Source: Candidatus Aenigmatarchaeota archaeon
GTDB lineage: Archaea > Aenigmatarchaeota > Aenigmatarchaeia > Aenigmatarchaeales > JACQIB01
NCBI GenBank assembly: GCA_043799675.1
Contig: JAZDNN010000025.1
Coordinates: 1-64,000 of the forward strand
Length of the DNA stretch: 64,000 nucleotides
Direction of reading: 5' to 3'
Shown here: positions 1-64,000 of the stretch, one piece after another
How positions within the stretch are numbered: the stretch's first letter is position 1
Layout: every line of letters starts with the position of its first letter
The notes under the pieces: model-generated
Told to the model about the DNA's origin: nothing
Seen by the model: the letters and a program-made list of their open reading frames with translations, nothing else
Databases searched by the model: none
Program-made: the position numbers and the translations under genes

Positions 1-348
1 TGCAAGGTCCGTGAACTCCTCCCCGCCGCACAGTATGTACACCGAATCCAGATTGATTTTCTCCCTCGACAGCATCCGCGCTATCTTCGCCAGCTCCCCG
101 GGCCTGTTCAGCAGCCTGACCTGCAGTATTTCCGATTCGCTCCACGGCAGCTTCGCCTTGGTCAGTACTTTCCTGGTCGTGCCTTCGTCGCTGGTGACCA
201 TCCGTATGTTCTCAACGCCGCTGGTGGATATCGATTTGATGTTCACGGCATCCGCCGCAAGCTGCTCGGTCAGCTCCGCAAGGGCTCCGGGTTTGTTGGG
301 GATGACGATGTCGAATTCTGTCAGTGTTCCTGTAACAACTCTCTTCAA
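1..348 (-). CDS. tandem ACT-domain protein (3' end runs off the window)
   Basis: Manual translation from TTG at 348: ...FDIVIPNKPGALAELTEQLAADAVNIKSI...LLNRPGELAKIARMLSREKINLDSVY, i.e. two ACT N(K/R)PGxL motifs. Not in the ORF track. Confidence 0.75.
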   Translation of the reverse strand, partial: MKRVVTGTLTEFDIVIPNKPGALAELTEQLAADAVNIKSISTSGVENIRMVTSDEGTTRKVLTKAKLPWSESEILQVRLLNRPGELAKIARMLSREKINLDSVYILCGGEEFTDLA

Positions 349-460
349 GAAATCACAAACAAGCTTTGTGTTGAAAGGATAAAAGCGTTAGGCATCAGCC
401 GCCAGCCCGAGGCTGGAATGCATTGATATCGGTCTTTTGCCGTCCAAAGGACGGATGCTT

Positions 461-1375
461 TTAGTCAGGTCTTGCCTTGCGCGCCAGCCTGATGACTTCC
501 CTGCTGCTTTCGAAATCGTGCAGCTCCTTCTCGGGCAGGACCGGAATGCCGCCGAACTCCGTCTCCTGTTTGCCCTCGGTTATCATCACCGCCGGCTTTC
601 TCATGAGCGAAATGAATTTTGACAGTGCCTCTGCCCTCAGCTTTATCCTCCTCTTGTTCGGTTCGACATCGCTTATGACCAGCGTCTTCTTCCTTGCCAG
701 CACATCGAACGGGGCGTTCTTCACGAAGTCGAGGCTGAACCCGAGCCTCCTGAGGTCGGTCCCGACCGCCTTCTCCAGCTTGTCCTTTGGCACGGTCTGT
801 GCCTGTTCGAACCCGTTCCTGCCGAGTTCGATGTCCTTGACTATGGATTTCTTGAGCACCCCTTCCAGCCTTTCCGCGATGCTCAGCATCATCCTGAGCT
901 CCCTCTTCTCATGCTCCCAGATTGCCTTCTTGCTTATACCGACCGCCTCGGCAAGTTCCATCTGCGTGAGCCCCTTGCTGTTCCTTGCCGTTTTCAACGC
1001 AGAACTATCGATTTCAACGTAAAGCCCGCCCTTGTCCCTGTACATGCGCGGCATTATTTCCTGCTCGATGAGCTGCTCAAACGTGTCAAAGCTTACCGTC
1101 GGGATGTCGAACCTTTCGTACACGACCCCTTTTCCCAGTTTCTCCCTGCTGGTCCGTTCCCCCACCAGCAGGGCGGTCGCATCCAGGCTGTTCGCTATGG
1201 TCTTGAGGCTGTCCGCATGCCCCTCGGGCAATGCGTCCACGTTCGTAAGGAGCTTGACGAGCAATGTCCCTTCCTTTCTTGCCGCGATGTCGAAGCAGCC
1301 GTGATACCTGACGGTCGCCCAGCCGTTCTGCTCCAGCAGGTTTTCCGTTCTCTCAATCAGCCCGCCCTTCAGCAT
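461..1375 (-). CDS. archaeal HTH transcriptional regulator (COG1395-like, Cro/C1 HTH)
   Basis: CFDIAARK...LVKLLTNVD, GVVYERFDIP, GGLYVEID, then HTH LTQMELAEAVGISKKAIWEHE and APFDVLA. Start placed at MLKGG. Confidence 0.8.
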   Translation of the reverse strand: MLKGGLIERTENLLEQNGWATVRYHGCFDIAARKEGTLLVKLLTNVDALPEGHADSLKTIANSLDATALLVGERTSREKLGKGVVYERFDIPTVSFDTFEQLIEQEIMPRMYRDKGGLYVEIDSSALKTARNSKGLTQMELAEAVGISKKAIWEHEKRELRMMLSIAERLEGVLKKSIVKDIELGRNGFEQAQTVPKDKLEKAVGTDLRRLGFSLDFVKNAPFDVLARKKTLVISDVEPNKRRIKLRAEALSKFISLMRKPAVMITEGKQETEFGGIPVLPEKELHDFESSREVIRLARKARPD

Positions 1376-1624
1376 AGTGAGGTTTTGACAGGAACCCTTA
1401 AAAGCAAGATAAATCCTTGCGACATGAAATCGGTTGCATGAGGGCGAAAGACAATGCCGCTCCCGGTACAATTACGCTCAAAGAGGCGTACGACAGGTCA
1501 ATAAAAAGCATCGAAGATTACGAGAAGGCGTGGAGGGATTACGGGAAGCGTCGTAATCTGGCTGATGGCACTTCTAGGCCCTGAAAGGCGATTCGTATAA
1601 ATCCTTTTGCCTGAAATCAGAGGC

Positions 1625-1927
1625 ATGCCGTTCGATTGGTATCCTATATTTCGGATTCTTGGGGAAGGCAAGATTCGTGAGGCGGACACGGAGTTTGCGA
1701 AACATTATAATGAGCTTGTTTCCGGGCATGCTGATGAAATGGATATCAGAGAGGAGTGCCTGCTTTACATAATGAAGCGGAACCGGGCCCTTAACAGAAA
1801 GTCTTCAAAGCCCATACCTGAGGATGAAATGTCATTGGAACCGCTTGTCGATAAGGGCGTCGCATACAAGGATGCCGCGGCCATTCTTGACCGGGTGCAG
1901 GTTTACGAACTGCCTGCGAGGAAATAG
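1625..1927 (+). CDS. hypothetical protein
   Basis: ORF with natural composition, preceded by TATAAA at about 1596. Confidence 0.45.
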   Translation: MPFDWYPIFRILGEGKIREADTEFAKHYNELVSGHADEMDIREECLLYIMKRNRALNRKSSKPIPEDEMSLEPLVDKGVAYKDAAAILDRVQVYELPARK

Positions 1928-1961
1928 CTTTCATAAATCTTGGTTGCTGGTAACCGTTTGT

Positions 1962-2156
1962 ATGGTATTGAACAAGAAGATAATGCAGGCCCTCGGCAGG
2001 AACGATCTGAATGCCGCCGATGCGGCGTTCGAGACGTATTACAAGGAACTTGTCGCCCTGAAGAAGGACGAGGAGACCCTGATGAACGTGCGCAGGACTT
2101 ATTCTGCATTGCGTCCGGTCCATTGTCACTCCAACATGCCGGACTGCGTGTATTGA
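1962..2156 (+). CDS. small hypothetical protein
   Basis: MVLNKKIMQALG...HCHSNMPDCVY with host-like codon usage. Confidence 0.4.
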   Translation: MVLNKKIMQALGRNDLNAADAAFETYYKELVALKKDEETLMNVRRTYSALRPVHCHSNMPDCVY

Positions 2157-2209
2157 GCTTTGCCGATTGCCTGCAAGGTTTTTAATACTCCAACCAGTCA
2201 TTCTGGATT

Positions 2210-2381
2210 GGGCGGGTAACTTAGCCCGGTTAGAGTGCCAGTCTTATAATCGCGCGACGGAGCCGGTTTGTTGGCTGCGCTCGGTAGAAACTGGAGGTCG
2301 CAGGTCCGAAGGAGCGAGAAGCGCCAAAAGCGCTTTTGCTGCCGATGCGGCAGTGCTTTGGATTTCCTGCCCCGCCCACCA
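2210..2381 (+). tRNA. tRNA-Ile(UAU) with two introns (37/38: 2249-2288; 59/60: 2311-2364)
   Basis: Acceptor GGGCGGG/CCCGCCC plus ACCA; anticodon arm CCAGT-CT-TAT-A|A-ACTGG; T arm GCAGG-TCCGAA|T-CCTGC; clean BHB at the T-loop intron. Confidence 0.85.
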
Positions 2382-2382
2382 T

Positions 2383-2508
2383 ATGCGGATAAGGCCAGCG
2401 AAGCTTTCTGATGTCGGCAGGATTTATGAAATTGCGAGGGATGAGCTCAGCAGGGAGGAGTGGTTCGACAACGGAAAGGACGCGATGATCTTCTGCAAGG
2501 ACCTTTAG
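2383..2508 (+). pseudogene. internally deleted RimI-like GNAT acetyltransferase remnant
   Basis: 41 aa joining a GNAT N-terminus (MRIRPAKLSDVGRIYEI) directly to a RimI-type C-terminus (WFDNGKDAMIFCKDL), with no acetyl-CoA-binding core. Confidence 0.5.
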
Positions 2509-2942
2509 TGCATCGCCGCAGCTATCTCGTCCCGCATCTTCTTCATCAGCTCGGGTGTAAGCTCCCTCCTGATGCCCGGCCATTTGGATGCTCCCCATGC
2601 ATGGTCGTCGAACCTCTGGCCCGACCACATCCGCGGGACCGCATATCTGGGAATGACGTGCATGTGCACGTGTCTGTCCTCGTTCCCGAGAAACATGTAG
2701 TTGAACAGGTCCGGCTGGAACAGCTCGGTCAGCGCATCATGCAGCTTGTCCATCGCATCCCACAGCTCGAGCCTTTCCTCCTCGCTTGTGTCCATCGGGT
2801 CCTCAATGTGCCCGTTGTGAACTATCAGGCAATAGCCAGGCACGCTCTGGTCATCGCACAGAATTATCGTCCAGAACTTCAGTTTCTTGATTATCGGTGA
2901 ATATGGATTGCAGAGTTTGCAGTCAGGGTGTCTGTTATCCAT
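2505..2942 (-). CDS. HIT family nucleotide hydrolase
   Basis: N-terminal CxxC and histidine triad HVHMHVIPRY. Confidence 0.9.
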   Translation of the reverse strand: MDNRHPDCKLCNPYSPIIKKLKFWTIILCDDQSVPGYCLIVHNGHIEDPMDTSEEERLELWDAMDKLHDALTELFQPDLFNYMFLGNEDRHVHMHVIPRYAVPRMWSGQRFDDHAWGASKWPGIRRELTPELMKKMRDEIAAAMH

Positions 2943-3399
2943 GATAAGCTGTTTCAGCTGTCTCTCTCTTATACTTTGTCCAGCCGTCCGCCAGCCTGCC
3001 GCATATCGCAAGCATCCGCGGCTTGACCCTTTCCATCGTTCCCTTGACGTCCGACAGCCAGTTGGCGGTCTCCTTGTCGCTGAAATCCACGGAAAGTGCA
3101 TTGCTTCTCCAGAGGAGTGCTTGCAGTTGCCTGTAGATGTCCCACAGCTCCTCCTTCTGCACGTCCGTCAGCATCTTCCTCTCGAAGTAGCAGCAGTAGC
3201 TCTCCCCGCCGGCAAGTATCGGCTCGATGGTGCTTCTTGCAAGCACATCCAGCTTTTCGCTCACCGAAGCCCTCACCTGCTCAAGCAGATGGGTGTCTTC
3301 CTCCAGTTTGAGCCTGAAATTCTTGTTCAACCAGTCCCATTCCGGTATGTGCGGATATTTTTCCTTGAACCGGACGAACTTTTCCTTGGGTAGAAGCAT
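2935..3399 (-). CDS. conserved hypothetical protein
   Basis: Helical charged ORF overlapping the HIT gene start. Confidence 0.65.
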   Translation of the reverse strand: MLLPKEKFVRFKEKYPHIPEWDWLNKNFRLKLEEDTHLLEQVRASVSEKLDVLARSTIEPILAGGESYCCYFERKMLTDVQKEELWDIYRQLQALLWRSNALSVDFSDKETANWLSDVKGTMERVKPRMLAICGRLADGWTKYKRETAETAYHG

Positions 3400-3434
3400 G
3401 AACAGTGATGACAAGAAAGATTTAATAAGGCGTC

Positions 3435-3529
3435 TGGTGGGCCGAGCAGGATTCGAACCTGCGACCTTTCGGCGGTTTTTCTAACCTTCACCGTGTCAGG
3501 GTGACGTCATTCCACTAGACCATCGGCCC
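3435..3529 (-). tRNA. tRNA-Val(GAC) with a 20-nt intron at 43/44 (3468-3487)
   Basis: GGGCCGA/TCGGCCC plus ACCA; TCACC-CT-GAC-AC-GGTGA; insert AGGTTAGAAAAACCGCCGAA forms a BHB-like motif. Confidence 0.9.
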
Positions 3530-3572
3530 GAGCAAGTCTGATTGCTGTTCTTAATAAGTCTGTCAGGATTTG

Positions 3573-3676
3573 CTAGAAATGCACGCAGCCGGCTGCGACG
3601 GATGAGCGCACTATCAGTGCGCACAGCCGGCTGCGACGGATGAGCGCACTAGAAGTGCGCACAGCCGGCTGCGACG
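3573..3676. repeat. 38-bp tandem repeat, about 2.7 copies, with internal palindromes
   Basis: Units at 3573-3610, 3611-3648 and 3649-3676 (consensus ctagaagtgcgcacagccggctgcgacggatgagcgca). Confidence 0.9.
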
Positions 3677-3678
3677 AC

Positions 3679-4047
3679 TCAGTGAGCGAAGCTCACGCAG
3701 TTCATGCAATAGGAGGCAATCACAAAGATTGCCGCCAGCAGGAACAGCCAGTAGATTGCCAGCTTCCTCTGATCGATTTTGTCCCCGACCCAGACCGCAA
3801 ACCCTATCCAGGCGGCAAAGAAGAAATCCAGCGGGACCGCCGGATACACGATGAGCCTGAACATGTCCTGCCCGTCCATCCACAGCCCCCACTCCAGCCC
3901 CGAGAAGCAGGCTGTGCTCATCAGCAATGCCATAACGAACAATTGTTTGCTTTTCCTGAAGTTCTGCCTGATTATCTGCCGGAACAGCAGGGCAGCCATC
4001 ACCCCCGCTATGATGGCAAACGAATAGCCGGCAGCCGAAGCTGACAT
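3679..4047 (-). CDS. small membrane protein (about 4 TM)
   Basis: Four hydrophobic segments. Confidence 0.65.
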   Translation of the reverse strand: MSASAAGYSFAIIAGVMAALLFRQIIRQNFRKSKQLFVMALLMSTACFSGLEWGLWMDGQDMFRLIVYPAVPLDFFFAAWIGFAVWVGDKIDQRKLAIYWLFLLAAIFVIASYCMNCVSFAH

Positions 4048-4077
4048 GCTGAATATTGCAGAAGGGGGTTCAAAACC

Positions 4078-5025
4078 TTACTTTCCGAGCGCGGTCACTT
4101 CAACATCCTTCTCGGTGTAGTACCCGTAGTCTGCCACGACCTTTATCGGGAAGTGCTTCGAGGTCGACACGTCGCTCGCCTTGACCTTGTAGTCGCAGGT
4201 TATGGTGGTCGGCTTGCCGCTTATCAGTTCCTGCTCCCCGCCGCAGCCGGTCCCGCTCTGCTCAAGGGCCGTGGTTATTGTGAGGGTCACCTTGTTCAGG
4301 TTCTCGAACTTCAGCGAGGGTGACGGTGTTGACGAGGTTATTATGTTGTTCCCGTATATCGTCCCGCCGCCCACGTTGCTGACGGTAATCTCGAGCGTGG
4401 CAAGCTCGAAGCTGTCGGCATCGGTGCTGTAAAGCGTCACCGGGTCGGGCAGCACCCTTGCGCTGATTGCAACCGGCCCGACGGTGTTGCTGAATGCCGA
4501 GGTCTCCAGCTGGTCGCCCCGTTCCTTGATTGCGCTGGATTCCGCCTCCGTATACGCCACCATCTCTCCGACGGACTTGGTCTCGTAATCATAATACGCC
4601 CTCAGCCTGAACGTGTCGGTCTTCCTTTGCCCCGCATCGAGCTGCGGTGCGGTCAGTTTCCAGGATGTGGACGCCGTTCCGGGCAGGGTGTCCCTCACCG
4701 GGTCCCTCGGAACCAGGTTCTTTATGAACGCAAACGCCTGCGTCTTTCCGCTTTCCAGTTGCCATTGCAGGGATGAACTGGTGCCGGCTGCCACGATCGG
4801 TCCGTCCAGCCACACCAAACTCTTCAACATTTCCACGGTCGACTCCCCGTCGTTCTCGAAGTCGGCCAGGAGCCTGACGGTGCGCCCGCTGTACTGTTCC
4901 GCAACATCGGAAGTGAACGAGGTTATCTCAAGCCCGCTGCCCGTGCCTGTTGGCGTGGGCGGCTGTCCTACGCATCCTGCCGCCAAAAACACGGCCATCA
5001 CTGCGATAAGCGGAAGCTTCTGCAT
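4078..5025 (-). CDS. predicted lipoprotein, paralog family A
   Basis: Lipobox LAAGC-VGQ; motifs YYDYET, GPVAI, VSNVGGG, ADYGYY. Confidence 0.8.
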   Translation of the reverse strand: MQKLPLIAVMAVFLAAGCVGQPPTPTGTGSGLEITSFTSDVAEQYSGRTVRLLADFENDGESTVEMLKSLVWLDGPIVAAGTSSSLQWQLESGKTQAFAFIKNLVPRDPVRDTLPGTASTSWKLTAPQLDAGQRKTDTFRLRAYYDYETKSVGEMVAYTEAESSAIKERGDQLETSAFSNTVGPVAISARVLPDPVTLYSTDADSFELATLEITVSNVGGGTIYGNNIITSSTPSPSLKFENLNKVTLTITTALEQSGTGCGGEQELISGKPTTITCDYKVKASDVSTSKHFPIKVVADYGYYTEKDVEVTALGK

Positions 5026-5055
5026 GCAAACAATCCTGTGGACAGGCATATAAAT

Positions 5056-5967
5056 CTACCTTGCGAGCAGCGGGATGCTCATGCTCCCGTCTATGGCGTA
5101 TCTGTAGGTGGCGAACACGACCAGCGACTTGCTGTCCACCGGCTGGGTCGCTTTTGCGGTGAACGTGCACGTGCTCCTCTTCGCCTCCTTTCGTATGAAA
5201 TCGATGTCCCGGTTGAGGGTCAGTGTCCTGTCGTACGGGTTCCAGGTGTAATCGTCGCACGGCAGCTCCCCGCTCGGCTCCAGGTTCCCGGGAACCTGTA
5301 TTATGACTTGGCCCGGTGTCGCTCCTGAACCCTGGATTTCAACGGGCCCCCCTTCCAGCCTCTCTATCGTTCCGTCCCCGTTGTTTCTGTAGTCTATGTA
5401 CATCTGGTTGACGCTGTTGTCCAGCAGCGGTTGCCCTTCGGACCCCCAGCTGATGCTCAGCACCAGAGGGCTGACGCTCTTCCACGTGTTTTCCTGGATG
5501 TCCTTCAGCGTCCCCGCCTGCCTCCGCAGCATGTATTCGGTGTCCTGCAGCACTGAGACAGACGTTGTCAGGGTGGCGTTGCTGATGTAGCTTGCATTGA
5601 ACCTGACCGGGCAGCTCCTCTCGAATTCGACCTGCGGGGTGTGGTAGGTCAGCTTGAATATTTCGGTGTTGTTCGGCCTGAGCTCGGCTTTGGCGAAGCT
5701 GTCAATCCCGGTGTTTTCGAACACGCACCTGTCGTACACGCTTATGGCGAAGTCCCTCACCATCACGGAAGGCCTCACCAGCAGCTGCCAGTTGAAGTCC
5801 TGGTTCATCCTTGCGAACTCCGGCACCATGGCCGATATTGCGATGTCCTCGACGCCTCCCTTGACCACGTCCAGCGTAAGGACGTTCTGTATGGTGTTGT
5901 CCGTCTGCCCCACGCAGGCACTGGAAAAGACCACGGCAATCAGTATAAGACCGAATTCCTTTCTCAT
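5056..5967 (-). CDS. predicted lipoprotein, paralog family A
   Basis: Lipobox FSSAC-VGQ; motifs SPLVL, RNNGDG, ATYRY. Confidence 0.8.
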   Translation of the reverse strand: MRKEFGLILIAVVFSSACVGQTDNTIQNVLTLDVVKGGVEDIAISAMVPEFARMNQDFNWQLLVRPSVMVRDFAISVYDRCVFENTGIDSFAKAELRPNNTEIFKLTYHTPQVEFERSCPVRFNASYISNATLTTSVSVLQDTEYMLRRQAGTLKDIQENTWKSVSPLVLSISWGSEGQPLLDNSVNQMYIDYRNNGDGTIERLEGGPVEIQGSGATPGQVIIQVPGNLEPSGELPCDDYTWNPYDRTLTLNRDIDFIRKEAKRSTCTFTAKATQPVDSKSLVVFATYRYAIDGSMSIPLLAR

Positions 5968-5987
5968 TCAGACCATCGCACTGCCAA

Positions 5988-6983
5988 TCATGGCGTTATC
6001 GGCACGCTAATTTCCCGGCCGAAATACTCGTACTCGTACGGGAGCCTGGCCTGTATCACGAATTCCTTTTCCAAGCTCACTGCAGGCGCCGTCCACTGGC
6101 AGGTTATCGGGTTTGACGTCCCCTGGAGCACGTCGAACGGCCTGCTGTTGGTGTATGTCTTCGACTTCCCGTCCGCGCTGTCCTTCACATCGAAGAACCC
6201 GCCGCATGCCTGGCCGTCCCCGTTCAAGGCAGGCGTCCAGTCCTTGTCAAGGGTGAAGCTCAGCCTGCCCGTATCCACCTTGCTGAACTCCCCGGTCCCT
6301 TCGTTGGTCACCGTCAGCTCGGCACTCAGCGTCCTGCCGGTCTGTATCGGCATCGCCGACTTCGGCTCGATCATTACCCGTATCGGCCCCGCGCCGACAT
6401 TGAGCGTTCTGGTGTACACCGGTCTCGTCCCGGTCTCCGCTTCCCTGGTCGCCAGCCTGTCCTGGCTTATCGCCTGGATGGTGACCTCGGTCACCGCATC
6501 GAAGCTGTAGTTGACCTTGTACCGTATCGGGCAGGTCGCCGCCAGCCCCGCTATCTGTTCGGTGCTCGGCGCGTCCAGGTCCAGCCTCACCACTTCCTGC
6601 TGTCCGGGTGAGAAATCAATCATCCTCTTCGGCCCCTGCGCGGAAGGTACATCCAGCCCCGCCCAGACGGTCTGCGTCCCCTGTTCGACTATCATGACTG
6701 CGGCATCCTTGCCGTTGATGTTCTTCAGCGTGCACCGTCCCGTGTCGAATATCCATATGCCTACGCTTTTCGCGGTCTTGTCCGCGTCCTGGTTCCTGAC
6801 CGTGAAGCGGGCGGTGAATGCGCTGCTTGCGACCGGTTGCGCCGGTATGGTCGGCTCGTTGGTAGCTACTATCACATCGGCAGTGCCTATGTTCGTCCCG
6901 CCGCCCGTGCTGTCCGTCTGCCCCACGCAGCCTGCAATCAGAACTATCGCGATTATTCCGAGTACGGCGCGGTTCATGCCCAT
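5988..6983 (-). CDS. predicted lipoprotein, paralog family A
   Basis: Lipobox LIAGC-VGQ; motifs GPIRV, TNEGTG, LPYEY. Confidence 0.8.
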   Translation of the reverse strand: MGMNRAVLGIIAIVLIAGCVGQTDSTGGGTNIGTADVIVATNEPTIPAQPVASSAFTARFTVRNQDADKTAKSVGIWIFDTGRCTLKNINGKDAAVMIVEQGTQTVWAGLDVPSAQGPKRMIDFSPGQQEVVRLDLDAPSTEQIAGLAATCPIRYKVNYSFDAVTEVTIQAISQDRLATREAETGTRPVYTRTLNVGAGPIRVMIEPKSAMPIQTGRTLSAELTVTNEGTGEFSKVDTGRLSFTLDKDWTPALNGDGQACGGFFDVKDSADGKSKTYTNSRPFDVLQGTSNPITCQWTAPAVSLEKEFVIQARLPYEYEYFGREISVPITP

Positions 6984-7013
6984 CTTACCCTCACCAGCAA
7001 TATAAATCACCAG

Positions 7014-9596
7014 TTACGGGCACGAGGTCTGTCCCGTGCCCGAGACGAACGTGATCGGTATGTCCTTCTTGACTGTATCCAGTACGTATTTGTAAGTGGC
7101 GCTTCCGGTTATCGCCAGCTGCTTCTGCGGCGCCGAGCCGATATCCAGACTTATCCTGAAGCCGCATGTCTTGTAGTTGTTCGGCTTGGCGGTCTTGGGG
7201 TCGACATCCCTTGCATTGCTTATGCTGCCCACGTCGCAGTACACCGCCTGTGTCCCTTCCGGCGGCGTGCCGCATTTCCCTGCCGTGTCCAGTTTTGCAC
7301 CGCCATTAAACACGGTCGCCTCTGCCGGCACGAAGATGCAGAAATCCACATTCTCCGCCCTTCCGTCCTTTGTGTTGGTCAGGCCCGCCGTGACAATGGT
7401 CTGGGCCCCGCTCTGTATGTATTTCGGCGTCCAGAGCGATGCAGTCAACGGCCCTCCGCTGTACTGGCTGACCACGCCCGCCTGCTGCGCCGCCGCGGTC
7501 GGGTCGAGCAGTATCCTCTTCAGCTCGTCCGCGCTCCTCACGTCGATGGCATACGTCGATTTGACGTTGTACATGTAGCTGGTCCTGAACGTTATTTCCG
7601 GGAACAGCCCGCGGTCGCACACCTGGTCCTTCCCGCAGGTGTTGGTGCCTTCTTGCCCCAGTTTCATTTCGTTGCATTTCCAGTTGATTGTAACCGTTCC
7701 CGCGCCCCTTGCCCCGGGCTTGAACACCCCGTCCCAGACGCATTTGTCCACATCAAGCCTGCCCCCGATGCAGCTGCTGCTGTCAAGGGTGATGGAGCCA
7801 ACCGATACCGGCGTCTTTGACTGCACTCCTTCCACACGGATTACGCTCGGGCCGTTCGGCATCTCCAGCTGGACGTTCTGCGCATCAAATTCTCCTGCAT
7901 TGGTGAACGTGAAGTACAGCGTCGAGTCCATGTACGGGTCGTATTCCTGCGGCCCGGTGATTTCCTCGAACTCGATGCTCTTGTCCGAGCCGACAGGCGC
8001 CGATGTCAGCTTTTCACATTTGAGCTTCTCCTGCGCGCACATGCTGGGCCCGTCGGTTATGCACGAATAGCTCGCCGCTGCCTCGCAGCTCCCTCTTGCC
8101 GCGGCATCATTGAGGGGCCCGAATATCGAATCCATTCCCGCCCCTACGTATCCCCAATATTGTCCGAACACGGCCGTGCCGACGGTGTCCGAGTAGGCGG
8201 CGCTGAACGAGAACACCGCGAAAATCATCATCACGCTGCCGATGTACGGCCTGCTGGTCCTTCCGCCCGTGACTCCGGTGACGATTGAAATCAGCCATAT
8301 CAGCGCAAGGGTGAGCTGTATCTGACCCGAACCCGCCATCCAGCTCCCTATCATCGGTATGCCGCCGAGCATCATGAATGAGATGAATATCGCCGTCCCG
8401 AAGTCCTCCCATCTCATCTGCTTCTGCCTGTCATCCAGGAATTTCCCTATCTTGCCGGTCCCGGTCACGCTTATCTTGATTTCCGTCCTCTTCTCGAACT
8501 CCTCCTTGCTCTCCCTGCCCGGAGTCACCGCATAGAAGGCCAGGGCGAAGAACATCAGGGACAGCTGGGGTTCGTTCACCGATACGAGCCATCCCATCGA
8601 TGTCACACCTACTACCAGCCCGATGGTCAGTATCCATTTCAACGTGGTGTTCTTCTCCAACGTGACATTGATGATTAACAGGAGCGCGAAAAGAATCGCG
8701 ATGAATGCTCCAGTGGTTGTGAACAGCGTATTAGTGAAGACCGTCGTTGCGTTCGGGCTCAGGAACGTGACCAGCAGGTAGGCGATGGTGACCCCTATTC
8801 CCGTTCTCAACCAGGCGGTCGCCGCCTTGTACGGCTGGTCTTGTTTGTAGCTCCCGGGCATCTTGAAGTACATTACGAACGCGAACACGAGCGCGACCAG
8901 CAGGCTGAGCCTCGAAAGGTCCAGCATCGCCAGAATGATTGCAAAGACCTCCACTACCGCCCTCGCATACAGCGGCCCGTAATGCTCGCCGGTGATTTCC
9001 AATTGCACGGCTTTGACGATGTGACCTTTCTCGCCCCTTTCTTGGCCCGGACATTCCGGCTTTTTACCGTTGTAGCGGGGGTTGCACTTTCCGCACTCGT
9101 AAATCGTGCTTTCGTCCATCATTTTTTTCTTAATGTCGTACTCGGTCGGGAACAGGTACAGGGCGCCCCACAGGACGAAAGCGACGCCGAGATAGGTCGC
9201 GGTTATCGCCGGTATCCCGAGCGCCGGTATCGCCGGCGTGCCTATCATGAACAGGCCGCCGATGAGCATCAGTACCATCAGCGGGAGCACACGGTTCTTG
9301 ATGTCTTTCCCAAAACCGTATTTGCTGATTAAATCTGACAGTGTCTTTTTTTCGGGTTTTTTTGGTTCCTCCGGTTCTTCTGCCGCAGGTTCGGCTACAG
9401 GAACCGGTTCATGCCGTTCCTCAAGCAATCGTTCCGCCTTCGTTGGCGGCGGATTAGGATTATAACGCCCCTCGAGTAACTCTTCTTCTTTGGTAGGCTT
9501 TAATTTTTTCTTGACTTTTCTGGTTCGTTTCGGTAGGCCCAGCCCTTCTCCTTCAGGTGGATATTCGTCCCCTTCGTGCTGAGGTCCTCCAGCCAT
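7014..9596 (-). CDS. large multi-pass membrane protein with a C-terminal family-A extracellular domain
   Basis: Roughly 10 or more hydrophobic segments, then a Cys-rich beta domain with YMYNV, GPLTA, TNTKDG, ATYKY. Confidence 0.8.
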   Translation of the reverse strand: MAGGPQHEGDEYPPEGEGLGLPKRTRKVKKKLKPTKEEELLEGRYNPNPPPTKAERLLEERHEPVPVAEPAAEEPEEPKKPEKKTLSDLISKYGFGKDIKNRVLPLMVLMLIGGLFMIGTPAIPALGIPAITATYLGVAFVLWGALYLFPTEYDIKKKMMDESTIYECGKCNPRYNGKKPECPGQERGEKGHIVKAVQLEITGEHYGPLYARAVVEVFAIILAMLDLSRLSLLVALVFAFVMYFKMPGSYKQDQPYKAATAWLRTGIGVTIAYLLVTFLSPNATTVFTNTLFTTTGAFIAILFALLLIINVTLEKNTTLKWILTIGLVVGVTSMGWLVSVNEPQLSLMFFALAFYAVTPGRESKEEFEKRTEIKISVTGTGKIGKFLDDRQKQMRWEDFGTAIFISFMMLGGIPMIGSWMAGSGQIQLTLALIWLISIVTGVTGGRTSRPYIGSVMMIFAVFSFSAAYSDTVGTAVFGQYWGYVGAGMDSIFGPLNDAAARGSCEAAASYSCITDGPSMCAQEKLKCEKLTSAPVGSDKSIEFEEITGPQEYDPYMDSTLYFTFTNAGEFDAQNVQLEMPNGPSVIRVEGVQSKTPVSVGSITLDSSSCIGGRLDVDKCVWDGVFKPGARGAGTVTINWKCNEMKLGQEGTNTCGKDQVCDRGLFPEITFRTSYMYNVKSTYAIDVRSADELKRILLDPTAAAQQAGVVSQYSGGPLTASLWTPKYIQSGAQTIVTAGLTNTKDGRAENVDFCIFVPAEATVFNGGAKLDTAGKCGTPPEGTQAVYCDVGSISNARDVDPKTAKPNNYKTCGFRISLDIGSAPQKQLAITGSATYKYVLDTVKKDIPITFVSGTGQTSCP

Positions 9597-9636
9597 TCAA
9601 ATCGTTCTAAATTCGGCAGGTTGGCATTTAAGCTTT

Positions 9637-10353
9637 CTACTTGTCGAACTCGACCCTTGCGAAGTCGATGAATTCCCTTGAGCCTGGCTCGGCGACTATC
9701 TCGATGTTGTGCTCCTTTCCCTTGCTGATGTCCAGCTCGATTTTCAATGAATCGGCCGGCTGCTTGTTGTAGATTTCATTCCCGTCCAGAAGGATGGCCA
9801 TTTTGCCCTGGCTCTTGCTGAAAAACACGTTCAGGTAGGCATGCTTGAACGTGGATGGAGCAAGGAAGCTCTGGTTCAACCCGCTGAGAACCGTCCCGTA
9901 AACCTGCGCATCAAAAGTGTAGCTCGGGCTCTCCCACGGCAGGCTTTCAACTGTAGCTTCAAGCACGTTCTCGGTGTCAAGGAGCTCTATAGGGAAGGCG
10001 ATGGTTTGTCTTCCTGCGCTTGGCTTGCCCCTGTACATCTCCTGCCCGTTCAGCGTGAAAACAAGGTCGAAATCGGTATGCCTGAGCACGGTGAATCCCA
10101 GCACCCCGGCTTGCCAGTCTTCCGGCTTGACGTTGAACGGAAGCATCCATCCCTGCTCTCTGGTCACCGTTGCGGAGCTGTTCACCAGAAGATATGGCAG
10201 GTTCACCACCCTGACGTTCTCCCCTAGCACTATGTTCTGCTTCTGTGTGCCCAGGAAGGCGCCGCTGACGCCGGTGCTCGGCATGTTGACGGCCGCATAA
10301 GCCGCCACCATTATGACCAGTCCGGCAACCAGTATGACTAGGAACTCTCCCAC
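9637..10353 (-). CDS. membrane-anchored beta-rich hypothetical protein
   Basis: N-terminal TM and two similar segments (LNGQEMY / LDGNEIY). Confidence 0.7.
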   Translation of the reverse strand: MGEFLVILVAGLVIMVAAYAAVNMPSTGVSGAFLGTQKQNIVLGENVRVVNLPYLLVNSSATVTREQGWMLPFNVKPEDWQAGVLGFTVLRHTDFDLVFTLNGQEMYRGKPSAGRQTIAFPIELLDTENVLEATVESLPWESPSYTFDAQVYGTVLSGLNQSFLAPSTFKHAYLNVFFSKSQGKMAILLDGNEIYNKQPADSLKIELDISKGKEHNIEIVAEPGSREFIDFARVEFDK

Positions 10354-10540
10354 TTCAAAGCACCTGCAGCCTTCGGCTGCGAATCATCATTTGGTTGACA
10401 AAGTCAACTTGCATGTTACTTGGCACTATCGCAAATGTTAAAAACACGAGTTTTTTAGGTCCAGAACCGAATCTCTAGCATGAGCAAGCTACGCTTGCCA
10501 AAAATATGTTTGCCGCCGCTGCGGCAGGAGCTATGAATAC

Positions 10541-11551
10541 ATGAAGGCGCACTTCGACCCGAAGCATGATTTTGCCAGGATTACCCCGCAGAATGCTCCC
10601 GACCTGCGGCTGCTTAGCCTGATTATTGCTCCGGGAAGCCTGGTGAAAACCAAGACATTGAGAAGCGTGACCATCAGGCGCGGCCCCGACGAGAAAATCA
10701 AGGCCGGCAAGCGCGAAATGATTCTTACCGTCAAAGCCGAAAGGATAGAGCTTGAAAACGAGGAGCTGAGGGTCGGCGGGCCGATTGAGGAGGGGCCCGA
10801 TGAGGTGGAACTTCATTCATGGCATACCCTGGAGATTGAGCCTTTCCAGATGATTGAAGTCTGGAGGGAGTGGAAGGACTGGGAAATGGACCAGGTCAAG
10901 CAGGCCACCAGGCCGCCGGAGCCCGTGCTGGTCTGCATCCTGGACGAAAGGGACGCCGATATCTGGACGGTTTCGGACAGGGCGAAGCACCTTGTCCATG
11001 TGCGCGGCCCCGGCCTCGGGAAGAAGGAGGTTTACAAGAAGCCCGAGGAATACTACGGGGAAATTGTCAAGGTGCTTGAACGAAAAACGGACATACGGAA
11101 GTTCCTGCTTGCCGGTCCCGGTTTTACCAGGGAGAATCTGCAGAAATTCATCAAGGAACGGTTCAGGGAGCTGCTGCCCAGGCTTCTGCTTGAGAAGACC
11201 TACGAGACCGGCGAGGTCGGCCTGCGAGAGCTGCTGAAGAGCAAAGTGTTAGAGAAGATAGTCCAGAACAGCAGGCTGAGCGATGAGGCTGCTGCCGTGG
11301 AGGAGCTGATGGAGGAGATGGGCAGGAACGGCCCCGTGGCTTATGGCGAGAAGCCTGTAAAGGCTGCCCTGGAAGCCGGGGCGGTGGAAAGGCTGCTTGT
11401 GCTTGACAGCCAGGTTCGCCAATATAATAGCCTTCTTGACCTGGCCGAGCAATCCGGAGCCAAAATATTGATTATAGGCGGGGAAAGCTCTGCCGCCGAG
11501 AAGCTGGAAGGGCTTGGCGGCATAGCGGCAAAGCTGAAGTTCAAACCTTGA
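10541..11551 (+). CDS. pelA: mRNA surveillance / ribosome rescue factor Pelota
   Basis: HSWHTLEI, LAGPGF, VAYG...GAVERLLV, LEGLGGIAAKLKF. Confidence 0.95.
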   Translation: MKAHFDPKHDFARITPQNAPDLRLLSLIIAPGSLVKTKTLRSVTIRRGPDEKIKAGKREMILTVKAERIELENEELRVGGPIEEGPDEVELHSWHTLEIEPFQMIEVWREWKDWEMDQVKQATRPPEPVLVCILDERDADIWTVSDRAKHLVHVRGPGLGKKEVYKKPEEYYGEIVKVLERKTDIRKFLLAGPGFTRENLQKFIKERFRELLPRLLLEKTYETGEVGLRELLKSKVLEKIVQNSRLSDEAAAVEELMEEMGRNGPVAYGEKPVKAALEAGAVERLLVLDSQVRQYNSLLDLAEQSGAKILIIGGESSAAEKLEGLGGIAAKLKFKP

Positions 11552-11999
11552 GCACCAGCACGGCGTCCCATTCCTTTTCGGTCTTGATGAGCAGTTCCTT
11601 CTCGATTTTCAGCTTGGTCATTTGCTTGAGTTGCTGGAGCTTTTGCTCGAAGCTGTTCTCGTTGCAGAAGGCGGTCAGGACAATCCTTCCTTTCGACACC
11701 CGCTCAAGTTCCTTTACCCCCACGAGCAGATGAACGGTATCGATGCAGAACACCCAATCGAACGCCTTTTTCTTGAACGGAAGTTCGTCACCCGAGCAAA
11801 GCACCTTGAGTCCTTTCGCCTTCTTCAGGTTTTCCAGGTCTATGTCCGTTGCAACTGCAGGAATGAATTCTTCCAGGAAGCCCGGCCCCGCGCCGACGTC
11901 AAGGATCCTGCCCTTGGGCTTTATCTCCAGCAGGAGCTGTGCTATCTTTTCCCGCTGGGTCTTTGCCATCCAGCTGCCGTAAATCGAGCGGCTTATCAT
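11541..11999 (-). CDS. class I SAM-dependent methyltransferase
   Basis: ILDVGAGPG motif I and LPFKKKAFDWV; start at MISRS overlaps the upstream stop. Confidence 0.85.
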   Translation of the reverse strand: MISRSIYGSWMAKTQREKIAQLLLEIKPKGRILDVGAGPGFLEEFIPAVATDIDLENLKKAKGLKVLCSGDELPFKKKAFDWVFCIDTVHLLVGVKELERVSKGRIVLTAFCNENSFEQKLQQLKQMTKLKIEKELLIKTEKEWDAVLVLKV

Positions 12000-12676
12000 G
12001 CTTGGGCCTTCGTGGTCACTTGGTCGGTTTCGAGGACATACACCAGCGCTGCGGCGACATAACCATAGTCTTCGGGTATTCCGTTGATGTCGACAGTGGC
12101 CATCCTGAAATAGAATTCTGAGTTTGCTCTGAGGTATTTGACGTACGCGTTTTCCGGGTCCTTGAAGCCTTCGAACGCCTTGCCTTCGGCTTTGGCCTTC
12201 TTTTCCCATTCCCTTTTTCCGAGCAGAGGTTCCGTTGCATGCTGCATCCTTGCTGTAAAATAGGGGGCGGGAGTTATGGTCAACCTCTCCGCTTCGGCTA
12301 TGTCTACAAGGGAAAGCATGACCTCCCGTTTGATGCGGCCCTCGGTCTTGTAGCCGCTCGCCTCGACCACATAGGCCTTCCTGGCACCTTCCTTGCTTTT
12401 CATCCATGCTACGCCGACACCTGCGCCTATGTTCTCGCCTTCGGTGCCGGCCTGATGGGCGAACACGGAGAACGCTATTGCGGCATGAGGTATGCTTTTT
12501 TTGTCATAGTCCTCCTCTTTCGCGTCCGGGTCCAGGACCGAGCTCACTTCGATGATGTTGCACTGCTGTATGCCCGCCTTAATCAGCGCCTTCTGCATGG
12601 CACCCTTTTCCGTGTCGGAAGAATCCCCGCCCTTTGTAAGGAAGAATTTCTTGGCAACCGGCCAGTAATCGGTCAT
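11996..12676 (-). CDS. pdaD: pyruvoyl-dependent arginine decarboxylase
   Basis: ALIKAGIQQCNIIEVSSVLDP with the Ser-Ser autocleavage site, GAGVGVA, YVVE, C-terminal VAAALVY. Confidence 0.75.
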   Translation of the reverse strand: MTDYWPVAKKFFLTKGGDSSDTEKGAMQKALIKAGIQQCNIIEVSSVLDPDAKEEDYDKKSIPHAAIAFSVFAHQAGTEGENIGAGVGVAWMKSKEGARKAYVVEASGYKTEGRIKREVMLSLVDIAEAERLTITPAPYFTARMQHATEPLLGKREWEKKAKAEGKAFEGFKDPENAYVKYLRANSEFYFRMATVDINGIPEDYGYVAAALVYVLETDQVTTKAQA

Positions 12677-12710
12677 TTTTAGTTTTCACCTGCACTCGGG
12701 AGAAGGATAC

Positions 12711-13559
12711 TTACTGCCTTCTGGGATAAAAAACCATCGCAGACTGGTGGACCCGTCGGGACTCGAACCCGAAGCCTCCTGCAGCCAAGCGCAGTTGATC
12801 AGCATCTGCAACCGCGGTGCCATGCAGGCGATCTTCCAGTTGATCTACGGGCCCATTGTTACTCGTGCTCAGGAACCTTAAGAATCTTATTCGATCAGCT
12901 TTCAGAAGGTAAATTGAATACAAGCCGGCGCGCTTAGAACGTGATATACCACATCTAAAACTGAATTTCTTTATGGTCTCTAGAACTTGCTTGGCGAGTT
13001 CCACCGAAGTGGTGTAATAGCACACTCGCCCGCAGGCAACAGTTCCGTCTGTATCCAACAGTCCTTTTAGAAAGCCCCTGAGGAACTCGTCAGAAAGGTC
13101 TGATTGCAACTGGACAGTTTTGGATTTATTTTCTGCTTCAAATTGTAAGTAATTAAAGAAAAAGTTATAGACCTTTTTGGAGCGCACTTCGATAAATCTT
13201 TTGTCGTGGTACCTGCATAACCTGAAAGGCAATCCGAAACAACAGTTGTATAATTTTTGAACGTATAGAATATACTTCAGGTGTTTGATGCTGGAATGAA
13301 TGCGTACGTTGTAACCGTACCATTTGGGTACAAAATGAATACTGCCGTCTCCGCAGAAAATTCCAACAACTTCTCCCAACTGTCTATCCGAGTCGAACAA
13401 AATTCTTGGCCGGCGAACTGTAGGTCCCCTGATTTTCTTGAAATGATAGTAGACCGTCGTTTTGCTAATTCCAAGCTCCTTTGCTATGGAATTTAGAGAA
13501 TGGCCGTTTCGTGCCAGACTGCGAATAACATTGATTTTATTCTCAGCCAATTTGGCCAT
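12711..13559 (-). CDS. free-standing LAGLIDADG endonuclease-like protein with N-terminal HTH
   Basis: HTH SLNSIAKELGISKTTVYYH; motifs GEVVGIFCGDGS and FLKGLLDTDGT; AT-richer than flanks; frame runs through tRNA-Ala. Confidence 0.85.
   Translation of the reverse strand: MAKLAENKINVIRSLARNGHSLNSIAKELGISKTTVYYHFKKIRGPTVRRPRILFDSDRQLGEVVGIFCGDGSIHFVPKWYGYNVRIHSSIKHLKYILYVQKLYNCCFGLPFRLCRYHDKRFIEVRSKKVYNFFFNYLQFEAENKSKTVQLQSDLSDEFLRGFLKGLLDTDGTVACGRVCYYTTSVELAKQVLETIKKFSFRCGISRSKRAGLYSIYLLKADRIRFLRFLSTSNNGPVDQLEDRLHGTAVADADQLRLAAGGFGFESRRVHQSAMVFYPRRQ
12745..12854 (-). tRNA. tRNA-Ala(GGC) with a 34-nt intron at 37/38 (12784-12817)
   Basis: GGGCCCG/CGGGTCC with G3:U70, plus ACCA; CCTGC-AT-GGC-A|T-GCAGG; intron hairpin CGCGGTTG/CAACTGCG. 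Confidence 0.9.
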
Positions 13560-13596
13560 AGAATGCTTACAAATAGGTCACATAAAATGTTGTTGA

Positions 13597-13686
13597 TGGT
13601 GGGCCCACGCAGAGTCGAACTGCGCCCTCTACCTTGTAAGGGAACCGCGGAACATCCTTAGCGTCCTACCGATAGACGATGAGCCC
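13597..13686 (-). tRNA. tRNA-Val(UAC) with a 16-nt intron at 29/30 (13643-13658)
   Basis: GGGCTCA/TGGGCCC plus ACCA; CTA|CC-CT-TAC-AA-GGTAG after removing AGGATGTTCCGCGGTT. Confidence 0.85.
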
Positions 13687-13721
13687 ATTGGCTTTTATTC
13701 CCCGATGCTTAAAAGTGGAGT

Positions 13722-15281
13722 ATGCAGTTGAAGCTTGCGACCAATCTTTCTGTCGATGCCCAGGGGATTGCCACGGGCAGGACCTGCGTGATAGCCCAGA
13801 GCGGGGCGGGAAAGAGCTACCTGATAGCGGTCCTCTGCGAAAAGATGCTGAAGGAAGGGATACCGTTCGCGATAATAGATACGGAAGGGGAGTATTTTTC
13901 GCTGAAGCAGAAGTTCCAGCTGCTCTGGGTCGGCGGGGAAGGGGCGGACCTGGAGCTCGAAAAGGTCGATCTGAAGAGGCTTGCGGAGCGTGTGGTAAAG
14001 GAGAATGCCCCCGTCATATTCGATGTTTCAGATTCGTTGGACGACAAGCAGGCGGTGGCGGGTTTTTGCAATGCCCTGTATGCCGTCGAGACGAAGGCAA
14101 AGAAACCCTATCTGCTGATAATCGAGGAGGCCGACAAGTTCGCCCCGCAACTCATCGACAAGGACGGGAAAAAGGCCGGTGCGTTGGAGGCAATAGAAGA
14201 GATTGCGCGCCGGGGAAGGAAGCGCGGTCTGGGCCTTCTCATAGCCAGCCAGCGGCCTGCAGTGGTGAACAAGAACGTGCTCAGCCAGTGCGGCAACCAG
14301 TTCATAGGCAAGCTGACCACCGAGAACGACCTTGCGGCCGTCAATCTTTTCTTTTCCGGAAGGAAGGAGCTCGACCAGCTGCCGAAGCTCGAGGAGGGCG
14401 AGTTCTTTGCGATGGGCGGCCTCTCCAGGAACAGGATTCGCTTCAAATCGTTTGCCAGGCTCACGCAGCATGAAGGATTGACGCCCAAGCTGATTCCGCA
14501 GCTTGCCGGGAAGATATCAAAGCTGAAGTCCGCACTGAAGGGCGGCGTTGTCGAAAGGCATACCGCGGACGAGGGGCCGAAGAACGCCTTCTACGGGATT
14601 CCGGTAAAGGTTGACCGCAATGGCGCCCTCGACATCGCGGAGATGAAGGGAAGGCATTTCCTGGGAAAACGGGACAGTCTGGTTGGTCTGGAGCTCGTCT
14701 GGGAACCCATGGTCTACATCGAGGAGGAGATTCTCGGCAGTCTGTTTCACCGAAGCAATTCAACGGTTTCTTTCGTCGTCGATTCCGCCACCGGCGAGCT
14801 TGCAGAAGTCCGGAACGGACTGCGCCTGTTTTCGGGATTCGATAAGCTGCTGGGCAGGACCGAGAACGAGGCGCGTTTCCTGCTGTCGATAGAAAAGAAA
14901 GGGACCACCCTTGCGGAGCTTGAGGTAAAGACGGGCCTTTCCGCCGGAGCTTTGCACGAGATTGCCGTCCGTTTGAGGTCGGCAAGGCTCCTCTCTTGGT
15001 CCGTGCGAAAGAATGTCAACTTCTATTTCCCGTTGAGGTCTTTTCGTGCACCCTTTTTGGACAGGGACGCCTCCTGGAATGCCGAGAAGATAGTCGCCCG
15101 CGGGGAGCTTGCTGAGCAGAAGCTGGATGAGAATTCATTGAGAAGGCTGCTGAAGGCCATGAATTCCCGTTCCGAGATAACCGAATTCAAGCCCTTTTAC
15201 TATCCGGTCTGGCACGCCAGGTTGCAGGGGAAGAATGCCAGGCTTGTCAGGATTGACGGCGTGACGGGCAGAGAAATCTGA
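13722..15281 (+). CDS. HerA/FtsK-family ATPase (DUF87) with a C-terminal winged-helix region
   Basis: Walker A AQSGAGKS, IIDTEGEY, Walker B IIEEADKFAP, RGRKRGLG, SQRPA. Confidence 0.9.
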   Translation: MQLKLATNLSVDAQGIATGRTCVIAQSGAGKSYLIAVLCEKMLKEGIPFAIIDTEGEYFSLKQKFQLLWVGGEGADLELEKVDLKRLAERVVKENAPVIFDVSDSLDDKQAVAGFCNALYAVETKAKKPYLLIIEEADKFAPQLIDKDGKKAGALEAIEEIARRGRKRGLGLLIASQRPAVVNKNVLSQCGNQFIGKLTTENDLAAVNLFFSGRKELDQLPKLEEGEFFAMGGLSRNRIRFKSFARLTQHEGLTPKLIPQLAGKISKLKSALKGGVVERHTADEGPKNAFYGIPVKVDRNGALDIAEMKGRHFLGKRDSLVGLELVWEPMVYIEEEILGSLFHRSNSTVSFVVDSATGELAEVRNGLRLFSGFDKLLGRTENEARFLLSIEKKGTTLAELEVKTGLSAGALHEIAVRLRSARLLSWSVRKNVNFYFPLRSFRAPFLDRDASWNAEKIVARGELAEQKLDENSLRRLLKAMNSRSEITEFKPFYYPVWHARLQGKNARLVRIDGVTGREI

Positions 15282-15383
15282 TGGTGCGCCGACGGGGATT
15301 TGAACCCCGGTCATGAGCTATTTCCGGTAGCTTGGGAAGCATATCCGCTTGCGCTTCAGATCCTACCACTAGACTATCGGCGC
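15282..15383 (-). tRNA. tRNA-Gly(CCC) with two introns (29/30: 15341-15355; 37/38: 15320-15332)
   Basis: GCGCCGA/TCGGCGC plus ACCA; TGA|GC-TT-CCC-A|A-GCTCA; BHB central helices ATCT/GGAT and TTCC/GGAA. Confidence 0.9.
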
Positions 15384-15430
15384 AAACAGAATGAATTGCT
15401 GGAGCTTAAATTCTCTTGGTTTGCTTTCCT

Positions 15431-15733
15431 TCAGCCGAAAATGCCGCCGAAACCTTCCGCTGCCTTTTCCTGCTCCTCGACTATCTTCTTCTTGGCATGC
15501 TCGAACTCCGCGGGCTTTGCTTCCGCTTCGAACTCCTTCAGGAATTCCTTGCATTTCTTCACTCCCTCTTCGCTGCCGGTGATGTAGAAGAAGCTCCCCT
15601 CCTTGTTTATTCCCAGCGCTTTCGCATCCCTGACGGTGATGCTCTGCTTCGCGCACACGTCGAAATCGCTTCTGAGCCTCTGCTCGGCCTGTCCGGCCTT
15701 CTCGCGCGGGACGAATGCAATAAATTCAGCCAT
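15431..15733 (-). CDS. conserved hypothetical protein
   Basis: 100-aa ORF ending AAEGFGGIFG, host-like codon usage. Confidence 0.75.
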   Translation of the reverse strand: MAEFIAFVPREKAGQAEQRLRSDFDVCAKQSITVRDAKALGINKEGSFFYITGSEEGVKKCKEFLKEFEAEAKPAEFEHAKKKIVEEQEKAAEGFGGIFG

Positions 15734-15770
15734 AGGCGGTTTTAAGTAATCTACAGGTTTTAAATTGAAT

Positions 15771-15858
15771 GCCTCGGTGGCTCAGTCAGAAGAGCGGCTG
15801 ACACTGGCCGAATCTCGTAAACAGCAGGTCGAGGGTGCAATTCCCTCCCGAGGCTCCA
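15771..15858 (+). tRNA. tRNA-Thr(CGU) with a 12-nt intron at 30/31 (15801-15812)
   Basis: GCCTCGG/CCGAGGC plus TCCA; GCTG|T-CT-CGT-AA-ACAGC; BHB helix CGGC/GCCG. Confidence 0.9.
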
Positions 15859-15951
15859 CTCCACCATTATGGACGTTTTGGAGGCATGTGCTTCCCTTGG
15901 GCTTTTAAGGTTTGTGCAAGGGTTTTATACTGTAAGGTTCAAGTTGATTTG

Positions 15952-16386
15952 ATGATTGAGAAGGAACAGGCGGACCACAAGGTCAAGTCGGGCCATCTGC
16001 GCGTCTGGATGGGATTTGACGCCCTTGCCATCAAGGAAGAGGTGGCAAAGAAAGCGCTGGAAGGCCTGATGGACAAGCTTGATTTGGATGCCCGCGTGAA
16101 GGTCTACAAGAAGGAGTTCAAGGAAGCCCAGAAGGTAGAGAATCCGTTCAAAGGAATACCGGAGGCATGGTCCGTCATGGCGAGCGTGGAGATAGTCGCA
16201 AAGAATCTCAGCGACCTTGTCTGCATGGTCATGGAATACGGGCCGTCTGCAATCGAGCTCCTCGAACCGAGCAAGTTCGGCCTTGACGCGGGAGAGGCCC
16301 AGGCCGTACTCAATTCCGTTGCGGACATGATGCACAGGTTCGCGGCCGCCGGAGTGGGCGGGGCGATGATAGTGCAGGGAAAGTGA
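15952..16386 (+). CDS. conserved hypothetical protein
   Basis: Contains MEYGPSAIELLEP; TATA-like ttttatac upstream. Confidence 0.75.
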   Translation: MIEKEQADHKVKSGHLRVWMGFDALAIKEEVAKKALEGLMDKLDLDARVKVYKKEFKEAQKVENPFKGIPEAWSVMASVEIVAKNLSDLVCMVMEYGPSAIELLEPSKFGLDAGEAQAVLNSVADMMHRFAAAGVGGAMIVQGK

Positions 16387-16390
16387 TTCG

Positions 16391-17314
16391 GTGAAGTGCA
16401 TTCTTATTGCTGTTGCCATTTTGCTGTCGGTTACCGCAGCTTTTGCGGCGGAGCAGAACAATTATGTCACGGTGGAGACAAGGATATTTTCGGATGACAC
16501 GGCTCACGTCGGTATAAGCATCACGCTCGACTCCCCGCAGCAGGGCGAGATAAGCGTCCCCGTTTCCGGGGTAACGGACTTCTCAAAGGTGACGACCGAG
16601 GCGAACTTTGACGGATTTTCCTGCCGGCCGATTGACAGCAGTTCCTACGATCTGCTGCTGGTCTGCGATGTCAGTTCGATAACGAACAGTCGCGGTTCGT
16701 TCAAGGTTGAGTTCGATACGAATAGTCTTGTGAACAGCGCCAACTTCAAGAAGTTTCACCAACAGATAATAGCGCCGGCCGGTTTCAAGTTCGCGCGCAT
16801 GCAGCTCAAGCTCACGCTCCCCGAGGGTTCGGATGTGAAGGATTATTCCCCGTCCGATCCTTCCATCGTTTCGATTTCCAAGCGCGGCACAGTCACCGAT
16901 ATTCTTTGGACCAGGCAGAATGTTCTTCCCACGGATACGCTTGACGCCCGCGCTACCTATTCCCCTTCGAACGAGGACGTGAACCTTTCGATTTTTTACG
17001 GCGTGATTGTCGTGCTTGCCGTTCTGGCGGGCGGCGCGTTCGTGTATCGCAGGAGATTGAGTCCGGAGATGATGATGCCGATGATGAAGAGCGACGAGAA
17101 GCTTGTAATGGAATCGTTACTGAAGCACGGAGGCAACGTCCATCAGAAGATAGTTGTCCGCGAGAGCGATTACAGCAAGGCAAAGGTGAGCAAGGTGCTG
17201 AAAAGTCTCGCCGACCGCGGTGTCGTCAGGCTCGAACGGGTCGGAAGGAGCAACATGGTGCACCTGAGCAAGCAGTTCAATAAGGAGAAACAAAAAGGCT
17301 CGGGAAACAATTAA
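16391..17314 (+). CDS. membrane-anchored protein with cytoplasmic winged-helix (COG2512-like)
   Basis: Signal peptide, beta domain, TM, then QKIVVRESDYSKAKVSKVLKSLADRGVVRLERVGRSN. Confidence 0.85.
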   Translation: MKCILIAVAILLSVTAAFAAEQNNYVTVETRIFSDDTAHVGISITLDSPQQGEISVPVSGVTDFSKVTTEANFDGFSCRPIDSSSYDLLLVCDVSSITNSRGSFKVEFDTNSLVNSANFKKFHQQIIAPAGFKFARMQLKLTLPEGSDVKDYSPSDPSIVSISKRGTVTDILWTRQNVLPTDTLDARATYSPSNEDVNLSIFYGVIVVLAVLAGGAFVYRRRLSPEMMMPMMKSDEKLVMESLLKHGGNVHQKIVVRESDYSKAKVSKVLKSLADRGVVRLERVGRSNMVHLSKQFNKEKQKGSGNN

Positions 17315-17420
17315 AAGGCACAAAAGACCTTATTTTAGTCCGGAAGTGCCCTGGAAAGGCTTCTTATGTCGTCATGTGAACGGTTTCCGTTGATAGATAT
17401 ATCCCCTCCAAGGCGAGTAT

Positions 17421-17670
17421 GTTGCAGCCGTTTGGCGCCTAGATGGACGCAGCCCAAAGGCCAGCGCAAACCAGCGCGCGCCGGGCTAATGCGTCCGCAC
17501 GCAGCATCGCAAGGTGATGCGTGGCGGGATCAGCAATGGTTCCGTATCATGTTGCGCGCGCTGCAACTCAGCGGCGGCGGAACAAAAAACAAACACGTTC
17601 CGCTGCACGCGATGTTCAGTCGCGCACATTTCGGCGCAGGACGGCAAACAAACCAATGGAGGAATAGAAA
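17421..17670 (+). promoter_or_regulatory. long, highly structured 5' leader of the S-layer gene
   Basis: Several complementary stems (see findings), TATA-like gatatat at about 17396, RBS ggagg at 17658. Confidence 0.55.
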
Positions 17671-19938
17671 ATGCAATTTAGAAAGATAGTCGCCCTTGGT
17701 GGTGCGGCGTTGATGGCAGGAATGTCATTCGCTATGCCCACGTTGGCGGCAATTACGAACGTTGCGGACATCGGCAACATGGCGGGAGTGACCGGAACAG
17801 CGGCAAACTTCCCGACATTCATTGTCGGTGCAGACGCGAAGACAAGTGACGTAGCTGCGGCAATAAACCTTGCCAGCTACATGGCAGGAAACGTTTACAC
17901 AACCAGCAGTGTGTCGTTTTCCGGAAGTGCAGCGGGCGCGAACGGAGTGACTCTGCGAGAGGAACTCGGTTACACGCTTGCAAAGACCAAGGACTTTGAC
18001 CTCACCAGCTCGTTGGTGATAACACCGGCGACGAGGAGCGGCAGGTCCGCGAGCTTCCTGAAGGACACCTCGATAAGCGTCGGCAGCACATCCTACAACT
18101 ATTTCGAGGAGATCGTGCTGAACGGTGCGCAGTCGACCAGCTACTGGAACCTGACCTGCATAGATACCAGCACATCAACGACCTATGAAACAGGAAAGAA
18201 GGATATCGGTCTGTATGTACCTGCGACAACCAATGCCGCAAACCTGCAGTACAGGATAATCTTCGACACAGCTCTGCCGTTCTTGGGATCGAACCTGACC
18301 GGCCAGTCGCTGACCTTCCTGGGACAGGAATACACGGTGACAGGCACTCCGACCGCATCCGGCGGAGGACCCAACGAGCTTAGGTTGTCACCGTCGGCTG
18401 GCGCGCAGTTCGTTGCATACCAGCAGTCGGCAACCATAGCGGGCTACACCGTTAAGGTGATAGCAATCGGAACCGCCTCGACTGACAAGGTCGGACTCGA
18501 GATAACAAAGAATGGACAGAGCACGACCGTGTCGATAGCGCAGGGCGGCAGCCAGACAGTTACCGTCGGCGGCTCGACCACGACAATCGGCATCTCGAGC
18601 ACCACACCCGGAACGGGCGGAGGCGCTCAGATAACCGTCGGCACCGCAGCAATGGTGCTGAGGAACGGCGCGGAGATCAAGGACACAAGCGGAAAGGTCC
18701 TTTACCCGGGCTGGCAGATTGCCTTGGGCGGAACAACCGAAGGAATAACCCACATAAACCTGACAAACACGAGGGCGCACAACTCACCCACCGGTGACAC
18801 ACCGTTGCTCATACCCGGAGCGTCAATAGCGGCCCCGACCGGCTACTTCGAGCTGAAGAACGTCGGAATCGAGGAGCGCAGCAAATACAAGATCGTCGTG
18901 TCAGCTGTTCAGCAATCGAACATCAACGACGATGTGACCGGAAACGAGAACGGCATAAAGGTGGAAGCAAAGGACGGGGCGACCGACTCCCTTGTCAAGG
19001 TAATTGACACCGGATCGGCGTTCACCGACACCATAGCCTGGGACAACACAAACCTGCGATGGGTTTACTACAACTCATCGAGTCAGTGGTCGCCGTTCAC
19101 AACGGGCGCAACTACGATAAACCTGCCGTTGACAGACGGAAACCTCGGATTCAAGGCATACAACTCGACCCCGGAATCTGATGGAAGCTTCCTTGCACCC
19201 ACGACTGCAAACGCCAACGTGACACTGTACATAAATGAACCAACGTTGTCTGAGAGCACCAATGTGGGCAGGTGGTATGTTGAGTTCCACGACAAAGCCA
19301 CAGACGGCGCGAAGTTCTCGGACTTGGGCACTTCGTCCGGATCGACCGACGCCTACACCTACCTCAGCTATAGCAAGGACTCGGTTGCACAGGGATTGTG
19401 GGACAGCAGCAACACCAAGGTACGAACCACGTATGTCTCGTCTTACGGCACGGACCTGTTGTCCGGCAGTCAGACCGAGATAGACCTGGCAGTACCGAAG
19501 GCGCAGAACTACTGGGACATCGTATTCGGACTCTCGTCCGGATCGGCATCCACGGGCGGCTCGGCTGTAAGCAAGAACCCCGTGAGAATAACCGGCGATG
19601 TTGCAGTGCTGGACACCGAAGTCACGGACTTCGCCCAGATGACCAGTGACATGGTCGTCGTGGGAGGGCCCGCGATAAACAAGGCAGCGGCAACGCTGCT
19701 TGGTGTGACCTACCCGGCACACGGAGCGTCATCGGGAATAACCGCTGACACCGCGATGGTACGGGTCTTCCAGAACGCCTTCAGCTCAGGACACGTCGCA
19801 GTGTTGATAGCTGGATACGAGGCGCAGAACACCGACATGGCAACGGCAGTGATACAGGCCGGCAAGCTGACGCAGACTGTACCGAAGGTGCAGATCAGCG
19901 GAAGCGTTTCGTCGCCTGTGATCGAGGCTGTAGCTTAA
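17671..19938 (+). CDS. S-layer protein (Methanococcales-type N and C domains)
   Basis: Signal peptide, IVGADAKTSDVAAAINLA, C-terminal VVVGGPAINKAA and VLIAGYEAQNT; S/T/G-rich with NxS/T sequons. Confidence 0.9.
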   Translation: MQFRKIVALGGAALMAGMSFAMPTLAAITNVADIGNMAGVTGTAANFPTFIVGADAKTSDVAAAINLASYMAGNVYTTSSVSFSGSAAGANGVTLREELGYTLAKTKDFDLTSSLVITPATRSGRSASFLKDTSISVGSTSYNYFEEIVLNGAQSTSYWNLTCIDTSTSTTYETGKKDIGLYVPATTNAANLQYRIIFDTALPFLGSNLTGQSLTFLGQEYTVTGTPTASGGGPNELRLSPSAGAQFVAYQQSATIAGYTVKVIAIGTASTDKVGLEITKNGQSTTVSIAQGGSQTVTVGGSTTTIGISSTTPGTGGGAQITVGTAAMVLRNGAEIKDTSGKVLYPGWQIALGGTTEGITHINLTNTRAHNSPTGDTPLLIPGASIAAPTGYFELKNVGIEERSKYKIVVSAVQQSNINDDVTGNENGIKVEAKDGATDSLVKVIDTGSAFTDTIAWDNTNLRWVYYNSSSQWSPFTTGATTINLPLTDGNLGFKAYNSTPESDGSFLAPTTANANVTLYINEPTLSESTNVGRWYVEFHDKATDGAKFSDLGTSSGSTDAYTYLSYSKDSVAQGLWDSSNTKVRTTYVSSYGTDLLSGSQTEIDLAVPKAQNYWDIVFGLSSGSASTGGSAVSKNPVRITGDVAVLDTEVTDFAQMTSDMVVVGGPAINKAAATLLGVTYPAHGASSGITADTAMVRVFQNAFSSGHVAVLIAGYEAQNTDMATAVIQAGKLTQTVPKVQISGSVSSPVIEAVA

Positions 19939-19940
19939 AA

Positions 19941-19988
19941 CCCCAAACTTTGGGGGACGTTTTCGTCCCCCTCTATTTTTCTTTTTTC
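19941..19988 (+). terminator. hairpin plus T-tract terminator after the S-layer gene
   Basis: gggggacg-tttt-cgtccccc followed by tctattttttcttttt. Confidence 0.75.
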
Positions 19989-20066
19989 GCCATCCAGCGC
20001 CAGCTATTGACCGGCCAAAACCAAGTGCGCGGGATGAACAAAGCATATTAAGCTTGCTGCGGAGGA

Positions 20067-20645
20067 ATGGACATGCAAAAAAGCGTTGCACTGGTGATGC
20101 TGGTATTGGTGATAGCCGCCTCCGGCTGCATCGGGCAGTCCGAATCCGACCCCTATCGTCTGACCTATGCGGGACAGAGCATGAAGTTCAGGGCCAACCT
20201 GCAGGAGGCGCAGAACGTTCCGGTGAACGATGCGAATGCGGCCCGCGAGATGCTTTTTGATGTGGACGTGAAGAAGGTTTACCTGGCATTTGTTCCGAGC
20301 GACCGGACCTTCCGCTCGGTCAGCGGAAACGCCACTTACACGGCTCTCTACGGCACCGTCGGGTTCGAGCTGGCCTATAAAATAGGTGCGGTCTGGGGCG
20401 TGAACTTCGGGGAGTATGCGCCACTGGAAACGGTGGTCCTGAACAGCTCTGCCGAGGCCGCTTCGCTCGCGACCCGCGAGACCCCGCTGATATTGATGGT
20501 CGCAGGCGCGCCTGAGACTTCCGTAGTGGTCAGCGACAACATGATAACGGTCAACGGGGAGAATATGGAGGAGATTGACAGGGCGTACACCGACCTCGAC
20601 CTCGCTGCAGACAAGTTGATCCTGGTTCTGATGGGGCGCGATTGA
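20067..20645 (+). CDS. predicted lipoprotein
   Basis: Lipobox AASGC-IGQ. Confidence 0.75.
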   Translation: MDMQKSVALVMLVLVIAASGCIGQSESDPYRLTYAGQSMKFRANLQEAQNVPVNDANAAREMLFDVDVKKVYLAFVPSDRTFRSVSGNATYTALYGTVGFELAYKIGAVWGVNFGEYAPLETVVLNSSAEAASLATRETPLILMVAGAPETSVVVSDNMITVNGENMEEIDRAYTDLDLAADKLILVLMGRD

Positions 20646-20646
20646 G

Positions 20647-21900
20647 ATGCTCATCTCGCCGTGGGTGGACGTTGCCTATCTCACTTTCGCCGCCGTCTCG
20701 ATTTTCATGTCCTTCCTATTTTTCCTGCTGTATGCGCGCAACCGGAAGAGCCTGCACCTGTCATCGATGCTTTCCACCCTTCCTTCAATCTCAATCATAG
20801 TTCCCACCTTCAACGAGAAGCTGACCATAGCAGGCACGCTGGAAGCTTTGCTGAAGCTGGACTATCCGAAGGAGAAGCTGGAGACCATCGTGGTGGATGA
20901 CGGCAGCACCGACGGCACTTCGGAGGTCGCGAAGAGGTTCCCGAGGATAAGGCTGATAAGGAAGAAGAACGGCGGAAAGGCTTCGGCCTTCAACGCCGGC
21001 CTTGCGGTATCCAAGGGCGAGCTTGTCGCCTGCGTCGACAGCGACAGCAGGCCGGCCCGGGATTCCCTGCTGAAGATCATCCCTTTCTTTTCCGACCCGA
21101 AGGTCGCCGCGGTGACCACTTCCATCTTCGTCAGGGAGGCGCACAACATCATACAGCGGCTGCAGCGCATAGAATACCTGATGATAGTCTGGGCGCGCAA
21201 GCTCCTGGAATTCATGGATTCGGTCTATGTCACGCCGGGCCCGCTCTCGGTCTACCGTGCTTCGGTGCTGAAGCAGCTGGGCGGTTTCGATGAGAAGAAT
21301 CTTACCGAGGACATCGAGATAGCTTGGAGGCTCATGCATGCCGGCTATTCCATAAAGATGGCCTCGGACGCGGAGGTGTTCACCTCCGCACCTTCCACTT
21401 TCAGGAACTGGTGGAGGCAGCGGATGCGCTGGAACATCGGGGGCATGCAGACCACCGTGAAATATAAGGCATCCCTTTTCAGGCGCGGCTTCGGCGCCCT
21501 CGGCACGTTCGTGATACCGTTCTTTTCCGCGAGTTACATGCTTTCCATCCTGGGACTGTTCGTGTTCGCGTATGTGATAATCAAGATGCTTTCGGATTTT
21601 GCGGCCGTTTCCTGGCTTGCCTTCGGTGCCGGTACTAATCCGCTGTATTACGGGAACTTCATGCTCCTGCCGGACGTGTTCTCGGTGTTCGGCGTGATGA
21701 TTTTCACCCTGAGCCTTGCCTGGATTGCCATCAGTCTGCGCGAGGTCGGGAAGGGCATAGGCGGCCTCAGGGCACTTCCCGATTTACTTCTCTATCTGGT
21801 CGTGTACATAACCGTCTTCCCGTTCAATCTCCTTCATTCATCCGTCCGCTTTTTAGCGGGTGACAGCCATGACTGGAAGAGGTATTCGGGGGTCTCATGA
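20647..21900 (+). CDS. processive GT2 glycosyltransferase (PgaC/cellulose-synthase-like)
   Basis: VDDGSTD, DSD, LTED and QRMRW motifs; C-terminal TMs. Confidence 0.9.
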   Translation: MLISPWVDVAYLTFAAVSIFMSFLFFLLYARNRKSLHLSSMLSTLPSISIIVPTFNEKLTIAGTLEALLKLDYPKEKLETIVVDDGSTDGTSEVAKRFPRIRLIRKKNGGKASAFNAGLAVSKGELVACVDSDSRPARDSLLKIIPFFSDPKVAAVTTSIFVREAHNIIQRLQRIEYLMIVWARKLLEFMDSVYVTPGPLSVYRASVLKQLGGFDEKNLTEDIEIAWRLMHAGYSIKMASDAEVFTSAPSTFRNWWRQRMRWNIGGMQTTVKYKASLFRRGFGALGTFVIPFFSASYMLSILGLFVFAYVIIKMLSDFAAVSWLAFGAGTNPLYYGNFMLLPDVFSVFGVMIFTLSLAWIAISLREVGKGIGGLRALPDLLLYLVVYITVFPFNLLHSSVRFLAGDSHDWKRYSGVS

Positions 21901-22559
21901 TGCAGGGCGATATCATCTGGAAGGCGGCTTTGCTCACCGCGATAGTGTTCATTGCAGGCATAGCCGTCGGCATCTGGATGGACAACCAGCGAGTTGACCA
22001 GACCAGGGAGAACATTAACAACATCGACCTGGAGTGGAACGATGCCAGGCTGACCTCATTATATTATCAGCAGCTGGCCGCGAACGACAGCGCCTTCTGC
22101 AGCGCCGCGATGGATGCCAACCTCGCGTTCAACGACCGCATCTACCAGGAGGGGCTGACCATAGAGAGGTACGAGAGCGTGAACCGTTTCGCGCCGGAGC
22201 TGCTTCAGGAGAAGAAGCGGTATGCGCTGCTGCAGCTCCAGTTCTGGCTGAACAGCATCGAGCTGAAGAAACAGTGCGGCGCGACCTACCATATGCTTGT
22301 CTATTTTTACGACCATTACAACAGCGGCCTTGAAAATGTCCAGGCTGCCCAGTCGATGATACTGAGCGAGCTGAAGGACAAGTGCGGTGGCAGCTTGATG
22401 CTGGTCCCGCTGCCGCGCGATCTTGACATCTCGACCATATCTCTCCTTACCGCGCAGTACAACATCACATCCTCCCCTAGTATCCTGCTTGACGGCAAGG
22501 TGTTTGCGGGCCTGACCGGCAAGGACGCGCTTGTGCCGTTGCTCGGTTGCGGAAGCTGA
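21897..22559 (+). CDS. membrane-anchored protein with thioredoxin-like C-terminus
   Basis: N-terminal TM, LVYFY, YNITSSPSILLDG; translationally coupled to the GT2 gene. Confidence 0.7.
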   Translation: MMQGDIIWKAALLTAIVFIAGIAVGIWMDNQRVDQTRENINNIDLEWNDARLTSLYYQQLAANDSAFCSAAMDANLAFNDRIYQEGLTIERYESVNRFAPELLQEKKRYALLQLQFWLNSIELKKQCGATYHMLVYFYDHYNSGLENVQAAQSMILSELKDKCGGSLMLVPLPRDLDISTISLLTAQYNITSSPSILLDGKVFAGLTGKDALVPLLGCGS

Positions 22560-22564
22560 ATTCT

Positions 22565-23941
22565 TTACCGGTTTAGTTTCCATATCTCGGCCGATTCGCA
22601 GCTCCACAGCAGCATTGAATCGTCGTCGATGTTGTCCGCCTTCGTTCCTATGTCAGCCCTTGTCCAGAGGTAGTACGCGTGCATGCCTGCCGAGTTCCCT
22701 ATCTCGCCCACGGGCAGGGATTCGCGATGCGTGTAGTGGTAGATTACGGGTGAGTTGCGGCTGTATATTGTTGCATCGCTTTCGGTTGTTCTGAGGTAAT
22801 CAACCGCCTTCAGAAAGCAGGCGTTCTCCGGTGTGTCGGCGTTGACAGCGGCCTGCCAGAACTGGTTCATGAGCGTTCCGGCAGTGAGGAGCAATACGAT
22901 GGTTCCTGCAAGCATCTGTCGGCGCGGCACAGATTCGATTGCAACCGCTGCCAGCCCCGCTATCGCCGGAGCCCCTATCAGCAGGAAGCGCATCTCCTTG
23001 TGCGGCATGAGCATGGAGAAGGCAAGTGCCCCTGCGAACCAGAACAGCAGCAGAAGGTTCGCCGGGTTTCTCTTGCGCAAGGCTATGGCGGCGCCAAAGA
23101 TTGCCGCAATTCCGACCGCCGCAAAAGACTCAAGCCAGTGATCGAAGTAGAAGGTTGCCGACTGGGTGCCGCCCCAGTAGTACATCGCGCGGCCTGAATG
23201 GATCAACGGTCCGAGCGGGGTGCCGTATTCCGTGAATCCGTACCAGAGCCAGGGCATGAGCGTCATGAAGCACGCGGCGAGCGAAATCCACAGCCACCTG
23301 TCCTTCAGGAACTTCACGTTTCTGTGCCGTACCAGCATGTATGCCAGGAGGATTGCCGGAAGCCAGATGAACGTCAGCCGTGTCAGAACGGACAATCCGA
23401 GGACAACACCGCTTGCCACCTTGTACCTTTTGTCTCCTTCCTCGAAGCCTCTCCAGAACAGCAGCAGGAGGATCGCACCCATAGCCGCGGCCGGCGCATC
23501 GGTGAGCATCTTTCCGGAAAAGTAGGCGAACAGCGGCATGATCATAAGAAACATTGCGGCCCACAAACCCGTCTTTCGGTTGATTGCCCTCGATACGAAC
23601 AGGTATAGCGCGGCCACTCCGATGGCCGCAACCAGCGGGACGCCGATCGTTACCGGAATGTTCAGGACATATGCTCCGGCCAGCACGTAGGGCAGGAGCG
23701 GTGACTTGTAGCCGGCTTTCCCTGGCCAGTCGTAGCTGAAATCCTCGAAATGCTTGAACGAATAATCAAACGGGTCCGAAGCTAGGTTCATTCCGAGGCC
23801 TGAATACACTCCTTCATCCCACCATATCACAGGTTCTATCACGGAGGAAACAATATTGATGATGAAGGAGGCGACGAAGAACAGTGCAGCTATTTCGATG
23901 TCGCGCATTTTCAATAGTTTCATGAAATTCATTGCTTTCAT
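22565..23941 (-). CDS. GT-C (ArnT/PMT-like) membrane glycosyltransferase
   Basis: WWDEGVY, KSPL, LTDAP, HKEMRF; many TMs. Confidence 0.85.
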   Translation of the reverse strand: MKAMNFMKLLKMRDIEIAALFFVASFIINIVSSVIEPVIWWDEGVYSGLGMNLASDPFDYSFKHFEDFSYDWPGKAGYKSPLLPYVLAGAYVLNIPVTIGVPLVAAIGVAALYLFVSRAINRKTGLWAAMFLMIMPLFAYFSGKMLTDAPAAAMGAILLLLFWRGFEEGDKRYKVASGVVLGLSVLTRLTFIWLPAILLAYMLVRHRNVKFLKDRWLWISLAACFMTLMPWLWYGFTEYGTPLGPLIHSGRAMYYWGGTQSATFYFDHWLESFAAVGIAAIFGAAIALRKRNPANLLLLFWFAGALAFSMLMPHKEMRFLLIGAPAIAGLAAVAIESVPRRQMLAGTIVLLLTAGTLMNQFWQAAVNADTPENACFLKAVDYLRTTESDATIYSRNSPVIYHYTHRESLPVGEIGNSAGMHAYYLWTRADIGTKADNIDDDSMLLWSCESAEIWKLNR

Positions 23942-25089
23942 TTTATTATCTCCGCCAGCACCACGGTGGCATAGGCGCCCGCCGGCAAGGTGAATGAGAT
24001 TGTTGCTTTCAGCTTGCCTTCGTTGAATTCGTCGGCCACAATATCGATCAGTTTCAGCTCTTCCGGAACCAGCAGCACTTTTCTCATGCCTCCGGTGGTT
24101 GCAAGGTCCGGTGAGTGGGGAAGCTTGAATTCTTTCAGGGTTATTCCCGCCTCTTCCATTATTTTCTGCATTTCAACATGCAGTTTGTTCTTTTTATCAA
24201 AAACGGTATCGTATCCGGGCAGCGGGAGCTCCTGCTGCTCTGGCTTATTCTTCCATTCCTTCTCCACGGTCTTGTTCCAGATTTCCGCCTGGACCGCGTT
24301 GATGAACATCTTCCTCAGCCTCTTCGGCAGCCTCCTCAGGGCAGCGGCAAAGTCGGTCGGCAGCTTGGACAGGCTGTCCAGCATGCTTCGTTCAAAGTCC
24401 AGTCTCTCGGGAAAAAGCTTGAGCGCCTCCAGATAGCCTTCCTTCGTTCCCCATTTCTTGTTCAGTTCTGCCCTCGCTGTTGCCGCATCCTCCATCTCGC
24501 CCTCGAACTCCTTCGCAAGGTATATCCTGCACGCCCCTTCGATGTCCCCTTTCAGCAGCGCTTTTCCTACGAGGGCAGTCACGGGCCTGGTGGTTCCGAA
24601 CCGCTGCTCCCCGAACACGTTCGGTATCCCTTTTTCCATTTCCTTGAACAATGCTTCCAATCTTTTCTTCAGCGTCTTCTCGTCCAGCTCGATTCCTCTG
24701 ATAGTGACTTCGAACCTGTTGCCTTCAGAATCCCCGAGAACTATCCGCTCGCTTGATTTCGAGAAGTCCGAGAGCTTGAGGCCCCGTATGCTTACCCTGC
24801 TTAGCTGCTCCTCGGGAATTTTCCAGACGCTGACCCTTTGCCTTGTCACCGCTCTCCTGTCCTTTGTCCCGGCCACTCCGAGCCTTTTGATGCTCACCCG
24901 TAGCGCCCTTGCCAGCGTTTGCAGTGCCCGGTTCGCGTCCCAGTTCCATTTCTCCAGCGTGAACAAGGTGTATTCGTTCTCTTCAGGCTTTTCGCTTACG
25001 GGCTTCTGCTTCGGTATTTCCCAGACCTGGAAATCCTCTATCCTTTCCTTGATTTTTCCGCCTGTGCCTTCGGATTTGGTCCAGTGCAT
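23938..25089 (-). CDS. truD: tRNA pseudouridine(13) synthase
   Basis: EDFQVWE, AGTKDRRAVTRQ, GNRF, PNVFGEQRFG, FTLPAGAYAT. Confidence 0.95.
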   Translation of the reverse strand: MHWTKSEGTGGKIKERIEDFQVWEIPKQKPVSEKPEENEYTLFTLEKWNWDANRALQTLARALRVSIKRLGVAGTKDRRAVTRQRVSVWKIPEEQLSRVSIRGLKLSDFSKSSERIVLGDSEGNRFEVTIRGIELDEKTLKKRLEALFKEMEKGIPNVFGEQRFGTTRPVTALVGKALLKGDIEGACRIYLAKEFEGEMEDAATARAELNKKWGTKEGYLEALKLFPERLDFERSMLDSLSKLPTDFAAALRRLPKRLRKMFINAVQAEIWNKTVEKEWKNKPEQQELPLPGYDTVFDKKNKLHVEMQKIMEEAGITLKEFKLPHSPDLATTGGMRKVLLVPEELKLIDIVADEFNEGKLKATISFTLPAGAYATVVLAEIIK

Positions 25090-25090
25090 T

Positions 25091-25906
25091 TCATAGCCCC
25101 ATCATTCCGACGGTCAGCATGTCTCTCAGGCCCAGCGCAAGGCCGAGAATCAGGATGACCACCTTGAGGAACCGCTTGAACATCTCGCTCTCCGTGCTCC
25201 TGTCTATGTACCAAAGGACGGGCAGCACCACCGCAAGCTTGAGCGGGAACATTATCCAGGGCCCGGTGAATCCTATCAGGAACGTAGGCAGCACATGCTG
25301 CTCGTAGTAGCCGAAGAATGTAAGGGCAACGAAAGTGCTGCTCGCATCAAGGAGATGGGCGGCCATTATTGTCGTGTTGAACCTGGTCAACAGCTTTTTG
25401 CTCGCAGGCCAGAATTTCCTTATTGCCAGCAGGAGCAGCGCCCATCCGCCCGCAATTCCGGCAATCGTCAGTAAGCCTGTCATGTTGGGCAGACCTGAAA
25501 CGGCCGTCACGGCAAAATCGTAGGCCAACAGAACTGCCCCTATCACAACCATGACCTTCCAGTAGGGAATCTTGAATTTTCTCTCGAGCAGGATCCCGAG
25601 CAGCAGGCTTGCTATCGTGATGCCGAACACGATGATGTAAATGGGCGGGCTGCACCACCACCATGCGTCATTGTATATTCCCAGCATGTGGTCCCTCAGG
25701 GCCCGCGTCCATGCCCCGTAGATGATGAATGGCAACAGGGAAAGCAAGAAGTTCCGGTTGATTTCCACATTGAGCTTTTGCAGCAGCTTGTAGATGCCTG
25801 CAACGGCCAGCACGAGGATTATGCCGTAGGTCGCGGTGCCTATCGGGGTGTAATACCTGCACAAGGGAGCGGAGAAGTTCTCTATGAAAAAGCTGGCGAG
25901 GTCCAT
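25091..25906 (-). CDS. DUF63 family membrane protein
   Basis: AHLLDASST, GYYEQHVL, LGLALGLRDML. Confidence 0.85.
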   Translation of the reverse strand: MDLASFFIENFSAPLCRYYTPIGTATYGIILVLAVAGIYKLLQKLNVEINRNFLLSLLPFIIYGAWTRALRDHMLGIYNDAWWWCSPPIYIIVFGITIASLLLGILLERKFKIPYWKVMVVIGAVLLAYDFAVTAVSGLPNMTGLLTIAGIAGGWALLLLAIRKFWPASKKLLTRFNTTIMAAHLLDASSTFVALTFFGYYEQHVLPTFLIGFTGPWIMFPLKLAVVLPVLWYIDRSTESEMFKRFLKVVILILGLALGLRDMLTVGMMGL

Positions 25907-25910
25907 GTTC

Positions 25911-26249
25911 TCACAGGAGCTTGAGCTTTCCGGTTATCTTGTCTATCTTGGCATCCTCATCAGGCCCTATCCCGACCGCGGTTGCCGTTGATTCAGGGAC
26001 CTGCGTGAGCCCCTTGTCTATGATGAGCACTGCCGGAAGTTTCGCTCGCACGGCATCACCGTATATCTTCATCAGTTCGTCCTCGTCCTTGACCTTGAGC
26101 ACCACCTTCTTCGAGCCCTCCTCCTTCCATTCGGCCTTCTTCTCCGGGTCGGCCTTCATGAACGCGGACAGGCTCGCATGGCTTGCCTGCGAGGCAATTT
26201 TCCCCTTCCCCATCTTCAGGTCGGTCCTCAGCACTATCGCCTGCTTCAT
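25911..26249 (-). CDS. pth2: peptidyl-tRNA hydrolase Pth2
   Basis: RTDLKMGKGKIASQASHA, DKGLTQV, GIGP, ITGKLKLL. Confidence 0.97.
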   Translation of the reverse strand: MKQAIVLRTDLKMGKGKIASQASHASLSAFMKADPEKKAEWKEEGSKKVVLKVKDEDELMKIYGDAVRAKLPAVLIIDKGLTQVPESTATAVGIGPDEDAKIDKITGKLKLL

Positions 26250-26286
26250 GCAAACACTTTCGTGCCTAGTTTATTAAACGCCGCTG

Positions 26287-26742
26287 GTGCAATCATTCAC
26301 TGTGCTTTCAATTGAAGAGCTCGGCCTGCTCGGTCTGTTTGCGAACACCTTCCTGGCCGCCTCGATCCTGCCGCTCCCTTCCGAACCCTCGATAGTGCTG
26401 GCTGCCGGCTTCTTCAACCCCTGGCTTGTCCTGATTGTTTCTGTCATCGGGGGCGTGCTCGGTGCCGCGACCAACTATTACATCGGCCTGAAAGGGCTGC
26501 ATAATTTTTTCGCCAAACGAAGCCCGAGGAGCGAGAGGAAGGCCCGGAAGCTCCTGGAGAAGTACGGCATCCTTGTCCTGCTTGTCGCACCCTGGATACC
26601 GTTTGTCGGGGACCCGATGATGATCGCCGTCGGTGCCTTGAAGATGGAGAAGAAGGTCTTTTTTCCGGTGATAACCGTCGCAAGGATAATCAAGACCGTC
26701 GCGCTGATATTCCTTTCAATCGGCCTGTTCTCACTTGGCTGA
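26287..26742 (+). CDS. DedA/YqaA (VTT domain) membrane protein
   Basis: FLAASILPLPSEP, GAATNYYIG, PFVGDP. Confidence 0.9.
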   Translation: MQSFTVLSIEELGLLGLFANTFLAASILPLPSEPSIVLAAGFFNPWLVLIVSVIGGVLGAATNYYIGLKGLHNFFAKRSPRSERKARKLLEKYGILVLLVAPWIPFVGDPMMIAVGALKMEKKVFFPVITVARIIKTVALIFLSIGLFSLG

Positions 26743-27246
26743 TTTAAAACCGAGCCTGAAGCTGCCGAGCATCAGTGCGGATGATACCAGGGCGGCCGCA
26801 AGGTAGGCATAGCCCGTGAATCCGAGCAGCTTCTGCAGGAAGAACACCGCCGGGAAAATCACGCCGTTGAGGGTGGTCGGCATCCCGATGAAGAACGGGG
26901 TGTTGGTCACGTTGAACCTTGCAAGCCTCAGCAGGCTTGCGGTCAGGAATATCGCAGCCACCGCATAGCCGAAATAGTTGTTGGTTGAGATTGAGATGAG
27001 GAACGCGGGCGCGGCCCCGAAAGATATCAGGTCCGCGAAGTCCAGCGCCTTCCCGAACGGCGTCCCTCCGCCCATCATCCTAGCGACCTTCCCGTCTATC
27101 GCATCGAAGAACGTCGCCGCCAGCATCGCCAGAATTCCGTTGAGCATGTTCCCGTGCGAGAAGTACACTATCGCGGCCATCCCGCTCAGCGCATTCATGA
27201 CGGTAAGGGCATCGGCCGGTTTCAGGTATTTTGTTATTTCTTCCAT
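26731..27246 (-). CDS. CDP-alcohol phosphatidyltransferase (archaetidylserine synthase-like)
   Basis: DAIDGKVAR...GKALDFADLISFG, LRLARFN, FIGMPT. Confidence 0.9.
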   Translation of the reverse strand: MEEITKYLKPADALTVMNALSGMAAIVYFSHGNMLNGILAMLAATFFDAIDGKVARMMGGGTPFGKALDFADLISFGAAPAFLISISTNNYFGYAVAAIFLTASLLRLARFNVTNTPFFIGMPTTLNGVIFPAVFFLQKLLGFTGYAYLAAALVSSALMLGSFRLGFKSAK

Positions 27247-27800
27247 CACCACGGCACCTTCTTCGCGTTCATCTTGTAGGCCATTATGTTCACTGTCCTG
27301 TGCATCAGCGGCGTGAATATTATCATCACAAGGAACATCCATAAGGTTATCGGTACGAACCACATCGAAAAGAACACCGCCCCGACTATGAAGTTCAGCT
27401 GGTCCAGCAGCGGGGCCTTCGCGCCCGGCTGCAGATTCATCCTCCGTTTTATGAACGAGCCCGTCACGTCCCCCAGCATCGCACCGAGTCCTATCATGAA
27501 CGCCCCCAACGCTGTCATGTGCGGCAGTGCTACCCCCCACCGCGAGGCAAACACGTTCAGCTGCGGTTCCAGATAGGCCTCGAGAAGGCCTATCAGCGTC
27601 CCCGCTATCACTCCCATTCCGAAGCCTTCGACGGTCTTGTGGTCCCCGAATATCCGCCTGCCGTCGGGCATTTTTTTCCAGAAATCCAGCGGCAGCCTCC
27701 CCTTCGCCAGCGGCGGGAAGACGTTCGCCGCATACGCCGGGAAAAGTATCCACCACGCGAACACGAACTGCATCCACCAGAAGGGCGTTTCCAGGACCAT
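27246..27800 (-). CDS. carS: CDP-archaeol synthase
   Basis: PAYAAN, PLDF...DGRRIFGDHKTVEG, GDVTGSFIKRR, LLDQLNF. Confidence 0.93.
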   Translation of the reverse strand: MVLETPFWWMQFVFAWWILFPAYAANVFPPLAKGRLPLDFWKKMPDGRRIFGDHKTVEGFGMGVIAGTLIGLLEAYLEPQLNVFASRWGVALPHMTALGAFMIGLGAMLGDVTGSFIKRRMNLQPGAKAPLLDQLNFIVGAVFFSMWFVPITLWMFLVMIIFTPLMHRTVNIMAYKMNAKKVPW

Positions 27801-27834
27801 GGATACGGATGTATTTCCGCCCTTTTAAGCGATT

Positions 27835-28089
27835 TCAAACCAGCGTGACGGCTATCACTTCGACCTCGCCGACGCCGGGTACCTTCCTTATTGCCGATTC
27901 AAGCTTGTCGGTCCCTCCGCCCTTGTCCTCGGCGGTTATCACGATCTTCAGCGCCTTGAGTCCGAACGCCAGCGGTTCGATCTGCGAGTCCTGAACCTTC
28001 ACGAGCTTTGCGATACCTTTTTTGACATTCTCCAAATCGACATCCTGATCGGCTGGCATTATCTTCAGCTCTATCGCAACGAGTCCCAT
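27835..28089 (-). CDS. ef1b: elongation factor 1-beta
   Basis: KIMP...VDL, EPLAFGLKAL, GGTDKLE. Confidence 0.95.
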   Translation of the reverse strand: MGLVAIELKIMPADQDVDLENVKKGIAKLVKVQDSQIEPLAFGLKALKIVITAEDKGGGTDKLESAIRKVPGVGEVEVIAVTLV

Positions 28090-28096
28090 CGAATCA

Positions 28097-28261
28097 CTAG
28101 GGGCCTTCGAAACCGCAGGAGGGGCACTTGTACGGCACGGACTGCAGTCTGCACAGCTTGTCCCTTACCACGACACCCTTTCCGCATGCGGGGCACGGGA
28201 ACTTGACAAAGTCCTCCTGTCCGATGAGGCTCACCCCGCAGCTCATGCATTTCAAAGGCAT
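28097..28261 (-). CDS. small Zn-ribbon protein (DUF1610 / HVO_2753-like)
   Basis: Manual translation MPLKCMSCG...FPCPACG...YKCPSCGFEGP, in its usual position upstream of aEF-1beta. Not in the ORF track. Confidence 0.9.
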   Translation of the reverse strand: MPLKCMSCGVSLIGQEDFVKFPCPACGKGVVVRDKLCRLQSVPYKCPSCGFEGP

Positions 28262-28314
28262 AGAGCGCTTAGTCCGCCCGAGCCTTTTAAAGGTTTGGAC
28301 GTCCCATGAGCGTT

Positions 28315-28453
28315 GGCCTCGTAGTTTAGCTTGGATAGAATATGAGGTTGCGGACCTTAGGACCGGGGTTCGAAAGGCCTTTCTCTTTGAAAAGAGAAAG
28401 AACCTTGGAAAGAGAAACCTTCCTAGGAAACGAAACTCCCCGCGAGGCCACCA
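28315..28453 (+). tRNA. tRNA-Arg(GCG) with a 62-nt intron at 59/60 (28375-28436)
   Basis: GGCCTCG/CGAGGCC plus ACCA; TGAGG-TT-GCG-GA-CCTTA; CGGGG-TTCGAA|T-CCCCG; BHB helix TTCG/CGAA. Confidence 0.9.
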
Positions 28454-28488
28454 TTGCTATTTTAATGGGCTCGTTCAAACCAGTGGAT

Positions 28489-29358
28489 ATGGTCCTTGAA
28501 TACCTTCTCGGCTACGAGATGAACAAGCCGTTGCAGCTCTTCGGAACGGGCGTGTTCTTCAGCAGCATTGCCGTCTTTGTCTCGGCTGCGCTGTTCGCCC
28601 ACTCCCCGAGCATGGTCGTCGTTACTTTCATGACGCTGCCCATGGTCTACATCTGGACCAGCCTGATAGGCAAGCGCTCGGTTCACGAGGCAAGCGGCGA
28701 CACTTTCCGTCATCTGTGGACGGACAACATCGGCATAGCGGAGGATTTCCTCGTACTTTTCCTCGGAATGACGGTGGGGGTTGCCATCTGGTTCAGCGTG
28801 CTGCCGGAGGAGATGCTGTCCAACCTGTTCTCCGAGCAGCTCTGGAACCTCAATTCCATCGGTGTCGCCACCGGTTTTGCCACCACCGCCATGGCCACGA
28901 CCAGCTCTGCCATAAGGCCGGACGTGTTCCTGGTGATAGCGGCCAACAACCTGAAGCTCGTGCTTCTCTCCGCGTTGCTCTCCTTCGTTTTTGCCGCAGG
29001 CGCCTTGTTCATCCTCGCTTGGAACGCCAGCGTTGTCGGGGTCGCCGTGGGCACGATAATAAACAAGCTGCGGGTGGCCGGTGCCATCGCCCCGATCGCG
29101 CTCGGCCAGGGGCTTGGTCTGGGTGTGATATTTTACATTCTTCATCTGGTGCCGGAGGTGGTCGCCTACTTCTACGCCTCCGTTGCCGGGGCGTTCATCA
29201 GCTCGGCGCTGCTGAAGTACAAGCCGATGACCAGGCAGAGCAACCGTCTGCTGGTGATAAGCGCCGCGATGCTCGCGATTTCGGTCGGCATGATAATGAT
29301 CGGCGCCCTGATAGAGGTCGGAATCAGCCATCAGCTCCAGGCCACCCTGCATATCTGA
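28489..29358 (+). CDS. SpoIIM-like membrane protein
   Basis: IAANNLK, ILAWNASVVG, HLVPEVVAY; many TMs. Confidence 0.8.
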   Translation: MVLEYLLGYEMNKPLQLFGTGVFFSSIAVFVSAALFAHSPSMVVVTFMTLPMVYIWTSLIGKRSVHEASGDTFRHLWTDNIGIAEDFLVLFLGMTVGVAIWFSVLPEEMLSNLFSEQLWNLNSIGVATGFATTAMATTSSAIRPDVFLVIAANNLKLVLLSALLSFVFAAGALFILAWNASVVGVAVGTIINKLRVAGAIAPIALGQGLGLGVIFYILHLVPEVVAYFYASVAGAFISSALLKYKPMTRQSNRLLVISAAMLAISVGMIMIGALIEVGISHQLQATLHI

Positions 29359-29413
29359 TACGCTTATATAATTTCAAAAGCATCTGTTAATCCCGAGTAC
29401 CGAAGGGAATGTT

Positions 29414-31012
29414 ATGGAAGAGCCTGCAAAAGACGGGAAGCTGATGTTCAGGACGGCCTCTCTCTGTCCCGAGTGTCTCAAGACCATCCCGATGGACGTG
29501 TTCGAGAAGGACGGCAAGGCCCTTTTGAGGAAGACCTGCCCTGAGCACGGGACCGTCGAGGACGTTTATTGGGGCGATGCGGCCATGCTCGAAAGGACCC
29601 GGAAGTGGGCGCATGACGGCAAGGGGACAGAGAATCCGAACACCAAGGGCGTTGTCTGCCCGCGGGATTGCGGCCTCTGCCCGATGCACAAGTCTCAAAC
29701 CGCCCTGGGAAACATAGTGGTCACGAGCAGGTGCAATCTGAACTGCTGGTACTGTTTCTTCAGCTATGAGAACCTGGTCAAGCTGGGTTATGTTTACGAG
29801 CCCACCCTCGATCAGATACGGGCGATGCTCAGGAGCATGAAGCAGGAAAAGCCCGTCGCCTGCAAGGCGGTCCAGATAACCGGCGGAGAGCCCTGCATGC
29901 GCGACGACATTGTGGACATAATCGACATTGCCAAGGAGGAGGGCTACGACCACGTCCAGCTGAACATCAACGGAATAAAACTTTCACAGGACCCCACGTT
30001 CGCAACCAGTATCAGGAAGGCCGGTGTGAATACCATTTACCTTTCCTTTGACGGCACCACCCCGAAGACCAATCCGAAGAACCACTGGGAGATTCCGCAG
30101 GCCCTTGACAACTGCCGGAAGTCAGGCGTCGGCGTGGTGCTGGTCCCGACCGTGATAAACACTGTCAATGACGGCGACCTGGGAAACATATTGCGCTTCG
30201 GCGTGAAGAACATGGACATCATCCGCGCGGTCAATTACCAGCCCGTCAGCTTTGTGGGCAGGATAAACGATGCCGAACGGAAGAAACTGAGGATAACCAT
30301 TCCGGATGCCATTCACAGGATTGCGGAGCAGACCGACAACGCGGTCGCCCCGGAGGACTGGTACCCGGTCCCGACCGTGACCGGCATAACCCATTTCATC
30401 GAGGCGATGAGCGGCCAGCCCCGTTATGAACTTACTGCCCACCATGCCTGCGGCATGGCGACCTACCTGTTCGTTGACAACGGGAAGATTGTTCCCATCC
30501 CACGCTTCGTTGACGTTGACGGCCTGATGGAATACCTGAACGGCAGCGCGGACGAGATAAAATCCGGAAAGAGCAAGGCGGTTGCCGCCGTCAAGCTCGT
30601 ATCGAACATCGGGAAGTTCATCGACAAGGAGAAGCAGCCGAAGGGTCTGGACATCTTCAAGCTCCTCTCAGGCGTGCTGGTGAAGGGCAGCTACCGCGCG
30701 CTCGGCGAGCTCCAGCACAAGAGCCTCATGCTCGGCATGATGCACTTCCAGGATCTTTACAATTATGACATAGAGCGTGTCAAGAGGTGCTGCATCCACT
30801 ATGCCGTGCCTGACGGAAGGATACTGCCCTTCTGCACGTTCAACGTGATACCGGAGTGGTACAGGGACAAGGTCCAGAAGCAGTTCTCCGTTCCGATAGA
30901 GCAGTGGCAGAAGTCCACGGGAAGGAGCATACAGCAGGACATCTACCGGCGCGACACCAGGGCGCTGGAAGCCAACCCTCTTTACAGGAAGACCTACGAA
31001 GGGTTCGTTTGA
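29414..31012 (+). CDS. tes: tetraether lipid synthase-like radical SAM enzyme (Tes / MJ0619 family)
   Basis: SLCPEC...CPEHG, CPRDCGLCPMH, CNLNCWYC, HHACG, MMHFQDLYNYDIERVKRCCIHY...PFCTFN. Confidence 0.85.
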   Translation: MEEPAKDGKLMFRTASLCPECLKTIPMDVFEKDGKALLRKTCPEHGTVEDVYWGDAAMLERTRKWAHDGKGTENPNTKGVVCPRDCGLCPMHKSQTALGNIVVTSRCNLNCWYCFFSYENLVKLGYVYEPTLDQIRAMLRSMKQEKPVACKAVQITGGEPCMRDDIVDIIDIAKEEGYDHVQLNINGIKLSQDPTFATSIRKAGVNTIYLSFDGTTPKTNPKNHWEIPQALDNCRKSGVGVVLVPTVINTVNDGDLGNILRFGVKNMDIIRAVNYQPVSFVGRINDAERKKLRITIPDAIHRIAEQTDNAVAPEDWYPVPTVTGITHFIEAMSGQPRYELTAHHACGMATYLFVDNGKIVPIPRFVDVDGLMEYLNGSADEIKSGKSKAVAAVKLVSNIGKFIDKEKQPKGLDIFKLLSGVLVKGSYRALGELQHKSLMLGMMHFQDLYNYDIERVKRCCIHYAVPDGRILPFCTFNVIPEWYRDKVQKQFSVPIEQWQKSTGRSIQQDIYRRDTRALEANPLYRKTYEGFV

Positions 31013-31042
31013 TTTTTATTCTGCTGTGCCCATTGGCTTTTC

Positions 31043-32080
31043 ATGGGAGTCCCGCTCGCAAGCCTGATTAAGGGCACACCGATGATGCTTGAGGAAATGA
31101 AGGGCAAACGGATAGCCATAGACGCGTTCAACACCCTCTACCAGTTCCTGACCGTCATCAGGGACAGGATGACCGGTCTGCCTTTAATGGACAGCAAGGG
31201 GCGCGTTACATCCCATCTTAGCGGTCTTCTCTACAGGACAACAAACCTGCTTGAAGCAGGCATCAGGCCGATTTACGTTTTCGACGGCAGGCCTCCCGCC
31301 TGGAAGCATGCCACTCTGGCTGAGAGGCACGAGACACGCAAAGCAGCAGGGGAGGCTTGGAAGGAACTGAGCGAAGCCGGCGCGCCCTCGGAGGAAATCC
31401 TGAAGGCTGCGAAAATGAGCACAAGGCTTAACGACGAAATGATCAGGCACGGCCAGGAAATGCTTGCCCTGATGGGCATCCCGTGTATCCAGGCTCCGAG
31501 CGAGGGCGAGGCCCAGGCCGCCTGGATGTGCTCCGAAGGGCTGGTCTGGTCGGTGGCCAGTCAGGACTGGGATTCCATCCTGTTCGGCAGCCCGAGGCTC
31601 GTACGAAATCTGACGATTGCGGGGAAGAGAAAGATTGCATCGACCGGAGCAGTGCATGACGTTGTTCCGGAACTCATCGAACTGAAAAAGGTTCTTCCTG
31701 CTTTGGAGCTGACCCGCGAGCAGTTGGTGGCGAAGGCGATGCTCATCGGCACTGACTTCAATCCGGGCGGAATAAGGGGAATCGGTCCGAAGGGCGCGCT
31801 CAAGATTGTGAAGGAGGAAAAGACCCTTGAGAGGATTCTGGCAAAGGCCGAGGAGAAGAGCAAATGGAACGGTCCCGCCCCCGATGAACTGATGGATTTT
31901 TTCCTCAACCCCCCGCACGAAAAGAACCTGAAGCTCGAGCCTTCCGTTCTGCAGTCCGGCAAGCTCAGGAAGATGCTGGTTGATGATTTTGAGTTCGGCG
32001 CAGAGCGGATTGACAAGGCGATCACGACCCTGGAAAAGCTCCAGCCCAGGGTTGATGGTTTGGGGAAGTGGGTCAAATGA
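31043..32080 (+). CDS. fen: flap endonuclease 1
   Basis: IAIDAFNTLYQFL, YVFDG, APSEGEAQAA, SQDWD, GTDFNPGGIRGIGPK. Confidence 0.97.
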   Translation: MGVPLASLIKGTPMMLEEMKGKRIAIDAFNTLYQFLTVIRDRMTGLPLMDSKGRVTSHLSGLLYRTTNLLEAGIRPIYVFDGRPPAWKHATLAERHETRKAAGEAWKELSEAGAPSEEILKAAKMSTRLNDEMIRHGQEMLALMGIPCIQAPSEGEAQAAWMCSEGLVWSVASQDWDSILFGSPRLVRNLTIAGKRKIASTGAVHDVVPELIELKKVLPALELTREQLVAKAMLIGTDFNPGGIRGIGPKGALKIVKEEKTLERILAKAEEKSKWNGPAPDELMDFFLNPPHEKNLKLEPSVLQSGKLRKMLVDDFEFGAERIDKAITTLEKLQPRVDGLGKWVK

Positions 32081-33207
32081 ACCTGACAGAAGCACCTGAG
32101 TTCTCGGATCTTGTGACTTTCGACCTCAATCGGAAGGAACGGATTCACAACTGGTGGTGGTACAAGGAAGGCTTCTCAAGGGCTTTGGTCGACAGGCTGC
32201 TGGATAAGATGCATGTCGGAAACGAAAGCCTGGTTCTAGACCCTTTCTGCGGCTCGGGCACCACTTTGCTTTCATGCAGGCAACGGGGGATCGCAAGCGT
32301 GGGCTTCGAGCTGAATCCGCTGCCCGTTTTTGTCAGTAAAGTCAAGACCAGGGATTATGATTTGGAGATACTTTCAAAATTCGTGAAGGAAGCAAGAGCA
32401 TGGAAGTTCGAGAAGCCGAAGGAAATTCCAAAGAATGAGTTTTACAGGAAGGCATTCAGCAAGTATGCGCTCCAGGACATCTTCTGGCTGAAGGGCATGA
32501 TAAGCTCTGTCAGGGAAGAGTCGGCCCGCGAGTTCCTCTACCTTGCTTTGATTGATGCCGCAATGAAGGGCAGCTGGACGGTGAAGCAGGGCTCGGTGGT
32601 CAAGACGAGGAAGAGGCAGGTGGCCCCCGTGGGGAAGCTGTTCAAATCCTCCATAAAAGGCTGGTTGAAGGACCTGAAGAAAGCAAATCTTCCGGTTGTC
32701 TCAGCCGGCGTCTACGAGGGCGACGCGCGCAGGCTGCCTCTCGGCAGCGGCTCGATTGATGCGATAATCACCAGTCCCCCTTACCTGAACAAGCCCGAGT
32801 GGCAGTCCGAATTCAGGGTCGAGCTCAACCTGTTCTTCGGCCTTCCCCCGACTTGGCGCCCGCAGGCAGTGGCAAGGGAAAAGACGGCGGATGACAGGCT
32901 CAGGAAAGCAATCGACGGTTTCGACTCTATGCCTGAAGCTGCCAAGGATTATTTCAATGTCATGATCGATGCCCTCGGCGAGATGCACCGCGTGCTCAAG
33001 CAGGGAGGCAAGGCCGCGGTGATTATTGGCGGCGGTTGCTTTCCCGATATGGTCGTTGAGAATGACGTCTGCTGTGCAAATCTTGCGGAGGTTGTCGGTC
33101 TTTCTGTCAAAGAGATTCTGGTTGCTCGCAGGCTTTGCTGCACCAGGGACAGGACAATCAAGATCGGTCAGGTCCGCGAAAGTATTCTCATGCTGGAGAA
33201 GCAGTAA
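32077..33207 (+). CDS. DNA amino-methyltransferase (N4-C/N6-A), apparently orphan
   Basis: HNWWWYKEGFS, LDPFCGSGTT, ITSPPY. Confidence 0.85.
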   Translation: MNLTEAPEFSDLVTFDLNRKERIHNWWWYKEGFSRALVDRLLDKMHVGNESLVLDPFCGSGTTLLSCRQRGIASVGFELNPLPVFVSKVKTRDYDLEILSKFVKEARAWKFEKPKEIPKNEFYRKAFSKYALQDIFWLKGMISSVREESAREFLYLALIDAAMKGSWTVKQGSVVKTRKRQVAPVGKLFKSSIKGWLKDLKKANLPVVSAGVYEGDARRLPLGSGSIDAIITSPPYLNKPEWQSEFRVELNLFFGLPPTWRPQAVAREKTADDRLRKAIDGFDSMPEAAKDYFNVMIDALGEMHRVLKQGGKAAVIIGGGCFPDMVVENDVCCANLAEVVGLSVKEILVARRLCCTRDRTIKIGQVRESILMLEKQ

Positions 33208-33589
33208 GGTGTTCCTTGCCGAGCCTGTATTGGGGCTTTTCACATATCGTTCCGAACATGGCTTTCTCGTTCCATTCCCCGGTCGAGACGCCCCTCAGGA
33301 ACATGTAGATGTGTGCGTTCCCCGATTCCACGACCTTGTATTTCAAGCTCGCTCCGGTGAATCCGCATCCGTTTTCCTGTGACTGCCCATTCTTGTACAC
33401 AACGTAGGTGTCCAGAATGAACTCCCTCATCCCGTTGTAATCGCCCGGACTGATGCGTCCGAGGACCTCGACAACGTTCTCCGGTCCGATATTTTCCGTA
33501 CGAATTATGTTCAGCGCTGCGTGCCTGATGAAGTCCAGCGCGTTGGCGTGCGCATAGCGGATTCCCAGCGGTCTGTGCCCATTTTGCAT
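33188..33589 (-). CDS. hypothetical protein
   Basis: ORF only. Confidence 0.45.
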   Translation of the reverse strand: MQNGHRPLGIRYAHANALDFIRHAALNIIRTENIGPENVVEVLGRISPGDYNGMREFILDTYVVYKNGQSQENGCGFTGASLKYKVVESGNAHIYMFLRGVSTGEWNEKAMFGTICEKPQYRLGKEHLTASPA

Positions 33590-33629
33590 GCAATCCTATG
33601 CGATGAAAAAGGACTTAAGCTTTGTTTTT

Positions 33630-33986
33630 CTAGAGTTCGTCGTGCTTCTTCCATGAGCCGCTTGCCCTGACCTTGTCGGCGGGGTATTTCCGTTCCATCT
33701 CTTCCACTTTCTTCCAGGCGGCTGAAATAAGGTCGATGTCGTTTATCGTCGCAAACTTGATGCAGCTCAGGAAAACATCGGCCAGCTCCTCCTCTATCCG
33801 TTCCTTCTTCTCCTTCATGTGCTGTGGCAGGTCCTTCTCGAGCTTCCACTGGAACAGCTCGAGCAGTTCGCCGGCTTCCACAGCTATGTCCATCGCCTGC
33901 TGCGTCGGGTTGTCGAACCGTTCCCAGCCCCTTTCCCTGATAACTTTTGCCATCCGCTCAGAAAGTTCCTTCACGCTGTCGCTCAT
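33630..33986 (-). CDS. MazG-like dNTP pyrophosphohydrolase (DCTPP1/RS21-C6 type)
   Basis: ERGWERF, VEAGELLELFQW, EEELADV, KYP. Confidence 0.9.
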   Translation of the reverse strand: MSDSVKELSERMAKVIRERGWERFDNPTQQAMDIAVEAGELLELFQWKLEKDLPQHMKEKKERIEEELADVFLSCIKFATINDIDLISAAWKKVEEMERKYPADKVRASGSWKKHDEL

Positions 33987-34255
33987 ACGTAGTTGCACCT
34001 GACAATTATCTTCTGCGAGGCATGCTTGTCGAATGAGCCGTATTTTTCTGCAGCCTCGGGAGACCTTGCCTGGAGCTCCTGCAGGACCATCTTCCGTATC
34101 AGCCTGGTGGGCATCCCTTCCATTACCTGCCTCTCGACTTCTGCGGCAATTTCCCTTGCGGTCCCTTCAGCGACCCCGGCTTTCACGCAGCTTTTGAAAA
34201 CCTTCTGCGGGTCGAACGCCTCGAAAATCTTGTCCTTCTTAACGACCTTTGGCAT
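33983..34255 (-). CDS. stand-alone ATP-cone protein
   Basis: VVKKD...EAFDPQKVFKSCVKAG...TRLIRKMV. Confidence 0.8.
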   Translation of the reverse strand: MPKVVKKDKIFEAFDPQKVFKSCVKAGVAEGTAREIAAEVERQVMEGMPTRLIRKMVLQELQARSPEAAEKYGSFDKHASQKIIVRCNYV

Positions 34256-34290
34256 GCCACCACAATAATAATTCCGACATAAATGCGTAT

Positions 34291-34539
34291 CTACGGTCCC
34301 TGCATCTGCTTCTTGTACATCATGTATGCGCCGGCAGCCTTCCGGTTCCTTTTCTGCAGCAGCCGCGTTATCTCCTTTCTGATGTCCCTGGTCTTCATCC
34401 CTTCCTTCAGCTTCCTCTCTATCTGTTCTGAAATCTCCCGCGCGGTCTCCTCGTCCGCCCCCGCTTTCCTGATAGAAACAACTATCTTGACCCGCTGGAA
34501 CTGTTCCTTCTTCCCGTTCCTCTTCTCGACGCTGAGCAT
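34291..34539 (-). CDS. stand-alone ATP-cone protein
   Basis: VEKRNGKKEQFQRVKIVVSIRKAG...TRDIR...AYMMY. Confidence 0.85.
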   Translation of the reverse strand: MLSVEKRNGKKEQFQRVKIVVSIRKAGADEETAREISEQIERKLKEGMKTRDIRKEITRLLQKRNRKAAGAYMMYKKQMQGP

Positions 34540-34543
34540 GTTC

Positions 34544-35221
34544 TCAGTCAGGCCGTCCCGACTTAAATCCGTATCTTCCGATGAGCGGGACGAACGCGAA
34601 TTTGCCGGCGGTCTTCCTGTCAACCACCCCGGGCCTCGGTTTCATCACGATGAGCATCTCCTGCCTGTACAGGTCCCCGACCGGTATGACCATCCTTCCT
34701 CCGACCTTCAACTGCTCGAACAGCGGCTGCGGTATCTCCGGAGCGGCGGCGGTCACGATGATGCGATCGAACGGCATGTGCTCCTTCAGGCCCTCGCTTC
34801 CGTCGCCGACCTTCACATGGACGTTGCCTATATTGGCGTTCTGCAGGTTCAGTTTTGCGGTCTCGGCCAGCTCGCTCAACCTTTCGATGCTGAACACCTT
34901 GCCCCCGCTGCCTACCAGCTTTGCAATTATTCCCGCCTGCCAGCCGCTGCCCGTACCTATCTCCAGCACCTTCATCCCCGGCTGGACATCAAGCATTTCG
35001 GTCATGCAGACCACCGTGCTTGGCTGGCTTATTGTCTGCCCCTCACCGATGTCCACCGGCGCGTCCGAATAGGCCCGTTGGATCGCATTGCGCGGCACGA
35101 ACATCCAGCGCGGGACCGCCTGGATGGCCCTTTCGATTGCCGGGCTCTTCAGGTAGCCCTTCGTCTTCATCCCGTGAATCAGTTCTTCCGTTTCCTTGTC
35201 GACCCATTCCTGCAGGACCAT
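34544..35221 (-). CDS. pcm: protein-L-isoaspartate O-methyltransferase
   Basis: GQTISQP, VLEIGTGSGW, PFDRIIVTAA, FVPLIG. Confidence 0.95.
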   Translation of the reverse strand: MVLQEWVDKETEELIHGMKTKGYLKSPAIERAIQAVPRWMFVPRNAIQRAYSDAPVDIGEGQTISQPSTVVCMTEMLDVQPGMKVLEIGTGSGWQAGIIAKLVGSGGKVFSIERLSELAETAKLNLQNANIGNVHVKVGDGSEGLKEHMPFDRIIVTAAAPEIPQPLFEQLKVGGRMVIPVGDLYRQEMLIVMKPRPGVVDRKTAGKFAFVPLIGRYGFKSGRPD

Positions 35222-35252
35222 ATTTATCAACAGGCTCGGTCTTACTTAAAAC

Positions 35253-36083
35253 ATGCCTGAGCACGAGACCCTGGAGACCCTTATCGGCAGGATACGGAGC
35301 CTCGATATTCAGGGTGCGAAGGAGATAGCCGTCGAGAGCCTGAAGTGGCTGAAACCGTTTGTCAGGGACAACGGCTTCGGAAAGGAATTCTTGAAGGTGG
35401 TCGGTGAGCTGGACGCCTCAAGGCCCACCGCTGTTGTCCTTCACAACTGCCTGGAAATCCTGAAGGAGGAAAAGAACATCAACACCATTGACCGGCTCCT
35501 GGATAATCTGGCGAACGCAAGCGGCAAGATAGGCTCCCATGGCGCGAGGCTGATACCTTCCGGTGCCACCGTGATGACCCACTGCCACAGCGGGGAAGCT
35601 TTGAGTATCATCAAACATTCTTTCGCTCAGGGAAACAGGCTGAACGTGATTGCCACTGAGACCGAGCCCAAGCATCAGGGGTTCAAGACTGCAAAGGACA
35701 TGGCCTGCGCCGGCATTCCGGTGACATTGATAACCGACTCCTCAATAGCCTTTTTCATGAAGGACGTTGACATTGTGATTGTGGGCTCCGATGCGATGCG
35801 GAGGGAAGGCAACGTGAACAAGATAGGGACGCTGATGATGGCGATGGTCGCGAGGGATTTGAAGAAGCCTTTCTATGTTGCGGGCGACACCCTCAAGCTT
35901 GACAGGAGAAAAAATCTGGTGATTGAGGAGAGGCCGCTGCACGAGCTTTACCATGGGCTCCGCTGCATCAAGGGCGCCCATGCGAGGAATCCCGCGTTCG
36001 ATGTCACCCCGTGGGGCTATGTGAAAAGGATTATAACCGAGAAGGGTGTGATGACCGCAAGCAATCTTGCGAGGTTGTTGTGA
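35253..36083 (+). CDS. ribose-1,5-bisphosphate isomerase (eIF2B-like)
   Basis: IQGA, RPT, MTHCHS (catalytic Cys), VGSD, NKIGT, NPAFDVTP; same operon as RuBisCO. Confidence 0.85.
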   Translation: MPEHETLETLIGRIRSLDIQGAKEIAVESLKWLKPFVRDNGFGKEFLKVVGELDASRPTAVVLHNCLEILKEEKNINTIDRLLDNLANASGKIGSHGARLIPSGATVMTHCHSGEALSIIKHSFAQGNRLNVIATETEPKHQGFKTAKDMACAGIPVTLITDSSIAFFMKDVDIVIVGSDAMRREGNVNKIGTLMMAMVARDLKKPFYVAGDTLKLDRRKNLVIEERPLHELYHGLRCIKGAHARNPAFDVTPWGYVKRIITEKGVMTASNLARLL

Positions 36084-36322
36084 TGAACCAGCAGGAAATA
36101 GTGGCCGAATTCGAGAAGAAGATGGGCTGGACAAAGACCGAGGTCAAGACAGTCCTGGAATTCCTGAAAGAGGATGCCTCTTTGCTTGACGAGAAGAACC
36201 TGAAGCACAAGCTGGTAGACATATATTTCCAGGTCATCCAATTGGCGAACCGCCTGAAACTCGACCTTGGTGTGGAACTGAAGAGTCACATGAAGGGTGC
36301 AGAGAAGAAGTACGGGAAGTGA
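36083..36322 (+). CDS. small degenerate MazG-like protein
   Basis: KLVDIYFQVIQLANRLKLDL...KKY resembles the MazG C-terminal half; coupled to both neighbours. Confidence 0.6.
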   Translation: MNQQEIVAEFEKKMGWTKTEVKTVLEFLKEDASLLDEKNLKHKLVDIYFQVIQLANRLKLDLGVELKSHMKGAEKKYGK

Positions 36323-36323
36323 C

Positions 36324-37613
36324 ATGATGAAAAGCAAGGAATCATATTCGGGCTACACGGACCTGAAGTACAAGCCTGCCGCCTCTGACCTTGTCTGCGA
36401 GTTCAGGATTGAGCCGGCTGCCGGGGTGAAATTCCAGACGGTTGCTGAAGCCGTGGCATCCGAGAGCTCGGTCGGGACATGGACCGAGATAGCCACGGCA
36501 GGAAGGGCGGTGATGAAGAAGGCCGCCAGGGTTTATTCTCTCAATCCGCCGTGCGCGAAGATTGCCTATCCCATCGAGCTGTTCGAGCCGGGCAACATGC
36601 CCTGCATCTTGAGCAGCATAGCGGGAAATATTTTCGGGATGAAGGTGGCAGAGAACCTCAGGCTAGAATCCATCCACTGGCCGAAGAAGATGATGGATTC
36701 GTTCAAGGGGCCTTTATACGGTGTGCCCGGGGTCCGCAAGCTCCTGAAGGTTCCCAAGCGGCCGTTGTGCGGAACAATTATCAAACCCAAGCTCGGGTTG
36801 GGCTGGAAGGAGCATGCCAAGGTGGCTTACGATGCCTGGGTCGGCGGCCTCGATATTGTTAAGGATGATGAAAATTTGACCAGCCAGACCTTCAACAGGT
36901 TCGATGTGAGGGTGAAGGAGACCCTCAGGCTCAGGGACAAGGCCGAGCGTGAGACCGGTGAGCGCAAGATGTACATGGCCAACGTTTCAGCCGAGACCAA
37001 CGAGATGCTCAGGAGAGCAAGATTGATCAAGAAGCTCGGCGGCGAGTACATGATGGTCGACATCCTCACCGTGGGCTGGGCGGGCCTTCAGACCCTGAGG
37101 GATGCGAACGAGGACCTGAAGCTTGTGATTCACGCCCACCGCGCGGGCCACGCCGCTTTGACCAGGAACCCGAAGCACGGAATAAGCATGCTTGTTCTTG
37201 CGGACGTCTGCAGGTTGATAGGCATGGACCAGCTCCACATCGGGACTGCTGTGGGCAAGATGGAAGGGCCCGAGAGGGAGGTCATGCTCATAGGTGAGGA
37301 AATTGAGAACGGTCTGGTTAAGGACGGTTCACACCATTTGGCTGAGAATTGGGGCAGGATCAAGCCCGTGTTCGCCGTTTGTTCCGGAGGTTTGCATCCC
37401 GGTCACATCCCCGCTCTTGTACGCATGCTGGGGAAGGACATAATCGTTCAGGCTGGGGGAGGCGTCTGGGGGCACCCGTCAGGAGGACGTGCTGGTGCAA
37501 CTGCCATGCGTCAAGCTGTCGATGCTGTAGCAGAGAATGTTCCGCTGCAGGAGTACGCGAAGACCCACGAAGAGCTCAAGAAAGCGCTGGATTTATGGGG
37601 GCTTTTGCGCTGA
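36324..37613 (+). CDS. rbcL: RuBisCO, form III
   Basis: ESSVGTW, GTIIKPKLG, GLDIVKDDENL, HAHRAGH, HIGTAVGKMEG, SGGLHPG, QAGGGVWGHP. Confidence 0.95.
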   Translation: MMKSKESYSGYTDLKYKPAASDLVCEFRIEPAAGVKFQTVAEAVASESSVGTWTEIATAGRAVMKKAARVYSLNPPCAKIAYPIELFEPGNMPCILSSIAGNIFGMKVAENLRLESIHWPKKMMDSFKGPLYGVPGVRKLLKVPKRPLCGTIIKPKLGLGWKEHAKVAYDAWVGGLDIVKDDENLTSQTFNRFDVRVKETLRLRDKAERETGERKMYMANVSAETNEMLRRARLIKKLGGEYMMVDILTVGWAGLQTLRDANEDLKLVIHAHRAGHAALTRNPKHGISMLVLADVCRLIGMDQLHIGTAVGKMEGPEREVMLIGEEIENGLVKDGSHHLAENWGRIKPVFAVCSGGLHPGHIPALVRMLGKDIIVQAGGGVWGHPSGGRAGATAMRQAVDAVAENVPLQEYAKTHEELKKALDLWGLLR

Positions 37614-38681
37614 CCAGCGAATAGGATAGATTGAACGGTCAGCTATAATCAGGTTCCGATTCTCGAGTTCACGAAGATGAAGCCAAATCGTCTTGCGTTT
37701 CAGCATGAGAATTTCGCTCAGTTCTAGAGACGTTAGCGGGATTTGCAAATGTCTGATGATGTCTTTCTTAACTTGAGAGAGCCTAGTTCTCCTAACAGTT
37801 GATAATCCGCGGAGCAGCAAATGCGCACGCTCTACTTTATCCGGATGCTTCAAGTCAAAGCACGAAAGGAACTTTTGCACGTTATCTTTCCTGCGTATTT
37901 CTATCATGTGCGTATGCGGTCTGTAATGGTGCTTGATTTCACTATCAATTCGAAAATGCTTCAGCCAAACCATTATTTCTGACAGGAATTCAATGTTAGA
38001 ACTCTGGACGATGCTTACTCGATAGCCCAGTCGTGGAGTGTAGTATACATGACCCTCGGCATCAGTAAACCCGCTTATGAAACTTTTCACGAAGCTCGGT
38101 TTGTCGATTTGAGATGGTATTTTAAGCTTCATCTTTTTCTTACCTATTGGGATTTCCATAACCTTGGAAAAGAAAAGCGCCAGTAATTTTGAGTTGTAAC
38201 GCAGGCAATAACAATTGTAAATATTATCCTTGGAGAGTTTGAAATCGCTTAAATCAAAAAGTCTTTTTATAAGACTGGCAATATGGAGCAGGTGGTCTCT
38301 GGACGCATCGTAGAACTCTACTCGCAGAAGATCGCTTGCTATCGTACCATCTCCAATCAAATATCCAGTGACGTAGGCAAGTTCTGGTGTCATTCTGTCC
38401 GGAAGCACAAGAGCATTAGAGGATTTCGGAAGCGCATATCTGGCCTTATGTAAGGATACCCGTCGATGAAAAAAACATTCATAGTGTTTCCATAATTCTC
38501 CAGTGCAACGAATGGGTATGCCTTGTTGTTGCCAACTGTAGATGAAGTAACGATTCTGTTTCAGTTGATTTTCTAAATACTGGATGCCGACCTTCCGTAT
38601 AAGTCTGGTAACGTAATTGCCCAAGTTCCTGACGTAAATATTTTCGCCCGCTAAAACGTTTAGCGGTTCGATGGATACCAT
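37593..38681 (-). CDS. free-standing LAGLIDADG endonuclease-like protein with C-terminal wHTH
   Basis: LAYVTGYLIGDGT and FISGFTDAEGH; C-terminal LTSLELSEIL...LHLRELENRNLI; AT-rich. Confidence 0.85.
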   Translation of the reverse strand: MVSIEPLNVLAGENIYVRNLGNYVTRLIRKVGIQYLENQLKQNRYFIYSWQQQGIPIRCTGELWKHYECFFHRRVSLHKARYALPKSSNALVLPDRMTPELAYVTGYLIGDGTIASDLLRVEFYDASRDHLLHIASLIKRLFDLSDFKLSKDNIYNCYCLRYNSKLLALFFSKVMEIPIGKKKMKLKIPSQIDKPSFVKSFISGFTDAEGHVYYTPRLGYRVSIVQSSNIEFLSEIMVWLKHFRIDSEIKHHYRPHTHMIEIRRKDNVQKFLSCFDLKHPDKVERAHLLLRGLSTVRRTRLSQVKKDIIRHLQIPLTSLELSEILMLKRKTIWLHLRELENRNLIIADRSIYPIRWSAQKPP

Positions 38682-38788
38682 ATTTAACTTCACCTATTTG
38701 GATTATAAAAGAATTTGTATAGTTGAGCAGATAACTCCCGAAGCGCCATTTCAGTTAGCTTTATCAACTTTATCACGGAATGAGAAAG

Positions 38789-39178
38789 ATGCCAGACGAA
38801 CAGACCCCAAAGAAGAAGTTCAACCCGCTTGCTTACCTGAAGACTTGGAGACGGGTGGATTGGATTGCCCTCGCAGCGCTTGTTGTCCTGGTGATTGTTT
38901 TGGCGCTGCCCGATTACCTGCCCAAGAACGGTTGCGAGGTCGCAAGGGCAGCCTACAAGTGCCTGCCCGCAAAGACGGTGATGGTTGAGAACTGTGACCT
39001 GTGGGGCAATTTCTCCTGCGATTCCACGGCTGACACGAGCCTCCCGCAGGTCGAGTGGTACATCGGTAATCTTTGCACCATCCACAACAGGCTGCATCCT
39101 TCCGACATGTTGAACTGCAACAACATCCGAGCCGCCTGCAACCAGGCCGTTGGCAGCACGGTCTGCCCGCTTGTTTGA
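38789..39178 (+). CDS. Cys-rich membrane-anchored protein
   Basis: One TM followed by 8 Cys. Confidence 0.7.
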   Translation: MPDEQTPKKKFNPLAYLKTWRRVDWIALAALVVLVIVLALPDYLPKNGCEVARAAYKCLPAKTVMVENCDLWGNFSCDSTADTSLPQVEWYIGNLCTIHNRLHPSDMLNCNNIRAACNQAVGSTVCPLV

Positions 39179-39212
39179 TTAAGTATTTATCCTTTTCTGT
39201 GCTTTGCTTTGC

Positions 39213-39707
39213 ATGGTACTTGATTACTCTGATGGGGTGGTCGAACTGACTTCCGATTTTGTCCTGACATTGGAAGAGAATGAGCGGTTCAACGTCAAGG
39301 CGAGCAGGGCGACCGCCCATTACAGGAAAGTATTGGGCGATCTTGCCGACGAGTTCGTGGGCAGCGCAAGAAGGCCCAGCGGGTCTCAGTTCCTGTACAT
39401 ACTCATGAAAGAAAAAAACGAGAATGGTGCTCTTCATGCCCAGGCGCTTGCCGAACTGCTCCCGGGGACCCCCGATTACTGGACCGGTTATGCTGCCGTC
39501 AGCCCGTCAAGGCTGCTGGATGTGGTTGGAAGGGAAGTTGCCGTCGGTCTGAAATGTGATATCGTGGATGACGAGCAAATCGCAGGGTACGTTGAGGCGG
39601 CCGTGAGCGTCCTGCGTGAACGGATAATCGCGAAGAACCCCGAGATGGCCCGGGACATGAATCTTGTTCCGTCCAGGCCCGAAGTGCCTGCAGCGCCATC
39701 AGCCTAA
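39213..39707 (+). CDS. hypothetical protein
   Basis: ORF with host-like codon usage. Confidence 0.55.
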   Translation: MVLDYSDGVVELTSDFVLTLEENERFNVKASRATAHYRKVLGDLADEFVGSARRPSGSQFLYILMKEKNENGALHAQALAELLPGTPDYWTGYAAVSPSRLLDVVGREVAVGLKCDIVDDEQIAGYVEAAVSVLRERIIAKNPEMARDMNLVPSRPEVPAAPSA

Positions 39708-39850
39708 TCTTATAAGTGGGTTTTCCTATTGCATGAGCAGGCTGAGCCTGCCAGCATTGGCACATGCGACCTTTGGTCGCCAAGAGAATTCTTGGCTGCC
39801 ACGGGCAGCACATGCGACATGTTGGCGCTTCGCGCCTACCATGTGATGCC

Positions 39851-41398
39851 ATGAAAGTGACAGTCAAGCCCGCGGATTTCGAGGCAGGCGGGAAGGCCAT
39901 CGTGATGATGAACATCGAGGACGTGTCTTCCCTCGGCGTTCATGGCAATGAGCGCGTCAAGCTCACCAAGGACGGCAAGTGCATTATCGCGATAATTGAC
40001 GTCACCAAGAATTTTGCGAAGCCCGGCGAGATTGTAACCAACAGCCAGGTGAACTGCGCGTTCAAGCTGAGGAAAGGGGACCAGCTGGAAGTCAGCCCCG
40101 CTTACACTCCCGAGTCCGTCGCTTACATCAAGCAGAAGCTTGCCGGCGGCAGGCTCAGCGGGGACAAGCTCCTGGAAATAGTGAAGGACGTGGTGGCCAA
40201 TCGTCTGTCCGAGACGGAGGTGACCGCCTTTGTCACCGCTTTGGATTCGCACGGCATGACCATGGAAGAAACGGAAGCGTTGAGCAGGGCGATGATTGCC
40301 ACGGGAAAGAAGCTGCACATCCCCGGCAAGTGCATCGTCGACAAGCACAGTCTTGGCGGCATTCCGGGCGACAAGACCAGCCTGCTTGCGGTCCCGATAA
40401 TAGCCGCGGCGGGCCTGACCATCCCGAAGACGAGCTCAAGGGCCATTACAAGCCCTGCAGGCACGGCGGATCGCATGGAAGTGCTGGCTCCGGTCGAGTT
40501 CTCGGCCGATGACATAGTGAAGATCGTGAAGAAGACCGGCGGCTGCCTGGTCTGGGGCGGCGCTTTGGACCTGGCCCCCGCCGATGATGCTTTCATCAAG
40601 ATAGAATTCCCCCTCGGGATAGACCCGTTGCTGTTGCCTTCCATCATGAGCAAGAAGGCGGCGGTCGGTTCAAAATACCTTGTGGTCGACATCCCGACCG
40701 GAAGGGGTGCGAAAATGAAGACCATCGGAGCCTCACAGGAGCTTGCCGACCATTTCATCGAGCTCGGACGGCGGCTTGGAATCAAGGTGGTTGCCGGAAT
40801 AACCTACGGGGAACAGCCGTTGGGCCACGCGATGGGGCCCGCCCTCGAGGCAAGGGAGGCGTTGTCCACCATAATGGGTGGCGGCCCGACCGACCTGATT
40901 GACAAGGTCACGAGCATCGTCGGTCTTTTATTCGAGGAGGTCAGCGTCCGCGGCGGCAAGGAGACCGCCATGCATATTTTGAAGTCAGGCAAGGCGGAAA
41001 AGAAGCTGCGGGAAATCATTGATGCACAGGGCGGCGACCCGAAGGTGAAGCCCTCCGACATTGCGGTCGGGAAGAAGACCGTAACAATCGATGCGGAGAC
41101 GGACGGAAGGGTCCTGTGGATATCCAATGGCGACATCGGCCTGGTGGCAAGGGAGGCCGGCGCGCCTGCCGACAAGGGGGCAGGCGTATTGCTGCACGCA
41201 AAGATAGGCGATTCGGTCAAGAAGGGCCAGCCGCTGTTCACGATTTATTCCGAATATAACCAGAAGCTTGCGAATGCTTTGAAGTGCGCGAAGGAGTTCA
41301 AGCCCGTGTCCGTGTTCAAGTCCATCGACGAGCACATGCTCATGGCCCAGGTGCCCACGCACATCCCCCGCAGGCACCATTTCATCCTCGAACGATGA
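39851..41398 (+). CDS. AMP phosphorylase
   Basis: Extra N-terminal domain, DKHSLGGIPGDK, PKTSSRAITSPAGTAD, LDLAPADD, SKK, GPALEA. Confidence 0.93.
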   Translation: MKVTVKPADFEAGGKAIVMMNIEDVSSLGVHGNERVKLTKDGKCIIAIIDVTKNFAKPGEIVTNSQVNCAFKLRKGDQLEVSPAYTPESVAYIKQKLAGGRLSGDKLLEIVKDVVANRLSETEVTAFVTALDSHGMTMEETEALSRAMIATGKKLHIPGKCIVDKHSLGGIPGDKTSLLAVPIIAAAGLTIPKTSSRAITSPAGTADRMEVLAPVEFSADDIVKIVKKTGGCLVWGGALDLAPADDAFIKIEFPLGIDPLLLPSIMSKKAAVGSKYLVVDIPTGRGAKMKTIGASQELADHFIELGRRLGIKVVAGITYGEQPLGHAMGPALEAREALSTIMGGGPTDLIDKVTSIVGLLFEEVSVRGGKETAMHILKSGKAEKKLREIIDAQGGDPKVKPSDIAVGKKTVTIDAETDGRVLWISNGDIGLVAREAGAPADKGAGVLLHAKIGDSVKKGQPLFTIYSEYNQKLANALKCAKEFKPVSVFKSIDEHMLMAQVPTHIPRRHHFILER

Positions 41399-41434
41399 GC
41401 CGTATTTATTCTTTCTAGGCACAGATATCCGTAT

Positions 41435-41830
41435 ATGGATGTACAGGCCAGACGGAGACTTAAGACGCTATTGAAGGCTCTGAATGCAGATGTGTCAAAA
41501 GTTACCTACACCATCGATTTGGATAGGAATTTTCTCAGAGGGGAGGTCTATTATCATGGGGCGGGAGAGCTTGAGGTCAGGCCTGGTAACGAGTATGGTC
41601 AATCGAACATTGACAAGCTTCCCGGAAGCATGAAGACGAGGTTGACGGTTCTCAGCCTTGATTCTCAGAGAGGGCCTACTTATCACGTTCGTTTGAAGTT
41701 GGATATAATTAAAAATGAAATCTGGCCGGCGAACCCCGACAATCCGCAGGCATTGCCCGAATATGAGCGCGAACTGGAAGAGATGCGCGAGGTTGCCGAG
41801 CGGTTCGGATATAAGTGGATTAAAAATTGA
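41435..41830 (+). CDS. hypothetical protein (AT-richer insert)
   Basis: ORF only. Confidence 0.55.
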   Translation: MDVQARRRLKTLLKALNADVSKVTYTIDLDRNFLRGEVYYHGAGELEVRPGNEYGQSNIDKLPGSMKTRLTVLSLDSQRGPTYHVRLKLDIIKNEIWPANPDNPQALPEYERELEEMREVAERFGYKWIKN

Positions 41831-41885
41831 CTCCTTGACTGAAGCCGTGATGAAACCTTTTATGTGTGCGTCCAGCAATAGAGCC

Positions 41886-43151
41886 ATGGAAACGAAGAAA
41901 TCGAAGAAGATTCTGCTCGTGATTTTGGACGGTGCCGGCGAACCCTTAGGTCAACAGAAGACCAGCCTCGAGGCTGCGGACATGAGCCTGCTCAATTGGA
42001 TGGCCATGCGGGGACACACCGGCCTGCTTGATAATCAATTATTCGAGCGTGCTGACCTGGGCCCGGATTCGGGAACAAGCACCTGGGCCCTGCTCGGTTA
42101 TCCGAAAGAAGATTATCCCGGCCGCGGCTGGCTTGAGGCACTTGGAGCAGGCCTGCAGCCTAAAGATGGAGAGGTCTGCATGCGTGCCAACTTCGCGACC
42201 GTTGAAGAGGTTTCCGGTTCTGATTTGCAGATAGTTCCGATGAATCCGAAGACCGCGCCCCATCTCAGGCTCAAGGTGGTTGACAGGCGCGCGGGCAGGG
42301 AAACGCAGGGCCTGCACGAGCTCGCCGCTTCCATTGAGAAGATGAACATCAACGGCGTCTGGGTGCGCTTCCACCGCTCGCTTGCTCACAGGGGCGTGGC
42401 AACCATAAGCAATTCCGAGATTTCCGCCCAGGTCTCCGATTCCGACCCCGGGGCCGCAAGCAATGATGTTCTTGAGGTGAAGCCTCTTGCTAATGACGAC
42501 AGGTCCGTGAGGACAGCCTCCGCCCTGAACAAATGGAGCACCGATGTTTACACAGTCCTGAAAAACAATCCGGAGAACCGGCACCGGACCTTCCCCGCCA
42601 ATTACGTGCTGCTGAGGGGCGCTTCCGTCCCGAGGACGGTCAAGAGTTTCAAGGAGCTGAACGGGATGAAGGCCGCCTGCATTTCAGCGAGCCCGGTGGT
42701 GAAGGGAATTGCAAAGGCCACCGAGATGGACATGGTGACTATTACCGGAATCACCGGCGACCCGCGGACCAACCTGAGGGACAAGGCCCTGCAGGCGCTG
42801 GAGGCGCTGAAGTCGCATGACATTGTTGTGCTGCACATTCTGGGTGCCGATGTCGCTTCCCATGACCGCAACCGCAGGGAGAAGGCGGGCTTTCTGACCA
42901 AGGTCGACAAGGAGGTCTTTGGCAGGATAAGGGAATATTCCGATTTCAAGAAGCTGGTCGTGGCCGTTACCAGCGACCACTGCACCGACCCCTCGACAGG
43001 GATGCATGTGTCAGGCAGCTTCCCCTATATGATTTACACGGAAGGCATTCAGTCAACAAAGTCGACAGGCTTCAACGAACGTGCTGCATCTGCCACGGGA
43101 ATAAAGAACGACATCGGGGACCTGATGGAACTCATCCTGCAGTTCCGCTGA
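41886..43151 (+). CDS. apgM: cofactor-independent phosphoglycerate mutase, archaeal type
   Basis: ILDGAG, GRGWLEALG, RANFATV, DRRAGR, DSDP, DVASHD, TSDHCT. Confidence 0.88.
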   Translation: METKKSKKILLVILDGAGEPLGQQKTSLEAADMSLLNWMAMRGHTGLLDNQLFERADLGPDSGTSTWALLGYPKEDYPGRGWLEALGAGLQPKDGEVCMRANFATVEEVSGSDLQIVPMNPKTAPHLRLKVVDRRAGRETQGLHELAASIEKMNINGVWVRFHRSLAHRGVATISNSEISAQVSDSDPGAASNDVLEVKPLANDDRSVRTASALNKWSTDVYTVLKNNPENRHRTFPANYVLLRGASVPRTVKSFKELNGMKAACISASPVVKGIAKATEMDMVTITGITGDPRTNLRDKALQALEALKSHDIVVLHILGADVASHDRNRREKAGFLTKVDKEVFGRIREYSDFKKLVVAVTSDHCTDPSTGMHVSGSFPYMIYTEGIQSTKSTGFNERAASATGIKNDIGDLMELILQFR

Positions 43152-43159
43152 GCCCCGTC

Positions 43160-43762
43160 TCACCGTTTTCTGATGATTTCCAGCAGCTTCTCGGTTTCGG
43201 GTTCGAACCGCGAGCTCGGGGCGAACACTCTCATGCTCTTGCGGAAGCTCTTGTCCACGTACCGGCGCAGCCTCTTCGCGTCCTCCCTGTCCCTCTTTGA
43301 GCCGGTTATTTTGGACATGTATTGCGCGGAGGCGTTGAGCGCCAGGAACCTGACGTCATTCACTTCCGCGTCCACGCTGTGCAGGAATTCATTGGGGATG
43401 GGTGCGAACGGCGCATGGTACAGCGTCTCAAACACCGTATAGTCCTTGTCCTTGTAGCAGACCGGGTGCATCACTATCACGTTCGCCTCAAGGTCCCTTC
43501 CCACGGCCTTCATGTTCGGCACCCCTCCGTCGTCCTGCTCGCCGACCTCCGTGATCGTGAGGATTTCATTACAGTAATCCGTCAATGCTTTCTTCGTTTC
43601 CTTCACCGCGCTTTCCGGGACCATGATGTCCACGTTGCTGTGCTCCCTCGTGATCCTGTTCAGTATGCCGTCCACTCCCCAGCCTCCGGCCACCATGTAG
43701 TTGCCGAGCTCCCTGTCCACGTAGCCTATGAAATCGAGCTGGATGTCGGTCTTTGTTACCAT
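43160..43762 (-). CDS. LnuA/ANT(2'')-family nucleotidyltransferase-fold protein, possibly inactive
   Basis: GGWGVD...TREHSNVDI, and C-terminal AQ...K...RDREDAKRL. Confidence 0.7.
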   Translation of the reverse strand: MVTKTDIQLDFIGYVDRELGNYMVAGGWGVDGILNRITREHSNVDIMVPESAVKETKKALTDYCNEILTITEVGEQDDGGVPNMKAVGRDLEANVIVMHPVCYKDKDYTVFETLYHAPFAPIPNEFLHSVDAEVNDVRFLALNASAQYMSKITGSKRDREDAKRLRRYVDKSFRKSMRVFAPSSRFEPETEKLLEIIRKR

Positions 43763-43813
43763 GTCCAACACCTGCCGCCACAAACTTAAATCCTTGCAAA
43801 CTCCGCCCGGAAT

Positions 43814-44167
43814 TCAGGGTGTCAGCATCATGTCCAGCGGAGCGGCCTGGCAGACGCAGGACGGGATATCATATATACATGAAATCATGCAGGCCGAGGA
43901 CGGATAGTCCCTGCACCTTGTGCCGGCGTATATCTCCGTGTTCCCCCTGTCCGCTGCGGTGTCATTCCTGAGCAGCATGCCCCCGTCCTTGCAATAGGCG
44001 TTCATGTCCCCCAGTCCCCGCACGTCGTACGGTATCCTGGTGAACACTGCTGCGGCAAGGACGAGCAGCATGAAAACGAGCGCAACCAGCCTTTTGTATT
44101 TTCGCCTTTTTCTTTTCCTGGCAAGCAGGATTTCCTTGCCTATAGCTTTCAGTTTCTTCTTCGCCAC
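43814..44167 (-). CDS. small Cys-rich membrane-anchored protein
   Basis: Basic N-terminus, one TM, 6 Cys; start uncertain. Confidence 0.5.
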   Translation of the reverse strand: MAKKKLKAIGKEILLARKRKRRKYKRLVALVFMLLVLAAAVFTRIPYDVRGLGDMNAYCKDGGMLLRNDTAADRGNTEIYAGTRCRDYPSSACMISCIYDIPSCVCQAAPLDMMLTP

Positions 44168-44189
44168 GACAAGATGGGAGCGGATTTGC

Positions 44190-44786
44190 CTATAAAGCCT
44201 GCGCCCTGCTCTTTCCGGCCGGTTCCCAATAGAACACGCTGTAGCTGGTGTTGTTCTTTCTCCCGTTGATTTTTTCTTCCACGCTGGTCTCGAAAATCTT
44301 CCCCCTGACCAGTTTTTGGTCCTCAAGCTGCCTGAGTGCCTTCCTCTCTTCCTCTTCCAGCTCGTTGTCCAGCGCCCGGCCGTTGTTCCCGAACTTCCCG
44401 AGCAGCCCTGTCGGATAGAAGCCGAGGGCCGTCTTCACCGCCTCGTTGTCAAGTTCCGGTGCCGGCGACATTTTCCCGAGATATTCCAGCACCTTGGGCC
44501 TGGCATGCTCCCACTGCCTGTCGAATTTCTCCTGCCTGCTGACGGCAGGGCTCGGCGGTTTCGCCATGACAGGTTCCGGTCCGCCCATGTCGGACCAGAT
44601 GCTTCCCACGTATTCCACCATCGCTTCGGTGCCGTATTTTCTCCCGTCTATCGCCTCGATGTCCTTCACGGCCGTCTTGAAGTAGTTAAACAGGTCGTCC
44701 GCGTCCGGATTCGCCCCGAGATGCCTGAATCTTTCCAGCGTCGCCTTCATGACGGTTTCCGCATCCCTGCTGATTTCTATTTCCAT
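44190..44786 (-). CDS. hypothetical protein (possible C-terminal wHTH)
   Basis: ALRQLEDQKLVRG followed by a beta hairpin. Confidence 0.6.
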   Translation of the reverse strand: MEIEISRDAETVMKATLERFRHLGANPDADDLFNYFKTAVKDIEAIDGRKYGTEAMVEYVGSIWSDMGGPEPVMAKPPSPAVSRQEKFDRQWEHARPKVLEYLGKMSPAPELDNEAVKTALGFYPTGLLGKFGNNGRALDNELEEEERKALRQLEDQKLVRGKIFETSVEEKINGRKNNTSYSVFYWEPAGKSRAQAL

Positions 44787-44837
44787 ACGTGAGCCTTCGG
44801 TTCATTGGGATAAATCCTTTTCCTTCCTAGTTGGGGG

Positions 44838-45401
44838 ATGCACGAGGAATACGAGCTCCGCTTCCGCACCGGCAAGGACTTCGCGGAGGAGCTTGCCGCC
44901 CGCGGCTTCCGCAGGAAGGTCGGCATGAGGATGGCCGACCTGGTGTTCGAGCCGAAGGACTGGAAGCCCGGCGACATGATAGCCCCCGGCTACCGTGTGG
45001 TCAGGATAAGGCTCGCCCACCATCACCGGCCCCTGATAGAGCTGAAGGAGTTCCTGCACGGCAACACCTGGCGCGAGCTCAGCATCCGCACCGACGACCC
45101 GGCGGCTTTCGTCAGGCTCTTCAGCAACCTGATGGTGCCCAGGCGGATAATCGAGAAGCAGCGGGAGATCTGGACCAACGGTGTGCTCGAAATCAGCTTC
45201 GACGACGTGAAGCATCTTGGCCGCTTCATAGAGATCGAGGGCCCCCAGCTGTACGTTGACGAGCTTGCCCTGGAGCTGGGATTCAGGATGGACGACAAGG
45301 AAGCCAATTACGGCGCCCAGCTGTTCTACCTAGAAAAGACCGGCCTCATACCGTTCCATCCGGACGAGATGCATGCGGCCCTGATGGATTTCGGGTTCTG
45401 A
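44838..45401 (+). CDS. CYTH-domain (class IV adenylate cyclase-like) protein
   Basis: EYELRF, IEKQREIW, ISFDDVKHLGRFIEIE. Confidence 0.85.
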   Translation: MHEEYELRFRTGKDFAEELAARGFRRKVGMRMADLVFEPKDWKPGDMIAPGYRVVRIRLAHHHRPLIELKEFLHGNTWRELSIRTDDPAAFVRLFSNLMVPRRIIEKQREIWTNGVLEISFDDVKHLGRFIEIEGPQLYVDELALELGFRMDDKEANYGAQLFYLEKTGLIPFHPDEMHAALMDFGF

Positions 45402-45445
45402 ACGCCTCCGCGGCCGCTTAAATTTCTTTCCGTATACATGGTTCC

Positions 45446-45853
45446 ATGGCAAGAGAATGGGAGGGCCGGAAGCGGTTCAAGCTGGATTACTGCCCGCTGG
45501 AGCGCGGGTGCTTCAAGGCCGAGGATTATGCCTGGCTCAGGAACAGGGAGACCAGAAGGAGCCGCAGGAACGTGGTGTCCGACCACTCGCGGGAATACCA
45601 GATCATCGATTGCGGGTGCAAGGGCAGCATGCACATGACCGCCGGGGACGATGCCTCCGTGTGTTTCAGGCTGGACAAGGAGTATCTGAAGAGTACCGGC
45701 CGCAAGGGCTGCATCCTTGACGTCTTTACGAAGCGCGAGCGCCCCGGCGGGGATGAGAGTAAGGAAATGATATATGCCTTCCGCCCGGTCGCGGTGTACG
45801 ATGAGAAAAGCCGCGATTGGTCCGTGTATGCCGAAAACCTGAACAAGGAATGA
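45446..45853 (+). CDS. hypothetical protein
   Basis: ORF only. Confidence 0.55.
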   Translation: MAREWEGRKRFKLDYCPLERGCFKAEDYAWLRNRETRRSRRNVVSDHSREYQIIDCGCKGSMHMTAGDDASVCFRLDKEYLKSTGRKGCILDVFTKRERPGGDESKEMIYAFRPVAVYDEKSRDWSVYAENLNKE

Positions 45854-45854
45854 A

Positions 45855-46127
45855 TCACTTGCGCATCCGGTTGAACGAAGGCATCCTTGCATGCCTTCTG
45901 TCCTTCTCCCGCAGGACGATGCCGATGTATATCGGTTTTTTCCAGCCGTACCTGTCATGCACGCGGCATGCAAGTTTTTGCGTGTCGGTGTCGCTGTCCA
46001 GGACCTTTCCGTCCTCGAACGCAACATACTTGCCCTCGTAGCCCTGATTAATCATATCTTCGATGTGCCTGTCGAACATCTTGCCTTGCCGTTCTATGTA
46101 CCGGTGGTTCTGTCCGAACGTTCCCAT
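45855..46127 (-). CDS. DUF5678-like small protein
   Basis: YEGKYVAFEDGKVLDSDTD. Confidence 0.6.
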   Translation of the reverse strand: MGTFGQNHRYIERQGKMFDRHIEDMINQGYEGKYVAFEDGKVLDSDTDTQKLACRVHDRYGWKKPIYIGIVLREKDRRHARMPSFNRMRK

Positions 46128-46151
46128 GCGGAAGATAGGATGCGGGCGGAT

Positions 46152-47276
46152 TTATTTGCCTGCTTTCTCTCTTGCCTTTCTCAGCATCTCCAGCTTCTCT
46201 TCGTCCCTCGCCGCGACGTCTATATAGAAAGGGGCCTCCACTGCCGGCCACACCGTCCCTTTGATGCCGTGCTTTTGCAGCAGCAGCCTTGCCTTTGACC
46301 TGAGTTCCTCCTCCTTTTTCTCCAGCTCCGGTACCTCGCACTGCTGGGGCACCCCCGGCCACGGCCGTACATTTGAGGGGGCGTACGTGACGTACGTGTT
46401 CCCGGCCCTCACCCTCACGGGCTCCGCTACGTCGTTTTTCGTGTCGAAAGGGTGCCTGATGGATTCCCCTATGCGGCAGGACACTTTTTTCAGCTTCTTC
46501 ACCGTCTCCTTCAGCTCAGGCGGGAGCGATCCCTCGAATGCGACCGCCCTCCTCGCCGCTTCCTTCCTCTGCGCGTCTATCAGCGCCCTCTTGTCCGTGA
46601 CGCACATTTCGCACAGTTCCCTGGCTGCTGGGTGGACCTCCATGAACAGGGTCTTGGCCTCACCGATGACGTCCCCTTCCCCCGTTTTCATCGTAAAGTA
46701 CCGCGATACTTCGGCCGGTATGGCCGTCCGCAGCAGCACGTCCGCCCTGTCGAAGCCCGCAAAGCAGCCGTTCTCGAAGCAGAGGTCCTCGTAGGCGACC
46801 ACCGCGGCCAGCTTGAGGATATCGTGTGCAAGCCCGCGCCTCATGTTGCTGTGCATGCCGGTTCCCACGGATACCTCTCTCCAGAACGCCTCGAAATCGA
46901 GGTCCATGTCGTATATCTTCCCGACCGCGCTCCGTACGGCTTTTACCACGTCGTCCCCGATGCGCGTGACGTATAGGAACAGGTCGTTCCGTATGCTGTC
47001 CTCCGAAGGGACCTCATTCATCCCCCTTTCCTCCGCTCTCTCCTCTTCCGTCTCTTCCGTGACGTAGCCCGCCATTGAGGCGCCCGCGGAAGCCGCCTCC
47101 CAGAAGTCCAGAACAGCTTTGCCTTCCTCCGAGTAGATGACGTGCCTTCCCTTTTCCACAGTCACCGTCTTCGCATCCGGTGTGCCTTCCGGTACCCTGT
47201 GGACATATTTGCTCCGTCCTTCCGCTTTGACCGTCTCCTCGTGCGGATATGCTTGCTTCTGTATCATGCCTGCCAT
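46152..47276 (-). CDS. hypothetical protein
   Basis: Long ORF with host-like codon usage. Confidence 0.65.
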   Translation of the reverse strand: MAGMIQKQAYPHEETVKAEGRSKYVHRVPEGTPDAKTVTVEKGRHVIYSEEGKAVLDFWEAASAGASMAGYVTEETEEERAEERGMNEVPSEDSIRNDLFLYVTRIGDDVVKAVRSAVGKIYDMDLDFEAFWREVSVGTGMHSNMRRGLAHDILKLAAVVAYEDLCFENGCFAGFDRADVLLRTAIPAEVSRYFTMKTGEGDVIGEAKTLFMEVHPAARELCEMCVTDKRALIDAQRKEAARRAVAFEGSLPPELKETVKKLKKVSCRIGESIRHPFDTKNDVAEPVRVRAGNTYVTYAPSNVRPWPGVPQQCEVPELEKKEEELRSKARLLLQKHGIKGTVWPAVEAPFYIDVAARDEEKLEMLRKAREKAGK

Positions 47277-47356
47277 GCATAGCAATCCGCACAAAACCTT
47301 AAGTGCTCATCATTCAATCCAGAAACCCTTATTACCTTTCCCCAGCATTTTGGTTC

Positions 47357-48013
47357 ATGCCCAAGCTTAGTGAGCAGGACATCTTTGCCGAGCTGAAGCC
47401 CTTTGCCTCTGAAAAGAACCGGGAAGGCATGGCCCGCTTCGGCATTGATTCCAAGACCGCCCTGGGTGTGCCCGTTCCGAAGCTGCGGGCGCTTGCCAAG
47501 AGGATAGGCAGGGACCATGGGCTTGCAGGAAGGTTGTGGGCAAAGGATGTCCATGAGTTGAAGCTGCTTGCCTGCTTCATGGACGAGCCGGTCAAGGTCA
47601 CAAACAGCCAGATGGACAAATGGACCGGACAGTTCTATTCCTGGGACGTCTGCGACCAGTGCTGCAGCAACCTGTGGGACAAGACCAGCTTTGCCTGGAA
47701 GAAGCCGTTCGAGTGGTCAAAGGATGAAAGGGAGTTCGTCCGCAGGGCAGGCTTTGTGATGATGGCCTGCCTGGCTGTTCATGACAAGAAGGCGGACGAC
47801 AGGCAATTCTTGAAGTTCTTTCCCCTCATCAAGAAGTATTCAGTAGACGAAAGGAATTTCGTCAGGAAGGCCGTGAACTGGGCCCTCAGGCAGATCGGCA
47901 AGCGCAGCCCATATCTAAGGAAGGAAGCCATCAAGGTCGCAGAACAGATAGGCAGTATCGACTCAAAGTCCGCAAGATGGATAGCCGCGGATGCCCTGAG
48001 GGAACTGCTTTGA
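47357..48013 (+). CDS. AlkD-family DNA alkylation repair glycosylase
   Basis: LGVPVPKLR, SWDVCD, EFVRRAG, DERNFVRKAVNWALRQIGK. Confidence 0.92.
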   Translation: MPKLSEQDIFAELKPFASEKNREGMARFGIDSKTALGVPVPKLRALAKRIGRDHGLAGRLWAKDVHELKLLACFMDEPVKVTNSQMDKWTGQFYSWDVCDQCCSNLWDKTSFAWKKPFEWSKDEREFVRRAGFVMMACLAVHDKKADDRQFLKFFPLIKKYSVDERNFVRKAVNWALRQIGKRSPYLRKEAIKVAEQIGSIDSKSARWIAADALRELL

Positions 48014-48057
48014 CGGCCGGGTGAAATCCTTTTATTCCGCCCCGTCCAATCCGTCCC

Positions 48058-48507
48058 ATGCAAAACCTCCGGCAGAAGCTTGTTCGCCGCCTTGCATTCT
48101 TCCTGCCGTTCATGGTGTTGGGGCTCCTGACGGGCATGTCCGATACCCCGTTCGCATCGTCAAGGCTCCTGTCAATCACGATGTCTTTGATTATACTGTG
48201 GCTGCTCTCCAGGCAGCTGACCGATGATTACGAGCCCGAAACTGCCGGGCCCATACATAAGGCGGTCATTTCCCTTTTGGCAGGCTTCACGCTCAGCATG
48301 TTCTGGGCGGACACCGCCTGGTTCCCCGAGGGCAGCGCGCTGCTTGCAGGCTTTCCCGTGGGCTCCCAGATGATGATAGTGGGTGCGGTCTCCCTCGGCC
48401 TGGCGCTGGCCATCTGGTATGTCTTCAGCAAGTGCATCGAGGCCTTCTTCGGAGACGTCATTGACCAGCTCAAGGCGGAATATGCAAGGAAAGGGACGAA
48501 AAGATGA
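48058..48507 (+). CDS. membrane protein
   Basis: About 4 TMs. Confidence 0.65.
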   Translation: MQNLRQKLVRRLAFFLPFMVLGLLTGMSDTPFASSRLLSITMSLIILWLLSRQLTDDYEPETAGPIHKAVISLLAGFTLSMFWADTAWFPEGSALLAGFPVGSQMMIVGAVSLGLALAIWYVFSKCIEAFFGDVIDQLKAEYARKGTKR

Positions 48508-48950
48508 GGACGCTCGTTGCCTATTACTCTAGGACGGGCAACACGCGGAAGGTCGCCGGGGAGATTGCGAAGGAGCTGAAGGCAGATTTGGACGAGATAG
48601 TCGACAAAAAATCCCGGAAGGGCCCCATCGGCTGGCTGAGGGCGGGAAGGGATGCGATGCGCGGCAGCCACACGCCGTTTGAGATAAGGAAGGACCCGAA
48701 GAATTATAATGTTGTCATTGTAGGCACGCCGGTCTGGGCGTTCACGGTCGTGCCCGCCGTCCGCGCCTACCTTGCGAAGAACAGGCCGAAGAAGGTTGCC
48801 TTTTTCTGCACCTGCGGCGGCAATCCGGGCAAGGCGTTTGTCGAGATGGAGAAGCTGGCGGGAAAGCCTGTAGCTACGCTGGTGATGGATGAGAAGAAGC
48901 TGGACGACAGGGCCAATGTTACTGCCTTTTGCAGGAAGGTCATGATATGA
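48504..48950 (+). CDS. flavodoxin
   Basis: YYSRTGNT, GTPVW, AFFCTCGG. Confidence 0.9.
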   Translation: MRTLVAYYSRTGNTRKVAGEIAKELKADLDEIVDKKSRKGPIGWLRAGRDAMRGSHTPFEIRKDPKNYNVVIVGTPVWAFTVVPAVRAYLAKNRPKKVAFFCTCGGNPGKAFVEMEKLAGKPVATLVMDEKKLDDRANVTAFCRKVMI

Positions 48951-49267
48951 AGTGGGTATGCAAGGTCTGCGGCAGGGTAATCGAAAGCAATGAAAGGCCC
49001 ATTGCCTGTCCGCTGTGCGGGGCCTGCAGCGACTACATCGTTCCCGGGAAGGACTTCAAGGGCATCCAGAAGGCAACCAAGCAAAAGACCGTTGAGAACC
49101 TGAACAGCGCCCTGTCCCTGGAAAAGAACGCCACCAGCCTTTACGAGAAGTTCGCCAAAGAAAGCAGAGAGCATGGTGACGATGACGCAGCGATGATGTT
49201 CACCGCCCTTGCCAGGATCGAGGCAGGCCACCAGATTTCAATCAAGAAGCGGCTGGGCCAGTGCTGA
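48947..49267 (+). CDS. rubredoxin plus half-ferritin (short reverse-rubrerythrin-like) protein
   Basis: WVCKVCG...CPLCGA, then ALSLE...Y...FTALARIEAGH. Confidence 0.8.
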   Translation: MKWVCKVCGRVIESNERPIACPLCGACSDYIVPGKDFKGIQKATKQKTVENLNSALSLEKNATSLYEKFAKESREHGDDDAAMMFTALARIEAGHQISIKKRLGQC

Positions 49268-49319
49268 AGAAGGCGCGTTGATACTCAGGTTTATGAGTCT
49301 TGCGGTCGAAAAAGGAGAT

Positions 49320-49580
49320 ATGGAAAAGCCCAGGGATTTGCGCGTGTATGATAAAGACGAATGTCTGATGCTTACCGAAAAGGAGAAAAGGGAGATCATG
49401 CAGATGCGTAATGATGAGTGTTTTAGGGTCACCGAATACGACAAAAAGCCGCTTGTAAAGGATGATTGTGTGAGGCTCACAGAATCGGAGAAAAAAGAGC
49501 TCATGAAGCCGCTTGCTAACGATCACTGTCTGAGCCTCACCGAAGAGGAGAAAAAAATGTTGAAACGGCGGTATCTGTAA
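49320..49580 (+). CDS. small protein with four Cys-containing repeats
   Basis: RBS aggag; repeats DECLMLTEKEK, DECFRVTEYDK, DDCVRLTESEK, DHCLSLTEEEK. Confidence 0.65.
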   Translation: MEKPRDLRVYDKDECLMLTEKEKREIMQMRNDECFRVTEYDKKPLVKDDCVRLTESEKKELMKPLANDHCLSLTEEEKKMLKRRYL

Positions 49581-49641
49581 GATTATTTGTTCTGACGTTT
49601 TCAACTGAAACCCTTATTACCCGTCTTGCCGTATACCTTTC

Positions 49642-50001
49642 ATGTCCCGCCGCAAGCAGCCGTGGTTCTATTATTTCCAGATAGCCTTCTTTTTCTCCGT
49701 GGGCTTTTTCCTCTACCTGAAGCTGGGCTTTCCCGGTGAATGGGTGGAAGGGCTTGCCATCGGCCTGATAGTGGCCGGCCTCAAGCCGAAGCTGCAGAAG
49801 ATCCTGACGCCGTTCTTCCTGCTCGCCGTCATCATAGCAGCTGTCTTCGACCCCATCCTGAAGCCCTGGCTGGACGCAGCTCTGCATACGAACACCGTCT
49901 CAGGCCTGTGGTTCTCAATATTCGCCAACGTGCCTTTCTTTTTGTTCTACCTGGGAGGGCTCAGGTGGGGGAAGAGGATGCTGGGGAAGATGAAGAAATG
50001 A
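49642..50001 (+). CDS. membrane protein (paralog of 53078-53461)
   Basis: 4 TMs; near-identical protein at 53078. Confidence 0.8.
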   Translation: MSRRKQPWFYYFQIAFFFSVGFFLYLKLGFPGEWVEGLAIGLIVAGLKPKLQKILTPFFLLAVIIAAVFDPILKPWLDAALHTNTVSGLWFSIFANVPFFLFYLGGLRWGKRMLGKMKK

Positions 50002-50075
50002 ATTGTCAAGGGTGACCACAGACCCAAGAAATGTAGTCACCCATTTCTGATAGAGTGCAGAATGTAGTCACCTAT

Positions 50076-50270
50076 TCATTCCCTTATTTTGTGCGTGCAG
50101 CCCTTCAGGAACTCTATCCCTATGAGGTTGTTATCTTTGTCATAGTCTACAATGATTTCGCAGTTCCTGAAGTCAAGGATGTGGTTCCCCTTCACCTGCC
50201 CCTTTCTGGACGGCATCAGCCTGGCATAACCCGTGCAATGCTTGTCAAATCTGATTTTTTGGTCTGTCAT
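50076..50270 (-). CDS. DUF2283-like small protein
   Basis: IIVDYDKDNNLIGIEFL. Confidence 0.7.
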   Translation of the reverse strand: MTDQKIRFDKHCTGYARLMPSRKGQVKGNHILDFRNCEIIVDYDKDNNLIGIEFLKGCTHKIRE

Positions 50271-50284
50271 CTTCAGCCCTTCCG

Positions 50285-50641
50285 TTATTTCTTCCTATAG
50301 CCGAATATCTTATCGTATTTCTTGTGGTCGCAAATTTCGAGAACATAGCATATCACTTCCACCTTGTTGCCGATAATCGTGTAAAGCAATCGCCAATATC
50401 CTGTAAGCTTTACTATCCACAGATTATTGACCGGAAGACCGGTCTTCCTTAACAATGGCTTTGAGATCTGACTACCATATGTAGGATCTTGCTTAAGCAA
50501 ATCGGCAATTCTTTGGATGGATTGAAATAATTGCTGGTTTTGTGAATTTTTGATGCCTTTCTTTTTCTCGTCATTGACTACTGCTTCCAGTCGTTTGTAT
50601 TCCTTCTCGGCCTCGCCCCGGAGTTCTACTATTATGCTCAT
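50285..50641 (-). CDS. RelE/ParE-like toxin
   Basis: DPTYG, NNLWIVKLTGYWRLLYTI, DHKKYDKIFGY; coupled to a small upstream gene. Confidence 0.7.
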   Translation of the reverse strand: MSIIVELRGEAEKEYKRLEAVVNDEKKKGIKNSQNQQLFQSIQRIADLLKQDPTYGSQISKPLLRKTGLPVNNLWIVKLTGYWRLLYTIIGNKVEVICYVLEICDHKKYDKIFGYRKK

Positions 50642-50892
50642 AATCTGATACCTGCCGTCTTTTCTATCATTTTTATGAATTTTGGATCGTTGTTTTCAAT
50701 CCAAACTATTCCTTTACTACCGATTACAATTGACCCCCTGTTCGCAAGATATGCAAGTACGAGCCTCAGTGTCTGGTCCATAATTTTCTTGGGAAGTTTT
50801 CTTTTCAACCCCTCTATGGACAGCGGTCCATCCGCCTCCTGTAGTGCCTTTTCTATCATCAGTACCGTTTTCAAGGTCGGCCAATGATACAC
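50638..50892 (-). CDS. putative wHTH antitoxin
   Basis: HWPTLKTVLMIE...LPKKIMDQTL...GIVWI; ATGA overlap with the toxin. Confidence 0.65.
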   Translation of the reverse strand: MYHWPTLKTVLMIEKALQEADGPLSIEGLKRKLPKKIMDQTLRLVLAYLANRGSIVIGSKGIVWIENNDPKFIKMIEKTAGIRL

Positions 50893-51047
50893 AACTCCAG
50901 TTATCTTTATGTTGATGTTTTTGGTTTCTTTTCAGGTTTCGTTCATACTTTCAAGCATACAATCACAAACATATATGTATATACACTTATATATAAAGTT
51001 AGTGTCCTAGTCAAAACCCTTATCAATCCCCTTCGCCATCAGCTTTC

Positions 51048-51152
51048 ATGCCCAAAGTCCCTGCCGTCAAGCCCCTGAAGCTCTCCCCCTCCTCGTTGAA
51101 CGCCTTCCGCGACTGCCCGAAGTGCTTCTGGCTGGACATGCAGCTGCGGTAG
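51048..51152 (+). repeat. displaced 5' fragment 1 of the nuclease gene at 57965 (34-aa mini-ORF)
   Basis: MPKVPAVKPLKLSPSSLNAFRDCPKCFWLDMQLR-stop. Confidence 0.9.
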
Positions 51153-51208
51153 AAGTGACAGTGAGATCATCCCGAAGCATATTTATTCCACCGATGTAAA
51201 TCGTTTTC

Positions 51209-51745
51209 ATGACACAAGCTCCGGCTGCTTCTGCCCCGGTCAAGTCCTTTGTAGGCGTGCATATGGAAAGCAGACCCTTAGTCTTCAAGAACGAGAATAG
51301 GGTTGCATTTGATTCTATGGTATTCATAGATTTGGTATTGACGGAAGCGGCCAGGCTGGAACTATTGAAACAATGGAAGAACGACCTGAAATGCACGAAG
51401 TTCTTCGTCTCAACAAAGGTCATAGACGAGACTTACGGTGTCCTGATAAACAAGTGCGGCAAGGATCCGGTTGACGCCAGGGCGGCCATAGCCAAAGTAA
51501 AGGAAACTCTGGATATGCGGGAACTGAAGTATGATAAGTCGGTTGACAATAAGCAAGGATTCGCGTTATTCAAGGAATATCAGCGGAGGTTCGGCTACGT
51601 GAATTTGGATGAGCATATCAATGACGGAAGGATAATAGCCCACCTTCGACGGGAAGGCATCAATGTCGTGTATTCAAGGGAAGAAAAGGTCAGAGAATTG
51701 GCCCGGATTGCCGGTATGGAAGCCAGAAACTTCATCTCATTTTAG
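51209..51745 (+). CDS. PIN-domain (VapC-like) nuclease
   Basis: VAFDSMVFI, KVIDE, NDGRIIA, VYSRE acidic pattern. Confidence 0.7.
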   Translation: MTQAPAASAPVKSFVGVHMESRPLVFKNENRVAFDSMVFIDLVLTEAARLELLKQWKNDLKCTKFFVSTKVIDETYGVLINKCGKDPVDARAAIAKVKETLDMRELKYDKSVDNKQGFALFKEYQRRFGYVNLDEHINDGRIIAHLRREGINVVYSREEKVRELARIAGMEARNFISF

Positions 51746-52006
51746 GTAAATCTCGTCAAAAATCTCAACGGCCTTTTCCTCGTTGTTGCCCGCCCTTTTC
51801 ATGGCTTCTTTCCATGCCTTTGCCCTTTCTTCCTTCATTGTTTCGTGTATTTTTGCCTGCGGTTTCACGTTCAGGGATGCCAGAATCTCGAATTCCATGA
51901 GTTCCCTCTCGCATTCCAGCGTCCTTTTGACTCTTTCCTCTAGGGCAGAGAACTTCGTATCGACGGTATTGACGACGGAGGGGACGGTTTGCGGGATCAT
52001 TGACAT
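51737..52006 (-). CDS. small helical protein convergent with the PIN gene
   Basis: ORF with 9-nt convergent overlap. Confidence 0.55.
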   Translation of the reverse strand: MSMIPQTVPSVVNTVDTKFSALEERVKRTLECERELMEFEILASLNVKPQAKIHETMKEERAKAWKEAMKRAGNNEEKAVEIFDEIYLK

Positions 52007-52170
52007 CGGTATACCTTAGTGCCACACCGACAAATTTAAAGTCGTCGGTTTCGCCGACGGCCATATGCAGATTCGTTGTTGTTTCAACGCATCATATAAC
52101 GCTGTTATTATTGATTTTCCAATTCATGACAGGTAAAAATCCTTATCAATCAGTTTTGTCATCTGTTTGC

Positions 52171-52281
52171 ATGCCCCCCTCAGCAGCCAAGCCCCCCAAG
52201 CCTCTGAAATTATCCCCCAGCAGCCTGAACGCTTTCCGTGATTGCCCCAAGTGCTTCTGGCTGGACATGCATTTGCGGTAG
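52171..52281 (+). repeat. displaced 5' fragment 2 of the nuclease gene at 57965 (36-aa mini-ORF)
   Basis: MPPSAAKPPKPLKLSPSSLNAFRDCPKCFWLDMHLR-stop. Confidence 0.9.
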
Positions 52282-52324
52282 AAATGAAACCCTTAGCAAC
52301 GGCCCGTCTCATGCTAAGGCGGTC

Positions 52325-53011
52325 CTATTTGAACATCATGTAGGTTATACCGACGGTTATGGCCTCGCCTACGATGAATGCGGCCAGTGCCGGAACGGAC
52401 CACATGCCCGAAGCATGTGTGCCTCTGATGCTCATGTCCGTGCATGCGCCTGTCAGGAAGCTCAAAAACGTGCCTCCGCCCAGAACATATCCCAATGCTT
52501 TCACCTCGACATCCGCATTTTTCCTCTCCCTTTCACTCCGTTCCCTTTCCATTTCAAGCTGCTGTTCTCTTATCACATCAGGACGTCTCATGTATGCTTC
52601 ATGTTCCGCGGATTGGGATTCGGACCCGTAAAACTGTTCATGAGCCATCTGCAGGCCAATTGACATGGCTTTCGGTGAGCTGTGCGATAATGCCTGTTGT
52701 ATTGCCTCCATATGCAGCTCTTGCCTGGTCTTGGGCGGCTCATGCTGCTTCTTGAGCTCCCGCAATTCTTTCATGTATGCCTGTCCTTGTTGCTCTAAAA
52801 CCGCTCTATCCGCCTGTCGATTTACTATCATCTGATAAGCGATTCTTGCACCATCATCAAGGGATTCCAGACTTGTCGTGGTCCTGCCATGCCGATTGTG
52901 TATTATAAGGTTCGTATAGCTTCCTCTACGTACCACTTCTATACGCTCGGCATCGAATATTTCATTGGCTGTAACGATAACAATCGCTCCAAACGGTAAC
53001 CAGCATCGCAA
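52325..53011 (-). CDS. hypothetical protein with two C-terminal TMs (start uncertain)
   Basis: Coiled region plus two hydrophobic segments. Confidence 0.55.
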   Translation of the reverse strand: MRCWLPFGAIVIVTANEIFDAERIEVVRRGSYTNLIIHNRHGRTTTSLESLDDGARIAYQMIVNRQADRAVLEQQGQAYMKELRELKKQHEPPKTRQELHMEAIQQALSHSSPKAMSIGLQMAHEQFYGSESQSAEHEAYMRRPDVIREQQLEMERERSERERKNADVEVKALGYVLGGGTFLSFLTGACTDMSIRGTHASGMWSVPALAAFIVGEAITVGITYMMFK

Positions 53012-53077
53012 ACCTTAAGAGCCTGACTCACCCGTGTTCGACAAAACCCTTATTACCCTCCCCTCTTAGTTTGTCTC

Positions 53078-53461
53078 ATGCCAAAGCGCAACCGTCCCTT
53101 CTGGAAGAGGGAAATCCCGCCCCGTACCTACTGGCTCTTCCAGATTGCTTTGCTCTTCTCCGTGGGCTTTTTCCTGTACCTCAGGCTGGGCTTCCCCGGC
53201 GAGTGGGTGGAAGGGCTTGCGATGGGCCTGATAGTGGCCGGCATGAAGCCCAAGTGGCAGAAAATCTTCACACCCTTCTTTTTGCTCGCCGTCATCATAG
53301 CGGCAGTCTTCGACCCGATTCTGAAGCCCTGGCTGGACCCATTGTTGCACACCAACACCGTCTCAACCTTATGGTTTTCCATCTTCGCCAACGTGCCCTT
53401 CTTTTTGTTCTATCTTGGAGGGCTGCGGTGGGGCAAGAGGATGCTGAAGAAAGCGCATTGA
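53078..53461 (+). CDS. membrane protein (paralog of 49642-50001)
   Basis: Near-identical protein with the same upstream aaacccttattacc promoter motif. Confidence 0.8.
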   Translation: MPKRNRPFWKREIPPRTYWLFQIALLFSVGFFLYLRLGFPGEWVEGLAMGLIVAGMKPKWQKIFTPFFLLAVIIAAVFDPILKPWLDPLLHTNTVSTLWFSIFANVPFFLFYLGGLRWGKRMLKKAH

Positions 53462-53553
53462 CAAAACCCTTATATCCCGCCCCGGTCAGCTTTCCTGCCC
53501 ACCTGATTTTAATAGTTTGGCACAGCATTCCTGATTGGTGAATATGATGACAG

Positions 53554-53820
53554 GTGCATTGCTTTGGGAAGGACGAGCTGAGGACGTTCCTAGAGCGATC
53601 TCTGTCTGAGCGCGAGAAGGACATTTTCTTACGTACCGCCGCATTGCAGGGAAACTCGGTGACGTCGGTCTCAAGGCTGCTTTCCGGTTATCCGCAGAGC
53701 ACCGCCAAGCTGATCCTCCGCCGCCTCAGGGGAAAGGGGCTGATAATCTATGCCGAAGGCCTGCCTCTCCGCTGCACCCCGCTGGGCAGGAAGGTCGCCG
53801 GCATTCTGGGGGCGGCATGA
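53554..53820 (+). CDS. winged-helix DNA-binding protein
   Basis: SVTSVSRLL...PQSTAKLILRRLRGKGLI...TPLGR. Confidence 0.65.
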   Translation: MHCFGKDELRTFLERSLSEREKDIFLRTAALQGNSVTSVSRLLSGYPQSTAKLILRRLRGKGLIIYAEGLPLRCTPLGRKVAGILGAA

Positions 53821-54777
53821 ATGGACATTCCGGAATACGTCAGGAGGTTCGTCGATGAGCAGGAGCTTGAGGTGGTTGAACGGTTTGGCAGCGGCAACTC
53901 CGGGGCGCTGGTCTACAGGGTGCGGACGGGCGGAAAGGATGCCGTGCTGAAGATGGCCTCGGGCGGGAGGGGGCTGGACGAGATAAGGGGGAACATTGCC
54001 GGCTATGAAAAGATCAGGGAGGCTCGCCTGGAGGAGATATTGCCGGAAGATATCAGGGTCTACGCGGACAAGGACTTCACCGCAATCCTGATGGAATACC
54101 TCGGGGACAGCTTCTACGACCGTACGCTGAAGGAGCCCGAACCTACTGGTCTTTACAGGGAACTGGCCGGTTCGTTCAGGCGGTTGTGCGAACGGACCGT
54201 GAGGAAGGACGATGAGTCCAGGCGCATGCTGGTGGAGGTGAAGGACAACCTCCGTGCAAAGTACGAGGACTTCCTTCTCGGTGAGGGATACATAGGAAAA
54301 CAGGATGTCGGGCTGCTGGATTCCGTGGACACTGATGCCCTTTCCCCGGATTTCAGTTCGTTCGGCTGCTACGATTTCACGCCCGAGGACGTGTTCCTTG
54401 TGAATGGCAGGCTGAAGTATCCTGACCCGAAGCAGGACGTGCGCGGCTGCCCTCTCATTTCGTTGGCGGCTTTTGCGGGCGTCTCGCGGGATTCGTACGG
54501 CCTGCCCGGTTCGGAGGAAGGCTACGGGGTGCTGGAGCGATTGGCTGTAGAAGACCTTCCAGAGCTCTTGCACATAAGTCAGCCCAACGCCCGCAGGCTG
54601 TTCTCGTTGGGCCGTGCCATGCAGCTGGCCATCTCGTCCAAGTACAGGATAGGGACCGACCCCGGGAAGGCAAAGCTGTTCGCCGCCGGAAGTGTTGACT
54701 GCCTGGCTCATGTTCTGGAATCACGACCCTCAACGATGGGGGCACGTCCGGTGGGAGGTGAGAAGAATGGGATCTGA
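53821..54777 (+). CDS. atypical protein-kinase-like (APH-type) phosphotransferase
   Basis: GSGNSGALVY, AVLK, ILMEYLG, YDFTPEDVFL, YPDP. Confidence 0.7.
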   Translation: MDIPEYVRRFVDEQELEVVERFGSGNSGALVYRVRTGGKDAVLKMASGGRGLDEIRGNIAGYEKIREARLEEILPEDIRVYADKDFTAILMEYLGDSFYDRTLKEPEPTGLYRELAGSFRRLCERTVRKDDESRRMLVEVKDNLRAKYEDFLLGEGYIGKQDVGLLDSVDTDALSPDFSSFGCYDFTPEDVFLVNGRLKYPDPKQDVRGCPLISLAAFAGVSRDSYGLPGSEEGYGVLERLAVEDLPELLHISQPNARRLFSLGRAMQLAISSKYRIGTDPGKAKLFAAGSVDCLAHVLESRPSTMGARPVGGEKNGI

Positions 54778-55177
54778 TGATAAGGAGCTGGCGAAGTTCG
54801 ACAGTTTCATGGGGCCGCTCGTCCTCGATGTACGGCGTGCGGAACAAAGGTCGGAAGCTGAGAAGAAGTACTGCCGCATGAGGGACGGGAGCAGCGGCTT
54901 CTGCAGGCTGTTCAAGCTGTCTCCGCGGGAATGCGACAGGGAAGTGACCGAATCAACGGACCTCGCGCAGGAGTGTTCCGCATACGGCAACCATGTGCGT
55001 TTCATAAGGAATTGCAGCGAGCGCGAGACCAGGACGGTGACCGTGAAGTCGCCCGTCTGCGGCTATGCGGACATGGAGGCGGATGTAACGTACTGCAAGT
55101 TCCAGGACAAGCCCTGCGATGACTGCGGTGTGCGTCCCAAGCATACCGACTCGTACTGCGCGATGATGAACGACTGA
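54767..55177 (+). CDS. Cys-rich hypothetical protein
   Basis: RBS ggaggtga; about 10 Cys. Confidence 0.6.
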   Translation: MGSDDKELAKFDSFMGPLVLDVRRAEQRSEAEKKYCRMRDGSSGFCRLFKLSPRECDREVTESTDLAQECSAYGNHVRFIRNCSERETRTVTVKSPVCGYADMEADVTYCKFQDKPCDDCGVRPKHTDSYCAMMND

Positions 55178-55193
55178 AGGTGTTTTCGGGAGG

Positions 55194-55221
55194 GGAAGCA
55201 GGGCCCGCTTCCCTCTTTTTT
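55194..55221 (+). terminator. hairpin plus T-tract terminator
   Basis: gggaagc...gcttccc followed by tcttttt. Confidence 0.6.
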
Positions 55222-55359
55222 ATCCCGCCGGACTTTGGTCGGGCAGGAGGATGCTGGGGAAGTGACCCTCTACCGTTAGTTTTATATACTACTAAGGCGT
55301 AATTAAGAAGTGTCCGATAGCATCGTGCGAAAGGTCAGCCGTATAATGTTCTTGGTGAA

Positions 55360-56346
55360 ATGATGTTTGAAAGACCTATCGACGGAAACGGGATGTCAAT
55401 GACCCCCGTCGGGTACAAGTACATGGAGCCCGGCTGTTACATGAAGGACTACGGATTCAGCGGCAGGAGCGGCAATGATATTCCCGGACCGGCGATGATA
55501 GTTACCGAACCTCTTTACCACGCGGACTGGTTCCAGATGGCAGCCAAGGATGCACAGGCCGCCATGGACCATTACAATGCCAAGGCCGCGATAGAGGACG
55601 CCTATCACAGGAAAACGGATGCCTGGTGGCAGGCCCAGACCGATCAGGGCGCTCTGGAAGGGATGATGGAAGAGATCGCTCAGATGCACGAACGCGCAAG
55701 GTGGCGCGACATGAACAGGCAGATCGGCCGCCTGCTGGTTGAGAATTCTGACATGAAGATTACCGACGCCTTCAGGGAGGCTCTGCAGGTCAGCAATATA
55801 GAGGACAAATACCCCGAGGACGAGCCCGTGACAATTTATTTCCCGCACGAGAGCCAGCCGGAGGAAGTATCCTATGATACCTTCGTTCAGAGCATTGTGA
55901 TACCGGTTGAACATTCACTCCTTCTTGCCCTGAGGGGCAGGAAGGTCTACGACCGGTCCAGAACCGAATATACAAAAAATCTCGGATGGGGCGAGATATT
56001 CGGCACGGAAGGCGAGCATTTTCACATAACCGTCCCGAACCCGCCTACCATACAGGAACTCATAACCCATAACAGGGAGACCTGGGGCAGGATACACGGC
56101 ACATGGGACGTCGTCAAGGCGCAGCGTGCCTTGGGAATAAATCGTGAGCATTCGTTCGGGCCCGTGTCCGGCACCCTGGAAGCAACGATAGTGGTTGACT
56201 CTCTCAAGAAAATGGGTTCCTTGGAGCGCAGAGTGGAAATCAGTTCCGTAAAACTGGACGATTACAAGACCCCGTGGGGTACGTACGACCTGCAAAAGAT
56301 GGTAAGTGATTGCGGTGTCGACCTGAGAAAACTGAGGAAGAAGTAG
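55360..56346 (+). CDS. hypothetical protein
   Basis: Long ORF with RBS ggtga and TATA tttatata upstream. Confidence 0.65.
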   Translation: MMFERPIDGNGMSMTPVGYKYMEPGCYMKDYGFSGRSGNDIPGPAMIVTEPLYHADWFQMAAKDAQAAMDHYNAKAAIEDAYHRKTDAWWQAQTDQGALEGMMEEIAQMHERARWRDMNRQIGRLLVENSDMKITDAFREALQVSNIEDKYPEDEPVTIYFPHESQPEEVSYDTFVQSIVIPVEHSLLLALRGRKVYDRSRTEYTKNLGWGEIFGTEGEHFHITVPNPPTIQELITHNRETWGRIHGTWDVVKAQRALGINREHSFGPVSGTLEATIVVDSLKKMGSLERRVEISSVKLDDYKTPWGTYDLQKMVSDCGVDLRKLRKK

Positions 56347-56353
56347 TGATGTC

Positions 56354-56764
56354 ATGGCAAGCGAGGAAGAAATAGAAAATGCGTTGGCAAGCATCCCGTA
56401 TATGCGGCTCGCGGAGGCCGCAAAAAGTGAAATGCCCATCAGGACGTTCAAGGAGAACTACGAATGGTCCAATTGGGCATGCCTTTCGCAGACGCGCACA
56501 AGGTATTACGAGATAGAAGGGGTGGCAAAGCAGGCGCTTGCCGCGTTCTACAGGATGAAACTGCGTGCACCTGAGGACATAGTGGACAGGGTGATGGCGA
56601 ACATGGTAGACCTGAATTACTTGCGCGAGCATGCCAAGTCCGGCATATGCTGCGCCCCGGCTTCGCGCAGTTTTCACGAGTATTCCGATTCCGTTGAATT
56701 CACGCCGAGAAGACTGACGGAAGAGGACAGATGGCCGAGCAACGTCATGGAATTTCTGGTGTGA
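56354..56764 (+). CDS. hypothetical protein (tandem paralog 1)
   Basis: MASEEEIENALA...GICCAP...EEDRWPSNVMEFLV. Confidence 0.7.
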   Translation: MASEEEIENALASIPYMRLAEAAKSEMPIRTFKENYEWSNWACLSQTRTRYYEIEGVAKQALAAFYRMKLRAPEDIVDRVMANMVDLNYLREHAKSGICCAPASRSFHEYSDSVEFTPRRLTEEDRWPSNVMEFLV

Positions 56765-56773
56765 AGTGACGTT

Positions 56774-57188
56774 ATGGCAAGCGAGGAAGAAATAGAAAAT
56801 GCATTGGCAAACGTCCCGTATCTGCAGCTCGTGAAGGCCGCAAGGAATGAATTGCCCACTTAGAAGATTCCAGGAAAATTACAGCTGGCATTCTTGCCTT
56901 ACAGGGGATACCCCGTTAAGGTTTTATGAAATAACAGGCGTAGCAAAGAAGGCACTGGCCGCATACTATAGAATAAAGGTGCGAGGGCCTGAAGATGTTG
57001 TGGAAACAATAATAGAAAATATGAAGGATTTGGGTTTCATACGAGAACATAAACGGGAAGGAATCTGTTGCGCCCCGCCTTACCGCAGCGACTTTCGTGG
57101 TTGGGATGGGGGTTATCCTACCTTCCATCCATGGAGACGCGTCGATGAAGATAATTGGCCAAGCGACGTTATACAATTCTTAGTATGA
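56774..57188 (+). pseudogene. tandem paralog 2 with a +1 frameshift near 56855
   Basis: MASEEEIENALANVPYLQLVKAARNELP then stop; removing one C restores LRRFQENY...WPSDVIQFLV. Confidence 0.75.
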
Positions 57189-57225
57189 AGCTCTTCGTCA
57201 AGAAATCCTTATATCCCGCCCTCGT

Positions 57226-57423
57226 TCATTCCCGCTGCTCTTCCTCTTCCTCTTCAATCAGTTCCACCGGTTTGCCCCTCTTGCCCCAGCTCACCGCGCT
57301 CTTCAGCTCAAGGCGCCATATCCCGCCGTCCTTCCATATCACGTTCAGCTCGCCGGTGAACCCGTCCCTCTTCATGCCTTCCAGGACCTGTGAATTGAAC
57401 AGCCCTATCTGTCTGGCCGCCAT
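57226..57423 (-). CDS. small hypothetical protein
   Basis: GFTGELNVIWKDGGI; start uncertain. Confidence 0.45.
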   Translation of the reverse strand: MAARQIGLFNSQVLEGMKRDGFTGELNVIWKDGGIWRLELKSAVSWGKRGKPVELIEEEEEEQRE

Positions 57424-57661
57424 TTCCGCATCGTGATTCCTGCCTCCCCTCATAACAAGCACCGGAAGATAGCTGAAGGATAGCTTGTACCGGTGGATTA
57501 TGGCGTTTTGGGTGAGGCAAACTCAAGGTTGGGACAAGGAGGTTGGAAAAGGCATTGACGAGGTCAAGGAAAAGGAAAAAATAAAATTTCCAGAAAAACG
57601 GCAGTTGACGCTGGATGATTCGTTCACAACAACTTTTCTTTTTCGGCGCGAGCATACTAGC

Positions 57662-57934
57662 ATGAGTATCGACCGCGAGATTGCAAAAGCCATTGGGGTC
57701 ATTGGTTTTATTGGCGTAATGATTTGGGTAATATCCAGTCTACCATGTCTGTTGAAACCTAACGATACATGCATCGGCTCCGTGATAACCGGAGCCGTCG
57801 AAAACAGCGTCCCAGCGATAGTATCAGTGGCCGAACCTGCATCCTTGAGCTCAACAGCAGCAATTATCATCGCTTTAGTGATTGCTGCCATTGTCATCTT
57901 TCTTCCAAAAACATGGAAGGCGCTTATAGACTGA
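57662..57934 (+). CDS. small 2-TM membrane protein
   Basis: Two hydrophobic segments. Confidence 0.55.
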   Translation: MSIDREIAKAIGVIGFIGVMIWVISSLPCLLKPNDTCIGSVITGAVENSVPAIVSVAEPASLSSTAAIIIALVIAAIVIFLPKTWKALID

Positions 57935-57964
57935 ATTTATCAATCAGTTTTGTCATTTGCTATC

Positions 57965-58639
57965 ATGCCCTCATCCCCCTCCGTCAAGCCCCTGAAGCTC
58001 TCCCCCTCCTCCCTGAACGCCTTTAGGGACTGTCCGAAGTGCTTCTGGCTGGACATGAACGGGAAGGGCGCGCCCCCGGGCTTCCCTATGGCCCTTCTGT
58101 GCGTGATGGACGGGATCCAGAAGCGCTATTATGACAGCCACAGGGCGGAAGGCCTGCCGCCCATGCTCAAGGGAAAGGTGCCCTTCAAGCTGGTTGATTT
58201 GGAGACGGCCGAGAAGCTGCGTCACTATATAACATGGAACGATGAACAGACCGGGGCCGTCCTGAGGGGTAAGATGGACGATTGCTTTATCGACAGGGAC
58301 GGCACGCTCGTGGTCATGGACAATAAGACCAGGAGCGGCGAGTTCAAGGAGATCTATGACGGATACATGTTCCAGCTTGACACCTACGCCTTCCTGCTGG
58401 CCAAGAACGGGTTCAAGGTCGGAAAGACGGGCTATATCGTGTATTTCGTGCCCGACAAGGAAAGCGACATGGAAAAGGGCGTGAAGTTTGACGTTGATGT
58501 TAAGTCCGTGGAGCTGCATCCCGGCCGCGTGCTTGGGGTGTTCCGGGATGCCGTAAAGCTTGCCCGCCAGGCAAAGCCGCCTGCCAATCACAAGGAGTGC
58601 GAGATGTGCGCCTGGGTCGCCAAGATGGGGGAGATGTAA
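57965..58639 (+). CDS. Cas4-like / RecB-type PD-(D/E)XK nuclease (solo)
   Basis: LSPSSL...CPKCFW, LRGKMDD, VMDNKT, QLDTY (QxxxY), C-terminal CEMC. Confidence 0.85.
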   Translation: MPSSPSVKPLKLSPSSLNAFRDCPKCFWLDMNGKGAPPGFPMALLCVMDGIQKRYYDSHRAEGLPPMLKGKVPFKLVDLETAEKLRHYITWNDEQTGAVLRGKMDDCFIDRDGTLVVMDNKTRSGEFKEIYDGYMFQLDTYAFLLAKNGFKVGKTGYIVYFVPDKESDMEKGVKFDVDVKSVELHPGRVLGVFRDAVKLARQAKPPANHKECEMCAWVAKMGEM

Positions 58640-58816
58640 ATGTTCAAGCCTGCCCCCTTGCATTCCGCGGCTGCAAGGCTGCCAGCGGGCACTCCTGCTG
58701 AGTGCGAATGTCGGCGGTGGATTCAAGCTGTTGGGGAGATGTAGAGGCGGACGTGGTAAATGTAAGGATTAATAACGGGCGAATGCTACGTAGGAAGTTG
58801 AAAGGAGAGGTAGAGC

Positions 58817-61800
58817 ATGGATTTAAATATTCAAGCACTTTTAGAAAAATTCAAAGAAGGGTTAACATTAGACGGTAGAAAGAAGGTTTTTGAAGATGGG
58901 TATAAACTATCTTCAGATTCTTTATTACAAAAATCTGATCCAGAAGCTTTTACCAAAGATTTCCTAGTAGGACCTGTACTCAATATGTTTGAGTTGTCAA
59001 AACTAACAGAGAGACATTTCAGAGGTATTACAGGAGAGTTAAGAAAAGTTGATTATTTATTAAAAAACCAAAAGAACATATCGTTTTTAGTCGAAGCAAA
59101 ATCTTTAAATTCAGATCTTTTTGAAAAAGGACCGGATGGAGCAGTAAATCAGATTCAAGGATTATTCAGGCTCGCAGAAGTAAAGGAAAATTATAAGTTT
59201 GGTATAGCGACAGATGGATTGAAATGGGTTTTCATTGACAGAAATTCTAAAGTCGTTTTTCGGTTGGAATTGATCAAGGAATTGAAAAAGATTAAAGAAA
59301 TATTGATAGGGAAAGAAGAAGTTTCATCTGAAAGGATAGAAGAAGAAATTAGCAAGAAATTTTATGAGTGGTATAACGCCCTACTACATGGCGGAAAATA
59401 CAAAGACCATGAAAACAAAGTAAGAAAAATTTCCATTAAAGATTGCTTCGTCGAAAACATTCTGTTTGCATCAATTCTAGAAGAAAGAGAACAGATAGCC
59501 CAAACAATAATGGATAGACTGATTTTCATAAAATTCTTGCAGTCGAAAAATATCGTTGGTTATGACATTCTTGATTATCTAATAAATCTCGATGAAAACA
59601 TCCTTAATGAAAAAATAAAACAATTATTTTTTTCTGTTCTAAATACAAAGAAGGATGAAAGATCAGATATTGATACAAAATTCAAAAATGCACCATACCT
59701 TAATGGTAGTTTATTTGTAAGAACAGAAGTAGAACTCAAAAACCCTGACTATAAGATTAAAGCCTTCATATTGAAAGAAGTTATAAGATTCTTGAATTCT
59801 TTCAAATTTGTTCATACCGAAGATGTTTCAAATCACCAAATTTTAGACCCGGAGATTCTTGGATATATTTTTGAGAAAGCAATGACAGCAAAAGATAGAA
59901 AAGGAACTGGTGCTTACTATACCCGTAAATCAATAACAAATTACATTTCTGAAAATACGATACATCCAGTTATTGTAAAAAATGTAAATAAACTATTGAA
60001 AGAGAAGGGCTACAAAGATTCTGAATTTTTAAAAGATGTTGAACAGGTTTACAGTTTGAGGGAATCTACACTTGGAGAAGTTTTTAGTCAAGTAATCCTT
60101 AACTTGAAAATATGCGACAATGCCTGCGGTTCTGGTGCTTTCTTATTGGCAGCCGCAGACGTTCTTTTGGAAGTTTATAGTAGAATAAATGGGGAATTGA
60201 GGTTAAAGAATTCAGAAATAGCAATGAGAAAGCTGATTTTGAAGAATAATCTTTACGGTGTTGATATAAACCCAAATGCCATCGAAATAGCAAAATTAAG
60301 ATTATGGTTGTGGCTTGTTACAGCTTACGAACCAGAAAAAGTTGAACCATTACCTAATATTGATTATAATATAAGAGTTGGAAACAGCTTGATAGGTTAT
60401 ATCAATATAAGCAGATTCAAAGAACATAAACTAACACTTCTTGACTGGTATAGTGCTGAAAAATCATTAAACCTGATGCTGAAAAAGAGAGAAGAAATAA
60501 TACAGAAATATAAAGATGCTGTCGGGGATAAAGCAAGAGAATTAAAAAATGAAATAGACGAGCTTGACAGAAAAATAAAGAAGCTTCTTGATATCAATTT
60601 ATTCCAGGAAATAAGTAAAAAAGCCGATATAGGAGAAGAAGAATTTAAAAAACTAATTCCATTCCATTGGGGATTTGAATTTTACGATGTTTTCGATGGT
60701 AATGGCGACAAAGGTTTTGATGCTGTTATAGGAAATCCGCCATATTTCAAAATCTTCGAGAAAAACATAATCAATAAAACAAACGAATATGAAGAAATTA
60801 AAAGTGGCATGATGAATGCAGCTGCTATTTTTGTTAATCGAACACTTAATTTAACTGACCGTTCTGGTCACGTAGGTATGATAGTTCCAAAAATGTTGGC
60901 TTTCACAGATTCGTGGGACAAAATTAGACAGAAGTTATTAAGAAATTTTACCATGGAAAGAGTAATCGATTGTGGCAAGGCCTTTAAGGGTGTACTTCTA
61001 GAACAAGTAATTTTCATTTTGGATAAATCACCGTTTTCTGAGAAGCATAAAATAGTTATAGGGTACATAGAAGATGGTAGAATCACAGAAACTGCAAAAG
61101 TGATGCAAAGTTTATGTCAAGAAGAAGATGGAATTTATCTCGAACCGAATCAGAAGGCATATTACATAAAAGAAATACTCGAGAAGTCAAAAATCAGATT
61201 AGTAGATGTTTCAGATATTACACTTGGCTTAGGAATACAGGGTAAAAAAGATGTTTTTGTTGAAAGATATCAAAAATGTTATAATAAGGTGCTTCGTGGT
61301 AATGATATTCAAAGGTACTATATCAGAGGATGTAAATTCTATGATCCTAATGACAAAAAAATAGGTGAATATAAAAAAACAATTGAGAAATTTAAAACTC
61401 CTCATATAGTAGTGCAAAGAATTGTGGCCCATATAAGAAACCATATAAAAATTACCGCGGCATTGGATATGGAAGGTATTTTTTCATTCAATACGGTTAC
61501 AAACATCTTTATGAAAGATAAACAATATGACTTAAAATATATTTTGGCTATTCTAAATTCAGATGTAATTCAATATTATACTTATAAATTTATATATAAA
61601 AACGCTATCAGATCGATGGATTTTTATAAAGCATATGCTGGAAAAATACCATTACCAAAAGTAACAGATTCTCAGCAAAAAGAAATAATTAGCTTAGTAG
61701 ATAAAATGTTAGAATTATCAAAGACGTCAACTGAAAAGAACCATAAAACAAATAATGAAATCGAAAAAATAGAAGAATATATTAATGAAATTATTTACTC

Positions 61801-61855
61801 ACATTATGGTATCGGTAAGGAAGAGCAAGAAACCATAAAAGAGAGTTTGAAATAA
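58817..61855 (+). CDS. Type IIG fused restriction endonuclease-methyltransferase (Eco57I/TaqI-like)
   Basis: VDY...VEAK nuclease, GAYYT, DNACGSGAFL, GNPPY, C-terminal TRD; strongly AT-rich. Confidence 0.92.
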   Translation: MDLNIQALLEKFKEGLTLDGRKKVFEDGYKLSSDSLLQKSDPEAFTKDFLVGPVLNMFELSKLTERHFRGITGELRKVDYLLKNQKNISFLVEAKSLNSDLFEKGPDGAVNQIQGLFRLAEVKENYKFGIATDGLKWVFIDRNSKVVFRLELIKELKKIKEILIGKEEVSSERIEEEISKKFYEWYNALLHGGKYKDHENKVRKISIKDCFVENILFASILEEREQIAQTIMDRLIFIKFLQSKNIVGYDILDYLINLDENILNEKIKQLFFSVLNTKKDERSDIDTKFKNAPYLNGSLFVRTEVELKNPDYKIKAFILKEVIRFLNSFKFVHTEDVSNHQILDPEILGYIFEKAMTAKDRKGTGAYYTRKSITNYISENTIHPVIVKNVNKLLKEKGYKDSEFLKDVEQVYSLRESTLGEVFSQVILNLKICDNACGSGAFLLAAADVLLEVYSRINGELRLKNSEIAMRKLILKNNLYGVDINPNAIEIAKLRLWLWLVTAYEPEKVEPLPNIDYNIRVGNSLIGYINISRFKEHKLTLLDWYSAEKSLNLMLKKREEIIQKYKDAVGDKARELKNEIDELDRKIKKLLDINLFQEISKKADIGEEEFKKLIPFHWGFEFYDVFDGNGDKGFDAVIGNPPYFKIFEKNIINKTNEYEEIKSGMMNAAAIFVNRTLNLTDRSGHVGMIVPKMLAFTDSWDKIRQKLLRNFTMERVIDCGKAFKGVLLEQVIFILDKSPFSEKHKIVIGYIEDGRITETAKVMQSLCQEEDGIYLEPNQKAYYIKEILEKSKIRLVDVSDITLGLGIQGKKDVFVERYQKCYNKVLRGNDIQRYYIRGCKFYDPNDKKIGEYKKTIEKFKTPHIVVQRIVAHIRNHIKITAALDMEGIFSFNTVTNIFMKDKQYDLKYILAILNSDVIQYYTYKFIYKNAIRSMDFYKAYAGKIPLPKVTDSQQKEIISLVDKMLELSKTSTEKNHKTNNEIEKIEEYINEIIYSHYGIGKEEQETIKESLK

Positions 61856-62140
61856 ATGCCCTCATCTGTACCCCAAACCGTCAAATGCCCCTTCTGCCAA
61901 GTCGGCGACATAACGGTCTTCATCAAGGAAAAGTCATTCTCGACCAAAAAGACCCGCTGCCGGGCAGGTCGCAGCTCAACGACTACCGTTCATCATGCAC
62001 GGATGGAGGCCCTAAATGACTGCCCCTCCTGTCATGCTTCCAAAAAGGATATCGAATCCAAGCTCAAGGGCAGCAAATCAATGTCCGCCTCCGATGCAGC
62101 CAAAAGGGCCCAGGCGGCCGGCTTGCCGACGCGCATATAG
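61856..62140 (+). CDS. small zinc-finger protein (anchor of the 3' repeat array)
   Basis: CPFC...CPSC, ends KRAQAAGLPTRI. Confidence 0.8.
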   Translation: MPSSVPQTVKCPFCQVGDITVFIKEKSFSTKKTRCRAGRSSTTTVHHARMEALNDCPSCHASKKDIESKLKGSKSMSASDAAKRAQAAGLPTRI

Positions 62141-62340
62141 CAGGATTACGCAGAGCGGTCATGGTCCGCTTTCTTTGCGCCTTTTCTTACTTCGCTTTTA
62201 TCTTCCGCATATGCCTTGCCGTAGAAGCAGAAAGCCATCGATGCCAGCCAAAAGAGAATCACGACGGCGGTAGAGGGGCATAATGTCATAATTACGCTAT
62301 ATCATAACCTGTATATAAACCTTATGTCACAACAGCAAGC

Positions 62341-62478
62341 ATGGCGAAGAAGCGGACCACGCTCTACCTGCGCGAGGACCTGTGGAAGAAGCTCAGGCAC
62401 CTTTCCATAGACCAGGAAAAGAGCACCTCTCAGTTGCTTGAGGAGATAGTGGAAAGTCACCTGAAGAAGATGAAGTGA
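62341..62478 (+). CDS. ribbon-helix-helix protein
   Basis: Manual translation MAKKRTTLYLREDLWKKLRHLSIDQEKSTSQLLEEIVESHLKKMK; TATA tatataaa upstream. Confidence 0.8.
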   Translation: MAKKRTTLYLREDLWKKLRHLSIDQEKSTSQLLEEIVESHLKKMK

Positions 62479-62485
62479 TTCCTAT

Positions 62486-62680
62486 ATGGAACGAAAAGTA
62501 AAGAATGAAATAAAAGATTATACGCAATTGTTTTGGTTAGGTATAGTAGGCGCTTTTTGTGCTTTAATTTTTCAGAATGCTGATTTTTCATCAGGTTCTG
62601 ATATGGCATGGCGGTTGGCGTCTACTATGATTATATATTTCACAGGATTTGTATTTTATCATTGGTACAATAATATTTGA
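62486..62680 (+). CDS. small 2-TM membrane protein
   Basis: AT-rich, two hydrophobic segments. Confidence 0.6.
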   Translation: MERKVKNEIKDYTQLFWLGIVGAFCALIFQNADFSSGSDMAWRLASTMIIYFTGFVFYHWYNNI

Positions 62681-62739
62681 TTTCGTTATCCTCATACGGA
62701 GGGCTCAGGCGGCCGGGCTGCCGACGAGGATATGACTTT

Positions 62740-63147
62740 CTATTCCTCTTCAACTATCTCCGCAGATTCAATCCAGTACAGTTTGATGTCAGATTTCTTG
62801 ACTTCTGGAATGACGTGCTTGAGGCACTCGCGGATGTGATTATCGTTGGGTTGGGCTATGGCGATGATTGCGTTTTGATCCTTGTTCCGCTCTTCCAGGA
62901 TCTTAACCAGTGCTTTGCCGAAATGGTCCTTTATCTGGCCCGAATCGAATTTCGGGCGTTTTGTAACATGAGATCTCGGATTGCCTTTGCGGCCTTTGGC
63001 CTCCACTATTAGACGCTTTCCATCTTTTCGTGCAACGATATCACATCCATGCTTGTGACCTATGGAAGTTTCCTCAATTTTCCATCCTCTTGTTTCTAAC
63101 CATTTACACAAGCATCTTATGACGTCATCTTCGAACTCAATTTTCAT
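62740..63147 (-). CDS. small PD-(D/E)XK endonuclease-fold protein
   Basis: EDDV, GCDIVARK...LIVEAKG, GQI. Confidence 0.75.
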   Translation of the reverse strand: MKIEFEDDVIRCLCKWLETRGWKIEETSIGHKHGCDIVARKDGKRLIVEAKGRKGNPRSHVTKRPKFDSGQIKDHFGKALVKILEERNKDQNAIIAIAQPNDNHIRECLKHVIPEVKKSDIKLYWIESAEIVEEE

Positions 63148-63207
63148 GCACTAGATTGGGGAAGAGGGATATTAAGTTGCGAAGGCGGCCGGCCTACCAA
63201 CGCGCAT

Positions 63208-63771
63208 TTAGCGACGGTAAGACCAGAGTATGAAATCCAGCAATTTCACGTCGTTTATGTCGTTTTTATCGATTATCAGAGACGCTCTTGTCCTGTCTAA
63301 CATGCCTTTTATTCTATCGTCGTTAAGCAGCTCCTGGAATTTTCTTTCAAGCTCATTGTATTTTTCGCAGGCATCATTAATTCCATTAGGTGTCTTAAGA
63401 CCGAACGCGCGTCTGATTTGGCTGTCCCAAATCGGTTTGTCGGGCTCAACAGTATGTTTGATTTTAGTCGCAAAGCTGAATTGAACGTTCTTATCGATAC
63501 GATACAACCCCTCTAAAATTGTTCTCAAGTCAGACTCCTTGTTATAGAGAAATTCAAACAATTCACGAACAACGGCCTTGGACGGAAACCTGATTACGTA
63601 GAATCGCTTAAACCTTTTTTCAAAGAATTCCTTATCTGGAACGTCGGCACCAAACTGTTTCATGATCCATACATAGTCTTTCAATTCATCCCTTCGTCTA
63701 AGGTAATCTATTATTTTCTTTTCATTTTCGAGCAAATCGTCTATGTCCATACCAAGAATAGCCGGCATCAC
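63208..63771 (-). CDS. hypothetical protein (possible HhH/glycosylase-like fold)
   Basis: FKRFY, QFSFATKIKH...PIWDS, KLLDFILW. Confidence 0.6.
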   Translation of the reverse strand: MMPAILGMDIDDLLENEKKIIDYLRRRDELKDYVWIMKQFGADVPDKEFFEKRFKRFYVIRFPSKAVVRELFEFLYNKESDLRTILEGLYRIDKNVQFSFATKIKHTVEPDKPIWDSQIRRAFGLKTPNGINDACEKYNELERKFQELLNDDRIKGMLDRTRASLIIDKNDINDVKLLDFILWSYRR

Positions 63772-64000
63772 ATCTAATAAGCGTTAGATGCTTCGTGCCC
63801 AAGCGGCCGGGTTGCCGACCAGAATCTGACCTGAAAGGCTGTCGCGGCTGCCAAAAGGCCCTTCGCCGGGGGATACGAAAATAGCTATGTTAGAATACTT
63901 TTATGAAAACTGTTGATTAAGAATTTTATTTAATTTCAAGCGACTCTCTTATTGCATCTAGTACAGGTTCGGCTTTTGCATACGATTCTACTACTTCATC

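Follow-up and report, generated by a model that had tools for sequence, protein, structure and literature searches.

Displaced copies of gene ends border cargo genes around a restriction-modification module in a DPANN archaeal island

The window analysed here, a stretch of 64,000 nt, belongs to the genome of a tiny, Aenigmatarchaeota-like DPANN archaeon (G000; GC 0.54). The assembly is a MAG that is 83% complete, so that a gene absent from it is not proven to be absent from the organism. The contig (C6) continues past the window to position 67100, and the region of interest ends at about C6 65500, before a SNase-like gene at host GC. This region, a hypervariable island of accessory and defence genes, is arranged around a restriction-modification (R-M) module of three forward-strand genes: an intact, solo-Cas4-like PD-(D/E)XK nuclease (57965..58639; 224 aa; GC 0.58), a Type IIG R-M gene (58817..61855; 1012 aa; GC 0.31) and an intact Zn-ribbon gene (61856..62140; 94 aa; GC 0.55), the product of which has a CPxC...CPxC arrangement and a C-terminal AGLPxxI tail. 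The original prediction regarded the nuclease and Zn-ribbon genes as two anchors that remain whole while cargo gathers on their outer sides, and this description holds. The two genes are co-oriented and host-like in GC, only the Type IIG gene and a 177-nt spacer following the nuclease lie between them, and the Zn-ribbon ATG abuts the R-M stop codon (TAAATG). A membrane-protein gene, M1 (49642..50001, forward strand; 119 aa), represents a third anchor.

The nuclease passes the PDDEXK_1 cut-off (2.3e-12; 47.9 bits against 22) and matches Cas4 in PADLOC (7e-8), while scoring below the Cas4 family cut-offs (PF01930, 16.9 bits against 22.7; TIGR00372, 21.1 against 65). Cas1 (PF01867) was not found in the 83%-complete host genome; solo-Cas4-like proteins are common in DPANN archaea, and a nuclease without Cas1 fits this pattern (PMC5704561). 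Judging from its domains, the R-M gene is predicted to be of Type IIG: a single polypeptide combining gamma-class N6 methylase motifs, an Eco57I/MmeI-type region and a TaqI_C-type recognition domain (Pfam: Eco57I 1.4e-29, N6_Mtase 2.2e-14, TaqI_C 2.7e-14, MmeI_Mtase 1.5e-8; PADLOC: REase_MTase_IIG 4.3e-59). The GC content switches sharply at both borders of this ORF, and the first ~750 residues of the protein are 72-73% identical to AT-rich relatives. No Pfam, NCBIfam or PADLOC family, no HTH and no fold match was found for the Zn-ribbon protein. Its genomic context is more telling: at 20 of 29 annotated loci the gene lies no more than three genes from an R-M or methylase gene (types I, II, IIG and III), and it is typically the terminal gene of the R-M operon.

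The same tight trio is present in two relatives. In G001 the nuclease and Zn-ribbon genes have the same order and are ~3 kb apart; in G007 a Cas4-like gene, with only 17-18% identity to our nuclease, precedes the Type IIG and Zn-ribbon genes. The recurrence of the trio and the terminal place of the Zn-ribbon gene in R-M operons rule out the proposal that the R-M gene is an insertion splitting two independent anchors. Instead, in G000 the R-M ORF alone was swapped for an AT-rich allele. The predicted linkage of the anchors in relatives was borne out in G001, G031 and, with its Cas4-like gene, G007, but not among metagenome loci with nuclease homologs, none of which (0/13; nine loci of at least 8.5 kb) has a Zn-ribbon gene.

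As had been predicted, fragment arrays flank the module on both sides. Upstream of the nuclease there are two displaced copies of its promoter and first ~32 codons, which we call fossils. Fossil A (51020..51158, forward strand; E value 2.8e-14) consists of a promoter-like stretch, an ATG at 51048 and 31 nuclease codons followed by QLR-stop; fossil B (52133..52287, forward strand; 6.9e-12) has a promoter-like stretch, an ATG at 52171 and nuclease codons followed by HLR-stop. Over 24 codons, fossil A differs from the live nuclease at 6 nucleotides, all synonymous, and fossil B at 15 nucleotides in 11 codons with no amino-acid change, compared with a random expectation of 78% nonsynonymous differences. 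The two fossils have a common break point, ...CTGGACATG, followed by a common arm of ~18 nt. The fossil-A junction is also present on an independent metagenome contig, L078, where the membrane gene and the fossil are separated by other cargo than in the host genome, and all four copies of the nuclease 5' end, L078 included, agree fully in their final 21 nt. A possible decayed 3' fossil of the nuclease lies in the nuclease/R-M spacer (58682..58744, forward strand); the match is weak (6 of 22 codons identical), and a clearer counterpart exists in G007 (L034 2358-2411).

Downstream of the Zn-ribbon gene, its last 11 codons recur in three displaced copies, all, like the nuclease copies, in register and on the same strand as the gene. 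Fossil 1 (62700..62735) encodes RAQAAGLPTRI-stop with 7 nucleotide differences, all synonymous; fossil 2 (63176..63211) encodes VAKAAGLPTRI-stop; the outermost fossil 3 (63794..63829), again RAQAAGLPTRI-stop, differs from the live tail at 10 nucleotides in 7 of 12 codons without any amino-acid change. No further tail copy was found between fossil 3 and the contig end. The three fossils start within one codon of each other, GCGGCCGG is invariant among them, and they lack a start codon and an upstream frame. The tail copies have only 34 nt in common, at 74-85% identity. Their number is far beyond chance: a degenerate 17-nt tail pattern matches five times (four exactly) in 5.3 kb against 0.30 expected, and none of 200 shuffles contained five matches. 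The membrane-protein gene displays the same displaced-end pattern, with a paralog of M1, M2 (53078-53461; 84% nucleotide and 87% amino-acid identity), and a 3' fossil (55209-55262). M1 has no homolog in 41 relatives of the order and a mosaic homolog on contig L078. The nuclease and Zn-ribbon genes also both begin with ATGCCCTCATC, as noted previously, but nothing supports this shared start as a signal: 43 of 100 shuffles yielded at least two matches when one mismatch was permitted, and homologs and fossil copies begin differently.

The fossils delimit the cargo. Between M1 and fossil A lies AT-rich cargo (50076..50892, reverse strand; GC 0.40-0.46) that includes a DUF2283 gene (64 aa; Pfam 2.6e-5) and ORFs of 118 and 84 aa, previously labelled a RelE-like pair, without a Pfam, NCBIfam or PADLOC match. 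Fossils A and B border cassette 1 (51159..52132; ~1 kb), the two ORFs of which (178 aa, 51209-51745, forward; 89 aa, 51737-52006, reverse) have no family match in the same three resources. Cassette 2 (52288..57936; ~5.7 kb), mostly of host-like GC and without a recombinase domain detectable by Pfam, contains in order genes for 228 aa (reverse), M2, a wHTH protein of 88 aa, 318 aa and 161 aa, then the membrane-protein 3' fossil, 328 aa, tandem paralogs (56354-57188), 78 aa (reverse) and 149 aa. On the right-hand side, the cassettes are single antisense genes exactly filling the gaps between the Zn-ribbon fossils. The stop of a 135-aa gene (62740..63147, reverse strand; GC 0.44) lies 4 nt past fossil 1 and its start 28 nt ahead of fossil 2; it is weakly Mrr-like (Mrr_cat 6.5e-4; 20.2 bits, under the 21-bit Pfam cut-off). 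The next gap holds a 187-aa ORF (63208..63771, reverse strand; GC 0.40) with a weak DUF6308 match, also under the cut-off. Since TATA-like stretches lie upstream, these two clear single-gene cassettes apparently carry their own promoters. The right-hand cargo and the left-most cassette have a GC content of 0.33-0.47 against 0.54 for the genome. PADLOC matched, out of 26 island proteins, only the nuclease, the R-M gene, an NsnA/PD-T4-2_A-like gene just outside the window (C6 64395-65489; 6e-66) and the flanking SNase. The view of the cargo as rich in defence genes survives only in part: besides these matches there are DUF2283 and the weakly Mrr-like gene, whereas the RelE, PIN and RHH labels find no backing in Pfam, NCBIfam or PADLOC.

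The Zn-ribbon tail signature is also found in four other genomes (G031, G016, G025 and L082). Within the order, 4 of 14 loci, our own included, have additional tail copies, as does contig L082, in agreement with the idea that this gene end is re-used as a landing pad. The relatives' tail arrays carry TA or defence cargo, such as HicA, DUF2283, a Shedu-like gene and an ABC-3C system. Same-strand tail arrays were seen at none of 40 loci of the wider class, up to 7 kb downstream, and at none of 20 loci with at most 1.5 kb of downstream sequence. No empty site was seen in relatives, in which the flanking genes are non-syntenic. A search for a recombinase returned nothing in the island itself (26 ORFs against Pfam, PF00589 included), and PF00589, PF00239, PF01609 and PF01867 had no match in the 83%-complete genome, leaving it with no detectable integrase, transposase or Cas1. 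Thus, the repeated end copies characteristic of tyrosine integrases are present, and an integrase gene was found neither in the element nor in the assembled genome. On contig L101, a 294-aa tyrosine recombinase, which could be XerA, is encoded 250 nt past the Zn-ribbon stop, where the contig ends. In G008 and G013, no att repeats were found that would tie the integrase genes near the Zn-ribbon gene to its tail.

Taken together, these observations suggest that the island probably grew by serial single-crossover accretion of recombinase-less cassettes, each bringing a replacement gene end. Campbell-type insertions would have followed one another, with the ends of a small set of conserved island genes as sites: the nuclease gene at its 5' end and probably also at its 3' end, the Zn-ribbon and membrane-protein genes at their 3' ends. 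Every arriving cassette would bring along its own diverged copy of the target gene end; this copy would become the working end, and the resident end would be pushed outward as a fossil. Because the incoming end replaces the resident one, the genes would remain intact while cargo stacks on both sides. As the divergence between genes and fossils is almost wholly synonymous, the fossils would represent ends of once-working alleles from diverged lineages rather than decayed local duplications. Since the cassettes have no recombinase gene, recombination would be supplied in trans, either by host homologous or short-homology recombination or by an integrase that a transient element provided. What is directly observed are fossils that diverge from the genes by synonymous changes and have common break points, cargo of foreign GC, the recurrence in relatives and the natural cargo variant on L078; the enzyme at work, the passage through a circular intermediate and the succession of events are inferred. 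Several points speak against accretion. No recombinase was found in the island or in the 83%-complete genome, and neither a circular intermediate nor an empty site was seen. A single site-specific integrase would not explain four different gene ends in one island, 34 nt at the identity seen among tail copies is little for RadA-type recombination, which argues against plain homologous recombination, and tail arrays are uncommon in the wider class.

Could the fossils instead be debris of whole modules (nuclease, R-M and Zn-ribbon genes) that were duplicated or stacked and then randomly trimmed, without any insertion of cassettes at gene ends? The Zn-ribbon gene is indeed multi-copy in G025 (five loci) and in one Woesearchaeota MAG (three), the order in G031 (Zn-ribbon, fossil, cargo, nuclease) is a circular permutation of that in G000, and small genomes are subject to deletion bias. 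However, the three Zn-ribbon tail copies break at the same point, as do the two nuclease 5' copies (three if L078 is counted); random deletion would not yield such repeats, nor would it produce the ~18-nt arm past the nuclease break. Moreover, self-tblastx of the island revealed no internal nuclease, R-M or Zn-ribbon remnants, and the cassettes are exact single-gene units, so we consider such debris an unlikely source. Alternatively, the nuclease 5' copies might be live mini-genes that selection maintains, for instance in a regulatory or decoy role, each having a promoter, an ATG and 34-36 codons that end directly behind the CPxC motif. All three independent copies (A, B and L078) keep the promoter-like stretch, start codon and open frame and differ only synonymously over 24 codons, but the Zn-ribbon tail copies are equally synonymous despite having no start codon or upstream frame. 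Displacement therefore covers both arrays and mini-genes only one, which makes selection for mini-genes rather improbable.

The original prediction further speculated that the products of the two anchors, the Cas4-like nuclease and the Zn-finger protein, help capture cargo. Cas4 enzymes process DNA ends (PMC5704561). The linkage of the two genes in G001 and G031, and the Cas4-like gene ahead of the Type IIG and Zn-ribbon genes in G007, would also fit. Nevertheless, three arrays yielded no such partner: no nuclease homolog or PD-(D/E)XK gene was found among the annotated neighbours at G016 and L082, and no significant match within 10 kb of the tail array on G025 contig 8. Fossils at the 13 metagenome nuclease-homolog loci, which lack the Zn-ribbon gene, are confined to L078, itself a fossil. 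Considering also that Cas1 was not found in the genome, that the Cas4 cut-offs were missed, that the G007 nuclease is so distant and that our nuclease is itself a target, because its 5' end was replaced, we regard its participation in gene capture as very improbable. Least credible of all is an assembly or binning artefact, in which strain variants would have been joined at short common sequences. The genome is a MAG and the copies do have exact common blocks of 8-21 nt, but contig ends overlap by exactly 141 nt, implying a final k of 141, far above any common block; in addition, the fossil-A junction recurs on the independent contig L078 and other assemblies show this pattern too.

Accretion at gene ends has parallels among known systems. 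The E. coli prophage e14 integrates in the 3' end of icd, leaving a 163-bp pseudo-icd, and Rac integrates at the 5' end of ttcA, replacing that end (PMC6379469). As proposed for the island, e14/phage 21 (icd) and Rac (ttcA) insert in the end of a protein gene and supply a replacement end, so that the gene works and a pseudo-end is left (PMC6379469). However, e14 and Rac are single insertions with their own integrase, whereas the island, in an archaeon, has up to three successive fossils per site and recombinase-less cassettes of 0.5-5.7 kb. CIME accretion offers another parallel: ICEs and IMEs of the ICESt1/ICESt3 type stack in tandem at a target gene (PMC5704250). The island likewise has att-like-flanked units without recombination genes stacked at one target gene, but neither a helper element nor an integrase with matching specificity was identified for it. 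It also differs in using several different gene ends, and its cassettes, single genes apparently with their own promoter, do not resemble decayed large elements. In Thaumarchaeota, 14 of 68 integrated elements reside in 3'-distal regions of protein genes, one target being a gene for a Zn-finger protein, the stop codon of which the element replaces, and iMGE arrays arise by re-use of a site (PMC6563490). These iMGEs are, like the island, archaeal and located at 3' ends of protein genes; unlike the island, they encode integrases or casposases (PMC6563490). Finally, as in integrons, compact, mostly single-gene cassettes lie beside a fixed platform gene, each closed by a copy of a short site. Yet neither IntI nor another tyrosine recombinase was found among the island ORFs or in the 83%-complete genome, and there is no sign of attC-type folding, the hairpins at all four sites on both strands being no better than those of shuffles (z -0.89 to +0.93). 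In contrast to integrons, the sites are conserved as codons and the two clear single-gene cassettes apparently have their own promoters.

Little is known about how DPANN archaea, with their tiny genomes, acquire and replace defence genes. The island preserves a legible history of no fewer than five separate imports at gene ends, in which each fossil dates its import relative to the others. A bolder, rather doubtful idea is that DPANN archaea own a cassette-capture platform, in which end codons of conserved island genes would act as attachment sites for an unrecognised recombinase or for host recombination alone. The clearest example may be the tail of the Zn-ribbon gene closing R-M operons, with the Zn-ribbon/R-M module as the fixed platform. 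If true, this would amount to integron-like stocking of defence and TA genes in genomes without a known integrase.

The Zn-ribbon protein is, in addition, a candidate R-M regulator. It would resemble controller (C) proteins and similar small R-M regulators in being a small protein encoded in R-M operons across R-M types. C proteins are HTH proteins, usually encoded upstream of the nuclease gene, whereas the Zn-ribbon protein has no HTH and is encoded by the terminal gene of type I, II, IIG and III operons. The family marks the 3' border of R-M operons of these four types and can be used to locate variable defence loci in these lineages.

Examination of the island upheld the observation behind the original prediction, namely that cargo accumulates upstream of the nuclease gene and downstream of the Zn-ribbon gene while both stay intact, and established that the fossils within it (displaced copies of gene starts or tails) are real copies. 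With the nuclease protein as query against the whole genome, the only other matches are two 5′ fossils, A and B (E values 2.8e-14 and 6.9e-12). Likewise, a degenerate pattern of the Zn-ribbon tail is matched five times in 5.3 kb (four times exactly) versus 0.30 expected, a number attained in 0 of 200 shuffles. The genome itself is 749 kb in 45 contigs, 83% complete, with a GC content of 0.54; the overlap between contig ends is 141 nt exactly, which gives 141 as the last k-mer of the assembly. The window covers positions 1 to 64,000 of a contig 67.1 kb long.

On the left, the island is flanked by host-like DNA-alkylation repair and flavodoxin genes. It then runs through a gene for a 119-aa membrane protein, M1 (49642-50001), an AT-rich minus-strand block of DUF2283 and two ORFs, fossil A (51020-51158), a 1-kb cassette, fossil B (52133-52287) and a 5.7-kb block. 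Within this block are M2 (53078-53461), a second membrane gene that is 84% identical to M1 in nucleotides, roughly ten ORFs that match no family and, at 55209-55262, a fossil of the 18 final codons of the membrane gene. The centre consists of the intact PD-(D/E)XK nuclease gene (57965-58639), a 177-nt spacer, the Type IIG R-M gene (58817-61855) and the Zn-ribbon gene (61856-62140). Three right-hand cassettes follow, each closed by the last 11 codons and stop of the Zn-ribbon gene (62700-62735, 63176-63211 and 63794-63829), and no further tail copies were found past the third. Farther out are an AT-rich minus-strand gene pair (63926-65489 of the contig, 2127-3690 of locus L004) and, outermost, an SNase-like gene of host GC. 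The pair has no bounding Zn-ribbon tail copy and probably forms another defence system on the outer margin of the island: its 364-aa DUF262-type protein matches PADLOC NsnA / PD-T4-2_A (5.8e-66), and the 155-aa partner is without matches. The membrane-gene fossil, the third copy of that gene, and a weak nuclease 3′ look-alike in the spacer (58682-58744) are far more decayed than the other fossils, and we count them as such only tentatively.

The way in which the fossils differ from the intact genes is informative about their origin. In the stretch of 24 nuclease codons K8-M31, 6 nt separate fossil A from the gene, and 15 nt, spread over 11 codons, separate fossil B from it. Neither set includes an amino-acid change, compared to a random expectation of 78% replacing changes, and two serine codons have even moved to the other codon family. 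In the Zn-ribbon tail (12 codons), the nearest fossil is 7 nt off the gene and the outermost 10 nt off in 7 codons, all of them synonymous differences. As the stop codon, TAG and TGA alternate, and the middle fossil carries two replacements. Locally duplicated, decaying copies would not be expected to show such a synonymous-only pattern. The fossils are former working ends of alleles, shaped by purifying selection in different lineages and joined in one genome afterwards.

On the right-hand side, two cassettes are clear, and each consists of one antisense gene that occupies the gap between fossils exactly: a 135-aa gene stops 4 nt past one fossil and starts 28 nt ahead of the next, and a 187-aa gene overlaps one fossil's stop and starts about 22 nt ahead of the next fossil. 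Just inside both cassettes are TATA-like stretches, similar to the local promoter consensus, that represent putative promoters. A promoter-like motif, AAACCCTTAT(T/C)A, is also found about 25-35 nt ahead of the ATG of several window genes (47323-47366, 49604-49647, 51010-51053, 52133-52176, 53040-53087, 53460-53492 and 57927-57970), which suggests leaderless transcripts with a common BRE/TATA.

These features are what would be expected if a circle carrying a copy of a gene end entered the chromosome by a single crossover. The incoming end would then join the gene, and the resident end would stay on the far side of the insert; repeated events at the gene-proximal site would give stacked cassettes, the outermost being the oldest. 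We consider such accretion a reasonably probable account of the island. The kind of event is already known. Both e14 in icd and Rac in ttcA are likewise placed by a single crossover (PMC6379469), recombinase-less CIMEs arise by like events through accretion beside ICEs (PMC5704250), and elements of archaea target protein genes at their 3′ ends, a Zn-finger gene among them (PMC6563490). New here is the form that the event takes in a DPANN genome: recombinase-less, cassette-sized and at several sites. The earlier view of the two genes as landing pads was right in outline. The further suggestion that the nuclease takes part in gene capture is unsupported; the predicted complex of the nuclease with the Zn-ribbon protein scored 0.02 against a mark of 0.32, which is no evidence either way.

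What performs the crossover may differ between sites. Searches of the island and of the 83%-complete genome turned up no tyrosine or serine recombinase, no DDE_Tnp_1 transposase and no Cas1. Host recombination, homologous or guided by short homology, would explain the use of four different gene ends within one island and duplicated lengths that differ between lineages (11 to 24 codons for the Zn-ribbon tail). It would also explain the mosaicism in L078, a 2.7-kb contig from a different metagenome. This contig carries a mosaic membrane-gene homolog, then three ORFs unrelated to the window cargo and a nuclease 5′ fossil, whose junction and downstream sequence match fossil A while its coding part is nearer to fossil B. 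Hence a related population has other cargo in the slot between membrane gene and fossil, and recombination takes place among the repeated pieces.

On the other side, a site-specific recombinase acting in trans would account for the identical break points within the genome. Fossils A and B have a common end point, ...CTGGACATG, and the last 21 nt before it are identical in all four known copies, with 5-11 changed codons among the 17 upstream of this block. Past the break, A and B have a short arm of about 18 nt in common, absent from the live gene, before unrelated sequence begins. The three Zn-ribbon fossils start within one codon of each other and keep the invariant GCGGCCGG; here the tail copies have just 34 nt in common at 74-85% identity, with one invariant 8-mer. 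Hairpins at these tail sites did not exceed those in shuffled controls. On balance, our slight preference is for host recombination at the sites in the nuclease and membrane genes, and for a trans-acting enzyme at the Zn-ribbon tail.

Fragment arrays accompany some Zn-ribbon homologs elsewhere, a check that the original prediction had proposed. Extra tail copies lie downstream on the same strand in G031 (69 nt away), in G016 (1.06 kb away, with HicA and a 103-aa ORF as cargo), on contig 8 of G025 (6 kb; ABC-3C system, Shedu-like gene, Hjc/Mrr-like nuclease and wHTH gene) and, as two copies, on contig L082 (DUF2283 pair and AAA_14/DUF4143 ATPase). Of 14 loci in the order, counting that of the window, 4 have such arrays, as does 1 of another 16 genome_contigs loci. 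None turned up at 20 loci whose flanks are at most 1.5 kb long, and same-strand arrays were not seen at 40 loci from the wider class, covered for up to 7 kb downstream. G007 has a nuclease 3′ fossil between its nuclease and R-M genes and, ahead of the nuclease, a gene-end repeat of 143 nt. The expected linkage of the two genes held only in part. The nuclease is present in 3 of 41 relatives of the order, and in two of these carriers (G001 and G031) the Zn-ribbon gene is 1-3 kb away, but it is absent from all 13 metagenome loci with 45-73% identical nuclease homologs, nine of them at least 8.5 kb long. Empty sites were sought in the 41 relatives, none of which has the flanking DNA-alkylation repair and SNase-like genes near each other. 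For integrase-bearing elements near the Zn-ribbon genes of G008 and G013, no att repeats were found. A tyrosine recombinase, though possibly XerA, is encoded next to a Zn-ribbon gene on L101.

The R-M gene had been regarded as an insert splitting two anchors, a reading not borne out by G001 and G007, which have nuclease, Type IIG and Zn-ribbon genes in the same order, with 2-5 nt from R-M stop to Zn-ribbon start as in the window (the G007 nuclease is just 17-18% identical). The trio is thus one module. Within the window trio, only the R-M ORF is foreign: over roughly 60 nt ahead of its start, GC falls from ~0.6 to ~0.3, and it rises again exactly at its stop. Enzymes of AT-rich relatives (the G022 locus has GC 0.30) match its first ~750 residues at 72-73% identity but not, at that level, its last ~260, the recognition domain. 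We read it as a probable in-situ allele replacement within a standing module.

The association with R-M systems is broader. The annotated neighbourhoods number 29: the window, 13 in the order and another 15 from genome_contigs. In 20 of them the Zn-ribbon gene has an R-M or DNA-methylase gene no more than three genes away, and in 11 such a gene is the immediate upstream neighbour on the same strand: Type IIG in G000 (this genome), G001, G007, G018, L081 and L087, Type I in G025 contig 22, L103 and L104, Type II in L096 and Type III in L101. There are five Zn-ribbon genes in G025 and three in one Woesearchaeota MAG, mostly beside different R-M systems. Upstream of the Zn-ribbon gene on G025 contig 8 (L030, 10252-16008), a PAPS-reductase (DndC-like), SMC-like ATPase, 63-aa ORF and ResIII helicase look like a Dnd-like DNA-modification/restriction cluster replacing methylase-based R-M.

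The Zn-ribbon family is small and lineage-restricted: 1.84 billion representatives yield 241 clusters at E≤1e-3, and within the class the family occurs in 64 of 301 genomes, this one counted. Contig titles of relatives are mostly Aenigmatarchaeota, then Woesearchaeota, Micrarchaeota and Nanoarchaeota. A search of viral contigs gave no relatives. L082, titled candidate division Kazan bacterium, is probably a mis-binned archaeal contig, because its gene order and near-identical Zn-ribbon tails agree with those of L083 (Aenigmatarchaeota). No model in Pfam, NCBIfam or PADLOC matches the family. The predicted structure (mean pLDDT 73) had no match by Foldseek against the PDB (best E 0.5; MqsA N-domain rows only at E 0.7-2) or by VIA-align wide (best Z 3.5), and nothing above 0.85 was found in the protein atlas. 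As to a possible tie to the Nitrososphaera Zn-finger gene targeted by NitEve-E2 (PMC6563490), the profile hits just 8 of 301 sampled Nitrososphaeria genomes (five at E≤1e-10, three borderline at E ~5e-4); G583, one of the eight, is unpublished and carries no weight in any claim. In literature searches on Zn-ribbon proteins linked to archaeal R-M systems and on integration hot spots in DPANN genomes, titles and abstracts described nothing of this kind; the family's tie to R-M operon ends is new here.

Several other repeats were noticed. A four-copy repeat on contig C43 (12437-12511, 13929-13998, 14928-14996 and 15867-15941) was dismissed as a second cassette array: these are intergenic ~60-75-nt two-hairpin elements within a ribosomal-protein operon, just ahead of genes in the S4e, L6, L19e and L18 region. 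Compensatory changes occur in one stem, and the element is possibly one of operon-internal processing or translational control. Contig C16 has three ~92-nt copies (528-619, 11635-11724 and 19071-19154; 78-86% identical, spaced 11 kb and 7.4 kb) whose reverse complement has a terminus resembling the acceptor/CCA end of a tRNA; they might be marks of integrated elements or intron-bearing tRNAs that escaped recognition, the only Rfam match nearby being one tRNA-Thr (13551-13635). In another family, the palindrome GGGAACCTAGGTTCCC adjoins CCAATTTAGGAGGAATAAGCCC (C29 9260-9460 and 12290-12353; C14 1743-1803 and 2845-2905). In the window, a 123-aa ORF without a family match (49209-49580) consists of three repeats of a KDECLxLTExEKKE-like unit. 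Finally, 56345-57188 encodes tandem paralogs of 136 and 113 aa whose first 94 nt are 86% identical; the second is either a frameshifted copy or carries a programmed shift, because its conserved N-terminus sits in another frame.

What the first reader, a model, noticed from the sequence alone, without database searches (positions are those of the whole stretch)
51012..58057. Mirror-image array: displaced promoter plus 5' ends of a Cas4-like nuclease gene, broken at the same base
Seen: the first 31-33 codons of the nuclease at 57965 also occur at 51048 and 52171, each preceded by a ttatcaatc promoter-like motif. KPLKLSPSSLNAFRDCPKCFWLDM is identical in all three, while codons differ heavily (Ser tcc/tcg/agc, Leu ctc/tta, Arg cgc/cgt/agg). 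All share 21 identical nt (aagtgcttctggctggacatg). Both fragments leave homology at the same base and continue with a shared sequence absent from the intact gene (cagctgcggtagaagtgaca / catttgcggtagaaatgaaa). The intervals are 1129 bp (PIN nuclease plus partner) and 5788 bp (about 9 accessory genes). Inference: a site-specific insertion point inside the gene, where each incoming cassette supplies a new promoter and N-terminus, and the shared GCGGTAGAA tail is the cassette-side arm. Alternatively, the 34-36 aa CxxC peptides are expressed regulators of the nuclease.
Basis: partly seen in the sequence, partly recalled or inferred. Interest (0 to 1): 0.85.

Follow-up and report, generated by a model that had tools for sequence, protein, structure and literature searches.

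The report
Gene cassettes stacked at a nuclease gene's start
In a tiny DPANN archaeon, two blocks of accessory genes sit inside the start of a Cas4-like nuclease gene, each apparently having pushed aside the old promoter and first 31-33 codons while supplying a working replacement, and similar stacks occur in four other DPANN genomes.

Summary
Promoter-like TTATCAATC, ATG 28 nt later, and 24 identical residues occur three times (51020-51140, 52143-52269, 57937-58057). All three share a 21-nt core found nowhere else in the 0.75-Mb genome. Both fragments then continue with a related 18-nt tail and stop.

All 14-15 differences between copies in the 24 shared codons are synonymous. The 5' ends therefore come from three functional alleles, not from a local duplication left to decay.

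The same layout (5' fragment, 0.6-6 kb of cargo, intact gene, same strand) recurs in four other DPANN genomes from two classes. Cargo there includes HicAB, a YoeB/ParE-like toxin, MNT/HEPN pairs and an AAA ATPase, beside restriction-modification genes.

Best reading (about 0.6): small integrase-less cassettes entered by reciprocal recombination in the CxxCFW-coding stretch, each restoring the gene, like SXT in prfC or dusA islands, stacked like CIMEs.

Not supported: a single conserved breakpoint (relatives break across about 10 codons), the tail motif elsewhere, or any recombinase (none found in the 83%-complete genome). Site-specific and homologous recombination cannot be told apart. Expressed mini-peptides are not excluded. 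I rate it a new variant of a known kind.

The parts
51012..51140 (+). Displaced 5' end, copy 1. It has a BRE/TATA-like AAAACCC-TTATCAATC (TATA at 51020-51028), ATG at 51048 and 31 codons ending in the 21-nt core (51120-51140).
51141..51158 (+). Tail 1 (CAGCTGCGGTAGAAGTGA), the left end of cassette A. It supplies codons QLR and the stop (TAG 51150-51152) of the 34-aa mini-ORF 51048-51152.
51141..52142 (.). Cassette A cargo: a PIN-like gene (51209 or 51263 to 51745, +) and a convergent, overlapping 89-aa partner (51737-52006, -).
   Evidence: The pair is conserved in G023 and G120.
52143..52269 (+). Displaced 5' end, copy 2. TATA-like motif at 52143-52151, ATG at 52171, and 33 codons ending in the core (52249-52269).
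52270..52287 (+). Tail 2 (CATTTGCGGTAGAAATGA), the left end of cassette B. It supplies HLR and the stop (TAG 52279-52281) of the 36-aa mini-ORF 52171-52281.
52270..57936 (.). Cassette B cargo, about 10 ORFs:
- 52325-53011 (-)
- a membrane protein (53078-53461), paralog of 49642-50001
- a wHTH-like protein (53554-53820)
- an APH-like kinase (53821-54777)
- 54692-55177
- 55360-56346
- paralogs 56354-56764 and 56847-57188
- 57226-57462 (-)
- 57485-57934
57937..58639 (+). Intact Cas4-like PD-(D/E)XK nuclease gene. TATA-like motif at 57937-57945, ATG at 57965, core at 58037-58057, stop at 58637-58639. Its promoter resembles copy 2 and its first codons resemble copy 1.
   Evidence: PF12705, 2.5e-12; phrog_31195, 8.3e-23
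58640..58744 (+). Decayed remnant of the last ~35 codons of another nuclease allele. It starts directly after the intact gene's stop codon.
   Evidence: (BLASTP 2e-4). It was not detected by the C-terminal HMM.
58817..62140 (+). Downstream neighbours: a type IIG restriction-modification enzyme (58817-61855, about 30% G+C) and a 94-aa zinc-ribbon protein (61856-62140). Similar genes lie near the nuclease gene in several other loci.
50076..50892 (-). Left flank of the array: a DUF2283 protein, a RelE/ParE-like 118-aa protein (named by eye) and an 84-aa partner. Homologs lie near the nuclease gene in 4 other loci.

Best explanation
Two small cassettes that carry no recombinase (A, about 1.1 kb, a PIN-like pair; B, about 5.8 kb, about 10 genes) were inserted one after the other into the 5' end of a Cas4-like nuclease gene. 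This gene lies in a restriction-modification and toxin-antitoxin island of a DPANN archaeon.

Proposed mechanism: each cassette, probably as a circle, carried at one end a copy of a leaderless promoter plus the first ~31 codons of a nuclease allele. At the other end it carried a short 'tail'. A reciprocal crossover within the short identical stretch that encodes KCFWLDM joined cassette and chromosome. The resident promoter and N-terminus were left behind as a truncated mini-ORF that runs into the cassette tail. The cassette-borne promoter and N-terminus now head the intact gene. Two rounds give fragment - A - fragment - B - intact gene.

Shown:
- the anatomy;
- that the three 5' ends evolved under protein-level selection as separate alleles;
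- the DNA-level identity of the core;
- recurrence of the same architecture in four other genomes.

Inferred:
- the circular intermediate;
- the order of the events;
- the enzyme, which could be a site-specific recombinase acting in trans or host homologous recombination across 16-90 nt of identity.
For: 1. Three co-oriented copies share the promoter spacing (TATA-like motif at -28). That position matches the genome-wide AT-rich signal at -28 to -23 before the ATG in 481 long ORFs.
2. In the 24 shared codons there are 14, 6 and 15 differences between copy pairs, and all are synonymous. The chance is about 5e-10 if all were neutral, or about 2e-5 if half arose on a neutral fragment. The copies are therefore not decaying local duplicates.
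3. The 21-nt core is identical in all three copies, although 10-11 of the 17 upstream codons differ between copy 2 and the others. In 12 homologous genes the core matches at only 11-18 of 21 positions.
4. The two fragments share an 18-nt tail (15 of 18) and are unrelated after it.
5. The architecture recurs.
   - G345: three copies, 88 nt at 98.9% and 47 nt at 95.7% identity. Cargo is an AAA_14 ATPase and two MNT/HEPN pairs.
   - G737: 1483 nt. By my reading of the sequences, 10 of 21 shared codons differ, all synonymously, and a 16-nt identical block lies next to the break.
   - G756: 575 nt holding HicA (8.5e-15) and a HicB-like gene, with a 32-nt identical block.
   - G498: 774 nt with a YoeB/ParE-like toxin.
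6. The cargo of cassette A moves as a unit. The same convergent gene pair sits in G023 and G120, flanked there by direct repeats of other local sequence.
7. Bacterial precedent exists for element-supplied promoter and N-terminus: dusA-specific islands and SXT in prfC (PMC8409611, passages read).
Against: - No tyrosine or serine recombinase, SSV-type integrase or Cas1 was found in the cassettes or anywhere in this genome, which is 83% complete.
- No empty site, excised circle or second copy of cassette B was seen. No sequencing run could be listed.
- The architecture is rare. Upstream 5'-end duplicates were found in 2 of 67 loci with an intact gene. Three more turned up in a further screen of 401 genomes.
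- Breakpoints differ among genomes, and the tail motif is unique to this genome.
- The G345 copies are nearly identical, so a local duplication would also fit there.
- Cassette B carries a paralog (84% nt) of a chromosomal gene just left of the array, together with the same rare promoter type. It may be chromosomal DNA of a relative rather than a dedicated mobile element.
- Both fragments keep promoter, ATG and open frame, which selection on the peptides would also explain.
Confidence: 0.6

Rival explanations
1. The 34-36-aa CxxC mini-ORFs are genes in their own right. They could, for example, regulate or compete with the nuclease, or act as leader peptides for the cargo. Selection on the peptides would then keep the copies intact, and the shared break and tail would be inherited from one ancestral mini-gene.
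For: - Both fragments keep a promoter-like motif at the right spacing, an ATG and an open frame.
- There are zero non-synonymous changes in the 24 shared codons.
- They share the stop context [QH]LR-TAG.
- By my reading of the ORF tables, the gene just downstream is co-oriented with the displaced promoter at 4 of 7 junctions across genomes.
Against: - Fragments in other genomes end at different points and have unrelated tails, from 7 to about 50 codons.
- No short protein sharing words with the N-terminus was found in the 5.8-billion-protein set, although such short ORFs are rarely called as genes.
- The tail motif was not found elsewhere.
- The conserved residues are exactly those conserved in the full-length family, as expected if they were selected as part of the whole enzyme.
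Confidence: 0.12
2. There are no mobile cassettes. The structure would come from illegitimate or one-sided homologous recombination with DNA taken up from related strains, or from local duplication followed by gene conversion. Selection would keep only the outcomes that leave an intact nuclease gene.
For: - Cassette B contains a paralog of the chromosomal membrane-protein gene (300 nt at 84%).
- It also contains two of the five AAACCCTTAT promoters, which occur nowhere else in the genome.
- The intact 5' end is a mosaic: promoter like copy 2, codons like copy 1.
- A decayed 3'-end remnant follows the gene, and L017 holds a second degraded nuclease copy. Both point to frequent messy recombination at this gene.
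- The G345 copies are almost identical.
Against: - Two independent fragments break at the same base and share an 18-nt tail.
- The identical core sits directly next to the break in the window, G737 and G756.
- The PIN-like pair recurs as a repeat-flanked unit at unrelated sites in G023 and G120.
- Breaks cluster around CxxCFW in six genomes.
Confidence: 0.17
3. This is a programmed switch, like a shufflon or phase variation. The silent 5' cassettes would recombine with the expressed gene to change its promoter or its expression.
For: - There are three co-oriented copies with different promoter sequences but the same protein sequence.
- The intact copy is a mosaic.
Against: - Direct repeats would give deletion, not inversion.
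- No recombinase was found.
- The copies encode the same 24 residues, so there is no protein variation.
- The intervening DNA differs entirely among genomes.
Confidence: 0.04
4. This is an assembly artefact that joined strain variants of the nuclease gene.
For: The genome is a metagenome-assembled draft of 45 contigs. No reads could be inspected.
Against: - A chimera of strain variants would continue with nuclease sequence after the core. Here a shared non-nuclease tail, a stop and cargo genes follow.
- The identical stretch is only 21 nt.
- The same architecture is seen in four independently assembled genomes.
Confidence: 0.02

Closest known systems
Islands that integrate into the 5' end of a protein gene and restore it: dusA-specific IMEs (IMEVchUSA3) and the SXT/R391 ICEs in prfC. 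Sources: PMC8409611, passages read; PMC2791158, passages read.
   Same: - The insertion lies inside the 5' coding end.
- The element supplies a new promoter and a new N-terminus of about 35 residues.
- The displaced 5' fragment marks the far end of the element.
- A short identical core sits at both junctions.
- Tandem occupancy of one site is possible.
   Different: - Those elements are 20-100 kb, encode their own tyrosine integrase (and an RDF), and move by conjugation.
- Here the units are 0.6-6 kb and carry no recombinase, and none was found in the genome.
- The host is a DPANN archaeon.
- The new N-terminus is identical in protein sequence to the old one (61% identity for dusA).
- The target is a patchily distributed accessory nuclease gene, not a core gene.
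CIMEs (cis-mobilizable elements) and site-specific accretion in streptococci. Source: PMC5704250, passages read.
   Same: - The units are bounded by att-like repeats and lack integration genes.
- They are stacked in tandem at the end of one target gene.
   Different: - CIMEs are thought to be decayed ICEs or IMEs that a related integrase-bearing element mobilizes at the same site. No such helper is present here.
- They target 3' ends, so no promoter is replaced.
tRNA/tmRNA-gene genomic islands and the Islander principle. Source: PMC4383910, abstract start as listed.
   Same: A regenerated target gene plus a displaced fragment delimit the inserted DNA.
   Different: - The target here is a protein gene's promoter and N-terminus.
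- No tRNA genes lie in 44-64 kb.
- There is no integrase.
Integron cassette arrays, including chromosomal arrays rich in toxin-antitoxin cassettes.
   Same: - Small, mostly recombinase-free cassettes, often toxin-antitoxin pairs, are stacked at one site next to a fixed gene.
- Some are positioned for expression from the site's promoter.
   Different: - There is no IntI.
- No attC-type hairpin was seen; the junction folds are no better than shuffles.
- The repeat unit is a promoter plus a gene's 5' end.
- Each insertion duplicates the promoter.

Membership tests
5'-end-targeting integrative elements (SXT/prfC, dusA IMEs) | The target gene is regenerated with an element-supplied promoter and N-terminus, and a displaced 5' fragment lies at the other end | tested here: met
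   Three copies; the intact ORF is headed by the third.
5'-end-targeting integrative elements (SXT/prfC, dusA IMEs) | An identical core sequence at all junctions | tested here: met
   The 21-nt core occurs 3 times and is unique in the genome. Homologs match it at only 11-18 of 21 positions.
5'-end-targeting integrative elements (SXT/prfC, dusA IMEs) | An element-encoded tyrosine integrase (and a directionality factor) | tested here: not met
   No PF00589, PF16795 or PF00239 match in the genome, which is 83% complete. The cargo has no family hit for a recombinase.
5'-end-targeting integrative elements (SXT/prfC, dusA IMEs) | Excision to a circle and existence of an empty site | not testable with these tools
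   No sequencing run was listed. The closest relatives have at most 760 nt of upstream sequence.
CIME / tandem accretion | att-flanked units without integration genes, stacked at one target | tested here: met
CIME / tandem accretion | A cognate integrase-bearing helper at the same site or in the same genome | tested here: not met
   None in G000. PF00589 genes exist on other contigs in G345, G737, G756, G023 and G120, but none was found in G012 or G498.
Integron | An IntI integrase next to the array, and attC hairpin sites between cassettes | tested here: not met
   No tyrosine recombinase. Junction folds have z-scores of +1.3, +0.3 and -0.7 against shuffles.
Cas4 (CRISPR-associated) | A PD-(D/E)XK core with four cluster-binding cysteines | tested here: met
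   PF12705 at 2.5e-12. C23, C26 and C215 are nearly invariant and C212 is invariant across 44 homologs.
Cas4 (CRISPR-associated) | Reaches the Cas4 family thresholds and is linked to cas1/CRISPR | tested here: not met
   PF01930 scores 16.8 bits against a cut-off of 22.7. TIGR00372 scores 21 against 65. No Cas1 in the genome. The best solved-structure hits are only E 0.002-0.007.
PIN/VapC toxin (cargo 51209-51745) | A match to the PIN family model or fold | tested here: inconclusive
   - No Pfam hit for the window protein.
- The G120 homolog scores 18.6 bits against a cut-off of 23.6.
- Atlas lead of 0.92, with PIN on 26% of cluster members.
- No match among solved structures.
- The AF2 model has pLDDT 56, too poor to search with.

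The most novel reading that the evidence does not exclude
DPANN archaea may have an integron-like but integrase-independent cassette platform. A promoter plus gene-start module of about 50-130 nt would itself be the recombination site. Small toxin-antitoxin and defence cassettes would circulate between genomes carrying one copy of that module. They would stack at the start of the Cas4-like nuclease gene, and at other gene ends in genomes without it. Some would be expressed from the displaced promoters. Recombination would be carried out by host homologous recombination or by an unrecognised enzyme, conceivably the Cas4-like nuclease acting on its own gene's 5' end.
Probability: 0.2. Interest if true: 0.85.

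Novelty: new variant of a known kind. Interest (0 to 1): 0.6.

Why it matters
DPANN archaea have tiny genomes and few recognisable mobile elements, and how they gain and shuffle defence and toxin-antitoxin genes is poorly understood. This locus and its four counterparts show a repeatable way of adding 0.6-6 kb gene blocks without breaking the target gene and without any visible recombinase.

If cassette mobility is confirmed, it would give:
- a rule for finding island borders in these genomes: look for displaced gene starts;
- a set of natural leaderless promoter modules;
- a candidate new recombination route in archaea.

If the mini-peptides prove to be made, they would be a new class of nuclease-derived small proteins.

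Tried and rejected
- Sequencing runs for 50400-58700: none was listed. No read-level test of excision or empty sites was therefore possible.
- Viral contigs: no relative of the nuclease and no match to the core-plus-tail pattern.
- Short-protein search with nuclease residues 1-40: no candidate.
- 27 metagenome loci and 2 genome loci with homologs: no extra N-terminal fragments.
- RNA folding of the three junctions: not better than shuffles. This gives no support for a hairpin site, a terminator or a splicing-type motif. I dropped the idea of trans-splicing or a BHB link, which earlier notes on this genome had prompted.
- Imperfect inverted repeat CTTCT...AGAAG across the junction: seen by eye only and not tested statistically, so not used.
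- Apparent likeness of the window tail to the G345 fragment tail (TGGACAT...AAATGAA): seen by eye, in different reading frames, and not pursued.
- Idea that the fragments are internally deleted genes (N-terminus joined to a C-terminal M-x-x-x-stop): no homolog in the 44-sequence alignment ends in LR, and the tails are not similar to the intact gene's 3' flank. Dropped.
- tRNA or known RNA families as targets: none found.
- PIN assignment by solved-structure search and by AF2 (pLDDT 56): inconclusive. I ran no fold search on so poor a model.
- Complex prediction was not used. A peptide identical to the enzyme's own N-terminus would dock by likeness alone, so a pass would say nothing.
- Earlier-findings look-ups by place, sequence and words returned nothing for this locus.

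Full report
WHAT IS THERE

The window lies in a 748,753-base, 45-contig draft genome that is 83% complete. Homologs of the gene in question carry source names such as Pacearchaeota, Woesearchaeota, Aenigmatarchaeota and Nanoarchaeota.

At 57965-58639 there is an intact 224-aa PD-(D/E)XK nuclease gene:
- PF12705 at 2.5e-12, while the Cas4 models stay below their cut-offs.
- phrog_31195 at 8.3e-23.
- In 44 aligned homologs, the two N-terminal and two C-terminal cysteines are invariant or nearly so, as is the KLSPS...CxxCFW motif.

Its promoter-like motif, start codon and first 31 codons occur twice more upstream on the same strand, at 51020-51140 and 52143-52269. TTATCAATC sits exactly 28 nt before each ATG. 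That is where 481 long ORFs of this genome show an AT-rich signal, so I read it as a TATA box of a leaderless archaeal promoter; this is an inference.

A 21-nt core is identical in the three copies. It occurs nowhere else in the window (0.00 expected) or in the genome. After the core, the two upstream copies continue with related 18-nt tails (15 of 18 identical) that bring a TAG stop, then with unrelated DNA.

THE COPIES ARE SEPARATE ALLELES, NOT DECAYING DUPLICATES

In the 24 shared codons the copies differ at 14, 6 and 15 nucleotides (pairs 1-2, 1-3, 2-3), and every difference is synonymous. Only about 21% of random single substitutions there would be synonymous. The chance of this pattern is about 5e-10 if all changes were neutral, and about 2e-5 if half fell on an unconstrained fragment. 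So each 5' end evolved while it was part of a working protein, or the peptides themselves are under selection.

The 21-nt core shows no change, although 10-11 of the 17 codons just upstream differ between copy 2 and the others (P about 0.006-0.012). In 12 homologous genes the same 21 nt match at only 11-18 positions. The core is therefore kept or homogenised at the DNA level, as expected of a crossover region.

The intact gene's 5' end is a mosaic. Its promoter resembles copy 2 and its codons resemble copy 1 (45 of 51 nt against 36 of 51).

THE DNA BETWEEN THE COPIES

Cassette A (51141-52142) holds a 160-178-aa protein and a convergent, overlapping 89-aa partner.
- The 'PIN' label is only a lead: no Pfam hit; an Atlas score of 0.92 with PIN on 26% of the cluster; the G120 homolog at 18.6 bits, below the cut-off; conserved D, E and D residues in a three-sequence alignment; no match among solved structures; and a poor AF2 model.

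Cassette B (52270-57936) holds about 10 ORFs with no hit above any family's cut-off in Pfam, PHROGs, NCBIfam or PADLOC.
- One looks like an APH-type kinase (Atlas 0.98).
- One is a paralog of the membrane-protein gene just left of the array (300 nt at 84%; 78-81% aa).

No recombinase was found. There was no match to PF00589, PF16795, PF00239 or Cas1 anywhere in the genome, while the control genomes gave hits.

RECURRENCE ELSEWHERE

The nuclease is patchy among relatives.
- 10 of 61 relatives have a match, at 38% identity or less.
- 6 of 42 genomes of the same order have a match.
- Metagenome homologs reach 75% identity.

None of the 27 metagenome loci or 2 genome loci held an extra fragment. 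Of 67 loci with an intact gene, only the window and G345 had upstream duplicates of the 5' end at the DNA level.

Screens with an N-terminal profile matched 76 of 371 genomes of the same class at E<=0.01, and 89 of 401 genomes of a second DPANN class at E<=1e-4. They turned up four more arrays with the same layout of fragment, cargo and intact gene on one strand.
- G345: copies of 88 nt (98.9%) and 47 nt (95.7%), lying 2.2 and 4.6 kb upstream. Cargo is an AAA_14 ATPase and two MNT/HEPN pairs. HNH, NERD and type IIG restriction-modification genes lie downstream.
- G737: 1483 nt of cargo (DUF5678, an aspartyl-protease-like protein, DUF2283), with type I HsdM/HsdS upstream. By my reading of the sequences, 10 of the 21 shared codons differ, all synonymously. 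The 16 nt next to the break are identical.
- G756: 575 nt holding HicB-like and HicA genes (HicA 8.5e-15), with a 32-nt identical block.
- G498: 774 nt holding a YoeB/ParE-like toxin and its partner, with HsdR upstream.

Orphan fragments without a nearby intact gene occur in G012, G127, G190, G205 and others.

In these arrays and in G012 the breaks fall at N-terminal model positions about 17, 21, 21-22, 23, 25 and 26-27, that is, around CxxCFW. Other orphan fragments break at 36-53, and the third G345 copy breaks after 6 codons. The region is a hotspot, but not one conserved base. The tail motif of the window is exact in no other of the 371 genomes, and its one-mismatch hits are at about control level.

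THE CARGO MOVES AS A UNIT

The PIN-like gene with its convergent partner is found in only 2 other of the 371 genomes, G023 (57%) and G120 (53%). In both, the nuclease N-terminal model found nothing.
- In G120 the pair lies between direct repeats of about 118 nt of other local sequence.
- Its neighbour in G120, an AAA_14/DUF4143 ATPase gene, lies between a 1206-aa surface-protein gene's 3' end and a 144-nt copy (97%) of that end.
- In G023 the pair lies among 32-36-nt promoter-like repeats.

So repeat-flanked minicassettes at gene ends seem more general in these archaea. The nuclease cannot be required in cis for them.

MECHANISM

The anatomy matches the products of a reciprocal crossover between the chromosomal gene and an element-borne copy of its promoter and 5' end. 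The resident 5' end is left joined to the element's far arm, and the element's copy now heads the gene. Two such events stacked in tandem give the observed array.

This is how dusA-specific islands and SXT behave. [quoted passage not shown] The stacking of integrase-less units resembles CIME accretion (PMC5704250, passages).

What catalyses the crossover here is not shown.
- A recombinase acting in trans is possible. PF00589 genes lie on other contigs in G345, G737, G756, G023 and G120, but none was found in G000, G012 or G498.
- Homologous recombination across the 16-90 nt of identity fits equally well. It would also explain the mosaic 5' end and the varying breakpoints.

I put the insertion-with-replacement reading at about 0.6 and do not choose between the two enzymologies.

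RIVALS

- Selection on expressed mini-peptides would also give synonymous-only divergence and intact promoters. However, fragment lengths and tails differ among genomes.
- Messy recombination with DNA of relatives is suggested by the paralog and promoters inside cassette B, by the 3'-end remnant at 58640-58744 and by a second degraded nuclease copy in L017.
- A shufflon-type switch and an assembly artefact are both unlikely (see the Rival explanations section).

NOVELTY

Restoring a target gene's 5' end is known in bacteria. In five literature searches I found no description of integrase-less toxin-antitoxin or defence minicassettes stacked in the 5' end of a Cas4-like nuclease gene, or of such restoration in DPANN archaea. 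These searches cover only the held library and used a few term sets, so this does not prove absence. I rate the finding a new variant of a known kind.

Noticed in passing
window 58640-58744: A decayed copy of the last ~35 codons of a nuclease allele (ending ...ECE-CRRWIQAVGEM-stop) starts directly after the intact gene's stop codon. BLASTP gives 2e-4, and GGGGAGATGTA is shared at the DNA level. The gene's 3' end has therefore also been a recombination junction.
   Followed up: partly
window 47323, 49608, 51014, 53044, 53464 (+ strand): The 10-mer AAACCCTTAT occurs only 5 times in the whole 0.75-Mb genome. All five lie on one strand within 6.2 kb, and four have an ATG exactly 34 nt later. Three of those genes start ATGCC(C/A)AA(G/A) (MPK). 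The promoter module itself looks duplicated across the island, so the array may extend from 47.3 kb.
   Followed up: partly
window 49642-50001 and 53078-53461: Paralogous 119- and 127-aa membrane-protein genes (300 nt at 84%). One lies left of the array and one inside cassette B.
   Followed up: partly
window 57965-62140; L029, L019, L031, L100, L074: A type IIG restriction-modification gene lies near the nuclease gene in the window and in 5 other loci, at only about 25-31% identity to each other. A 94-aa zinc-ribbon protein homologous to 61856-62140 recurs in the loci of 4 other genomes. This could be a conserved defence neighbourhood.
   Followed up: partly
window 58817-61855: The type IIG restriction-modification gene has about 30% G+C against about 55% for the genome, which suggests recent acquisition.
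   Followed up: no
window 56354-56764 and 56847-57188: Tandem paralogs (52% aa) whose first 94 nt are 86% identical, inside cassette B. No family hit.
   Followed up: no
window 49341-49556: Four tandem repeats of about 48-60 nt inside a 123-aa ORF, giving repeated D(E/D)C..(L/V)TE.EKK motifs.
   Followed up: no
window 62105, 62700, 63176, 63794: A 34-nt repeat encoding an ...A(Q/K)AAGLPTRI-type C-terminus recurs four times at about 480-620-nt spacing. This suggests a series of small paralogous genes downstream of the restriction-modification gene.
   Followed up: no
L141 (G120:C10) 3541-3684 / 5462-5605 and 5620-5737 / 7187-7303: An AAA_14/DUF4143 ATPase gene lies between the 3' end of a 1206-aa surface-protein gene and a 144-nt copy (97%) of that end. 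The adjacent PIN-like cassette is flanked by repeats of about 118 nt with a variable 19-nt centre. No tRNA or Rfam match.
   Followed up: partly
L140 (G023:C20) 4580-8358: Promoter-like repeats of 32-36 nt (GCATTTAAATCC...TATAATTATG) separate several small genes, including the PIN-like pair.
   Followed up: no
L119 (G325:C11) about 8410-8598; also G758:C6: Nuclease homologs with a single in-frame TAG. In L119 it falls exactly at the W of CFW (the ORF stops at ...CPRCF).
   Followed up: no
L017 2573-2758: A second, internally deleted nuclease remnant (...MDNKTRGF joined to PPAKHEECEMC...) lies 1.2 kb downstream of the intact homolog, which is 71% identical to the window's gene.
   Followed up: no

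Follow-up and report, generated by a model that had tools for sequence, protein, structure and literature searches.

Ultra-small, host-dependent archaea are known to have variable defence islands, and many such archaeal genomes have few or no recognisable mobile-element enzymes; the route by which these islands gain genes is not understood. The question is posed by a locus at the end of a 64,000-nucleotide stretch of DNA from a Candidatus Aenigmatarchaeota archaeon (the window: positions 1-64,000, forward strand, of contig JAZDNN010000025.1), in which the last codons of one small Zn-ribbon gene recur three more times downstream of the intact gene, with small cargo units in the intervals (Table 1). 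What process left these gene ends behind, and how was the cargo gained? The sequence belongs to a metagenome-assembled genome (GCA_043799675.1) of 45 contigs and 749 kb that is 83% complete. The host is a tiny DPANN archaeon.

Table 1. Features of the array and its flanks, in positions of the window
Feature	Position	Strand	Description
PD-(D/E)XK, Cas4-like nuclease gene	57950..58639	+	PF12705 E 2.5e-12; PADLOC Cas4 models
Type IIG RM enzyme gene (Eco57I/MmeI type)	58817..61855	+	PF07669 1.4e-29; N6_Mtase; TaqI_C; PADLOC REase_MTase_IIG 4.3e-59
Intact Zn-ribbon gene	61856..62140	+	94 codons; two CxxC pairs; conserved C-terminal ...RAQAAGLPTRI
Copy 1, working gene end	62105..62140	+	RAQAAGLPTRI-stop (TAG); core GCGGCCGG at 62114-62121
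Cargo 1	62141..62687	both	47-aa hydrophobic ORF, RHH/CopG gene and 64-aa membrane ORF
Cargo 1: 47-aa hydrophobic ORF	62146-62289	-	convergent, 6 nt after Zn-ribbon stop
Cargo 1: RHH/CopG gene	62341-62478	+	PF01402 E 1.8e-5
Cargo 1: 64-aa membrane ORF	62486-62680	+
Copy 2, orphan end	62688..62735	+	(ILI)RRAQAAGLPTRI-stop (TGA), ~15 codons; no Zn-ribbon body upstream
Cargo 2	62740..63178	-	135-aa PD-(D/E)XK (Mrr/YraN-like) nuclease gene at 62740-63147
Copy 3, orphan end	63179..63211	+	AKAAGLPTRI-stop (TAG), 10 codons; in-frame TAA precedes
Cargo 3	63208..63787	-	187-aa protein (probably 180-aa, start at Met8); sub-threshold DUF6308
Copy 4, orphan end	63791..63829	+	LRAQAAGLPTRI-stop (TGA), 12 codons
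HEPN (RiboL-PSP) and DUF262/GmrSD_N genes	63926..64000	-	next defence unit; continues to contig position 65489

The array is embedded in defence genes. A Cas4-like nuclease gene of host-like composition (GC ~55%) forms the left flank of a type IIG RM gene, which has a GC content of 30% compared to ~55% in both of its flanks and whose stop codon is immediately followed by the Zn-ribbon ATG. The unit that follows the array is a PD-T4-2/NsnA-like pair with 33% GC (PF18735 1e-12, PF03235 1.4e-28, PADLOC NsnA 5.8e-66 and PD-T4-2_A 9e-51). Tblastn finds the Cas4-like gene adjoining the Zn-ribbon gene in four other loci (L087, L022, L103 and L025), and both small Hjc/Mrr-like and Cas4-like nucleases recur beside the gene.

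The Zn-ribbon gene of the array has all invariant residues of its family, which is present in 79 of the 371 genomes of the class and is recognised by no Pfam, NCBIfam or PADLOC model. An AF2 model of the protein (pLDDT 78) did not match any fold significantly, with the MqsA N-domain (E 0.14) as the best Foldseek hit and a top VIA Z of 3.4. The closest homologues are P0107 (73% identity, on a 13-kb contig) and P0094 (67%); a single-protein scan of metagenome contigs found no close relatives and an alignment scan found none on viral contigs. Of 48 loci, 33 have RM genes within 7 kb of the Zn-ribbon gene, and in 21 an RM gene adjoins it directly. The gene is an accessory gene of RM modules and not a housekeeping gene or neutral host target, and the array therefore lies inside a shuffled defence island. 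The unannotated family is a regular RM partner and a marker of variable sites across at least one archaeal class.

The recurrence of the gene end was originally noticed in the sequence, and it stood up to a degenerate-pattern search: GCGGCCGG plus 19 nt, together encoding AAGLPTRI-stop, is found four times on the plus strand (at 62114, 62709, 63185 and 63803, with the originally stated spacings of 595, 476 and 618 nt between successive copies), while 100 dinucleotide shuffles gave 0.00 matches on average and never as many as four. A six-frame scan of all 45 contigs returned these four exact copies only; four further genome matches with two substitutions are unrelated. The remaining 3.1 kb of the contig beyond 64 kb, suggested as a place to look for more copies, contains none. 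Copies 2-4 differ from copy 1 at 6, 4 and 7 of 27 nt, respectively, and all ten variable columns of the 27-nt repeat are either synonymous or exchange TAG for TGA at the stop, exactly as had been claimed; random sets with an equal number of changes kept the peptide in 0 of 200,000 cases. To the left of the repeat, RAQ is common to copies 1, 2 and 4 with synonymous differences (AGG/CGT, CAG/CAA) and copy 3 starts at AK; to the right, homology ends at the stop codon in all four copies.

The synonymous sites are saturated (8 variable columns vs 8.85 +/- 0.88 simulated), so that a recent duplication is excluded. That the array arose by in-situ duplication or is an assembly artefact is hardly credible: a metagenome assembly in 45 contigs and the frequent position of Zn-ribbon loci at contig ends would allow for it, but the cargo is unrelated between the intervals, the same kind of structure is present in independent assemblies, and exact identity between copies does not exceed ~11 nt, which is below any assembler word size, so strains were not mis-joined by the assembler at the copies. 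RM-linked insertions with long target duplication are flanked by near-identical target duplicates; the array does not fit this description, with differences at 4-10 of 27 nt between copies and saturation at synonymous sites.

The orphan ends of the window contain no nonsynonymous change or indel, and copy 4 reads ATG-LRAQAAGLPTRI-stop and has thus its own start codon. Such conservation is also expected if the copies were functional elements under selection, either as translated mini-ORFs or as a cis signal for the convergent genes. However, copy 3 lacks a start codon and comes after an in-frame TAA, neither ATG nor GTG is in frame in copy 2, the orphans of other genomes vary in length and some of them carry substitutions, and a cis DNA or RNA signal would not vary at third codon positions only. 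We consider selection on the copies themselves very improbable.

Within the window, the 8-nt core GCGGCCGG is invariant, and so long a run would be rare among four independent synonymous encodings sampled from host codon usage (P=0.0058, 100,000 simulations). An invariant core of this kind fits a common crossover point. The core was also considered as a rare or avoided restriction site and this was dismissed: CGGCCG has 467 sites in the genome with an observed/expected ratio of 0.80, which is only mild under-representation, and the 8-mer occurs 106 times, so the core is neither rare nor avoided; with 106 occurrences, it cannot define a site alone. Two other candidate features were discarded: the resemblance of 63847-63861 to the AAKRA codons before copy 1, which might have been a decayed fifth copy, is matched or exceeded by 382 of 14,732 genome windows and lacks significance, and a 25-nt inverted repeat around cargo 2 (76% complementary) lies partly in coding sequence and was attributed to chance.

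The cargo units have their own putative promoters and are encoded on both strands. Cargo 1 is a compositional mosaic of ~50% GC followed by 31% GC and has a TATA-like TATATAAA between its divergent ORFs; TATA-like boxes also lie ~26 nt before the reverse-strand gene starts, for example TATTAA (63170-63175) ~26 nt before the ATG of cargo 2. The identities originally assigned to the cargo fared unequally. The RHH protein is confirmed by its Pfam match. The nuclease assignment of cargo 2 is weak, with a Mrr_cat E of 6.5e-4 just under the cut-off and further matches to the UPF0102 and YraN models. The glycosylase fold of cargo 3 was not recovered: the protein matches DUF6308 below threshold, its Atlas record starts at residue 8 and its look-alikes are unnamed bacterial and phage clusters. 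Four of the five cargo proteins have no homologue in 106 other loci, in agreement with the earlier view that the units are foreign and variable.

A convergent gene follows each of the four ends, at distances of 6 nt, 4 nt, overlapping and 96 nt. The two cases of contact between cargo and repeat that had been noted are both present: 4 nt separate copy 2 from the end of the nuclease ORF at 62740, and the 187-aa ORF and copy 3 overlap in their stop codons (63208-63210 and 63209-63211, respectively). Among intact Zn-ribbon loci, the downstream neighbour is convergent in 24 of 47, and 15 of these 24 neighbours end within -18 to +8 nt of the Zn-ribbon stop. A convergent gene at or near the stop is thus the native layout and this, together with the exclusively synonymous differences, bears out the proposal that each copy was once a working gene end. 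Because the layout is native, each block of tail and small gene is probably a piece of a related lineage's locus; and because each end is still joined to its natively abutting convergent gene, the mobile unit would be a gene end plus one small self-promoted defence or TA-like gene or mini-operon, of ~0.5-0.6 kb. Copies 2-4 would then be untranslated, 5'-truncated ends (15, 10 and 12 codons) of other versions of the Zn-ribbon gene, derived from related lineages in which other codons specify the identical tail peptide.

How these blocks came to be stacked can be explained by serial Campbell-type insertion at the Zn-ribbon gene end, with each event displacing the older end, a reading to which we give about an even chance. 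On this reading, recombination scars have piled up at the 3' end of an RM-associated gene: an incoming piece, probably circular, that carries a truncated gene end would recombine within a short identical stretch, here GCGGCCGG, the resident gene would gain a new synonymous tail, and the previous tail with its cargo would be pushed downstream. The newest unit would lie next to the gene, and copy 4 would be the oldest and, on a serial model, original end. The circular intermediate and the order of events are inferred; the enzyme may be a recombinase acting in trans, encoded in unassembled sequence or carried by a virus or plasmid, or the host may recombine short homologies, perhaps where the many nucleases of the island have cut the DNA.

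The original prediction described the array as integron-like. Integrons have been reported in Archaea (bioRxiv 10.1101/2022.02.06.479319). The array shares with them tandem small single-gene units, a repeated site and a fixed anchor. Integron cassettes are mostly promoterless, lie in one orientation and are read from a common promoter. Integrons further rely on IntI and folded attC sites, whereas the array has neither, its cargo lies on both strands with putative promoters of its own, and its repeat is the end of a protein-coding gene. When 76-nt windows of both strands were folded as DNA and compared with 200 shuffles each, no attC-type fold was found (z -1.12 to +0.90) and no hairpin was common to the four copies. 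Lacking an integrase and hairpin sites, and with cargo encoded on either strand, the array is not an integron.

The expected lack of an integrase was confirmed both for the array and for the 83%-complete genome. PF00589 (tyrosine recombinase) had no match in the 749-kb assembly, while the control was positive in 14 of 14 named genomes; neither tyrosine nor serine recombinases were found in the assembled genome or in the family relative G006, none of the ORFs near the array contains a recombinase domain, and among the loci examined no recombinase lies between a Zn-ribbon gene and its orphan end. Tyrosine recombinases (cluster c7) are present in four of 57 clustered loci, upstream of the Zn-ribbon gene in both loci that could be placed. 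An integrase downstream of the Zn-ribbon gene in G027 was rejected as a candidate because no orphan tail lies beside it; likewise, none of the cluster c7 integrases has an orphan tail next to it. Of the 371 genomes, 23 encode serine recombinases (PF00239), none of which lies within 20 kb of a Zn-ribbon gene. No self-sufficient related element with a cognate recombinase was found at the end of the Zn-ribbon gene.

These data bear on whether the units are moved by a dedicated site-specific cassette system, integron-like or similar to SCC elements or CIMEs, with a recombinase that recognises the tail sequence and is encoded either by a helper virus or plasmid or in the 17% of the genome missing from the assembly. 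The tandem array in one orientation, the common core and the single-gene units of 0.5-0.6 kb would suit such a system, and there are bacterial precedents in what has been described for pseudo-SCC elements (PMC2900268) and CIME accretion (PMC5704250). We nevertheless regard it as quite improbable: attC-like folds are absent, no recombinase is linked to any locus examined, no self-sufficient element was found at a Zn-ribbon gene end and no relatives on viral contigs, the core is common in the genome (106 occurrences), and the blocks of identity differ between genomes.

The array resembles several known cases of accretion: same-strand direct repeats of a gene's 3' end flank its units and the anchor gene is intact. 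In staphylococci, repeat variants of SCC elements at orfX (rlmH) stay synonymous, the stop codon included. Pseudo-SCC elements, which lack ccr, are described as lying between integration site sequences at the orfX 3' end (PMC2900268). SCC elements are moved by Ccr large serine recombinases and measure 10-60 kb, whereas in the class of the array's host serine recombinases occur in the few genomes mentioned above and never near the gene. A likeness is also seen to e14 and phage 21 in icd of Escherichia coli: PMC13626634 (citing Hill et al. 1989) describes how the insert brings a replacement 3' end with mostly synonymous differences, with the displaced original end left on the far side as the pseudogene fragment icdC. 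A substitute end that differs synonymously and a displaced end that is kept are common to both; however, e14 is described as a single prophage of 15 kb that has an integrase of its own and is excised upon SOS induction, whereas the array consists of three units of 0.5-0.6 kb, with no integrase found, in an archaeon and at an RM-linked accessory anchor. CIME accretion at the end of a target gene and tandem ICEs/IMEs at one att site are described for the ICESt1 family of Streptococcus thermophilus (PMC5704250). CIMEs are there decayed ICEs/IMEs moved by the tyrosine recombinase of a related element; the array differs in having single complete genes, and no such element or recombinase was found. 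In the tycheposon islands of Prochlorococcus, as reported in bioRxiv 10.1101/2020.12.28.424599, successive integrations at one site push older elements inward and scatter partial target copies, but the targets are tRNAs and the enzymes tyrosine recombinases, compared to a protein-coding end and no recombinase found here.

Orphan ends of the Zn-ribbon gene are also present in six further loci out of 94 (G006, G023, G016, G334, L116 and L132; a weak extra match at L114, score 31, was dropped as at-threshold noise), and they have different cargo: HicAB, a 6-kb ABC-3C/Shedu/Hjc-like block, or AbiE. In a control scan of 95 loci for orphan 5' heads none of seven rows was convincing, compared to nine orphan tails. 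Two pairs have a sharp identical block within otherwise recoded sequence (23 nt in L116, 19 nt in G016), as expected at a crossover. The codons at which these blocks lie differ from genome to genome, and in the G006 pair no more than 6 identical nt are shared. Relic lengths vary as well, with 11, 16, ~18, 26-30 and 41 codons and, in addition, 3' fragments of ~50-73 codons. Left boundaries thus range from 10 to ~73 codons across genomes, compared to a cluster at 10-15 codons in the window. Inverted orphans lie upstream of the intact gene at L101 and L132.

Serial insertion at the gene end, as originally proposed, is therefore only partly borne out: the invariant core and the units of tail and convergent gene agree with it, whereas the relic lengths of 10 to ~73 codons and the identical blocks at different codons do not. 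Copy boundaries at random positions had been named as the outcome that would speak against it, and this is partly seen in the varying relic lengths across genomes. Further points against Campbell-type insertion are that no recombinase lies between gene and orphan, that RAQ and RRAQ to the left of the core are conserved in the manner of coding sequence, for which the att arm of an element would have no need, and that simple Campbell insertion does not produce the inverted upstream orphans.

The same observations can be read as module replacement from upstream: an incoming module of RM gene, Zn-ribbon gene and one downstream gene would repeatedly replace the resident module, using a homologous upstream anchor and an illegitimate (microhomology) joint inside the resident Zn-ribbon gene, and the last codons of the resident would remain with their downstream neighbour. 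The Zn-ribbon gene does travel with RM genes and G016 carries five copies of it; the spread of relic lengths, the head fragments at L162 and L163 and an internally decayed gene at L158 are all in line with such joints, the whole relic, left of the core included, looks like former coding sequence, the inverted orphans fit general shuffling, and no recombinase was found. On the other hand, three random joints within the last 10-15 of 94 codons are unlikely ((16/95)^3, ~0.005, by our own estimate), the invariant core and the sharp identity blocks are left without explanation, and the current RM gene (30% GC) and Zn-ribbon gene (55% GC) do not look co-transferred. We therefore rate module replacement as rather unlikely.

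The docking of gene ends may also be independent of any recombinase, a speculative reading that we consider unlikely. In DPANN archaea that lack tyrosine and serine recombinases, the conserved Zn-ribbon tail would be a short-homology docking point through which lineages exchange complete, self-promoted defence or TA genes attached to truncated ends, driven by host recombination or by the nucleases of the island (Cas4-like, small Hjc/Mrr-like).

If the array was built by serial Campbell-type insertion, the locus would record, in readable form, three gains that followed one another at a single codon-level position. If no dedicated recombinase is needed, this would be a way of building cassette arrays unlike integrons, SCC elements or ICE accretion; should a trans-acting recombinase be found, a known accretion mechanism would be extended to archaea and to a protein-gene target. 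The cargo itself recurs at Zn-ribbon loci in one case: cargo 3 has homologues with 40% identity at L027 and L126 (the same contig, counted once), and in G023 its homologue lies 2.3 kb downstream of the Zn-ribbon gene.

The degenerate pattern for AAGLPTRI-stop has exactly four matches in the window, all on the same strand (copies 1-4, numbered 5' to 3'), and none is expected by chance (mean of 0.00 matches in 100 dinucleotide shuffles); the spacings of 595, 476 and 618 nt claimed for the copies are correct. Copy 1 is the end of an intact gene, the anchor. The gene body is absent upstream of copies 2-4, which we call relics or orphan ends: copy 2 is in the +1 frame relative to the small ORF preceding it, copy 3 comes after an in-frame TAA and copy 4 after TAG-ATG. 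A search for more copies beyond 64 kb had been suggested: a six-frame scan of the whole assembly (749 kb, 45 contigs, 54% GC), including the remaining 3.1 kb of the contig, identified none.

Features of the array and its surroundings (contig C6 unless another locus is named; for copies, start of the pattern)
Feature	Position	Strand	Remarks
Type IIG RM ORF	58817-61855		AT-rich segment, exactly the ORF; GC-rich Cas4-like gene upstream
Zn-ribbon (anchor) gene	61856-62140	+	intact, 94 codons; ends in copy 1
Copy 1	62114	+	followed by convergent 47-aa hydrophobic ORF, stop 6 nt away
Copy 2	62709	+	followed by convergent 135-aa PD-(D/E)XK nuclease, 4 nt away
135-aa PD-(D/E)XK nuclease	62740-63147		
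Copy 3	63185	+	followed by convergent 187-aa protein, stop codons overlap
187-aa protein	63208-63771	-	
Copy 4	63803	+	followed by convergent HEPN gene, 96 nt away
DUF262/GmrSD_N and RiboL-PSP HEPN pair	63926-65489 (L001 8927-10490)		33% GC; directly after copy 4
Gene-to-orphan spacer of G006:C13	L022 5757-5830	-	~60 nt, no ORF

Copies 2, 3 and 4 differ from copy 1 in 6, 4 and 7 of 27 nt, and all ten variable columns are synonymous or TAG/TGA, as the original prediction had stated for everything from the core onward, stop codon included. The peptide was kept in none of 200,000 simulated sets of equally many random changes. That the copies are functional mini-ORFs is very improbable, and an artefact even more so. 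In copies 1, 2 and 4, RAQ precedes the pattern and is likewise encoded with synonymous differences. Eight columns of the 24 sense nucleotides vary and 8.85 +/- 0.88 are expected for four independent encodings simulated from host codon usage, thus the synonymous sites are saturated. The core GCGGCCGG is indeed invariant in all copies: a run of at least 8 nt occurred in just 0.58% of 100,000 codon-usage simulations, and the 8-mer is commonplace in the genome (106 occurrences). Hairpin folding was not found for any of the four copies. The repeat, its coding-type divergence and the core are all real. With purely synonymous divergence and no nonsynonymous change or indel, the view that each copy was once a working gene end is borne out at the level of sequence: the relics represent former working gene ends, young ones given the zero nonsynonymous changes or indels, and their source is lineages that diverged to synonymous saturation and still encode the same tail. 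In the nearest database homologues of the gene (73% and 67% identity), 1-2 of 11 tail residues already differ.

The anchor gene encodes a two-CxxC zinc-ribbon protein with no Pfam, NCBIfam or PADLOC family; in its AF2 model (pLDDT 78), two helices come after a five-stranded sheet, and fold searches gave no significant match. Homologues, unannotated proteins of 90-115 aa, are present in 14 of 61 relatives and in 79 of the 371 genomes of the class, with a patchy distribution and as many as five copies in one genome. In a large protein collection, a profile search returned 139 proteins at E <= 1e-5. Nearly all are unnamed; names are few and either 'hypothetical protein' or generic, automatic and mutually inconsistent (e.g. 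'Zn ribbon nucleic-acid-binding protein'). Organism labels, where there are any, read Aenigmatarchaeota, Nanoarchaeota, Asgard and Bathyarchaeia. Viral contigs gave no member of the family. Its C-terminus (...R-x-K/Q-x-x-G-L-P-x-x-I/F) is among its best-conserved parts.

The Zn-ribbon gene is not a housekeeping target. When ORFs from 57 fetched loci were clustered, 48 loci had a Zn-ribbon gene joining the family cluster, and restriction-modification (RM) clusters lie within 7 kb of it in 33 of these 48 and are direct neighbours in 21: Eco57I/MmeI-type IIG, N6/N4 methylases, type I R and S subunits and MvaI. Often, the RM gene precedes the Zn-ribbon gene by 0-5 nt and has its orientation. The module of the window, a Cas4-like nuclease, a type IIG RM gene and the Zn-ribbon gene, is also found in L025, L031 and L070.

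Each of the four copies is followed by a convergent gene. The same is true for 24 of the 47 intact loci with a downstream neighbour, and in 15 of the 24 its distance from the Zn-ribbon stop is -18 to +8 nt. A convergent gene at the stop is the native layout of intact loci, so each relic is still joined to the former neighbour of a complete Zn-ribbon gene, and the unit is the gene end plus the convergent gene. Homology between units starts 10-15 codons before the stop and ends at the stop codon; in the inter-unit comparison, the units share nothing beyond the gene end. The cargo has foreign GC (31-45%), and the copies use GC-rich codons as the host gene does. Putative TATA-like, A/T-rich boxes lie ~26 nt before the likely starts of the reverse-strand cargo genes, squeezed against the next copy; the Atlas sequence of the 187-aa protein begins at Met8, consistent with this spacing.

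Orphan ends in relatives were searched for in 107 loci (the window's contig end, 56 stretches of species-representative genomes and 50 metagenome contigs) with each locus's own last 14 residues and thresholds from shuffled tails; the gene was recognisable in 95 loci, two of the loci being duplicates of each other. In addition to the three in the window, six loci have one each: an 11-codon relic ~60 nt after the gene in G006 (same family), a 16-codon relic after a 1-kb HicAB unit in G023, a 26-30-codon relic after 6 kb of cargo in G016 (an ABC-3C (DUF2326) protein, a Shedu-like protein, an Hjc-like nuclease and a wHTH protein), a 41-codon relic, from the second CxxC, 3.8 kb downstream in L116, and two inverted relics upstream of the intact gene, one of ~20-27 codons in G334/L101, followed by AbiEi/AbiEii, and one of ~18 codons at most in L132. 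Longer 3' fragments (~50-73 codons) are present in L157, L159 and L160, 5' head fragments in L162 and L163, and an internally decayed gene in L158. Orphan heads, looked for as a control in these 95 loci, yielded seven rows, none of them judged convincing: four were the gene's own second Zn knuckle, two resembled other CxxC sequences and L132 was doubtful. Of five cargo proteins in the window, only the 187-aa protein has a homologue among the 106 other loci, in G023 and likewise downstream of the Zn-ribbon gene; the remaining four have none. When gene and orphan are aligned as DNA, otherwise recoded sequence is interrupted by perfectly identical blocks, at codons that change from genome to genome. 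The identity spans 23 nt in L116, the terminal 19 nt in G016 and 9-10 nt in G023; gene and orphan of G006 have at most 6 nt in common. The spacer of the G006 pair, in L022, lacks an ORF and holds a perfect hairpin with an 8-bp stem, GGAGAACC gta GGTTCTCC, and so looks like an 'empty' unit.

Repeated Campbell-type insertion at the gene end best explains the array, and we give it about an even chance: a piece with a truncated gene end would recombine into the resident gene end and renew its tail, and the old tail would be displaced along with its cargo. This reading best accounts for copies that share one orientation, have their right boundary fixed at the stop codon and cluster in their left boundaries, as well as for the invariant core and for tails that still adjoin their neighbours. 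Against it stand the lack of any site-associated recombinase or self-sufficient element, the differences between genomes in relic length and in identity blocks, the two inverted orphans, and the coding-type conservation that relic parts left of the core likewise show. All four points fit the replacement of whole RM-plus-Zn-ribbon modules by one another with an illegitimate joint inside the resident gene, but random joints would hardly fall within 15 codons three times or leave an invariant core, and we consider this alternative possible, if rather unlikely. Random copy boundaries, named as the outcome that would count against the original prediction, are thus found in part: lengths and blocks vary between genomes, but left boundaries are clustered in the window.

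The genome (83% complete) has no match to PF00589 or PF00239, with positive controls, and the suggested Xer/IntI-type tyrosine or serine recombinase was therefore not detected; PF00589 is also absent from G006. G023, G016, G027 and G029 have 1-4 copies of PF00589 each, in G027 and G029 some on the contig of the Zn-ribbon gene, 4-5 kb away. A tyrosine-recombinase cluster is present in 4 of the 57 clustered loci, upstream in both loci placed relative to the Zn-ribbon gene, and G027 has a further integrase ~5 kb downstream. In the loci examined, gene and orphan are never separated by an integrase, and orphan tails are never next to one. Of the 371 genomes, 23 have serine recombinases, the nearest of which is 21 kb from a Zn-ribbon gene. 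A dedicated cassette system with an unseen recombinase is improbable. Unlike an integron, the array has no IntI and no attC folds, and its cargo lies on both strands with its own predicted promoters; with three defining features failed, it should not be called an integron. Of the proposed serial insertion, the replacement of 3' ends that displaces older ones is retained as the favoured reading, and the integron-like label is not.

Bacteria are already known to have tandem units that lack a recombinase and are delimited by copies of a gene's 3' end. The proposed tail-renewing insertion has the same topology as e14 at icd (PMC13626634), CIME/ICE accretion at the target gene's end (PMC5704250) and pseudo-SCC elements at orfX (PMC2900268). 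Among the papers listed on DPANN or Aenigmarchaeota with defence islands, integrases or RM, and among those on archaeal integrons, titles and abstract starts mention neither such an array nor the Zn-ribbon family, weak evidence that they are undescribed. New are the domain (Archaea) and a lineage in which recombinases were not detected, units of very small size with their own predicted promoters, an unannotated Zn-ribbon partner of RM systems as anchor, and that no linked enzyme was found.

With the RM module before the array and a PD-T4-2/NsnA-like pair (DUF262 and HEPN) after copy 4, the array lies inside a defence island; beyond this pair follows a nuclease gene of host GC (SNase and lamin-tail domain). 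The RM ORF has 30% GC and both flanking genes have genome-like values (~55%); its stop directly abuts the Zn-ribbon start (TAA-ATG, zero bases between), and it looks as if the RM ORF alone was swapped in here with ORF-precise boundaries. In most other loci, the RM and Zn-ribbon genes have similar GC.

Small Hjc/Endonuc_Holl/Mrr-like PD-(D/E)XK nucleases are repeatedly the immediate downstream neighbours of Zn-ribbon genes (L070, L083, L086, L030 and the window); cluster c23 comprises four of these genes in three loci, and the G016 insert also has an Hjc-like ORF. They may serve in defence or take part in the recombination. The 187-aa protein has its nearest Atlas clusters among unnamed proteins of ~188 aa, most of which carry the label Bacteria (Bacillota) or tailed phages; this hints at a cross-domain spread of the cargo gene. 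In relatives' assemblies, contigs often end no more than a few hundred bases from a Zn-ribbon gene (G275:C42, G307:C15, G068:C57, G272:C37, G343:C42, G095:C1, G049:C16, G174:C104, G328:C37, G295:C129, G309:C156 and G295:C24), suggesting that assemblies tend to break at strain-variable DNA beside the gene. A DDE transposase with SWIM zinc finger (cluster c3, PF01609) is present in 10 of the 57 clustered loci; among the 48 loci with a recognised Zn-ribbon gene, eight have it ~5 kb or less from that gene (L024, L025, L028, L034, L035, L036, L089 and L092), a further sign of recombination-prone sites.
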